A DNA stretch of 26,072 nt from Dehalococcoidia bacterium (GTDB lineage: Bacteria > Chloroflexota > Dehalococcoidia > UBA6926): NCBI GenBank assembly GCA_030754805.1, contig JASLZO010000001.1, positions 1 to 26,072 of the forward strand, given 5' to 3'. Numbering within the stretch: position 1 is the first letter of the stretch; the number at the start of each line of letters is the position of its first letter. The position numbers were made by a program, and so were the translations under genes. Positions 1 to 26,072 of the stretch are shown here, piece by piece. Below the pieces are notes generated by a model that did no database searches, was not told the origin of the DNA, and worked only from the letters and a program-made list of their open reading frames with translations.

Positions 1-300
1 AATCCGACGCTGAAGAAGTATCTCGACCGCTGGTGGCGGGGCCGGCAGTCGTCGCCGGAAGATCGCTACAAGATCTGCAAGCTCGCCTGGGAGCTGTCCG
101 GCGACGCCTACGGCGCGCGTCAGCAGATGTACGAACGTCTGCACTCCGGTGATCCCGCCGGCATGGTGGCCGGCTCCTATCGGAACTTCGATCTGCAGCC
201 GGGTCTCGAGATGGTGTCGAACTACCTCGGTCTCGAGACGCCGCTGGCGGTCGCGCCTCCGTTGCCCTCTCCCCCCGGAGTGAGTGACGAGACTCGGTAA
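1..300 (+). CDS. C-terminal fragment of a 4-hydroxyphenylacetate 3-hydroxylase (HpaB / group D flavin monooxygenase oxygenase) family protein, 5'-truncated by the window
   Basis: Frame 1 is open from base 1 to TAA at 298-300: NPTLKKYLDRWWRG...EDRYKICKLAWELSGDAYGARQQMYERLHSGDP. This matches the HpaB-family C-terminal pattern R-x-K-x-x-KLAW-x-x-x-G-x-x-F/YG-x-RQ-x-x-YER-x-x-x-GDP. Not in the supplied ORF track. Confidence 0.8.
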   Translation, partial: NPTLKKYLDRWWRGRQSSPEDRYKICKLAWELSGDAYGARQQMYERLHSGDPAGMVAGSYRNFDLQPGLEMVSNYLGLETPLAVAPPLPSPPGVSDETR

Positions 301-330
301 CCCTCGAACGAGTGAGAGTGGAGGAACCAG

Positions 331-1341
331 ATGGCGGAAATCATCTACGGCATGGGCGTCTCCCACAGCCCGCATCTGTCCACGCCGCCCGAGCAGTGGG
401 ATCGCCGGGCCGTTGCTGACAAGCGGAACCCGGCCCACCCGTTCCGGGGCGGTACCTACACGTTCGACGAACTGGTCGAGCTTCGGAAGGGCGAGAACCT
501 CGCGGCCCGGTGCAACCTCGACGTCTACCGAGAGCTCGACGCCAAGAATCAGGCGCGCCTGAAGCAGCTCGCGGACAGGTTCGCCGAGGCCGCGCCGGAC
601 ATCCTGGTCATCATGGGGAACGACCAGCGCGAGGTCTTCCAGCCGAGCCACACCCCAGGATTCCTCGTGTACTACGGCGACACCGTCGTGAACAAGGCGG
701 TCACGGCCGAGGCTATGCAGGGGATGTCGCCGGGAATCGCCGAGTCGATCTGGGGAACCAATCCAGAGACGGACATCACCTATCCGTGCGAGCCGGCGCT
801 CGCCAACCACATCATCTCCACCCTGATCCGCGAGGAATTCGACGTCTCGGCATCGAACGAACTGCCACGCGGGGACGACAACCCACGGAGCATCCCGCAT
901 GCCTTCGGATTCTTGTACCGACGGATCTTGAACGACAGGCCGATCATTACCGTGCCGATCTTTACGAACACGTTCTTTCCGCCGAATCAGCCAACGGCCA
1001 AGCGCGTGCTGGAGTTTGGGAAGGCCGTCGGTCGGGCGATCAAGTCCTGGGACAGCGACCTCAAGGTTGCCGTGTCGGCCACGGGTGGATTCAGCCACTT
1101 CGTGATCGACGAGGAGTTGGATCGCCGGGTCCTCGACGCGCTCGCGAATCGGGACGACGCAGCCATCATCGGCGAGCCGGAGAGCAGCTTCCAGTCCGGA
1201 TCGTCGGAGATCAAGAACTACATCGCGACGGCGGGCGTGCTCGACGGCACCGGCTTGAAGATGGAGCTTCTGGACTACATTCCGTGCTACCGGTCCGAGG
1301 CCGGAACCGGGAACGCCATGGTCTTTATGACGTGGTCGTAG
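331..1341 (+). CDS. Class III extradiol ring-cleavage dioxygenase (LigB family), DesZ / 3-O-methylgallate 3,4-dioxygenase-like
   Basis: GGAGG ribosome-binding site (RBS). Motifs MAEIIYGMGVSHSPHL, MGNDQ, PHAFGFLYRR, NTFFPPNQPT, GGFSHFVIDEE, SEIKN and the C-terminal DYIPCYRSEAGTGNAM closely recall Sphingobium DesZ. The substrate is not established. Confidence 0.85.
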   Translation: MAEIIYGMGVSHSPHLSTPPEQWDRRAVADKRNPAHPFRGGTYTFDELVELRKGENLAARCNLDVYRELDAKNQARLKQLADRFAEAAPDILVIMGNDQREVFQPSHTPGFLVYYGDTVVNKAVTAEAMQGMSPGIAESIWGTNPETDITYPCEPALANHIISTLIREEFDVSASNELPRGDDNPRSIPHAFGFLYRRILNDRPIITVPIFTNTFFPPNQPTAKRVLEFGKAVGRAIKSWDSDLKVAVSATGGFSHFVIDEELDRRVLDALANRDDAAIIGEPESSFQSGSSEIKNYIATAGVLDGTGLKMELLDYIPCYRSEAGTGNAMVFMTWS

Positions 1342-1350
1342 CAGTCTGTC

Positions 1351-1605
1351 GTGAATTCGCGTCGTGCGCCTGGGACGGGAGTGGCGAGCCGGCGCAGGTA
1401 CGGACTCTACGGGGTGCTCGTCGTCCTGTTCCTGGCGCATAACGATCTCTGGTACTGGCGTGACGCCCGCCTCGTGCTCGGACTCCCGGTTGGCCTCCTC
1501 TATCATGTCGTCTACTGCCTCGTTGTGGCGGTCGTGCTGGCGGCCGCCGTCTACCTCGGCGCGCCCGAGCCGGCGACACCCCACCGAGACCACGACGACG
1601 CTTGA
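1351..1605 (+). CDS. DUF3311-type small membrane protein (symporter partner)
   Basis: Two hydrophobic segments joined by HNDLWYW...LVLGLPVGLLYH. Its stop overlaps the symporter ATG (TGATG). An alternative GTG start lies at 1381. Confidence 0.75.
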   Translation: MNSRRAPGTGVASRRRYGLYGVLVVLFLAHNDLWYWRDARLVLGLPVGLLYHVVYCLVVAVVLAAAVYLGAPEPATPHRDHDDA

Positions 1606-3083
1606 TGGTCACCACGATCGTACTCGCCTACTTGCTGGTGGTCCTGGCCATCGGGACCCTCAGTCACCGGCTGTTCCGAGGCACTAGCGAAGATTACTTC
1701 GTCGCCAGCCGCACGATAGGGCCTATCGTTCTCCTGATGACGCTGTTCGGCACGAACATGACCGCCTTCGCGGTCCTGGGGGCGTCGGGCGAGGCCTACC
1801 ACGTCGGGATCGGCGTCTTCAGCCTTGTCGGCTCGGCCGCGGCCTTGATCAATCCCGTGATCTTCCTGTTCGTCGGGACACGGCTGTGGCGGCTGGGCCG
1901 GCGCCACGGGTACCTGACCCAGGTGGGGCTGTTCCGCGACCGATGGGAGTCGCGTAGCCTCGGGCTGCTGCTGTTCGTCGCGCTCGTCGGTCTGATCATC
2001 CCCTACCTGCTGATCGGTGTCATGGGCGCCGGACTGAGCCTCGAGGCGATCACCGACGGGGCGATTCCGCGATGGGCCGGTAGCTTGGTCGTTTGCGCGG
2101 TCGTGCTAGCTTACGTCTGGTCCGGCGGCTTGCGAGGCACGGCCTGGGTCAATACGTTTCAGACGTCGGTCTTCATGAGCCTGGGGATCGTCACGTTCGC
2201 CGTCATCGTGGACAAGCTCGGCGGGTTGACGACCGCGATGGCCTTGGTAGCGGCCACGACCCCTGACCTGCTGATTCGAGGCGACGCCATCACGCCCTGG
2301 CAGTTCCTGACCTACACTTGTATCCCGCTGTCCGTTGGAATGATGCCGCACATGTTCATGCACTGGCTGTCGGCGCGTAGCGCCGAGACGTTCCGCTTGT
2401 CCGTCGTCGCGTTCCCAATTTGCCTTGCGGTCGTCTGGCTACCCAGCGTTCTGCTGGGTGTTCTCGGGCGGATCGATTTTCCCGATCTCGAGGGTACCGC
2501 GGCGAATTCTGTTCTCATCGAGATGGTCGGACACTACGCCCCCGGAGTGCTGGGTGGGTTGCTGGCCGCCGGTGTGTGCGCGGCCATCATGTCGTCACTC
2601 GATTCGCAGTCGTTGTCGCTTGGGACGATGTTCACCGAGGACATCGTTCGGCACTACGCCGCGGGACATCGGTGGAGCGAGCGGCACCAGATTCGCCTCG
2701 GGCGCGCCTTTGTCGGCGTCGTCTTGGCGGTGACGTTCGTCTTGGCGCAGATCCTCGATCAGAGCATCTTCGCGCTCGCGATCTGGTCGTTCTCCGGTCT
2801 CGCGGCGCTGTTTCCACTCGTCGCGGCCGCGCTGTTCTGGAGGCGCAGTACGAGGCAGGGAGCGATCGCCTGCGTCGTCTGCGCCGTGTCCAGCTGGGTA
2901 TACTTCCTCCTGCGGTCGGGGGGCGACCCGGGCTACACCCTCGGGGAGGCAGGCGTGATGCCGGTGGTGGTCATGGTGGCCATCTCGACGGCGGCGCTGA
3001 TTGGGGTCTCACTGATCACGCCTCCCCCCGGGCCACGCGCGATCGAGAAGTTCTTCGGAAGCGTCGGATGTCGTTCCGTGTGA
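1605..3083 (+). CDS. Sodium:solute symporter (SSS) family protein
   Basis: About 13 hydrophobic helices, with SEDYFVASR, GTNMTAFAVLG, GGLRGTAWVN and AAIMSSLDSQ motifs. ATG at 1605 is coupled to the upstream TGA. Confidence 0.9.
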   Translation: MVTTIVLAYLLVVLAIGTLSHRLFRGTSEDYFVASRTIGPIVLLMTLFGTNMTAFAVLGASGEAYHVGIGVFSLVGSAAALINPVIFLFVGTRLWRLGRRHGYLTQVGLFRDRWESRSLGLLLFVALVGLIIPYLLIGVMGAGLSLEAITDGAIPRWAGSLVVCAVVLAYVWSGGLRGTAWVNTFQTSVFMSLGIVTFAVIVDKLGGLTTAMALVAATTPDLLIRGDAITPWQFLTYTCIPLSVGMMPHMFMHWLSARSAETFRLSVVAFPICLAVVWLPSVLLGVLGRIDFPDLEGTAANSVLIEMVGHYAPGVLGGLLAAGVCAAIMSSLDSQSLSLGTMFTEDIVRHYAAGHRWSERHQIRLGRAFVGVVLAVTFVLAQILDQSIFALAIWSFSGLAALFPLVAAALFWRRSTRQGAIACVVCAVSSWVYFLLRSGGDPGYTLGEAGVMPVVVMVAISTAALIGVSLITPPPGPRAIEKFFGSVGCRSV

Positions 3084-3096
3084 GGCGCATCGAGCC

Positions 3097-4401
3097 ATGA
3101 GCATGGTCACGAGTTTTCTGCGGTCCTTCAACACGCACCGGGTCGATCCCTATCCGGTCCATGTCTTGAAGAGAGTGGACCGTCCGACGATCGAGATACG
3201 GGACGCGGAGGTGCCAAGAGTCGACGGTCGGGATAGTGGGTTCAATAAGGCCGCCCGGGGCGAGTACGGGCCGCATCTTCAGCAGCAGAGGGCGCGGCTC
3301 GTCACGAAGCACCCGCTCGGTAGCGCATTGAGAGGAATGCAGGTTCACCTTCGCGACATCGGTGAGACGGACAACCCGGTGGCAGCGAATCAGGCTCCCC
3401 TCGGGGATGATCCGGCGCTGATCACCAAGCACATCAAGGAGACGGCCTATTTCCTGAGGGCCGACATGGTGGGCGTCTGCAAGCTGCCCCCCTACGCGGT
3501 CTTCAGCCGCCATCTCTCGACCGGCGAACCTGTGGAATGCGACCACACCTACGCGATCGCCATCCTGATCGATCAGGATTGGAAGACTTCGGAAGCCAGT
3601 TTCGGCAACGACTGGATCAGCGGTTCGCAGAGCCATCTGGCCTACACCAACTCCAGCTTTGTCGCCCGCATCCTGGCCGACTACATTCGTCAGCTCGGAT
3701 ACCCCGCCAAAGCGCATCACACCTACAGCTACGACGTCGTGGTGCCGCCTATCTTGCTCTGGGCCGGTCTGGGTGAGCTGAGCCGGATCGGGAGTGTCGT
3801 GGTCAACCCGTTCATCGGTCCGCGATTCAAAGCGGCCATCGTGACCACCGACCTCCCGCTGGTACCGGACAAGCCGATTGATTTCGGGCTCCAGGACTTC
3901 TGCTCACGGTGCAAGAAGTGCGCCCGCGAGTGCCCTACCGGGGCGATCAGCGACGGCGACAAGGTCTGGCGCAACGGTTACGAGCAATGGCCGCTCGACG
4001 TGAAAAAGTGTGTCATCGGGCGGACCGCGAGCAATGCGGGTGCGGGCTGCGGCACGTGCATGACGGTGTGCCCATGGAACAAGCCGTACACGCCGTTTCA
4101 TCGATTCGTGCAATGGACGATGAGAAACATCCCTCTCGCCAGAAGGTTCGCGATCTGGGGCGACGATCTCATGGGATACGGGAAGCCAAGAATCGAGAAC
4201 AAGTGGTGGCTCGACCTGGAATCCAGTGACGGTGCCCTCAAGGTACCCGAGCAGGCGGGGAACAGAAGGACCCTCCGCGCCGAATACTCCATGCGCCCGG
4301 AGATGTTGGACGGAGTATTGCCGCCTTTCCTGACCAGAGGGCAACGCGAGTCGGGATCGAACAGAGACGACGCGCACCACAGTCGACCGGACGCGGAGTG
4401 A
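3097..4401 (+). CDS. Reductive dehalogenase family protein 1 (cobalamin, 2x[4Fe-4S]; non-respiratory NpRdhA/BhbA-like core)
   Basis: Motifs YPVHVLKRVDRPT, YAIAILIDQ, DWISGSQSHLAY, AGLGELSRIG, NPFIGPRFK and TTDLPLVPDKPIDFGLQDFC. Fe-S motifs are CSRCKKCARECP (CX2CX2CX3CP) and C-X12-CGTCMTVCP. No twin-arginine leader. Confidence 0.85.
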   Translation: MSMVTSFLRSFNTHRVDPYPVHVLKRVDRPTIEIRDAEVPRVDGRDSGFNKAARGEYGPHLQQQRARLVTKHPLGSALRGMQVHLRDIGETDNPVAANQAPLGDDPALITKHIKETAYFLRADMVGVCKLPPYAVFSRHLSTGEPVECDHTYAIAILIDQDWKTSEASFGNDWISGSQSHLAYTNSSFVARILADYIRQLGYPAKAHHTYSYDVVVPPILLWAGLGELSRIGSVVVNPFIGPRFKAAIVTTDLPLVPDKPIDFGLQDFCSRCKKCARECPTGAISDGDKVWRNGYEQWPLDVKKCVIGRTASNAGAGCGTCMTVCPWNKPYTPFHRFVQWTMRNIPLARRFAIWGDDLMGYGKPRIENKWWLDLESSDGALKVPEQAGNRRTLRAEYSMRPEMLDGVLPPFLTRGQRESGSNRDDAHHSRPDAE

Positions 4402-4408
4402 CCTCGCT

Positions 4409-5608
4409 GTGACGATCCTGACGACCTACAAGCGCGCCTATGACGGGACGAAGCTCGATCCGTATCCCGTCGAGTCCCTCAAGAGGGTCGATCGTCCCAC
4501 GACGTTCATCGATGAGGAGCGAATTCAGCGCGTGGATCAGAGGGCCGGCGGTTTTGCGAGGGCCCGGAGCGGAGGTCTCGGGCCCAGCTATCAGAATCTC
4601 TTGGGGCTCTTCAAGTATCCTCTGTCTCGGGCGCAACAACGGATGGCGGCGACTCTCGCCGACAAGGTCGACGGGCCGGTTGCCGAGCACAGGGCTCCGG
4701 GGACGGATGATCCCGAAGCGATGGCGCGCCACATCAAGGCGACGGCCTATTTCCTCAGAGCCGACGTCGTAGGGATATGCCGACTGCCCCCCTATGCCGT
4801 CTACAGCCACAGCCAGGCGACGGGGGAGCCGATCGAATGCGCGCACAAGTATGCCATCGCCGTTCTGGTCGACCAGGACTGGAAGACCGCTGATGCGAGC
4901 TTCGGCAACGACTGGATCAGCACGTCGATGGGCTTTCTTTCGTATTCCACGACCGCGTTCATCTCATGCATCCTGGCCGATTACATCCGGAAGCTCGGCT
5001 ACCCGGCGCGCGCGCATCACATTCGAAACTATCAGGTGATGCTCCCTCCCATCTTGCTCTGGGCTGGACTCGGCGAAATGTGCCGCACGGGCGACATCGT
5101 GCTCAACCCGTTCCTCGGCACGAGATTCAAGGCGGCCGTGGTCACGACGGATCTCCCGCTCGCGATCGACAGGCCGATCGATTTCGGGCTCCAGGACTTC
5201 TGTTCCAAGTGCGCGAAGTGCGCGACGCACTGTCCAGCAGGAGCGATTCCGTTCGGAGAAGATTCGACGGTCGTGCACAACGGCTACGTCAAGTGGAACA
5301 ACGACGTGGACAGGTGTCTGAAGTATAGGATCGGGAATCAGTGGGGGTCCGGCTGTGGGGTGTGCATACACGTCTGTCCATGGAACAAGCCCTTCACACC
5401 GTTTCATCGCTTTGTGAGGTGGACCATGACCAACATTCCCCTAGCCAGGCGGCTCGCCATCTGGGGAGACGACCTCATGGGGTACGGGACCCCGAATCAG
5501 AAAAACAAGTGGTGGCACGATCTCGAAGCCGTGGATGGCGTCCTGCAAACTCCTGACCGATCCGGCAAGCGGTTTGTGAACAGCCCGACAGACAGGGCTT
5601 CAGACTAG
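4409..5608 (+). CDS. Reductive dehalogenase family protein 2 (paralog of 3097-4401)
   Basis: GTG start with GGAG upstream. The N-terminus aligns without gaps to paralog 1 (DPYP at residues 17-20 in both). Motifs DWISTSMGFLSY, NPFLGTRFK, CSKCAKCATHCP and C-X12-CGVCIHVCP. No Tat leader. Confidence 0.85.
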   Translation: MTILTTYKRAYDGTKLDPYPVESLKRVDRPTTFIDEERIQRVDQRAGGFARARSGGLGPSYQNLLGLFKYPLSRAQQRMAATLADKVDGPVAEHRAPGTDDPEAMARHIKATAYFLRADVVGICRLPPYAVYSHSQATGEPIECAHKYAIAVLVDQDWKTADASFGNDWISTSMGFLSYSTTAFISCILADYIRKLGYPARAHHIRNYQVMLPPILLWAGLGEMCRTGDIVLNPFLGTRFKAAVVTTDLPLAIDRPIDFGLQDFCSKCAKCATHCPAGAIPFGEDSTVVHNGYVKWNNDVDRCLKYRIGNQWGSGCGVCIHVCPWNKPFTPFHRFVRWTMTNIPLARRLAIWGDDLMGYGTPNQKNKWWHDLEAVDGVLQTPDRSGKRFVNSPTDRASD

Positions 5609-5640
5609 ACAGTCCGGCGAAGTGAAAGGAAGGAATCCGA

Positions 5641-7356
5641 ATGAACACCGACACCCTGGAGACCGATGTCTTGGTGATTGGCGCGGGCCTTGCGGGCCTC
5701 CGGGCGGCTATACAGATCCGGCGCTACGGCCTGGACGTGATCATCGCGGAGAAGAGTACCGGCCGGACGAACCTGTCGAGCGTCGCCGGCGGAACACAAG
5801 GCATCGTCATGAATTACTGGTCACTGTCCATGCCTCGAGGCCTCAAGGCGCTCTACGAGCGGGGCGTGAAGGGTGGCGCCTGGGAAATCATGTACGGCAA
5901 GGACCAGCGGATGGAGGAGATCACGGCCGTCGAGCAGATCCCGTACCAGGATGAGCTTGCCGAGTTTGGTGTTCTCAATCCCAGGGACCAAAAGACCTAC
6001 GGCCCGCCGGGGCGGGTGAGCTGGGCCACCACCGGTCCGATGTACAAGTACGCTCAGGACCAGGGCGCCAAGCTGATGAAGTACTTCAACATCACCGACA
6101 TCCTCACCGTGGACGGTCAGTGCGTCGGCGCGGTCGGTTTCGACGTCGTGTCTGGAGACTTCACCGTGGTCAAGGCCAAGGCTGTCGTCATGGCCACGGG
6201 CGGCGCGGGCGAGTGCTGGAAGCGAAACAACACGCCGACACGATCGACTGGAGATGGTCACGCCATCGCCTATCGCAACGGCGTGGAAATGAACATGATG
6301 GAGTACGAGAGCTTCGACGCCTGGATCATCTCCGAGAAGGATCAGCCTCAGTTCTGGATTCCTCCGTCGTATGCACGAACCATGGTCAATCTGACCAACG
6401 CGAACGGAGAGGACTTCCTGCCGAATTACATGGTGCTTGGCGACGGTGCCACCCTGAAACCTGGCGACCCTTTCCACATCAAGTACGGAACGCCGGTCAT
6501 TGACAACGTGGCGACGATCGCGCGCGCGATGGCCAACGAGGTTCTCGAGGGACGGGGTGATGATGGCGGGGTGCTCGCCGACTTCTCCCACGTCCCCGAG
6601 GACGCGTGGACCGCCGAGCCCAAGGGGATCGCCGGCCTCCATGCGATGCGAAACTTCGAGTGGGAGAAGAAGCCGATCCGGATGTATCCAGGAGCACTTG
6701 GATCGTGGGGGGGGATCAAGATCTCCGAAGAGTGCGAGACCAACATTCCCGGATTGTTCGCCGGCGGGGAAGTGTCCTACGGTGAGGATCTCAAGTACAC
6801 CCTGGTTTTCGGTGTCAGGGCCGGGAGGGCCGGCGCCGAGTACGCCAGAAGTGTGTCCCGTGTCGAACTGAGCCAGAGTCAGGTGAAAGACAAGAAGGAC
6901 TACCTCGACAGGTTTTCGTCTAGGTCGAAGACGGCTGACGGGAATCCGAGAGCGATCCGTGAGGCGATCCAGAAGCTGAGTATGGACAAGTTTGGCGTAC
7001 TGAAGACCGAGAAGGGGCTTCTCGAGGGCCTGGAGCAGTTGGACGACATTCGGAGGACTGCGCAGGAGAGGATGTATGCCGAGGACCCGCGGGAGCTGAG
7101 ACTGGCATTTGAATCTGACTGCATGATCGATTGTCAGGAGATGCATGCGAAGGCGGCCCTGATGCGGACCGAGACGCGGGGCGTTCACAACCGGCTGGAC
7201 CACCCCTACATGGACAACGATCGCTGGATACAGGACATCAGACTGGAAAAGAAGAACGGTCAGATGGAGTTGCGGACTGTTCCGACCCGCTCGGGCTATG
7301 TGAAGGTCCCCGAGGGCAGATTCCCGATCAGAGGCCTGAAGCAAGAGACTGCGTGA
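5641..7356 (+). CDS. FAD-binding oxidoreductase, SdhA/FrdA/AprA/NadB flavoprotein superfamily, with a non-canonical active site
   Basis: VLVIGAGLAG dinucleotide fold, KAVVMATGG, STGDGHAIAYRNG, GGIKISEECETNIPGLFAGGE, and the C-terminal ALMRTETRGVHNRLDHP helical-domain motif. AAGGA RBS. Confidence 0.85.
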   Translation: MNTDTLETDVLVIGAGLAGLRAAIQIRRYGLDVIIAEKSTGRTNLSSVAGGTQGIVMNYWSLSMPRGLKALYERGVKGGAWEIMYGKDQRMEEITAVEQIPYQDELAEFGVLNPRDQKTYGPPGRVSWATTGPMYKYAQDQGAKLMKYFNITDILTVDGQCVGAVGFDVVSGDFTVVKAKAVVMATGGAGECWKRNNTPTRSTGDGHAIAYRNGVEMNMMEYESFDAWIISEKDQPQFWIPPSYARTMVNLTNANGEDFLPNYMVLGDGATLKPGDPFHIKYGTPVIDNVATIARAMANEVLEGRGDDGGVLADFSHVPEDAWTAEPKGIAGLHAMRNFEWEKKPIRMYPGALGSWGGIKISEECETNIPGLFAGGEVSYGEDLKYTLVFGVRAGRAGAEYARSVSRVELSQSQVKDKKDYLDRFSSRSKTADGNPRAIREAIQKLSMDKFGVLKTEKGLLEGLEQLDDIRRTAQERMYAEDPRELRLAFESDCMIDCQEMHAKAALMRTETRGVHNRLDHPYMDNDRWIQDIRLEKKNGQMELRTVPTRSGYVKVPEGRFPIRGLKQETA

Positions 7357-7378
7357 CCTTCCCAGGAGAACTTGAGAG

Positions 7379-7720
7379 ATGCTGGAAGAAAAAGTCGATG
7401 CCGTCGTCAATCACAAGAAATGCCTTGGAAGAAACTGTCTCCACTGCGTGGACAGCTGCCCGGTGGAGGCGATCGACTGGGATCCGATCGAAGAGCAGGT
7501 GTCGTCGGCCAACATCCAGGAATGCATCGTCTGTCTCGCATGCGAGGAGGCCTGTGCCGAAGACGCCAATGGGTGTCTCACGATGGTGGGCGTCATCCGA
7601 AAGGAATTCACCGCGTCGCCCATACAGGACATGTGGGCGGGAACGGGGGACGTGATCCCGCCCAAGGCCGATCTGCCCGGGGGACGATCAGATACCCGCA
7701 CGTCGAAGTTGGGTTTCTAG
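7379..7720 (+). CDS. 2x[4Fe-4S] ferredoxin with a C-terminal tail (AprB-like partner of the flavoprotein)
   Basis: CLGRNCLHCVDSCP and CIVCLACEEAC motifs, followed by an extension of about 45 aa. AGGAG RBS. Confidence 0.85.
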   Translation: MLEEKVDAVVNHKKCLGRNCLHCVDSCPVEAIDWDPIEEQVSSANIQECIVCLACEEACAEDANGCLTMVGVIRKEFTASPIQDMWAGTGDVIPPKADLPGGRSDTRTSKLGF

Positions 7721-8503
7721 TTGAGAAAACGGCGAGACGCTCTGTACCCGTTGGCAGCGGCCATCGGGCTCGTCGCGGTGTGGCAGCTGGGTGTCCAGTT
7801 ATTGGCGATCCCGGACTACCTGCTGCCTGGGCCGCGCGCCGTCGCTGCGACGGTGGTGTCGGAGCGGACGCTGATATTCCAGCATGGCCTGATCACACTC
7901 TACGAAGCCGGTCTCGGTTTCACGCTTGCCCTCGTGTTCGCCGTGCCGATCTCCGCGATCATCGTCTGGTCGAAGGTTGCCGAGAAGACCGTGCTGCCCC
8001 TGATGGTCTTCCTGCAGACGGTCCCCAAGGTGGCTATTGCGCCGCTCTTCATCATCTGGTTCGGATTCGGTCCGTTCCCGAAGGTCCTGATCAGCTTCTT
8101 GCTGGCCTATTTCCCCATCGTGATCGAGATGGTCACCGGGTTGAGAGATGTGAACCCCACCGTCCTGGACCTGGCGAGATCCATGTCCATCACTCCCTTC
8201 CAGACGTTCACGAAGATACGGATCCCAAATTCACTCCCGTATCTGTTCAGCGGGCTGAAGTTGGGCGCGCTGCTCTCGCTGGTCGGAGCCATCGTGGCAG
8301 AGTTCATGGGGTCGATGGACGGTCTGGGGTACCTCGTCCTCTATGCGAACGACCGGATGGATACGACGCTGTGCTTTGCCGTGCTCGTCGTGCTCCTACT
8401 CCTGGGCAAGGCGCTGTTCTCCGTCGTGGAATGGGTCGAGCGGTACGCGATTGCATGGCATGTCGTCGTTCGGGAGAACGAGCAGATCATGTTCACCACG
8501 TAG
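7721..8503 (+). CDS. ABC transporter permease 1, NitT/TauT (SsuC/TauC) family
   Basis: Motifs PDYLLPGP, PKVAIAPLFIIWFGFG, the EAA-like LDLARSM...KIRIPNSLPYLFSG loop, and GAIVAEF...GLG. The TTG start directly follows the ferredoxin stop. Confidence 0.9.
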   Translation: MRKRRDALYPLAAAIGLVAVWQLGVQLLAIPDYLLPGPRAVAATVVSERTLIFQHGLITLYEAGLGFTLALVFAVPISAIIVWSKVAEKTVLPLMVFLQTVPKVAIAPLFIIWFGFGPFPKVLISFLLAYFPIVIEMVTGLRDVNPTVLDLARSMSITPFQTFTKIRIPNSLPYLFSGLKLGALLSLVGAIVAEFMGSMDGLGYLVLYANDRMDTTLCFAVLVVLLLLGKALFSVVEWVERYAIAWHVVVRENEQIMFTT

Positions 8504-8535
8504 GGGTACAGCTCAGGATGAGGAGTTCGGGGGAG

Positions 8536-9345
8536 ATGGCTCTGGGTAAGGGATTCCGTTGGAGCGCCAGGCTCCCGGAAGCGCTGTATCCCGCCTCCAC
8601 GATCGCTGCGATGCTCGCTGCGTGGCAGCTGTCGATCGTCCTCTTTTCCATACCGGACTTCATCCTGCCTGGTCCGATCGCCGTCATCGAAAGTTTCGTG
8701 GGAAATCTCGGCCTGGTCTGGCCTCATTTCCTGGTCACGACGTTTGAGATGCTTCTGGGGCTTTTTCTCGCCACCGTCTTCGCGGTCGCCGTCTCGATAC
8801 TCATGGTCTGGTCGAGGCCGGTGGAGAAGACACTGCTGCCGCTCCTGGTGTTCTTTCAGACGACACCCAAGCTGGCCGTTGCTCCATTGTTCATCGTCTG
8901 GTTCGGCTTCGGCTACGCTCCCAAGGTCATCATCGCCTTCTGGCTGGCGTACTTCCCGATCGTCATCGCCACGATGACCGGATTGAAGGATGTTGAGCCC
9001 GCACTGATCGATCTGACGAAATCCATGTCGGCGTCCACGCTCCAGACGTTCATCAAGGTCCGACTGCCAAGTTCATTGCCTCACTTCTTCGCCGGTCTCA
9101 AGCTGGGCGGCGTGGTCGCCATTCTTGGAGCCATCGTCGGTGAGTTCGTCGGTGCGAATGAGGGGTTGGGCTACCTGATCACGATGGCGCAACACAACAG
9201 CGACGTGACGTTGCTGTTCTCGGTCGTCATCACGCTCGTGGTCTTGGGCAGGTCGATGTATGCGCTCATCGGCTGGGCCGAAACACACGCCATCTCCTGG
9301 CACGTCACGATGAGGGCGAGGGACCAGAGGTTCTTCACGGCGTGA
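8536..9345 (+). CDS. ABC transporter permease 2, NitT/TauT family
   Basis: The real gene is the 3' part of track ORF 7372-9345, starting at ATG 8536 after GGGGAG. Motifs PDFILPGP, PKLAVAPLFIVWFGFG, KVRLPSSLPHFFAG and GAIVGEFVGANEGLG. Confidence 0.9.
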   Translation: MALGKGFRWSARLPEALYPASTIAAMLAAWQLSIVLFSIPDFILPGPIAVIESFVGNLGLVWPHFLVTTFEMLLGLFLATVFAVAVSILMVWSRPVEKTLLPLLVFFQTTPKLAVAPLFIVWFGFGYAPKVIIAFWLAYFPIVIATMTGLKDVEPALIDLTKSMSASTLQTFIKVRLPSSLPHFFAGLKLGGVVAILGAIVGEFVGANEGLGYLITMAQHNSDVTLLFSVVITLVVLGRSMYALIGWAETHAISWHVTMRARDQRFFTA

Positions 9346-9409
9346 CTCGCAGGGCCAAGGCATCGCCCGACTGGAGGGAGAGGCCCACCGCGCAGAAGAG
9401 GGGGGACGC

Positions 9410-10405
9410 ATGAGAACAAGCTCCCTGATGGTCGGAATGTTGGGCCTGTCTCTCGTGGCTCTGGGAACGGCCTGCCGATCTCGTCAAGCATCCTCCACGG
9501 ATGCACCGGCGCTGGACCAGGTGACGCTGCAGCTCCACTGGAAGTGCTCGGGCCCGCATGTGCCGTTCATCGTTGCGTCGGAGAAGGGATTCTTCGAGGA
9601 GGAAGGCATAGACATCACGATCAGGGAAGGCTCGGGTTCATCGGCGACGAGCAAACTCGTCGCCGCCGGTAGCGCCACGTTCGGAGTGGCCGCGACCAAC
9701 GTCAGCGTGAAGGGAGCCGCCCTGGGGATGCCGATCATTCAAGTGATGCAGATTCAGGAGTCGCGGAGGTACTGCATCCTCTCGAAGCCCGAGACCGGCA
9801 TCAGAACGCCTCAGGATCTGATCGGGAAGGTCATTGCCGGGTCTGGAGGCGGTGGGACCTCAGCCCTCTTCAACGCGTTTCTGGCCGCAAACGAGATTCG
9901 TCAAGAGCAGGTCACGTACCTGAACGCCGGCAGGGCGATGCTCGAGGCGATGGCAACGGGCAGGGCCGATGGCGCGCTTGGCCTTGAAGTGGATGACCTC
10001 GTCAGGCTCCAGGGGATGGACGTCGATCCGGCCCAGGTCATGCTGTTCGAGGATTGGGGGATCCCCGTGATCGGGGACGGGGTGATCGTCAACGCGACGA
10101 CCGCGCGGGAGGATCCCGATCTCATCCGGAGGTTCATCAGGGCGTACATCGCGGGAGTCGGAGAGACCTTCGCCGACGTCGACGCGGCGGCGGAGATCGC
10201 GGTGAGGCGGTTTCCCCTGGCGAGGAAGGAAATTCTCGTCGGCCAGTTGACGAGTGTCCGCTCGCTCTTACCGTCTCCACTGGGATACCAGGATCCCGAG
10301 GCCTTGGAAGAGCTCAGGCGCATCACGGTGGAGTTCGACGGTGTCGCCGAAGCGGCAGACATTCCGTTGACCCGGTTCTCCACGAACGAGTTTCTGCCCG
10401 AGTAG
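9410..10405 (+). CDS. ABC transporter substrate-binding protein, NMT1/THI5/SsuA-like
   Basis: N-terminal signal peptide with a possible lipobox (LGTAC), and LQLHW...HVPFIVASEKGFFEEEGIDITIREGSGS. The THI5 catalytic Lys/His motif is not evident. Confidence 0.85.
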   Translation: MRTSSLMVGMLGLSLVALGTACRSRQASSTDAPALDQVTLQLHWKCSGPHVPFIVASEKGFFEEEGIDITIREGSGSSATSKLVAAGSATFGVAATNVSVKGAALGMPIIQVMQIQESRRYCILSKPETGIRTPQDLIGKVIAGSGGGGTSALFNAFLAANEIRQEQVTYLNAGRAMLEAMATGRADGALGLEVDDLVRLQGMDVDPAQVMLFEDWGIPVIGDGVIVNATTAREDPDLIRRFIRAYIAGVGETFADVDAAAEIAVRRFPLARKEILVGQLTSVRSLLPSPLGYQDPEALEELRRITVEFDGVAEAADIPLTRFSTNEFLPE

Positions 10406-10452
10406 CGATTCCATCAGAATTCTCGCTTCCCAGGGCTTGGACGAGGAGAGAC

Positions 10453-11214
10453 GTGATTACTCTCGACGGCGTGCACTTGACGTATCCGCACAAGGGCGGG
10501 TCGATCGAGGCATTGACGGATGTCAGCTTCTCGGCGAGGGAGGGGGAGTTCCTCTCCATTGTCGGCCCGAGCGGCTGCGGGAAATCCACCCTGATCAAGA
10601 TCATCGCCGGTCTCCTTCCGACGTCCAAGGGAGAGGCGCGCGTCGATGGGAAGCTGGTCCGGGGCCCACACCCGAATGTCGGGATCGTCTTTCAGGAGGC
10701 GACCCTACTGGCATGGCGCTCCGTCTTGCGGAACATCATGCTGCAGATCGAGGTGCGACAGGAGTTCGAGAACGACGCCTACGTACCGAGGGCGCGGGAC
10801 CTGATCAAGCTGGCGGGGTTGGATGGGTTCGAGGACCGGTACCCGTGGGAGCTCTCAGGCGGCATGCAGCAGCGCGTCTCCTTCTGTCGGGCACTCATCC
10901 ACGACCCTCCGCTCCTGCTCATGGATGAACCGTTCGGCGCGCTGGATGCCATGACGCGGGATGAAATGGGCGTCTGGCTTCAGAAGACGTGGATGGAACG
11001 AGCGCGAACGGTTCTGTTCGTCACGCACGATATCGGTGAAGCGGTCTTTCTCTCGGATCGAGTCATGGTGATGACAGCCAGGCCCGGGCGCGTGAAGGAG
11101 ATCATGGAGATCGACTTGCCCAGGCCCAGAGAACTCAGAATCACGGAAGAGATCGAGTTCGTGAAGTATGTCTCCCATGCACGACGCCTCATGCACGCGG
11201 AGGGATACTACTGA
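10453..11214 (+). CDS. ABC transporter ATP-binding protein, NitT/TauT family
   Basis: GTG start after GAGGAG, inside track ORF 10054-11214. Walker A GPSGCGKST, signature LSGGMQQR, Walker B LLMDEPFGALD, H-loop VTHD. Confidence 0.93.
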   Translation: MITLDGVHLTYPHKGGSIEALTDVSFSAREGEFLSIVGPSGCGKSTLIKIIAGLLPTSKGEARVDGKLVRGPHPNVGIVFQEATLLAWRSVLRNIMLQIEVRQEFENDAYVPRARDLIKLAGLDGFEDRYPWELSGGMQQRVSFCRALIHDPPLLLMDEPFGALDAMTRDEMGVWLQKTWMERARTVLFVTHDIGEAVFLSDRVMVMTARPGRVKEIMEIDLPRPRELRITEEIEFVKYVSHARRLMHAEGYY

Positions 11215-11221
11215 CCCAAGT

Positions 11222-11249
11222 GAGCTCTGGGGTTAGCCCCCGGGGCCTC
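11222..11249. terminator. Imperfect GC-rich hairpin between convergent genes (possible bidirectional terminator)
   Basis: gagctct-GGGG-ttag-CCCC-cggggcctc in the 55-bp gap between the ABC ATPase stop and the ThDP gene stop. There is no U-tract, so support is weak. Confidence 0.25.
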
Positions 11250-11269
11250 TCCTTGAAGCCGGCCGGGTA

Positions 11270-13255
11270 TCACACGTTTCGCGTGCGGCTGTCGGCAAGA
11301 CTGAATTGACTGTGCCAGGTGGATTCGGCTCCCGCGTCGATGCAGCGGATTCTGGCGTCGATCACGTACGGCCGACCCTCCCGGGTGGCGGCGATGCCGA
11401 TCTCCAGCTCGCTCTCCAGTTCGTCGGCCGTCGTCGCCTTCGCAGCGGAGATCCCCTGAGATTCGGCAAGCTTGACGAAATCGATCTCCGGATCGCCAAG
11501 AAACATCGTCGGGTAGCGATCGGTCTGCGCCATGTTGCCCTGATACCGCGCGAAGCGAAACCGCACCTGCTGATAGTTGACGTTGTTCCAGATGACGGTG
11601 AGTACGGGGACCCGATAGCGTGCCATCGTCCAGAAACCGGCCGCGCTGTACATCACGGAGCCGTCGCCGATGTGAAGCACGACCTGGCGATCGGGCTGGC
11701 CGAGCTTGGCGCCGATGGCCGCCCCGACTCCCCACCCGAGCGAGCCGCCGGCCGCGTGAAGCCGCATCTTCTCACCGACGCCGACAGATTGGAGTGGCGC
11801 GTAGGGACGGGCCATGTCGTGGCTGACGTTCTCGTGAATCGTGATGGCGTCGCGATCCGACGCGCGCTCGGTGAGCAGCGCGACGTCATCGGGATGCATC
11901 GGATTCTGACCCAGATTCGGGCGAATATCCGCGTCCGCGGCACGGCGCATCCTCTCCGGGAGCGCCGCCAGTCGGTCGTAGCGGCTGGCGCGGATCGCGG
12001 CGAGACGCTCCGTCGTGGCCAGGCTGCGAATCGACTCGAGGAGATCGTCGAGCGCCAGTCCGACATCGGCGACGATGGCCAGATCGACAGGCTCCGTTCG
12101 GGCCATCGAACCGGTATCGATTCCGATCGCCACCTTCTTGGCATCGGCGGGGATCGAGGGAGGATAGTTTCCCGGACCCCAGACTCCCCGCTCCGAAATC
12201 GTTGGGCTGGTCGAGATTGTCCGGACCGCGAAGTTCTCGGCACCCAGCGCAAGGAACATGTCCGCGGTCTTGAACGGATTCTCCTCTTCGATGAAGCGCA
12301 TGCCCCCGTAGCTGTAGTAGAGCGGGTGCTGTGTCGGGAAATGCGCGCCAATGTTGTACCAGCCGAGGAAATCCGAGACTGGCATGGCGAGCAGGTCCGC
12401 CAGCTCCATCGCTTGCGGAACCGCGCCCGATCGGTTCAGCTCGCTCTCCACGATGAGGCACGGTTGCACGCTCTCCAAGAGCCACCGCGCGGTCTGTTCG
12501 ATATCTGCGGCGTTGGGACGAGACCGGATCGGAACGGAGAACTTGCTCTGGTCGATGATCTCCGCCGAGACGTCCTTGGCTTCCAGCGCCGCGGTCCCGA
12601 GGGCCACGTAGACCGGACCTCCGGGAGGCGTCGCGGCGACCTTGAACGCTCGCCGCATGGCCAGCGGAATGCTCTCCGGATTGCGGACCTCCCAGGAGAG
12701 CTTGGAGAACTGCTTGTTGACGTCGACCTGCTCGAAGCCGGGCCGTGGCGCAAGCACGAGATCGTCGCTGAAGACCGTGGTGTCCACGAGAGCAGCGGTG
12801 ACCACCATGGAGGCATGATCGCGGTGGGCGTTGAAGAGCTGGCCCGATGCCTGGGCGGTCCCGGCGATTGCGTGAAGATTGACGAAGGCCGTCTCGCCGG
12901 TCACCTGGTTGTAGCCGTCGGCCATGGCAATGACGAGGCCTTCGTGCAACCCCACGATCGGCTGAATCTCCGGAGCGCCGGCCAAGGCGTCGAAGAAGCC
13001 AACTTCCGTGGAGCCAGGATTCGTGAAGACATACTTCACGTTCGCGGCCTTGAGTTGCTCCACGAGGAGTTCTCCGCCCGTTCCGGTCGCGGTGCGATAG
13101 GTGCCGCTTGGTTGGTCGGCCGGCGTCTCCGCCGCCGCGAGATTACTCAGGAGAGACTCGACGAAGCCGGCCGTGAAGCCGGCCGCCACCATCCGCCTGA
13201 AGAAGCCACGACGGGAGAGGCGATTGTTCAGGTATTCAGCCAGGAGCTCACGCAT
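11270..13255 (-). CDS. Thiamine-diphosphate-dependent enzyme, benzoylformate-decarboxylase-like, with an N-terminal twin-arginine (Tat) signal
   Basis: ATG at 13255 with a GGAGGG RBS (the longer track start at 13483 overlaps the opposite gene). Signal MRELLAEYLNNRLSRRGFFRRMVAAG...LAAA. Motifs FTNPGSTE, GLHEG (cofactor-activating Glu), NLHAIAG, and the ThDP motif GDGSVMY...VIWNN. Confidence 0.88.
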   Translation of the reverse strand: MRELLAEYLNNRLSRRGFFRRMVAAGFTAGFVESLLSNLAAAETPADQPSGTYRTATGTGGELLVEQLKAANVKYVFTNPGSTEVGFFDALAGAPEIQPIVGLHEGLVIAMADGYNQVTGETAFVNLHAIAGTAQASGQLFNAHRDHASMVVTAALVDTTVFSDDLVLAPRPGFEQVDVNKQFSKLSWEVRNPESIPLAMRRAFKVAATPPGGPVYVALGTAALEAKDVSAEIIDQSKFSVPIRSRPNAADIEQTARWLLESVQPCLIVESELNRSGAVPQAMELADLLAMPVSDFLGWYNIGAHFPTQHPLYYSYGGMRFIEEENPFKTADMFLALGAENFAVRTISTSPTISERGVWGPGNYPPSIPADAKKVAIGIDTGSMARTEPVDLAIVADVGLALDDLLESIRSLATTERLAAIRASRYDRLAALPERMRRAADADIRPNLGQNPMHPDDVALLTERASDRDAITIHENVSHDMARPYAPLQSVGVGEKMRLHAAGGSLGWGVGAAIGAKLGQPDRQVVLHIGDGSVMYSAAGFWTMARYRVPVLTVIWNNVNYQQVRFRFARYQGNMAQTDRYPTMFLGDPEIDFVKLAESQGISAAKATTADELESELEIGIAATREGRPYVIDARIRCIDAGAESTWHSQFSLADSRTRNV

Positions 13256-13283
13256 TGACACCCTCCGAGCGCAGACAGGACGC

Positions 13284-13303
13284 CCTCGAGGATGATCTCG
13301 AGG
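13284..13303. promoter_or_regulatory. 7-6-7 inverted repeat, possible operator
   Basis: CCTCGAG-gatgat-CTCGAGG, just downstream of the candidate minus-strand -10 box in the divergent intergenic region. Confidence 0.25.
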
Positions 13304-13310
13304 TGCTGCG

Positions 13311-13339
13311 TTCGTACCTGCAATCACGGTTTCTGTCAA
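13311..13339 (-). promoter_or_regulatory. Candidate sigma70-type promoter for the ThDP enzyme gene
   Basis: On the minus strand: a perfect TTGACA (13339-13334), a 17-nt spacer, then TACGAA (13316-13311; 3/6 match to TATAAT), about 55 nt upstream of the start codon. Confidence 0.35.
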
Positions 13340-13457
13340 GGGAGGACTTCGCGCCGCGTGACGCCGAGGGTGAACCGACGGCGGCGCCCGACGGCCCCGT
13401 GGAGTTATGCTTTGCACGGCGGAGGCATGAGGGCCGTCGCGTGGGTGAAGGTATCTG

Positions 13458-15821
13458 ATGAACGACGACAGATTCGAGGTCATCGGTCGGGTGACCCGGC
13501 GTCAGGACGGCCACGCCATGGTCACCGGGCGGCAGCTGTACTCCTCGGACATCAGCCTTCCGAACATGCTTCAGGCCAGAGTCTTGAGAAGTCCCTACCC
13601 TCACGCGCGGATCGCCGCTATCGACACCAGCGAAGCGGAACGCCTGGGCGCCGTCTGCATCACCCCCGAGGACGTGCCGCGGGTCAAGTACAACGAGCGT
13701 CAGGTGAGCGTTCCGGCCAAGACCTACCGCGACCGAACGGTCCTGCCGGACAAGGTCCGGCACGTCGGGCAGGGCGTCGTTGCGGTCGCCGCCAGGACGG
13801 AAGCGCTGGCGGACAGGGCGCTCGACGCCCTTGACGTCGAATTCGAATCGCTGCCTGCGGTCTTCGATCCCCACGAAGCGATGCGAGATGGCGCGCCGCA
13901 GTTGCATGACGCGGTCCTGTTGGGCGAGACCGTCCTCCCCATCGAGCGGAATATCGCCTGTTACCGGGAGGCGGTAGAAGGCGACGTGGCTCGAGGGCTC
14001 GAGGAGGCGGACCTCGTCGTGGAGAACGAATTCACGACCGGGAGGGCCTACCACGGCCAGCTGGAGAGCAAGGCGGTTGTGTGCCGCCCGGAAGCCGACG
14101 GCGGAATCACGGTGTGGGCCACCGCGCAGTCGATTCACAATACCCGCCAGCTCTTGGGAAGCCTCTTCGACATCCCCCTCAGCAAGATCAACGTGCAACG
14201 TGTGCCGATTGGTGGGTCGTTTGGCTCGAGCATCCAGATGAACAGTTCCGTCGCCGTCTGCGTCGCCCTGGCGCTCAAGGCTCAGAAGTCGGTGAAGCTG
14301 GTGCTGACCCGCGAAGAGGATATGTACGACCACTGCAAGTATCCGTCGAATATCCACCTCACCTACGGCGTGAAACGCGACGGAACCCTGACAGCGGGAT
14401 ATTTGAAGACGGTCGTCGACATTGGAGGGCACAACATCCAGGCGTATCCGCTGCTCGGGTGCATGGCGGGCTGGTTCGTCTCTCTGTACCGACTGCCGCA
14501 TCTGAAGTTCGAGGGTACGGCGGTGTACACCAACAAGGCTCCAGCCTGTGCCATGCAGGGATACGGGAACCCGCAGGTCACATTCGCGGTGGAGTCGATG
14601 ATGGACACCATCGCCGAAGAACTCGACATCGATCCGATCGACGTTCGCCTGAAGAACTACGTGGGGCTCGGCGAGACGTTCTGGGGGCAGGGTCCGACTG
14701 TGCGCTCGGTCATTCGGAGTTGCGGTGTGGAGGAGATGCTGCTGAAGGGAAAGGCGATGGTCGGCTGGGAGGGTCGCGGGAGCTCCACGAGCAAGACCGG
14801 GCGCTTCCGAAGGGGGATCGGGGTCGGCCGAGGGTTCCACACATCGGGCACCGGTGCGCCCACGCCGGGTGAGGTCATCGACTACTCCACGGCGATGGTC
14901 AAGATTAACGAGGACGGGTCGGTCGACTGCCTGACCGCGCTCATGTGCCACGGCGGGGGAACGTTGGACGCGGGCGCCAAGATGGTGGCCGAGGAACTCG
15001 GTGTGCCTCTCGACCGGGTGGGAATCTCGCCGTCGAACACCCGCTCCACCGGCTACGACGTCTGCACCCACGCGACCCGTGGGGTGTACTGCGGCGGCGC
15101 GAGCCTTCTGAGGGCCGCCCAAGATGTAAAGAAGATTCTGTTCGACTTCGCCTCGCGCATCATCGACGTCAATCCGGACGCGCTGAAGGTCCGACCCGAC
15201 ACGAACCGTGGCCAGGGCGTCGTCTGCTTGCCCGGAGCGCCGGCCAAACGGATCACCGTGGCCGAGGTGGCCAAGACCGCGCAGATCAAGGGATGGGGCT
15301 CGATCATCGCCGTCGTGAGCCATCGGCAGGTGAACTGTCCGCCCTGCTTCGTCGTGAATTTCGTCGAGGTAGAGGTCGACACGGCGACCGGGCAGATTCG
15401 ACCGATGCGCGCCGTGGCCGCAGTCGATGCCGGGACGGTCATCAACCCCGACCTAGCCGCCGGGCAGCTCGAGGGCGGCCTCTGCCGGGGCATCGGCCTC
15501 GCGCTTCTGGAAGATACGACTTACAAGCCGGATACCGGAGAGCTTACCTGTGGCGGGTATCTCACCGACTACAAGGTCTATACGGCACAGGACATGCCCT
15601 CGCTCGAGGATCTGTCGACGTTCTTTGCCGACACCTACGAGCCGTCAGGTCCGTTCGGCGCCAAGGGCGTCGGCGAAGCCGCGAACAATGCGACCGCCGG
15701 CGCCGTAGCCAATGCCATCTACAACGCCGTGGGGATCCGCTTGACGGAGGCGCCGATCACTCCGGAACGCGTCTTGAGTGCGTTGACGCGGGACGCGGAA
15801 CAGCTCCAGCAGGGGCGGTAA
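13458..15821 (+). CDS. Xanthine dehydrogenase family molybdopterin-binding (large) subunit 1
   Basis: Motifs LRSPYPHARI, TAQSIH, GGSFGSS, AMQGYGNPQ, DAGTVINP...GQLEGG and GAKGVGE (catalytic Glu present). Confidence 0.92.
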   Translation: MNDDRFEVIGRVTRRQDGHAMVTGRQLYSSDISLPNMLQARVLRSPYPHARIAAIDTSEAERLGAVCITPEDVPRVKYNERQVSVPAKTYRDRTVLPDKVRHVGQGVVAVAARTEALADRALDALDVEFESLPAVFDPHEAMRDGAPQLHDAVLLGETVLPIERNIACYREAVEGDVARGLEEADLVVENEFTTGRAYHGQLESKAVVCRPEADGGITVWATAQSIHNTRQLLGSLFDIPLSKINVQRVPIGGSFGSSIQMNSSVAVCVALALKAQKSVKLVLTREEDMYDHCKYPSNIHLTYGVKRDGTLTAGYLKTVVDIGGHNIQAYPLLGCMAGWFVSLYRLPHLKFEGTAVYTNKAPACAMQGYGNPQVTFAVESMMDTIAEELDIDPIDVRLKNYVGLGETFWGQGPTVRSVIRSCGVEEMLLKGKAMVGWEGRGSSTSKTGRFRRGIGVGRGFHTSGTGAPTPGEVIDYSTAMVKINEDGSVDCLTALMCHGGGTLDAGAKMVAEELGVPLDRVGISPSNTRSTGYDVCTHATRGVYCGGASLLRAAQDVKKILFDFASRIIDVNPDALKVRPDTNRGQGVVCLPGAPAKRITVAEVAKTAQIKGWGSIIAVVSHRQVNCPPCFVVNFVEVEVDTATGQIRPMRAVAAVDAGTVINPDLAAGQLEGGLCRGIGLALLEDTTYKPDTGELTCGGYLTDYKVYTAQDMPSLEDLSTFFADTYEPSGPFGAKGVGEAANNATAGAVANAIYNAVGIRLTEAPITPERVLSALTRDAEQLQQGR

Positions 15822-15823
15822 CG

Positions 15824-16702
15824 ATGGGCAACACGAGGATCTTGACCCGGGAATTCGAATACGTCGCGCCGGAGACGATGCCGGAACTTCTCGCGCTGCT
15901 GGACCGATACGGTCCGGCGGCAACGATCATCGCGGGCGGAACCGATGTCGTGCCCCAGCTGAAGTACGAAAAGATTTCGCCTGACTACCTGATTGATGTC
16001 ACGAAGATAGCCGAGTTGCGCACCGTGCGGCGAGACGGGGCCCTGCACATCGGTGCCGCGGTGAGGCTGCGCGACGTCAAGGCCTACTGCAGGGACAACG
16101 AGACCTACGCCTGCCTCGGTGACGCGCTCGGCTCGATCGGCCAGGCCCAGGTCGTCAACATGGGGACGTTGGGCGGAAACATTTGCACAGCCTCACCGGC
16201 CGCCGATTCCGCTCTGGCGCTCCTGGTCTTGGAGGCCCGGGTACGACTGATCGGTTCGGGCGGAGAGCGGGTCGTGCCGCTCGACGCCTTCTTTCGGGGA
16301 CCCAAGATGACCGGCATGGAGCCTGGCGAAGTCATGGCGGAGATCCAGGTTCCGGCTGTCGTGGACCACACCGGAAGTGCGTTTCGAAAGATCGGGCGGG
16401 TGGCGGGGGACATCTCCAAGATCAGTTGCGCGGTTGCGGTGCAGAGCGATGGCGAGCGGTGTCTCTCATGCCGGATTGGGATGGGGGCTGTCGGCCCGAC
16501 GCCGATGCGAATGCCCGGTGTGGAACAGCTCTTGTCGGGTCGAGCGATTGACGCGGGCGTGATGGATGAGGCCGCCGACCGAATCGCGGCCGACATCTCG
16601 CCCCTGACCGACGTGCGATCCACCGAGTTCTATCGACGACGCGTCTCCCGCGTGCTGTTCAAGGACACGTTCGACCAGGCATGGAAGCGGGTTCAGCGAT
16701 AG
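15824..16702 (+). CDS. Xanthine dehydrogenase family FAD-binding (medium) subunit 1
   Basis: ATG at 15824 inside track ORF 14945-16702. Motifs IAGGTDVVP, GTLGGNICTASPAADS, and DVRSTEFYRR. Confidence 0.9.
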   Translation: MGNTRILTREFEYVAPETMPELLALLDRYGPAATIIAGGTDVVPQLKYEKISPDYLIDVTKIAELRTVRRDGALHIGAAVRLRDVKAYCRDNETYACLGDALGSIGQAQVVNMGTLGGNICTASPAADSALALLVLEARVRLIGSGGERVVPLDAFFRGPKMTGMEPGEVMAEIQVPAVVDHTGSAFRKIGRVAGDISKISCAVAVQSDGERCLSCRIGMGAVGPTPMRMPGVEQLLSGRAIDAGVMDEAADRIAADISPLTDVRSTEFYRRRVSRVLFKDTFDQAWKRVQR

Positions 16703-16704
16703 CC

Positions 16705-17172
16705 ATGATGACGAAGCGACGCGTCACGTTGACCGTCAACGGCGAGCACGTCGAGCCGCTGGTGGAGGCGAATGCGCTGCTCGTCAACGTCCTGAGAGAA
16801 GAGTTGCAACTGACGGGCACGAAGTACTGCTGCGGCACCGGACAGTGCGGGGGATGCACGGTACTCGTCAACGGGGAGCCGATTCTGAGTTGCCTGACGC
16901 TGGCGGTTGCCGTCGATGGCGCAGATATCCTGACGATTGAAGGAGTGGCTAAACCGGACGGATCACTGGATCCGATCCAGGAGGCGTTTCTGGATCATGG
17001 AGCCGTGCAGTGCGGGTTCTGCACGCCCGGGATGATTCTCATGGCCAAGGATCTGCTCGCGCACGACCCTTCACCTTCGGAAGAACGGATCCGGGAGCAC
17101 CTGAGAGGGAACCTCTGTCGATGCACTGGGTATCACCGAATCGTCAAGGCGATAGGAAGCTGCGGCCAGTAG
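16705..17172 (+). CDS. Xanthine dehydrogenase family 2x[2Fe-2S] (small) subunit 1
   Basis: CGTGQCGGC...SCL, QCGFC and CRCTGY motifs. The start is taken as ATG 16705, just after the medium-subunit stop (track start is 16681). Confidence 0.92.
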   Translation: MMTKRRVTLTVNGEHVEPLVEANALLVNVLREELQLTGTKYCCGTGQCGGCTVLVNGEPILSCLTLAVAVDGADILTIEGVAKPDGSLDPIQEAFLDHGAVQCGFCTPGMILMAKDLLAHDPSPSEERIREHLRGNLCRCTGYHRIVKAIGSCGQ

Positions 17173-17200
17173 CGGCAGCCTTGCTCCAGCCTCGGCACGG

Positions 17201-18100
17201 ATGAGAAAGACGAAGACGAAGACAGTGACGAGCACCACGTACCTGCGGCCTACCGACTTGAACGACCTCCAGCAGATCATGGCGGAGCACCAAGGGCGAG
17301 CTGCCGTCGTCGCGGGCGCCACCGACATGATTCCTCAGATGCGAGCCGGGCGGACTCTACCCGCGGTTCTCGTCGATCTCTGCGAGATAGCGGAACTGTC
17401 GTTCATACGTGAAGAGCACGGCAGCATTGCGATCGGCGCAACCACCACGATGGCCAAGCTCGCCTCGAGCCCCATCATTGCCAGCGGCAGCCCGTTCCTA
17501 GCGACGGCTGCCCGGCAGGTCGGACACCCGCAGACCCGGAATCGAGCCACCATCGGGGGCAATCTCGCCAACGCGTCTCCCAGCGCGGACACCGCACCTC
17601 CACTTCTGGCCCTGGGCGCCGCGGTTCAGATCATGAGTCCGGATGGGGCCATCAGAGATGTGCCCCTGCACCAGTTTTTTCATTCCTACAGGGTGACGGA
17701 TCTGGGCGAGGGCGACGTGCTGACCCGGATCACGTTTCCCAGGCCGCCGGATGGAGCGGCCGGACGTTTCACCAAGATCGGCCTGAGAAGCGCATCGTCG
17801 ATCAGCGTTGCCAGCGTCGCCGTGATGCTGGAGATGGAGGAGACGACCTGCCGGACGGCACGGGTCGCGGCAGGGTCGGTGGCTCCGATACCGATGCGAG
17901 TCTTCCGCATCGAAGAGCTGCTTGAAGGCCACGAGATTGGCGAGACGCTCGTCGAGGAATGTTCCGAACTCTTGCGGGCGGAGATCTCGCCCATCAGTGA
18001 CGTTCGAGGCTCTGACAAGTACCGCTCGTATGTGGCCTCGGCGGTCCTGAAGCGACAGATCGAGATGGCCGTGGCAGACCGGAGGACATTCGGCGCATGA
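17201..18100 (+). CDS. Xanthine dehydrogenase family FAD-binding (medium) subunit 2
   Basis: Motifs VAGATDMIP, RNRATIGGNLANASPSADT, and PISDVRGSDKYR. An alternative GTG start lies at 17225. Confidence 0.9.
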   Translation: MRKTKTKTVTSTTYLRPTDLNDLQQIMAEHQGRAAVVAGATDMIPQMRAGRTLPAVLVDLCEIAELSFIREEHGSIAIGATTTMAKLASSPIIASGSPFLATAARQVGHPQTRNRATIGGNLANASPSADTAPPLLALGAAVQIMSPDGAIRDVPLHQFFHSYRVTDLGEGDVLTRITFPRPPDGAAGRFTKIGLRSASSISVASVAVMLEMEETTCRTARVAAGSVAPIPMRVFRIEELLEGHEIGETLVEECSELLRAEISPISDVRGSDKYRSYVASAVLKRQIEMAVADRRTFGA

Positions 18101-18594
18101 CGACGTATCCGATCGACATCAAGGTCAACGGCGAATGGAAGCGGGCGGAGGTGACGGCCCGCGAGACCCTGTTGGACGCGTTGCGGAATCGCCTGAGGGC
18201 CTTCGAGGTGAAGGACGGGTGCAGTCAGGGCGATTGCGGAGCGTGCACCGTCATCCTGGCTGGACGTGCGGTCAACGCCTGTCTGACGCTGGCCGTGCAG
18301 GCCAACGGCAAGGAGATCACCACGCTGAAGGGTGTCGGAACGTCGGAGAATCCCGATCCCCTTCAGAAGAGCTTCGTCGAGCACGGCGCGATTCAGTGCG
18401 GGTTCTGCACGCCGGGGGTGGTGGTGTCGGCGAAGGCTCTGCTCGAGGCCAATCCGAACCCGAACCGAGAGGAGATCCGCGAAGGGATCTCCGGAAACCT
18501 GTGTCGCTGTACCGGGTACACGCAGATCGTCGAGGCCATCGAGGACGCGGCGGCACACGGCAGGCGTGGCGTAGGAGAGCGGGAAGATGCCTGA
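18097..18594 (+). CDS. Xanthine dehydrogenase family 2x[2Fe-2S] (small) subunit 2
   Basis: KDGCSQGDCGAC...NACL, QCGFC and CRCTGY motifs. ATGA overlap with the upstream gene. Confidence 0.92.
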   Translation: MTTYPIDIKVNGEWKRAEVTARETLLDALRNRLRAFEVKDGCSQGDCGACTVILAGRAVNACLTLAVQANGKEITTLKGVGTSENPDPLQKSFVEHGAIQCGFCTPGVVVSAKALLEANPNPNREEIREGISGNLCRCTGYTQIVEAIEDAAAHGRRGVGEREDA

Positions 18595-20887
18595 GAATCG
18601 TACCAGGCCTGCATACCGGATCATCGGGAAGGCGGCTCCGCGGCCAGACGCCTGGGCAAAAGTGTTCGGCGACACGGCGTACGCCCATGACTACACAGTG
18701 CCGGGGATGCTCTGCGCGAAGGTGCTGAGGAGCCGCCACCCCGCCGCGCGGGTCCTGTCCATCGACACCGGTGACGCAGAGAAGCTGCCCGGCGTCGACG
18801 CGGTCTTGACCGCCAAGGATGTGCCGAACAACGAGACGGCCACGCGGTTCGGACAGACCCATCAGGTGGGCGGGTTCGAGGGGCTCTACCGGGTCCTGGC
18901 CGAGAAGAAGATCCGATTCAAGGGCGAAGCGGTTGCGCTGGTCGCGGCGACGAGTGAGGCGGTCGCCGAGGAGGCGCTCGGTCTCATTCACGTGGAGTAC
19001 GAACCGCTCGAAGGCGTCTTCGATCCGGTCGAGGCGAAGCAGGCCGGAGCCTACCAGGTCGGGGAAGACGAGAGTAACGTCATTTGCAGCTACAAGGTCA
19101 GAAAGGGTGACGTCGAGGAGGGGTTCAAGCTGGCTGATGTCGTGGTCGAACAGACCTACCGGGTGCCGATGGTGGACCATGCCTATCTGGAGCCGGAATC
19201 CGGCGTGGCCTGGCTGGATCAGGACGGCGTGATCACCATTCGATCCGCCACTCAGGTCATCGAGCACTTCAGGGGAATCGCCGATGTCTTGGGCGTGTCG
19301 CACAACCGGGTCCGGATCATCGCCCCGATGCTCGGCGGCGGCTTCGGCGGCAAGGAAGACATCACGGTCGAGACCTACCTGGCGCTACTCGTGTGGAAGA
19401 CCCGAAAGCCCGTATCGCTGACCTACACGCGGGAAGAGTCCATTCGCTCCCACGGCAAGCGCCATCCCTACGTCATGAGGTACAAGACCGGCGCCACCAA
19501 GGCCGGCAAGCTGGTGGCCCTGGAGGCGGAACTGACGTCCGATGCCGGGGGCTACGTGTACCTGAGTCCCTGGGTTCTTCTGTATTCCACGGTCGGCGCC
19601 ACCGGGCCCTACGACATTCCCCACGTCAAGGTCGATTCCGAGACGGTGCTCACCAACAACACGTTCAGCAGTGCGAACCGCGGGTTCGGTGCTCCGCAGG
19701 TCTGTTTCGCGTGCGAGAGCCAGCTGGATGAGCTTGCCAAGCAACTTGGCCTCTCGCCGCTCGAGATCCGTCGTAAGAACTATCTTCGTACTGGGGATGC
19801 GCTGGCGACCGGGCGGGTCCTCGAGCACAGTGTCGAGACCGAGCAGACGGCCGACAGGGCCCTGGAGGCGCTCGGTGAACCCTCCGGACCCAGTTCGCCA
19901 ACCGAGAGAATCGGCCGGGGCATCGCCTCCAGCATGACGAGCTACGGCCGAATGACCTTCCTGCACGACACATCCAGAGCGCTGGTCAGCATCGAGATGG
20001 ACGGGAGCGTCTCTGTCAGGTGCGGCCTGCAGGATGTTGGCGGCGGTCAAGCATCCTCCTTGGCACAGATCGCCGCGGAGGTCCTCGGGGTTCCCATGGA
20101 GGACGTCACCGTCTACGTCGGGGATTCGGCCTTGACGCCACTGGCCGGGACTACCACCGCGACGCGGCTGCTCTACATGTCGGGCAACGCCACCAAGAAG
20201 GCGGCGACGGCGGTGCGTCACAGCCTGGTGAAGAAGGCGGCCGACCTGTTGGATGTCGACCCGGAAGAGCTGGCCATGGGGGATCGACAGATCTATTCCG
20301 CAGGCGACCCCGACCGTGCCGTGGCCCTGGAACGCGTCGTCAAGGCCTGCGCGGCGGATGGGATCCCCCTGTACGACGTGGCACAGTTCAATGCTCCAGC
20401 CCGCGAACTGATCGACTTCCAGACCGGCCAGGGACAGGTGTTTCCCGATTTCACCTTTGGCACGCAGGCCATGGAAGTATCGGTGGACATCGAGACGGGC
20501 GCCGTGAAGGTGCTCAAGATCGTTTCCTGCTACGACGTCGGTCAGGCCATCAACACCTTGAGTGCCGAGGGGCAACTGCACGGCGGGGCGTTGTACGGCT
20601 TGGGCTACGGAATGATGGAAGAGGTAGTCCTGGACAAGGGGAACACGCTGACCCCTTCATTCGCCGAGTATCTCATTCCCAGTGCCGTCGATGTTCCCGA
20701 TGTCAAGACGATCATGATCGAATCCGGCGGCGGTGTCGGGCCGTTCGGTGCCAAGGGATTGGGGGAACCGTCCTGCGTCCCGGCGGCGGCGGCGTTTGCC
20801 AACGCAGTCAGCGACGCCATCGGCGCTCGAGTGTGCGACCTGCCGGTGACACCCGAGAGGATCTTGAAGGCCTTGGGAAGATTCTGA
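18587..20887 (+). CDS. Xanthine dehydrogenase family molybdopterin-binding (large) subunit 2
   Basis: Motifs HAYLEPE, SATQ, GGGFGGKED, HGKRHP, ANRGFGAPQ, TTATR, GQLHGG and GAKGLGE. Confidence 0.92.
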   Translation: MPENRTRPAYRIIGKAAPRPDAWAKVFGDTAYAHDYTVPGMLCAKVLRSRHPAARVLSIDTGDAEKLPGVDAVLTAKDVPNNETATRFGQTHQVGGFEGLYRVLAEKKIRFKGEAVALVAATSEAVAEEALGLIHVEYEPLEGVFDPVEAKQAGAYQVGEDESNVICSYKVRKGDVEEGFKLADVVVEQTYRVPMVDHAYLEPESGVAWLDQDGVITIRSATQVIEHFRGIADVLGVSHNRVRIIAPMLGGGFGGKEDITVETYLALLVWKTRKPVSLTYTREESIRSHGKRHPYVMRYKTGATKAGKLVALEAELTSDAGGYVYLSPWVLLYSTVGATGPYDIPHVKVDSETVLTNNTFSSANRGFGAPQVCFACESQLDELAKQLGLSPLEIRRKNYLRTGDALATGRVLEHSVETEQTADRALEALGEPSGPSSPTERIGRGIASSMTSYGRMTFLHDTSRALVSIEMDGSVSVRCGLQDVGGGQASSLAQIAAEVLGVPMEDVTVYVGDSALTPLAGTTTATRLLYMSGNATKKAATAVRHSLVKKAADLLDVDPEELAMGDRQIYSAGDPDRAVALERVVKACAADGIPLYDVAQFNAPARELIDFQTGQGQVFPDFTFGTQAMEVSVDIETGAVKVLKIVSCYDVGQAINTLSAEGQLHGGALYGLGYGMMEEVVLDKGNTLTPSFAEYLIPSAVDVPDVKTIMIESGGGVGPFGAKGLGEPSCVPAAAAFANAVSDAIGARVCDLPVTPERILKALGRF

Positions 20888-20900
20888 CCCTTGTGACGTC

Positions 20901-21575
20901 ATGAGCAAGAAGCTCGGCATCGTCACCATCGGGCAGTCTCCCCGGACAGACGTCGTGCCGGAGATGACCCCGTTTCTCGGCGACGGTGTGGAGATCGTGG
21001 AACGCGGCGCGCTCGATGGACTGACGCTGAACGAGGTTGAGGAGTGCCACCCGGAACATGGGATGGCGCACCTGGTCAGCCGGATGCGGGACGGTACCGA
21101 AGTGGTCGTTGCCAAGGAGAAGTTGCTTCCCAGAATTGAACGCGCCATCGAGGACCTCGACAGCCAACGGGTCTCCGCCATCTTGCTGCTCTGCCTCGGA
21201 GACTTTCCCCGATTCCGATCTTCCTGTCTGCTCGTCGAGGCCCAACGGATCGTGGATCGGTGCGTCGACGGACTGGTGGGCGAGACCGACCACCTGGGAA
21301 TCCTGATTCCCATTCCGGAGCAGGAGGCGTGGGTCCGGAACACCTTCTCCCGGATGACCCCCCAGATCACGGTCGCCGATGCGTCTCCTTATGCCGACCG
21401 AGACCGGCTCTCCCGGGCGGGCGCGATGCTCAGCGAGGCGAACTGCGATCTGATCTTGATGTACTGCATGGGATTCAACCGACGAGCAGCCGGCGACATC
21501 AGGCGAGTAACCGGCAAGCCTGTCGTGCTCTCGAGTTCCCTTGTCGCTCGGACGCTGGGCGAGTTGCTCGAGTAG
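20901..21575 (+). CDS. AroM family protein (Asp/Glu/hydantoin racemase-like fold, function unknown)
   Basis: Motifs IVTIGQSPRTDV, LVSRMRDG, LLCLGDFP, LGILIP, LMYCMGF and PVVLSSSLVAR follow the AroM family layout and length (224 aa). Confidence 0.8.
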   Translation: MSKKLGIVTIGQSPRTDVVPEMTPFLGDGVEIVERGALDGLTLNEVEECHPEHGMAHLVSRMRDGTEVVVAKEKLLPRIERAIEDLDSQRVSAILLLCLGDFPRFRSSCLLVEAQRIVDRCVDGLVGETDHLGILIPIPEQEAWVRNTFSRMTPQITVADASPYADRDRLSRAGAMLSEANCDLILMYCMGFNRRAAGDIRRVTGKPVVLSSSLVARTLGELLE

Positions 21576-21640
21576 AACGGCCGAGAAGACGTCCTCGTGG
21601 AACCCACGCCGATGACACGCAGCATCAGCAGGTGCCGACC

Positions 21641-23014
21641 GTGAGCAAGAAGGCCGACACGGCGATCAAGAACGGGGTTCTGGTCACCAGTCGTGAACTC
21701 AAGCGTGCCGACATCTACATCAAAGACGGCTTGGTGGACAGCATCGAGAGTCCCGATCACGATCGGTCCGCCTTCAAGGTCATCGACGCGTCGGAAAAAC
21801 TGATTCTGCCCGGTATCATCGACGCCCACCTTCATCCGGTCTATGCCGACCGGATCGACACACTATCCAAGGCAGCCGCCGTCGACGGCATCACGACCAT
21901 CATTCCGTATATCGGCGCCGTGAAAGCCTGGGGAGCCACCGGCGGGTTGCTGGATGCAATCGGCGATTTCATCGAGGAAGGGGAACGCACATCGGTCATC
22001 GACTTCGGGATCCACGGCGCGCTCATGCAGCACGATGTCGACGACGCGAGCGCGACGATTCCCAAGTCGGTGGCCAGAGGAATCGTCTCGTTCAAGGTGT
22101 TCATGGCCTACAAGAAGCGCGGCATGAAGCTGGAGGACGATGACATTCTGAAGATCATGAATCTGGCGGCGGCGAACAACGCGCTGCTGGCCGCCCACGC
22201 CGAGAATGGCGCGGTCATCGATTTTCTCGAGACCGCCTTCATCGCCGAGGGCAAGGTATCTCCCGAGTATCATGGTCGCTCGCACCCCGGATTGTGCGAG
22301 GCCGAAGCAATCTTCCGGTTGCTCATGCTCGGGACAGTCGCCGCCTGCCCCGTCTACATTCCCCACATCAGTGCGAAGGAGTCCCTCGACGTCGTGCGAC
22401 AGTTCAAGCGCTGGGGAGGGCTCGAGTTCTACACGGAAACCTGTCCGCACTACCTGACCCTGACAGAAGCCGACATGTCCAGGTGGGGTTCCCTTGCGAA
22501 GATGTCGCCGCCCCTGAGGGGACGAGACGATGTTCAAGCGTTGTGGCAGGCGCTGCACGAGGGACTCATCGACGTCGTTGGCTCCGACCATGCCGGCCAC
22601 ACCACGGCAGCCAACCAACCGCTCCAGGACCGGATCTTTGATGCCCCGAACGGGATCCCGGGATTGGATACGGTCTTCAAGGTCGTGTACGAAGAAGGTG
22701 TCAACCAGGGCAGGATCACGCTGAGCCGCCTGGTCGAAGTCATGTGCGAGAAGCCCGCCAAGATTTTCGGTCTCTACCCCAGGAAGGGGACCGTCGCGGA
22801 AGGGGGGGACGCCGACATCGTCCTCTTCGATCCGGCAGCGGCCACGATCATCAAGGCTCAGCACCCTCTGCTCAACGTCGACTACAGCGTGTACGAAGGG
22901 CGAAGCTGCCTTGGCGCTCCGGTCATGGTGATGCAGCGTGGTCGGATCTTGATGGAAGACGGCGAGCTGAAAGGCACACCGGGCTTGGGCAGGTTCGTTT
23001 CTGGGACGAGATAG
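21641..23014 (+). CDS. Cyclic amidohydrolase, dihydropyrimidinase / D-hydantoinase family
   Basis: GTG at 21641 inside track ORF 21260-23014. A full binuclear ligand set is present: DAHLH, SFKVFM (carboxylated Lys), AAHAEN, PHIS and GSDHA. ETCPHYL and PNGIPG are also present. Confidence 0.88.
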   Translation: MSKKADTAIKNGVLVTSRELKRADIYIKDGLVDSIESPDHDRSAFKVIDASEKLILPGIIDAHLHPVYADRIDTLSKAAAVDGITTIIPYIGAVKAWGATGGLLDAIGDFIEEGERTSVIDFGIHGALMQHDVDDASATIPKSVARGIVSFKVFMAYKKRGMKLEDDDILKIMNLAAANNALLAAHAENGAVIDFLETAFIAEGKVSPEYHGRSHPGLCEAEAIFRLLMLGTVAACPVYIPHISAKESLDVVRQFKRWGGLEFYTETCPHYLTLTEADMSRWGSLAKMSPPLRGRDDVQALWQALHEGLIDVVGSDHAGHTTAANQPLQDRIFDAPNGIPGLDTVFKVVYEEGVNQGRITLSRLVEVMCEKPAKIFGLYPRKGTVAEGGDADIVLFDPAAATIIKAQHPLLNVDYSVYEGRSCLGAPVMVMQRGRILMEDGELKGTPGLGRFVSGTR

Positions 23015-23026
23015 GGCGGTGAACAC

Positions 23027-24466
23027 GTGCCTCATCGATACGACCTCATTCTGAAGAGCGGCACCGTGATCGACCCGCGCAATCAGCGTCATGGCGTCAT
23101 GGATGTCGCCGTGGCGGAGGGGCGCATCGCCGAGGTCGGGCCCGACCTCGATTCCCGGAGTGCTGCGGAGTGCGTCGACGTGGCCGGGTCACTCGTGCTG
23201 CCCGGCATCATCGATCTGCATGTCCACGCGTCTTCCTGGCTTGGTGGCAAGTTCGGACACAGGATGATGGCGTTGGCCGGGGTGACGACCGCGTTGGATC
23301 TGTCGGGGCCGATGGAAAGCGTGCTGGAGATCGCCAGGGATCACGGGGCCGGGTTGAGTCTCGCCTGTCTGGAGGCTGTGCGTCCCGGCTACACGGTCAA
23401 GGGTGCAGACCCGGACAGGCCGGAGCTGGAGGGCATGCTCCGAGATTCTCTACAGAAGGGCGCCTACGGCTTGAAGATCCTGGGTGGGCATTATCCGCTG
23501 ACGCCGGAGGCCACGCGCCGGGCCATTGAGGCAGCGCATCGACAGAACGCCTACCTGGCGTTCCATGCCGGCACGCTGAACACCAAGTCGAACATCGAAG
23601 GTTTTCACGAAGCGATTGAGTTGATTCAGGATCTCCCGGTACATCTGGCCCACATCAACAGCTACTGCCGCGGCGCGGTCAGGCCGTGCATCGGCGAGAC
23701 CGAGGAAGCGATTCAGGCGCTCGAGCAACACCCGATGATTTGCTCCGAATCGTACCTGTCTCCGATCAACGGAACCAGCGCCAAGTGTTCATCCGGAGTT
23801 CCCGAGAGCGACGTGACGAAGTCGTGTCTGGACACCGGAGGATTCCCGGCAACCGAGGCAGGCTTGAAGGATGCGATCGTGGCCGGGTGGGCTCAGATCA
23901 ATCTTGAATCGGACGACCAGGTCGTTCTTGCTGTCGGGGATGAGGCGGTTGAGTGGTGGCGGGGCCGCGGCACCGATACGACCGTGAGCTTCAGCGTCAA
24001 CCCGGACAGTCCGAGACTTCGCCTGGCTTCGGCGAAGCGCGAGACGGGGGATTTCGTCGTGGACTGCATCAGCACCGACGGAGGCGGCATTCCGAGGAAT
24101 GTGACCGTGGAAATGGGACTGGCGCTCGTGAAGCTCCAAGCTTTCACCGTGACGGAGTTTGCCAGCAAGACCAGCGCAAATCCGGCGATGATCCTTGGTC
24201 TCGAGAACAAGGGGCACCTTGGGGTCGGGGCCGATGCCGACATCTCCGTGCTGAGCCTGGAGACTCAGAAACCGGTTCTCAGCGTCGCCAACGGCGAGAT
24301 CATCGTGCGGAACGGCCGCGCGTCCGGCCGAAGCACCCGGATCATCACCACGCCGGCGGGTCGAGCCAGCGTTGAAGCTCACGGACTGGAGCCCCTCGTC
24401 GTCGACCCGGCTGACGCACCGGTGTGCCGCAGGGATTCCCTGACCGGCCAGCCTCCCGAGCGCTGA
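23027..24466 (+). CDS. Amidohydrolase family protein (dihydroorotase / N-acyl-D-amino-acid deacylase-like)
   Basis: Motifs PGIIDLHVH, GLKILGGHYPL, AFHAG, LAHIN, STDGG and KGHLGVGADADI. Confidence 0.82.
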   Translation: MPHRYDLILKSGTVIDPRNQRHGVMDVAVAEGRIAEVGPDLDSRSAAECVDVAGSLVLPGIIDLHVHASSWLGGKFGHRMMALAGVTTALDLSGPMESVLEIARDHGAGLSLACLEAVRPGYTVKGADPDRPELEGMLRDSLQKGAYGLKILGGHYPLTPEATRRAIEAAHRQNAYLAFHAGTLNTKSNIEGFHEAIELIQDLPVHLAHINSYCRGAVRPCIGETEEAIQALEQHPMICSESYLSPINGTSAKCSSGVPESDVTKSCLDTGGFPATEAGLKDAIVAGWAQINLESDDQVVLAVGDEAVEWWRGRGTDTTVSFSVNPDSPRLRLASAKRETGDFVVDCISTDGGGIPRNVTVEMGLALVKLQAFTVTEFASKTSANPAMILGLENKGHLGVGADADISVLSLETQKPVLSVANGEIIVRNGRASGRSTRIITTPAGRASVEAHGLEPLVVDPADAPVCRRDSLTGQPPER

Positions 24467-24468
24467 TC

Positions 24469-24684
24469 GTGCAGCGCTACGCCACTCGGCTCGTCATCCT
24501 GAGTTTCGTCGTCCAGTTCCTGGCCGCCATGTGGCCGGTGTATCCGGTGTTCAATCGGATCCGCCCGTTCGTGTTCGGCATTCCTTTCTCATTCTTCTAT
24601 GCGACGAGCCTGATGGCGCTGTCCTTCGTGACGCTACTGGCGTTCCATCTCTGGTGGGATCGGTCTGACGACGAGCCACGCTGA
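24469..24684 (+). CDS. DUF3311-type small membrane protein 2
   Basis: GTG at 24469, two hydrophobic segments with the WP..P.FNRIRPFVFGIPF linker, and a TGATG overlap with the symporter. Confidence 0.75.
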   Translation: MQRYATRLVILSFVVQFLAAMWPVYPVFNRIRPFVFGIPFSFFYATSLMALSFVTLLAFHLWWDRSDDEPR

Positions 24685-26072
24685 TGGAATCCTGGGTCAT
24701 CGTCTTGCTCGTGACGGTCGGGTACCTCGTGCTCTCCCTCGCCGTCGGCCTGGCGTCCGCCGGCAAGGCGTCCGCGGGATCCGAAGGCTACGTCGCCGGT
24801 GACCGCACCTTCGGGTTCCTGGTGATGTACTTCGTCATGGGCGCCTCGGTCTTCAGTGCGTTCACGTTTCTGGGCGGTCCCGGCTGGGCGTACTCGCGGG
24901 GCGCAGCCGCCTTCTACCTCCTGGGATTCCTCTCGATCGGCCTGGTGCCGACCTACTTCTTCGGCCCGCGCGTGGCCCGACTCGGACGCAAGTTCGGCTA
25001 CGTGACGCAAGCCCAGTTGTTCGCCCATCGCTACGAGAGCCGCTACATTCCACCGGTGCTCGCGCTCATCAGCCTGGTGGCGTTCGTGCCGTACCTGACG
25101 CTCCAGATGGAGGGCGCCGGCTACGTCTTCTCGGTGCTCACGGAAGGTCGGATGCCGGAGTGGGCGGGCGCTGGCGTCACCTACGGCGTCGTGCTAATCT
25201 ACGTCTTTCGCAGCGGCGTCATCGGCGTGGCCTGGACGAACACGTTCCAGGGGGTGCTGATGATGGCGCTCGCTTGGGGTCTGGGCCTCTATCTTCCTTA
25301 CAGGCTGCATGGTGGCATCGGCCCGATGTTCGCGCGTCTCGCCGACACGGTGCCGGCCATGCTCACCGTGCCTGGCCTCGATGCGGCCGGCGACCCGTGG
25401 ACGTGGGGCGCGTACTCGAGCTCGGTCGCCGTGTCTGCGTTCGGCTTCAGCGTCTGGCCGCACTACTTCATGAAGATCTACACTGCCCGCAGCATCCGCA
25501 CGTTGAAGCAGACGGTCGTCTTCTTCCCGACGTTCGGGTTCTTTCTGCTGCCGATCATGTTCATTGGGTTCTCGGGAGTACTCGCGTTTCCCGACGTCAC
25601 GCCGGCTGACACGATCCTGCCGACGATTGTGACCTCCATGGATCTCCCGCCGCTCGTCGTCGGTCTCTTCTGCGCCGGCGCACTGGCCGCGTCGATGTCG
25701 TCGGGCGATGCCATCGTCCACGCGGCGTCGGCCGTGGTGGTCAAGGACTTCTACAAGGTACTGGTGAGACCGGACATCGACGATCGGCGCGAGACCTGGC
25801 TGATCAAGGTGATGGTCGTCGTGATCGGCGCGGTGGCCTACTACTTCGCCATCTATTCCGAACTGTCGCTCGTGCTGCTCCTGCTGCTCTCGTACGGGGC
25901 GCTCGCGCAGATCTTCCCGGCGGTGCTGGCGGCGCTGTACTGGCGACGGTCGACACCGGCCGGCGTGCTCGGCGGCCTTCTCGCCGGGTGCCTCGTCACG
26001 CTCGTCTGGAACCTCTTTCCGGCGCTGCAGTGGCTGGACATTCACCCTGGCATTTGGGGGCTCGCCGTGAAC
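24684..26072 (+). CDS. Sodium:solute symporter (SSS) family protein 2, 3'-truncated by the window
   Basis: Open frame from ATG 24684 to the window end, absent from the track. Motifs EGYVAGDR, SAFTFLGGPGWAYSRG, SGVIGVAWTNTFQG and ALAASMSSGD. Confidence 0.9.
   Translation, partial: MESWVIVLLVTVGYLVLSLAVGLASAGKASAGSEGYVAGDRTFGFLVMYFVMGASVFSAFTFLGGPGWAYSRGAAAFYLLGFLSIGLVPTYFFGPRVARLGRKFGYVTQAQLFAHRYESRYIPPVLALISLVAFVPYLTLQMEGAGYVFSVLTEGRMPEWAGAGVTYGVVLIYVFRSGVIGVAWTNTFQGVLMMALAWGLGLYLPYRLHGGIGPMFARLADTVPAMLTVPGLDAAGDPWTWGAYSSSVAVSAFGFSVWPHYFMKIYTARSIRTLKQTVVFFPTFGFFLLPIMFIGFSGVLAFPDVTPADTILPTIVTSMDLPPLVVGLFCAGALAASMSSGDAIVHAASAVVVKDFYKVLVRPDIDDRRETWLIKVMVVVIGAVAYYFAIYSELSLVLLLLLSYGALAQIFPAVLAALYWRRSTPAGVLGGLLAGCLVTLVWNLFPALQWLDIHPGIWGLAVN

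Follow-up and report, generated by a model that had tools for sequence, protein, structure and literature searches.

Tandem stand-alone RdhA genes and an AprAB-like flavoprotein–ferredoxin pair in a marine Vicinamibacterales operon: a candidate soluble dehalogenation unit

Gene content and layout of the locus

The window, a stretch of 26,072 nucleotides from the genome of a marine member of the Vicinamibacterales (Acidobacteriota), contains a run of eight consecutive forward-strand genes, delimited by ORF listing and translation and all assigned with the backing of Pfam and NCBIfam matches (Table 1). Two reductive dehalogenase-like genes, rdhA1 and rdhA2, are followed by those for a flavoprotein, a small ferredoxin and an NMT1-type ABC importer that is complete in its components (a PF09084 binding protein, two PF00528 permeases and a PF00005 ATPase). 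The substrate-specific equivalogs (SsuA, TauA, SaoX) all stay below their cut-offs, the binding protein scoring 66.8 bits on TIGR01728 against 163.5. Genes for HpaB, LigB, a PaaK-like ligase and IorA-like proteins flank the operon.

Table 1. Features of the locus, with positions in the window
Feature	Position	Strand	Basis of assignment
HpaB-family monooxygenase, 3' end	1-300	+	HpaB_N + HpaB on upstream continuation L105:18695-19948
LigB-type extradiol dioxygenase	331-1341	+	PF02900 53.5 bits
SSS-family solute symporter	1602-3083	+	PF00474 124.6 bits, TIGR00813
RdhA1, 434 aa	3097-4401	+	TIGR02486; NpRdhA 4RAS match
RdhA2, 399 aa	4409-5608	+	TIGR02486; RdhA1 paralog
Flavoprotein, 571 aa, SdhA/FrdA/AprA fold	5641-7356	+	PF00890 + PF02910
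Ferredoxin subunit, 113 aa, 2x[4Fe-4S]	7379-7720	+	Fer4_10, Fer4_7, Fer4_9
ABC permease 1, SsuC/TauC/SaoP-like	7721-8503	+	PF00528 91.6 bits; best NCBIfam matches under cut-off
ABC permease 2	8536-9345 (alternative ATG 8518)	+	PF00528 94.9 bits
NMT1/THI5 (SsuA/TauA/ThiY-type) substrate-binding lipoprotein	9410-10405	+	PF09084 147.2 bits
ABC ATPase, TauB/SaoA/NtrCD-like	10453-11214	+	PF00005 105.7 bits; NF008421 214.7 bits, under cut-off
ThDP-enzyme gene	11270-13483	-	convergent; co-directional run stops at 11214

The intergenic gaps measure, in gene order, 7, 32, 22, 0, 32 (or 14), 64 and 47 nt, and the ORF listing thus agrees with an earlier note on this DNA that had described eight same-strand genes separated by 0–64 nt. 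The same note had placed the operon at 3097–11214; the co-directional run across these positions holds, but the start at 3097 does not, as the SSS symporter, LigB and the 3' end of HpaB precede it on the same strand. Only 13 nt separate the end of the symporter gene from the start of rdhA1, and the symporter is probably the uptake step of the unit. A consensus scan of the forward strand found no sigma-70-like promoter within the cluster, in agreement with the note, which is weak evidence in an acidobacterial genome of 63% G+C. The cluster is covered by metatranscriptome contigs whose sequence is identical to the window and which span the flavoprotein–ferredoxin and ferredoxin–permease junctions, with the highest depth in the HpaB/LigB region (1–1341); being assembled contigs of low depth, they do not in themselves prove a single transcript.

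The RdhA proteins and the flavoprotein–ferredoxin pair

Both RdhA proteins belong to the reductive dehalogenase family (199.6 bits for RdhA1 and 201.7 for RdhA2 against the TIGR02486 cut-off of 160.35), and score only 33–39 bits on the QueG model, whose cut-off is 200. They are 58% identical to one another, RdhA1 carrying a C-terminal extension of roughly 35 aa. Residues 17–395 of RdhA1 align to positions 259–638 of the NpRdhA chain (4RAS; E 8.3e-119), and the substrate triad is kept (Y183/K245/R309, equivalent to NpRdhA Y426/K488/R552), as it is in RdhA2 and in all aligned relatives at ≥58% identity. In the characterised catabolic enzymes the Tyr, Lys and Arg of this triad bind and protonate the ortho-halophenol, the substrates including 3-bromo-4-hydroxyphenylacetate (PMC10463259). 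Eight cysteines (C269, C272, C275, C279, C305, C318, C321 and C325 in RdhA1) form two [4Fe-4S] motifs after the corrinoid core and are invariant in 13/13 sequences. Both proteins are predicted to bind corrinoid, being homologous to the domain that binds cobalamin in NpRdhA; the genome lacks CobS and encodes a PduO-type adenosyltransferase, which suggests reliance on imported corrinoid.

The absence of a Tat leader, of an RdhB neighbour and of a fused reductase, all three noted earlier, is borne out: the N-termini lack an RR motif followed by a hydrophobic stretch and in both proteins residue 17 is the first to align with the NpRdhA core; there is no unassigned ORF space in 1602–11214; and the proteins end 35–70 residues past the last Fe-S motif without any Fer2, FAD or NAD domain match. 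The related contig L108, by contrast, has another RdhA next to a gene annotated as VcrB-like. From sequence, RdhA1 and RdhA2 are predicted to be cytoplasmic single-core reductive dehalogenases of the NpRdhA type. Like the catabolic, oxygen-tolerant NpRdhA of Nitratireductor pacificus pht-3B (PDB 4RAS, 6ZXU), they lack Tat leader and RdhB and share its cobalamin/2x[4Fe-4S] catalytic domain over the full length; unlike it, they lack the N-terminal duplicated, cofactor-less cobalamin domain of roughly 250 aa (4RAS alignment), occur as tandem paralogs and share their operon with transporter genes. BhbA of Comamonas sp. 7D-2 and JtRdhA of Jhaorihella thermophila have the same type of catalytic domain, but RdhA1 and RdhA2 lack their C-terminal PDOR-like FMN/NAD/[2Fe-2S] reductase and do not draw on NAD(P)H through a fused module. 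The nearest sequence relatives, 60–78% identical and annotated 'reductive dehalogenase', are Tat-less RdhAs from marine Desulfatiglans, Deltaproteobacteria and cold-seep MAGs; in contrast to these, the present host is a member of the Vicinamibacterales with the oxygen-dependent HpaB and LigB, and a specific flavoprotein–ferredoxin partner with documented synteny can be named.

The flavoprotein was described earlier as SdhA/AprA-like, and its FAD_binding_2 and Succ_DH_flav_C domains (PF00890 and PF02910) uphold this. Its AF2 model (pLDDT 91) most resembles FrdA (TM 0.82), the alpha subunit of PAPS reductase (0.75) and AprA (0.73), and every NCBIfam equivalog stays far under its cut-off. The histidine that binds FAD covalently in E. 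coli SdhA (H45) and FrdA (H44) aligns to Asn, SdhA H242 to Asp, and SdhA R286, H354 and R399 to a gap, Leu/Gly and a gap, respectively (1NEK, 1KF6-type chain alignments). An identity as SdhA, FrdA or NadB was rejected on the replacement of this covalent-FAD histidine and the catalytic His/Arg set and on the equivalog scores. AprA was rejected too, with 97.1 bits on NF005331 against a cut-off of 557 and TIGR02061 not among the best 25 NCBIfam matches. The sequence is suggestive of a non-covalent FAD, no dicarboxylate site and a remodelled active site, the dicarboxylate-binding and proton-shuttle residues of SdhA, FrdA, TfrA and NadB all being replaced. Flavoproteins of the SdhA family lack a domain for NAD(P)H, and no second dinucleotide motif was seen in this one.

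The ferredoxin subunit combines the motifs CX4CX2CX3CP and CX2CX2CX3C with a tail of roughly 50 aa, and a small ferredoxin follows each flavoprotein homolog examined, down to 35% identity. The modelled complex of the two reaches an ipSAE of 0.63 against 0.01 for the best control. Such a mark was attained for 51 of the 78 solved complexes and for 2 of the 108 mismatched pairs, although the prediction may reflect memory of solved AprAB-like structures. The model supports binding of the two as a putative AprAB-like heterodimer, resembling AprAB and the archaeal PAPS reductase alpha–beta complex (PDB 1JNR, 8A8O) in joining a non-covalent-FAD flavoprotein of SdhA fold to a small, tailed 2x[4Fe-4S] subunit; the pair differs from these in its distance from the aprA models and in having no sulfate-activation genes nearby. 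It differs from SdhA, FrdA and TfrA in its partner, a plain ferredoxin rather than an SdhB- or TfrB-type subunit, and in having no membrane anchor.

Recurrence of the pair beside RdhA genes

The earlier note had proposed testing for synteny of rdhA homologs with AprA/AprB-like pairs across genomes, and such synteny is seen: of 16 contexts, about 9 have this type of flavoprotein–ferredoxin next to RdhA genes, compared with none of 80 generic SdhA-family control loci, a linkage far above chance. The order RdhA1–RdhA2–flavoprotein(–ferredoxin) is kept in L093/L094, L095 and the ERZ23486238 contig, with RdhA2 orthologs of 77–79% identity immediately before the flavoprotein in L093 and L095. A flavoprotein clade of 43% identity appears in another order, flavoprotein–ferredoxin–MFS–RdhA–RdhA (L110/L111), and in L001 and L089 an RdhA lies ≤5 kb from the pair. 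Within the same genome, 14 kb upstream, a non-orthologous operon runs flavoprotein (672 aa)–tailed ferredoxin–RdhA3–SSS, its SSS gene being only 21% identical to the symporter before rdhA1, and a third pair lies ~5 kb from two tandem RdhAs in a sister genome.

The pair also occurs apart from RdhA genes. Its closest flavoprotein relatives often carry a GntR regulator upstream rather than an RdhA, and in L091 (17 kb) and L112, contigs without RdhA, the regulator is joined by the ABC importer and by another flavoprotein–ferredoxin pair; the pair therefore has a role apart from RdhA. The importer, which the earlier note had regarded as dedicated to the RdhAs, accompanies the pair in operons without an adjacent RdhA (L091, L097, L099, L112), so that this part of the proposal falls. 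Copies of permease 1, 66–80% identical, follow the ferredoxin in L089, L091, L097, L099 and L104, and the importer is missing from L093, where RdhA1–RdhA2–flavoprotein–ferredoxin persists. Conversely, two RdhA paralogs of the same genome (C4, C5) have only transporters alongside, and close RdhA relatives such as P0136 occur without the flavoprotein. Ferredoxin-reducing enzymes (POR, IOR, AFOR) recur near the flavoprotein pairs. The flavoprotein clade was not found in 39 of 40 relatives, in 400 sampled Acidobacteriota or in 401 genomes of a second phylum, which implies that it is mobile and patchy.

We found no paper on a pairing of RdhA with such a flavoprotein–ferredoxin; GntR and 'FAD-dependent oxidoreductase' neighbours have been noted for another RdhA class (PMC12219181). 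The neighbour of NpRdhA has been described as a ferredoxin oxidoreductase (PMC10463259) and, compared by that description only, differs from the flavoprotein here, which has an SdhA/AprA fold and its own Fe-S subunit. The combination had been called unfamiliar, and this is true in part: the stand-alone RdhA core of ~395 aa is a very large metagenomic family already annotated as reductive dehalogenase, and the novelty lies in the kind of flavoprotein paired with it.

Electron supply and alternative readings

The best explanation in our view, though a tentative one, is a soluble dehalogenation unit in which the flavoprotein–ferredoxin pair supplies electrons to the RdhAs. The operon would be a horizontally acquired, non-respiratory unit; through their cobalamin and two [4Fe-4S] clusters RdhA1 and RdhA2 would strip halogens ortho to the phenolic hydroxyl of halophenolic acids, hydroxyphenylacetates or hydroxybenzoates in kind, that the cell has imported. 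The products could then enter ring hydroxylation and cleavage, the likely roles of the HpaB hydroxylase and the LigB dioxygenase, whose genes lie just upstream. This would follow the logic of the BhbA and JtRdhA pathways, in which a halophenolic acid is dehalogenated and the ring then hydroxylated and cleaved, and the acceptance of 3-bromo-4-hydroxyphenylacetate by JtRdhA (PMC10463259) fits the HpaB/LigB context. As the RdhAs' redox partner, the AprAB-like heterodimer would oxidise a small molecule, most simply the compound imported by the NMT1-type system, and the RdhAs' Fe-S chain would receive two electrons from its ferredoxin subunit; what we infer here are the substrates, the way the electrons flow and a contact between ferredoxin and RdhA. 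Against an electron supply of this kind stand the occurrence of the pair without RdhA and of RdhAs without the flavoprotein, and the lack of an NAD(P)H domain. In addition, the FAD and the clusters may have potentials too high to reduce Co(II) to Co(I), and POR, IOR or AFOR could feed the RdhAs directly.

A rival reading, possible if somewhat doubtful, takes the pair for an oxidoreductase with a specific substrate, working as a dehydrogenase or as a reductase fed by ferredoxin, while the RdhAs draw on the general pool of ferredoxin reduced by POR, IOR and AFOR. The pair might act on the NMT1-imported compound, or the same halogenated aromatics might offer it a side chain or substituent, so that substrates but not electrons would be shared. 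In AprAB and PAPS reductase, its structural relatives, electrons enter the FAD via the Fe-S subunit, which speaks for this rival, as do the self-contained GntR–flavoprotein–ferredoxin–ABC–flavoprotein2–ferredoxin2 operon without RdhA (L091, L097, L099, L112/L113), the 2-oxoacid or aldehyde oxidoreductases that recur beside the pairs, and the RdhA paralogs of the same genome that lack a flavoprotein. What it leaves unexplained is that three mutually distant flavoprotein–ferredoxin lineages (23–43% identity) each lie beside RdhA genes, some in minimal operons of only transporter, RdhA, flavoprotein and ferredoxin; nor can a reaction be named for it, as no substrate-binding residues of known family members are kept.

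It is improbable that the RdhAs and the pair instead work on an imported aromatic or heterocycle by removing or reducing a substituent other than halogen. The superfamily does include non-dehalogenases such as the epoxide-reducing QueG, N-heterocycle genes abound in the surrounding island (two XDH-family hydroxylase sets, amidohydrolases and AroM) and, to our knowledge, RdhA homologs from metagenomes have for the most part gone unassayed, all of which counts in its favour; but both proteins exceed the dehalogenase cut-off while falling far under that of QueG, align with the catalytic domain of NpRdhA at E 8e-119 and keep all three ortho-halophenol residues. Least probable is a chance meeting of two uncoupled mobile catabolic cassettes in a variable island, for although each cassette is also found separately and the flavoprotein clade is mobile, RdhA and the pair are found together in four or more gene orders, with non-orthologous components, against none of the 80 control loci, and the spacing is tight (7–32 nt).

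In marine sediments, seeps and the water column, genes for cytoplasmic RdhA homologs without a Tat leader rank with the commonest of dehalogenase-like type, and the literature has not settled their electron supply (PMC6129605); for NpRdhA, reconstitution with the reductase and ferredoxins encoded beside it did not succeed (PMC10463259). A recurrent, specific flavoprotein–ferredoxin pair is a concrete, clonable candidate for this source, an entry point to the function of AprAB-like heterodimers, a widespread family, and, as a natural soluble redox partner, would be useful for oxygen-tolerant RdhAs in the debromination of pollutants. We consider it rather unlikely, yet worth stating, that AprAB-like heterodimers are the missing physiological electron input of the abundant Tat-less marine RdhAs in general, the flavoprotein oxidising an imported organic compound and its Fe-S subunit passing the two electrons straight to RdhA. 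If this reading is true, organohalide reduction would be soluble and substrate-coupled, independent of both NAD(P)H and a respiratory chain.

Operon layout and genomic surroundings

The earlier note had delimited an eight-gene module on the plus strand (3097-11214). The gaps within it, of 7, 32, 22, 0, 32, 64 and 47 nt, bear this out, but its start has to be revised: because an SSS symporter gene stops just 13 nt short of RdhA1, the operon probably begins further upstream. The absence of an obvious promoter inside the cluster agrees with a scan for promoters and terminators, neither of which exceeded the shuffled background, although at 63% G+C in an acidobacterium such a scan is weak evidence. 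The operon is closed by a convergent gene for a ThDP-dependent enzyme (TPP_enzyme_N/M/C), whose long N-terminal extension includes SRRGFF ahead of a hydrophobic stretch and, from its sequence, looks like a Tat signal; at another compared locus (L001) a cytoplasmic ThDP enzyme likewise adjoins a flavoprotein-ferredoxin pair.

Coordinates and annotation of the operon and neighbouring features
Feature	Position	Strand	Source
HpaB 3' end	1-300	+	ORF listing, Pfam/NCBIfam
LigB-type extradiol dioxygenase	331-1341	+	ORF listing, Pfam/NCBIfam
SSS symporter	1602-3083	+	ORF listing, Pfam/NCBIfam
RdhA1	3097-4401	+	ORF listing, Pfam/NCBIfam
RdhA2	4409-5608	+	ORF listing, Pfam/NCBIfam
Flavoprotein, 571 aa	5641-7356	+	ORF listing, Pfam/NCBIfam
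Ferredoxin, 113 aa	7379-7720	+	ORF listing, Pfam/NCBIfam
ABC permease 1	7721-8503	+	ORF listing, Pfam/NCBIfam
ABC permease 2	8536-9345	+	ORF listing, Pfam/NCBIfam
NMT1-type binding protein	9410-10405	+	ORF listing, Pfam/NCBIfam
ABC ATPase	10453-11214	+	ORF listing, Pfam/NCBIfam
ThDP-dependent enzyme	11270-13483	minus	
Second RdhA operon	G000:C40:226300-231560 (L105:3303-8561)	minus	

The window (63% G+C) lies on contig C40 of a 3.3 Mb assembly that is 99% complete (genome G000), and exact-sequence matches to proteins neighbouring the window are named from marine Vicinamibacterales (Acidobacteriota) MAGs. Two different sets of XDH-family molybdenum hydroxylase genes, an AroM-family gene and two amidohydrolase genes lie 3' of the operon (13458-24466) alongside a further SSS gene, and this gene content suggests that the same island may encode N-heterocycle catabolism. 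At locus L004 (flavoprotein 38% identical) a lone MoCoBD large subunit is encoded directly 3' of the flavoprotein-ferredoxin pair. Just upstream of the window, on the opposite strand, the island carries genes for a PaaK-like CoA ligase, an IorA-like enzyme, a second 2-oxoacid:ferredoxin oxidoreductase and a TAXI-TRAP transporter, as well as a second RdhA operon.

Four metatranscriptome runs from marine and hydrothermal vent samples contain contigs identical to the window which, at low depth, span the greater part of the cluster. Individual contigs extend across the flavoprotein-ferredoxin junction (7237-7528 and 7195-7483) and the junction of the ferredoxin with permease 1 (7519-7903), and another runs from RdhA2 through the spacer and takes in the first 17 nt of the flavoprotein gene. 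Being assembled from RNA libraries, these contigs are consistent with an expressed operon, short of proving transcription or a single transcript. Over positions 455-1362 the LigB-type dioxygenase gene has the top contig depth in all four metatranscriptome runs holding that stretch, reaching 26-31 in run X3, with the RdhA genes several-fold lower.

Catalytic cores of RdhA1 and RdhA2

Both proteins score above the TIGR02486 cut-off of 160.35 bits (RdhA1 199.6, RdhA2 201.7) and far under that of QueG. Their best solved relative is the catabolic dehalogenase NpRdhA (4RAS, 6ZXU; E 8e-119), with which they share the catalytic core, though not its N-terminal duplicate domain: residues 17-395 of RdhA1 align to residues 259-638 of the NpRdhA chain, that is, to the catalytic cobalamin/Fe-S domain alone, and the two proteins thus represent a single-core form. 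The same region also weakly matches the N-terminal part of NpRdhA because the latter is internally duplicated. Counting along the printed alignment places NpRdhA Y426, K488 and R552 at Y183, K245 and R309 of RdhA1; a 13-sequence alignment confirmed this, and in it these residues and eight Fe-S cysteines are kept in RdhA2 and every relative at least 58% identical. As the earlier note had described, the cores stand alone, with no Tat leader, no reductase domain and no space for rdhB. Sequence comparison thus gives good support to RdhA1 and RdhA2 being genuine NpRdhA-type cytoplasmic dehalogenases of minimal form.

This single-core family is common: over 4000 clusters reach E ≤ 1e-30, and many of these are 60-78% identical. 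Most clusters derive from Deltaproteobacteria and Desulfatiglandales MAGs, already under the name 'reductive dehalogenase'. Ortho-halogenated phenols are the substrates of every catabolic RdhA characterised so far, one of which, JtRdhA, accepts 3-bromo-4-hydroxyphenylacetate (PMC10463259); this substrate range fits the HpaB/LigB context of the window. The genome holds eight RdhA-like loci; a paralog on contig C4 adjoins a TonB-dependent receptor. The genome has no CobS, required for nucleotide-loop assembly, but does encode a PduO-type cob(I)alamin adenosyltransferase (C20:4234-4731), so the organism probably uses corrinoid that it cannot make and relies on import.

The flavoprotein-ferredoxin pair and its clade

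The flavoprotein comprises FAD_binding_2 and Succ_DH_flav_C domains and falls far under the cut-off of every NCBIfam equivalog (best TfrA, 206 bits vs 718). In printed alignments the histidine of covalent FAD attachment (SdhA H45, FrdA H44) is replaced by Asn and the catalytic SdhA H242 by Asp, and SdhA R286, H354 and R399, which serve dicarboxylate binding and the proton shuttle, correspond to residues without basic character or to gaps. The AlphaFold model, for which 28 homologs were used (pLDDT 91.2), best matches the fold of FrdA (TM 0.82), followed by PAPS reductase alpha (0.75) and AprA, of adenylylsulfate reductase (0.73). The ferredoxin carries two cluster motifs plus a ~50-residue tail; against solved structures it gave generic PsaC-type matches, and AprB does not appear in the best 60 matches listed. 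A small ferredoxin follows 3' of every flavoprotein homolog inspected, down to 35% identity, and the predicted flavoprotein:ferredoxin complex scores 0.63 (best control 0.01), a value that 51 of 78 solved complexes attain, compared with 2 of 108 mismatched pairs. Because AprAB-like complexes have already been solved, the score signifies likeness rather than proof. The two probably make up a two-subunit enzyme of the AprAB-like kind, and it is well supported that this does not act on fumarate, succinate or aspartate. By analogy with AprA the flavoprotein could reductively remove a sulfur substituent; it could also oxidise an amine such as halotyramine.

The clade is small, with ~18 clusters at least 68% identical followed by groups at ~43% and 35-41%. 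Whole-genome searches recovered it in 2 of 41 relatives, both in the window's genus, and in one of 401 Acidobacteriota sampled (the other 400 were negative); the count for the genomes of a second phylum was 0 of 401. Since the clade is confined to the window's genus among the genomes searched, it is a horizontal acquisition. A genome-collection scan by flavoprotein alignment, resting on generic FAD motifs, returned SdhA-family proteins at most 30% identical and was useless for synteny.

Association with RdhA genes and a proposed electron supply

Synteny between rdhA and AprA/AprB-like pairs, which the earlier note had proposed to test, was recovered: 9 of 16 pair contexts include an RdhA gene no more than 7 kb away (our own count, of partly non-independent contexts), a large contrast with none among 80 generic SdhA-family control loci (covering 1.28 Mb, with many from Dehalococcoidia MAGs, and drawn from the flavoprotein-alignment scan). 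The order RdhA1-RdhA2-flavoprotein(-ferredoxin) is kept in three further places, namely L093/L094 (RdhA 79%, flavoprotein 88%, ferredoxin 79% identical), L095 and a 7-kb ENA contig (ERZ23486238; RdhA1 76%), and the ~43% clade (L110/L111) reads flavoprotein-ferredoxin-MFS-RdhA-RdhA. Another RdhA (418 aa, TIGR02486-positive), found at L108:2-1557 (minus strand) and on the ERZ23486238 contig, is divergent from RdhA1-RdhA2-flavoprotein and lies beside a 92-aa gene annotated VcrB (an RdhB-like anchor), possibly placing a membrane-associated RdhA side by side with the cytoplasmic module.

For many of the closest flavoprotein relatives (77-90% identity; L089-L092, L097, L099-L101, L103) the gene upstream is a GntR or IclR regulator instead of RdhA, and the genes that follow are those of ferredoxin, two permeases, an NMT1 binding protein, an ATPase and a second flavoprotein-ferredoxin pair. 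No RdhA occurs in 17 kb of L091; in L089 and L001 a TIGR02486-positive RdhA lies farther off, at 4.5-4.7 kb. Upstream of the GntR gene in L097, whose operon otherwise has no RdhA, a 91-codon remnant (566-838), 67% identical to RdhA1 residues 85-157, looks by its sequence like a decayed RdhA. In the 35% clade the NMT1 importer is retained along with the second pair, but RdhA is missing. An ABC importer 'dedicated' to dehalogenation is therefore not supported: it is kept in such RdhA-less operons and absent from L093/L094, where a TRAP system lies 3' of the pair, and it belongs first to the flavoprotein-ferredoxin pair.

The window's genus holds two more pairs. The second, non-orthologous operon, 14 kb upstream of the window, encodes, in this order, an SdhA/AprA-like flavoprotein (672 aa) that shares only 23% identity with that of the window, a tailed 2x[4Fe-4S] ferredoxin (L105 ORF 6191-6601), RdhA3 (418 aa, 227.8 bits for TIGR02486) and another SSS symporter. 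Like its relatives, RdhA3 has Arg at the NpRdhA Lys488 position and an alignment gap at that of Arg552, leaving the presence of the latter uncertain. The third pair, a 35% paralog with a DAO-family oxidoreductase gene 3' of it, lies ~5 kb from two tandem RdhAs in the sister genome G001 (L121, C38:170000-189000); in G000 the pair (C36) and the tandem RdhAs (C17) occupy separate contigs that are probably adjacent. All three pairs of the genus are thus near RdhA genes. Flavoprotein-3, that of the third pair, was not found beside RdhAs of sister genera in five genomes, and L120, where a 52% homolog stands in a context that looks archaeal, contains no RdhA; a 433-aa Fe-S protein beside a 64% flavoprotein-3 homolog from Chloroflexi (L116) was rejected as not RdhA-like. 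Overall, a functional connection between this AprAB-like type and RdhAs is well supported.

The function and electron supply of cytoplasmic RdhAs have been left open in the literature (PMC6129605; PMC12219181). Tentatively, we propose that the pair feeds the RdhAs: the flavoprotein would oxidise a small molecule, most simply the imported compound, and the Fe-S subunit would pass electrons on to the RdhA clusters. Such a supply would explain minimal operons of transporter, RdhA, flavoprotein and ferredoxin only, and why three distant pair lineages sit near RdhAs; the absence of an NAD(P)H site in the flavoprotein family weighs against it, and the redox potentials of the pair may be too high for Co(II)/Co(I). 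The main rival, to which we give only slightly less credence, holds that the pair is a co-pathway oxidoreductase and that both enzymes draw on ferredoxin reduced by POR, IOR or AFOR; such enzymes recur nearby, and the RdhA-less operons are better explained in this way than by electron supply.

That separate redox proteins serve cytoplasmic catabolic RdhAs, that pathways proceed from dehalogenation through ring hydroxylation to cleavage and that Tat-less RdhA homologs abound was already known. We found no paper that connects flavoproteins of AprA- or SdhA-like type with RdhA; the specific, recurrent pairing of RdhA with an AprAB-like flavoprotein-ferredoxin heterodimer thus appears to be new, as does the existence of a distinct and as yet uncharacterised family of such heterodimers.

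Follow-up and report, generated by a model that had tools for sequence, protein, structure and literature searches.

A candidate Tat-exported, benzoylformate decarboxylase-type ThDP enzyme in a Dehalococcoidia bacterium

To our knowledge, all characterised ThDP enzymes that share the fold of benzoylformate decarboxylase (BFD) are cytoplasmic or located in organelle matrices, and a literature search for ThDP enzymes that are periplasmic or exported by Tat returned nothing relevant (the one co-mention was unrelated). A gene found in a 26,072-nucleotide stretch of DNA from a Dehalococcoidia bacterium (the whole stretch is referred to as the window) raises the question of whether an enzyme of this type may function outside the cytoplasm. 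The original prediction described its product as a ThDP decarboxylase-like protein with a twin-arginine export signal and placed 2-oxo acid or acyloin chemistry in the periplasm. The gene (11270..13255, minus strand) codes for a 661-aa precursor of a BFD-like ThDP-dependent enzyme, as judged from ORF translation, Pfam, NCBIfam, AF2 and Foldseek, and ends with a stop codon at 11270-11272. A Shine-Dalgarno sequence, GGAGGG, could be read 5 nt 5' of the ATG (13261..13266, minus strand; ATG at 13255-13253). The true start, a point that the original prediction had singled out for checking, lies upstream of the twin-arginine motif. An alternative start at 13483 (737 aa) was rejected: its 76 additional residues are Arg/Pro-rich and occur in none of the homologues, and a strong Shine-Dalgarno sequence precedes the ATG at 13255. 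A promoter and terminator scan of positions 11100-13600 gave no signal beyond shuffled expectation.

The precursor consists of a 41-aa leader and a variable 15-aa linker followed by a three-domain body, in which Pfam matches, all over cut-off, were arranged in the PYR-middle-PP order. The PYR domain (TPP_enzyme_N, PF02776, residues 59-160; 12776..13081, minus strand) contains S82, E84, E105 and H128, which correspond to S26, E28, E47 and H70 of BFD in the HMMER alignment with BFD chains; they were conserved in 49/49 members of the query's clade. The middle domain (TPP_enzyme_M, PF00205, residues 252-405; 12041..12502, minus strand) contains H310, aligned with BFD H281 and encoded at 12326-12328, and the PP domain (TPP_enzyme_C, PF02775, residues 502-633; 11357..11752, minus strand) has the ThDP/Mg motif GDG-X24-NN at 11582-11668. 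The body is followed by a conserved, clade-specific C-terminal tail of 25 aa (residues 637-661; 11273..11347, minus strand; pairwise identity 0.48), including W647, which is a Trp in 66 of 67 homologues. The chains of BFD and of cytoplasmic relatives of ~555 aa end short of this tail.

The fold and the cofactor-binding and catalytic motifs are those of an intact BFD-type enzyme. The AF2 model (pLDDT 89.8) matched BFD chains in Foldseek with target-normalised TM-scores of 0.83-0.86, and the nearest solved structures by sequence were 4-hydroxybenzoylformate and benzoylformate decarboxylases (E-values 3e-48 to 5e-45). The top NCBIfam match was also to BFD (NF005485), with 272.4 bits, under the equivalog cut-off of 493. 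The query shares the three-domain, flavin-free ThDP fold with BFD (MdlC of P. putida, PDB 1BFD) and 4-hydroxybenzoylformate decarboxylases (7ORX, 6QSI), and has in common with them the activating Glu, GDG...NN and the S26/E28/H70/H281 set. E105, D531, G532, N557 and N558 were invariant (67/67 sequences), and the counterparts of the BFD set in the query (S82/E84/H128/H310) were kept in 47-49 of the 49 members of its clade. However, identity to these enzymes was just ~25-30%, and the query, unlike them, possesses the leader and linker, the conserved tail and, near residues 340-365 and 415-447, internal insertions. Neither mandelate racemase nor mandelate dehydrogenase genes were present in the window, which offered no mandelate-pathway context. 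Xsc-like desulfonation, suggested by a SorA-like sulfite dehydrogenase encoded near one paralogue, was considered and rejected: the two genes are convergent, the Xsc model scored far under BFD, and the association did not recur.

All motifs quoted in the original prediction were found in the protein (SRRGFFR at 14-20, a hydrophobic stretch at 21-32, AAA at 40-42, a linker at 42-56, and NPGSTE, LHE, NLH and GDG...NN in the body), and the N-terminal extension that it had placed before the BFD-type domain is real, with the Pfam-defined body beginning at residue 59 and the extension amounting to ~56 residues relative to BFD. We aligned the leader with those of 67 diverse homologues (27-84% identity). 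The n-region, residues 1-13 (MRELLAEYLNNRL; 13217..13255, minus strand), forms a conserved, enzyme-family-specific amphipathic helix according to the alignment and the AF2 model, in which the helix spans residues 2-9. Its mean pairwise identity among the homologues was 0.40, exceeding that of the middle domain, and in the organism's own genome the n-region pattern occurred only on the five ThDP paralogues. Such conservation is unusual for a signal peptide and suggests that the n-region may have an additional or different function. The twin-arginine motif SRRGFFR, residues 14-20 (13196..13216, minus strand), was defined by homologue conservation: S14 was found in 56, R15 and R16 in all and F18 in 66 of the 67 sequences, with I/V/L/F at position 19 and K/R/Q at position 20, and the family motif matches the Tat consensus S-R-R-x-F-[ILVF]-[KR] position by position. 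Conservation of the Arg pair among homologues, which the original prediction had proposed to check, was therefore complete. Because R15 and R16 vary no more than the catalytic Glu and GDG/NN do, the leader is not a chance feature. It was present in >130 full-length homologues, with the motif mostly at position 15.

The motif is followed by a short h-region, residues 21-32 (RMVAAGFTAGFV; 13160..13195, minus strand; from the sequence and alignment), in which 11 residues are uncharged and G26 is nearly invariant (65/67 homologues), and by the c-region, residues 33-41 (ESLLSNLAA; 13133..13159, minus strand), whose first residue, E33, is acidic. A signal-peptidase cut would likely fall at L39-A40-A41 / A42-E43, where the family consensus (positions 39-43) is L-E-A-[AS]-E. 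The variable linker, residues 42-56 (13088..13132, minus strand), joins the leader to the enzyme body; it was gappy in the alignment, with a mean pairwise identity of 0.155, and AF2 gave pLDDT <50 at residues 44-50. One feature missed earlier is that the h-region of the query is unusually short and directly followed by an acidic residue.

The family includes hundreds of sequences from Acidobacteriota, Gemmatimonadota, KSB1, Latescibacterota and other groups; in the ESM Atlas, it was represented solely by unnamed 'thiamine pyrophosphate-binding protein' clusters. In a tree built on enzyme-body columns alone, all 70 leader-bearing rows formed one clade (SH-aLRT 100), and eight signal-less rows were nested within it at two places. 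Thus, the leader was gained once and lost at least twice. One signal-less relative was inspected at the DNA level: the upstream gene stops 35 nt before its start, which has a strong Shine-Dalgarno sequence.

Information on the location of these proteins came from a sister clade that joins the query's clade in one well-supported group of this tree. Its members have the leader architecture of the query (n-region helix, SRRxF, G-F-T) and the C-terminal tail with W647, and five of the six sampled adjoined genes for mono- or dihaem c-type cytochromes, two of which had visible Sec signals. c-type cytochromes mature only outside the cytoplasm. As they are encoded beside exported c-type cytochromes, the five cytochrome-adjoining ThDP enzymes must be periplasmic. 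The sister clade lost the equivalents of H70 and E28, whereas the query's clade retains the full BFD set. No cytochrome partner was found at the 75 loci examined in the query's clade, nor beside the five paralogues of the window's genome. Near the query gene and its own-genome paralogues, CxxCH ORFs were absent except for two, which are either encoded on the other strand or lie upstream of the ThDP gene: a SorB-like cytochrome c (9821-10900, minus strand) convergent with the C45 paralogue, and a 333-aa CxxCH ORF (2646-3647, minus strand) located 1.2 kb from the C1 paralogue.

The genome that encodes the query has a complete Tat system, with tatC (219 bits), neighbouring tatA/B and further tatA-like genes, as well as dozens of Tat-like leaders. 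Taken with the conserved consensus, these features suggest that the gene codes for a non-oxidative, periplasmic, BFD-type ThDP enzyme exported by Tat, a reading that we regard as probable. The part of the original prediction that stood is this BFD-type enzyme with a Tat signal, and hence periplasmic chemistry, within the limits of sequence analysis. A complex prediction of TatC (residues 30-270) with the leader (residues 1-56) scored 0.00 and gave no verdict either way.

The best-surviving alternative, which we consider rather unlikely, is that the Tat leader is vestigial in the query's subclade, that the enzyme resides in the cytoplasm or on the cytoplasmic side of the membrane, and that the n-region and Arg pair act as a handle for chaperone binding, regulation or assembly. 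A precedent is NarG, whose vestigial Tat-like N-terminus is bound by NarJ. The h-region argues in this direction: among 135 family members, the uncharged stretch is 11-12 residues long in roughly half (and >=15 in about half), position 33 is mainly polar or charged, and the stretch in the query is under the minimum of 13 uncharged residues set by the TATFIND rule. In addition, the query leader gave zero matches to the curated Tat profiles TIGR01409 and PF10518 even at E<=10, whereas three control Tat signals from the same genome cleared TIGR01409. The high identity of the n-region and the immediate neighbours of the query, which code for cytoplasmic enzymes, are also consistent with a retained, non-exporting leader. 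However, some family leaders exceeded the TIGR01409 cut-off of 16.7 bits (P0186, 28.2; P0122, 23.4), and P0122 is a member of the main clade; a paralogue in the query's own genome, P0042 (C40:202391), has 19 uncharged residues in its h-region. The Arg pair, S14 and F18 are as strictly conserved in the query's subclade as elsewhere, and lineages that lost the leader removed all of it and kept no remnant. Finally, a search for a candidate chaperone gene conserved near the ThDP gene found none.

The original prediction also connected the enzyme to the divergently encoded XDH/CODH-type molybdoenzymes, to which it would supply aldehydes or whose products it would drain, and this part was not supported. 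Wherever the enzyme is located, we consider such coupling improbable. The genes are divergent, with a 200-bp intergenic gap, and a second own-genome paralogue (C40:202391) also lies ~2 kb or less from an XDH-type large subunit, both of which favor a link. However, all six XDH-type subunits encoded in the window lack a signal peptide, placing them in a compartment other than that of the ThDP enzyme. The synteny was also non-recurrent. Among 80 related loci, XDH-type matches occurred, besides L010 (the window's own genome), at one locus, where only the small [2Fe-2S] subunit was found. The genes of the window did not recur at these loci, and a search for conserved neighbours among ORFs of >=90 aa and of >=45 aa recovered just local synteny among close relatives, so no neighbour of any kind was kept across the clade. 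The commonest neighbour genes in related loci had mutually unrelated Pfam matches.

That the leader is an uncleaved, Rieske-like Tat signal-anchor, keeping a translocated enzyme tethered on the periplasmic side of the inner membrane, is very improbable. The L-A-A/A-E site matches AxA weakly, the leader is conserved over its full length, as expected for a retained part, and AF2 modelled it as helices (pLDDT 65-76), but an 11-residue uncharged stretch broken by acidic residues has neither the length nor the hydrophobicity needed to cross a membrane, and the consensus at 39-43, with its acidic residue at +2, resembles a cleavage region. A reading of the n-region helix as a microcompartment encapsulation peptide was dismissed, as the window has no shell genes and Tat explains the twin-arginine motif better.

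If the favored reading of a Tat-exported periplasmic enzyme is correct, the precursor would fold in the cytoplasm, take up ThDP and Mg2+ and assemble there as a dimer or larger oligomer; assembly to at least a dimer would be expected before export because such folds bind ThDP at the dimer interface. TatBC would recognise SRRGFFR, the folded, cofactor-loaded oligomer would cross the membrane, and signal peptidase would cleave near A41/A42 to release a mature enzyme of ~620 aa. In the periplasm, the BFD-type acid-base set S82/E84/H128/H310 and the activating E105 may then convert a 2-oxo acid to an aldehyde and CO2, or catalyse a related acyloin cleavage or ligation. A parallel logic is known for glucose-fructose oxidoreductase of Zymomonas mobilis, a Tat-exported protein with tightly bound NADP, in which an organic cofactor that only the cytoplasm can supply is loaded on folding and then exported. 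That protein differs in fold (Rossmann/GFO-IDH-MocA) and cofactor, and its export was demonstrated experimentally, whereas for the query protein we infer export, as well as the cleavage site, the oligomeric state in export, the reaction and the substrate.

A broader proposal, which we offer tentatively, is that the query's clade may be a large group of periplasmic, stand-alone ThDP decarboxylases or lyases that leave the cytoplasm through Tat as oligomers with ThDP already bound, represented by five paralogous copies in this 3.3-Mb genome, and distinct from the sister clade that would pass electrons to cytochromes c. Through this clade, diderm bacteria would gain C-C bond cleavage or organic-acid decarboxylation outside the cytoplasm. 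The n-region helix could then provide a dedicated handle for quality control, holding back export until the cofactor has been bound.

If a periplasmic ThDP enzyme is confirmed, ThDP would join the organic cofactors exported via Tat, and decarboxylation or acyloin chemistry would be placed at the site of first contact between many environmental bacteria and dissolved organic matter. BFD-type enzymes are useful biocatalysts, and naturally secretable variants may have practical value. The two branches of the family, one with the full BFD proton-relay residues and no partner, the other with two of these residues lost and cytochromes c present, would provide an experimental handle on the routing of the ThDP enamine between protonation and electron transfer.

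The gene for the predicted Tat-exported enzyme of the benzoylformate decarboxylase (BFD) type lies on the minus strand; its ATG is at position 13255 and its stop codon at 11270–11272, and it encodes 661 residues. A GGAGGG sequence was read in the window 5 nt ahead of this ATG, and close homologs (84% and 78% identity) share the MREL... N-terminus that this start gives. The reading frame is open further upstream to 13483, and a start there was rejected because its 76 additional, Arg/Pro-rich residues were absent from all homologs. The Pfam domains TPP_enzyme_N, TPP_enzyme_M and TPP_enzyme_C cover residues 59–160, 252–405 and 502–633, respectively; residues before 57 are therefore extra compared to ordinary enzymes of the ThDP fold. 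Every motif that the original prediction had named was found in the translated sequence.

Several hundred relatives were identified in large protein collections, including more than 130 full-length proteins (~620–665 aa) that had the same N-terminal extension, in which the RR pair mostly occupies position 15. In an alignment of 67 non-redundant members (27–84% identical to the query), neither R15 nor R16 ever varied, and the same held for the catalytic Glu and the GDG/NN residues. S14 was present in 56 and F18 in 66 sequences, position 19 was I/V/L/F and position 20 K/R/Q. At each position, this motif reproduces the Tat consensus S-R-R-x-F-L-K. Two ways in which the twin-arginine claim might have failed, an RR pair not conserved in homologs and a true start downstream of it, can thus be rejected. 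The linker between leader and body (residues 44–56) was gappy and variable, with a pairwise identity of 0.155 and pLDDT below 50.

The leader is nevertheless atypical. Its motif is followed by only 11 uncharged residues and then E33, a position at which most family members have a polar or charged residue; among 135 members, approximately half had an uncharged h-region of 11–12 residues and the other half one of at least 15. The query leader matched neither of the curated Tat profiles TIGR01409 and PF10518, while three Tat signals of the same genome, as well as family members P0186 and P0122, passed TIGR01409 in the same test; the leader of P0042, a paralog in the same genome (C40:202391–204331), scored weakly against this profile. 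In addition, the n-region (residues 1–13) had a pairwise identity of 0.40, above that of the middle domain, and within this genome its pattern occurred only on ThDP paralogs. Signal peptides seldom show such conservation, which suggests an added role for the n-region, e.g., chaperone binding. Because of the short h-region ended by E33, the profile misses and the unusually conserved n-region, there is a sizeable chance that the leader of the query's subclade no longer exports.

Bearing on export, a maximum-likelihood tree was built from body columns alone, with leader columns taken out. All 70 leader-bearing rows fell within one 78-row clade (SH-aLRT 100), set apart from the ~555-aa leaderless relatives, and the 8 leaderless rows of this clade were nested in two separate positions. 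A single gain and at least two losses of the leader explain this pattern most economically. One nested leaderless protein, P0012 (57% identical), has a strong SD sequence, and the preceding gene ends 35 nt before its start; inspection of the in-frame DNA upstream of this start revealed no encoded leader. Where the leader was given up, it was cleanly removed, as one would expect of a targeting signal rather than of a segment built into the fold. Another nested leaderless relative, P0030 (Logan SRR22840555, 55% identical), lies 45 nt downstream of a gene for a 787-aa PQQ-dependent dehydrogenase. These dehydrogenases are normally periplasmic, which makes this an unexpected neighbor for a protein whose export leader was lost.

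The compartment is also indicated by a sister clade of 13 rows, whose enzymes have a leader architecture in common with the query. Genes for c-type cytochromes adjoined 5 of the 6 members sampled for neighboring genes: P0128 (a diheme protein encoded 55 nt upstream, with a Sec signal), P0186 (cytochrome downstream, with a TonB-dependent receptor in the same locus), P0160 (two cytochromes directly downstream), P0133 (one cytochrome, 5 nt downstream) and P0144 (preceded by a 97-aa monoheme protein with a Sec signal); the sixth, P0127, had no cytochrome beside its gene. Since c-type cytochromes mature only outside the cytoplasm, these enzymes must act there. Recurring heme motifs beside sister-clade genes included C-x-Q-C-H-D (L099:2251–2946 and L100:5176–5562) and C-T-Y-C-H-A (L103:2125–2418), the cytochromes at L102:3458–4866 matched Pfam Dehyd-heme_bind, and two of the neighboring cytochromes had clear Sec signals. 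At L100, the cytochrome was directly followed by a 285-aa protein of unknown family that has a Sec signal. The window's genome encodes TatC with adjoining TatA/B, additional TatA-like proteins and dozens of Tat-like leaders; its TatC was 96% identical to that of a Vicinamibacterales MAG and also had Tara Oceans matches.

The top NCBIfam model for the enzyme was BFD, but the score of 272 bits falls below the cut-off (493 bits); thus, the protein cannot be assigned as an equivalog to a named enzyme. The closest solved structures by sequence were Rhodococcus jostii 4-hydroxybenzoylformate decarboxylase (7ORX, E 3e-48) and the P. putida BFD series. An AlphaFold2 model (mean pLDDT 89.8, from an input alignment of 67 homologs) superposed on BFD chains with target-normalized TM of 0.83–0.86. 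HMMER alignments equated S82, E84, E105, H128 and H310 with BFD S26, E28, E47, H70 and H281, and the GDG-X24-NN motif occupies residues 530–558. Unlike BFD and the ~555-aa cytoplasmic relatives, the family has a conserved 25-residue C-terminal tail (residues 637–661, window 11273–11347, minus strand; consensus ...G-A-x-S-T-W-H-x-x-F-S-L-A...), in which W647 is near-invariant (W in 66/67). By analogy with C-terminal helices of other ThDP decarboxylases, the tail may cap the active site. It was specific to the entire Tat-ThDP clade, including leaderless members.

In BFD, S26, E28, H70 and H281 serve in substrate binding and protonation of the enamine intermediate. S82, E84 and H128 were invariant in the query's clade (49 rows) and H310 was present in 47, whereas the equivalents of H70 and E28 were replaced by assorted residues in the cytochrome-paired sister clade. 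No same-strand CxxCH ORF was found within 600 nt downstream in 75 related loci, no conserved small ORF adjoined the ThDP gene across related loci, and no neighboring gene was common to more than 16 of 80. The retained BFD residues and the lack of an electron acceptor argue for non-oxidative, BFD-type chemistry in the query's clade; we infer that, in the sister clade, the intermediate is probably channeled into electron transfer instead.

The 3.3-Mb genome contained five Tat-ThDP paralogs including the query. The other four, the C40 protein and those at C45:7424–9319, C33:26713–28620 and C1:1–1449 (possible other half at C44:47–541), were 34–53% identical to it and carried an MRE(L/I)...RRxF leader. 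None of the five had an adjacent same-strand cytochrome. Near the C45 paralog, a cytochrome c gene is convergent with it and lies beside a SorA-like gene of the sulfite-oxidase family with its own Tat signal; a 333-aa CxxCH ORF is 1.2 kb from the C1 paralog.

A proposed coupling to the divergently encoded molybdoenzymes fared less well. Window positions 13458–24466 hold two complete XDH/CODH-type sets (L-M-S and M-S-L), AroM, two amidohydrolases and SSF symporters on the flanks, and resemble a cytoplasmic island for N-heterocycle catabolism. The subunits of both enzymes had no signal peptides, and XDH-type matches in the 80 related loci occurred in only one locus besides L010, which comes from the window's own genome, as a small [2Fe-2S] subunit alone. 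A second paralog in this genome lies near an XDH large subunit; a local association is therefore conceivable, although it is not a family property and would depend on metabolites passing through the membrane. An operon at 3097–11214 lies upstream of the ThDP gene in convergent orientation. It encodes two 4Fe-4S ferredoxin-domain proteins of 400–434 aa, an SdhA/AprA-like flavoprotein and an ABC importer of the NMT1 type, with a lipobox (LGTAC) in its binding protein.

Full-text literature searches turned up no description of a ThDP enzyme that is Tat-exported or periplasmic, and relatives are publicly annotated only as 'thiamine pyrophosphate-binding protein' or 'benzoylformate decarboxylase'. 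If exported as predicted, the protein would place a known fold and a known mechanism in a compartment not previously reported for them. To the Tat-ThDP enzymes, the window adds a stand-alone, cytochrome-less branch with a retained BFD residue set, an atypically short h-region in a Tat-type leader, and multiplicity of such enzymes within one small genome.
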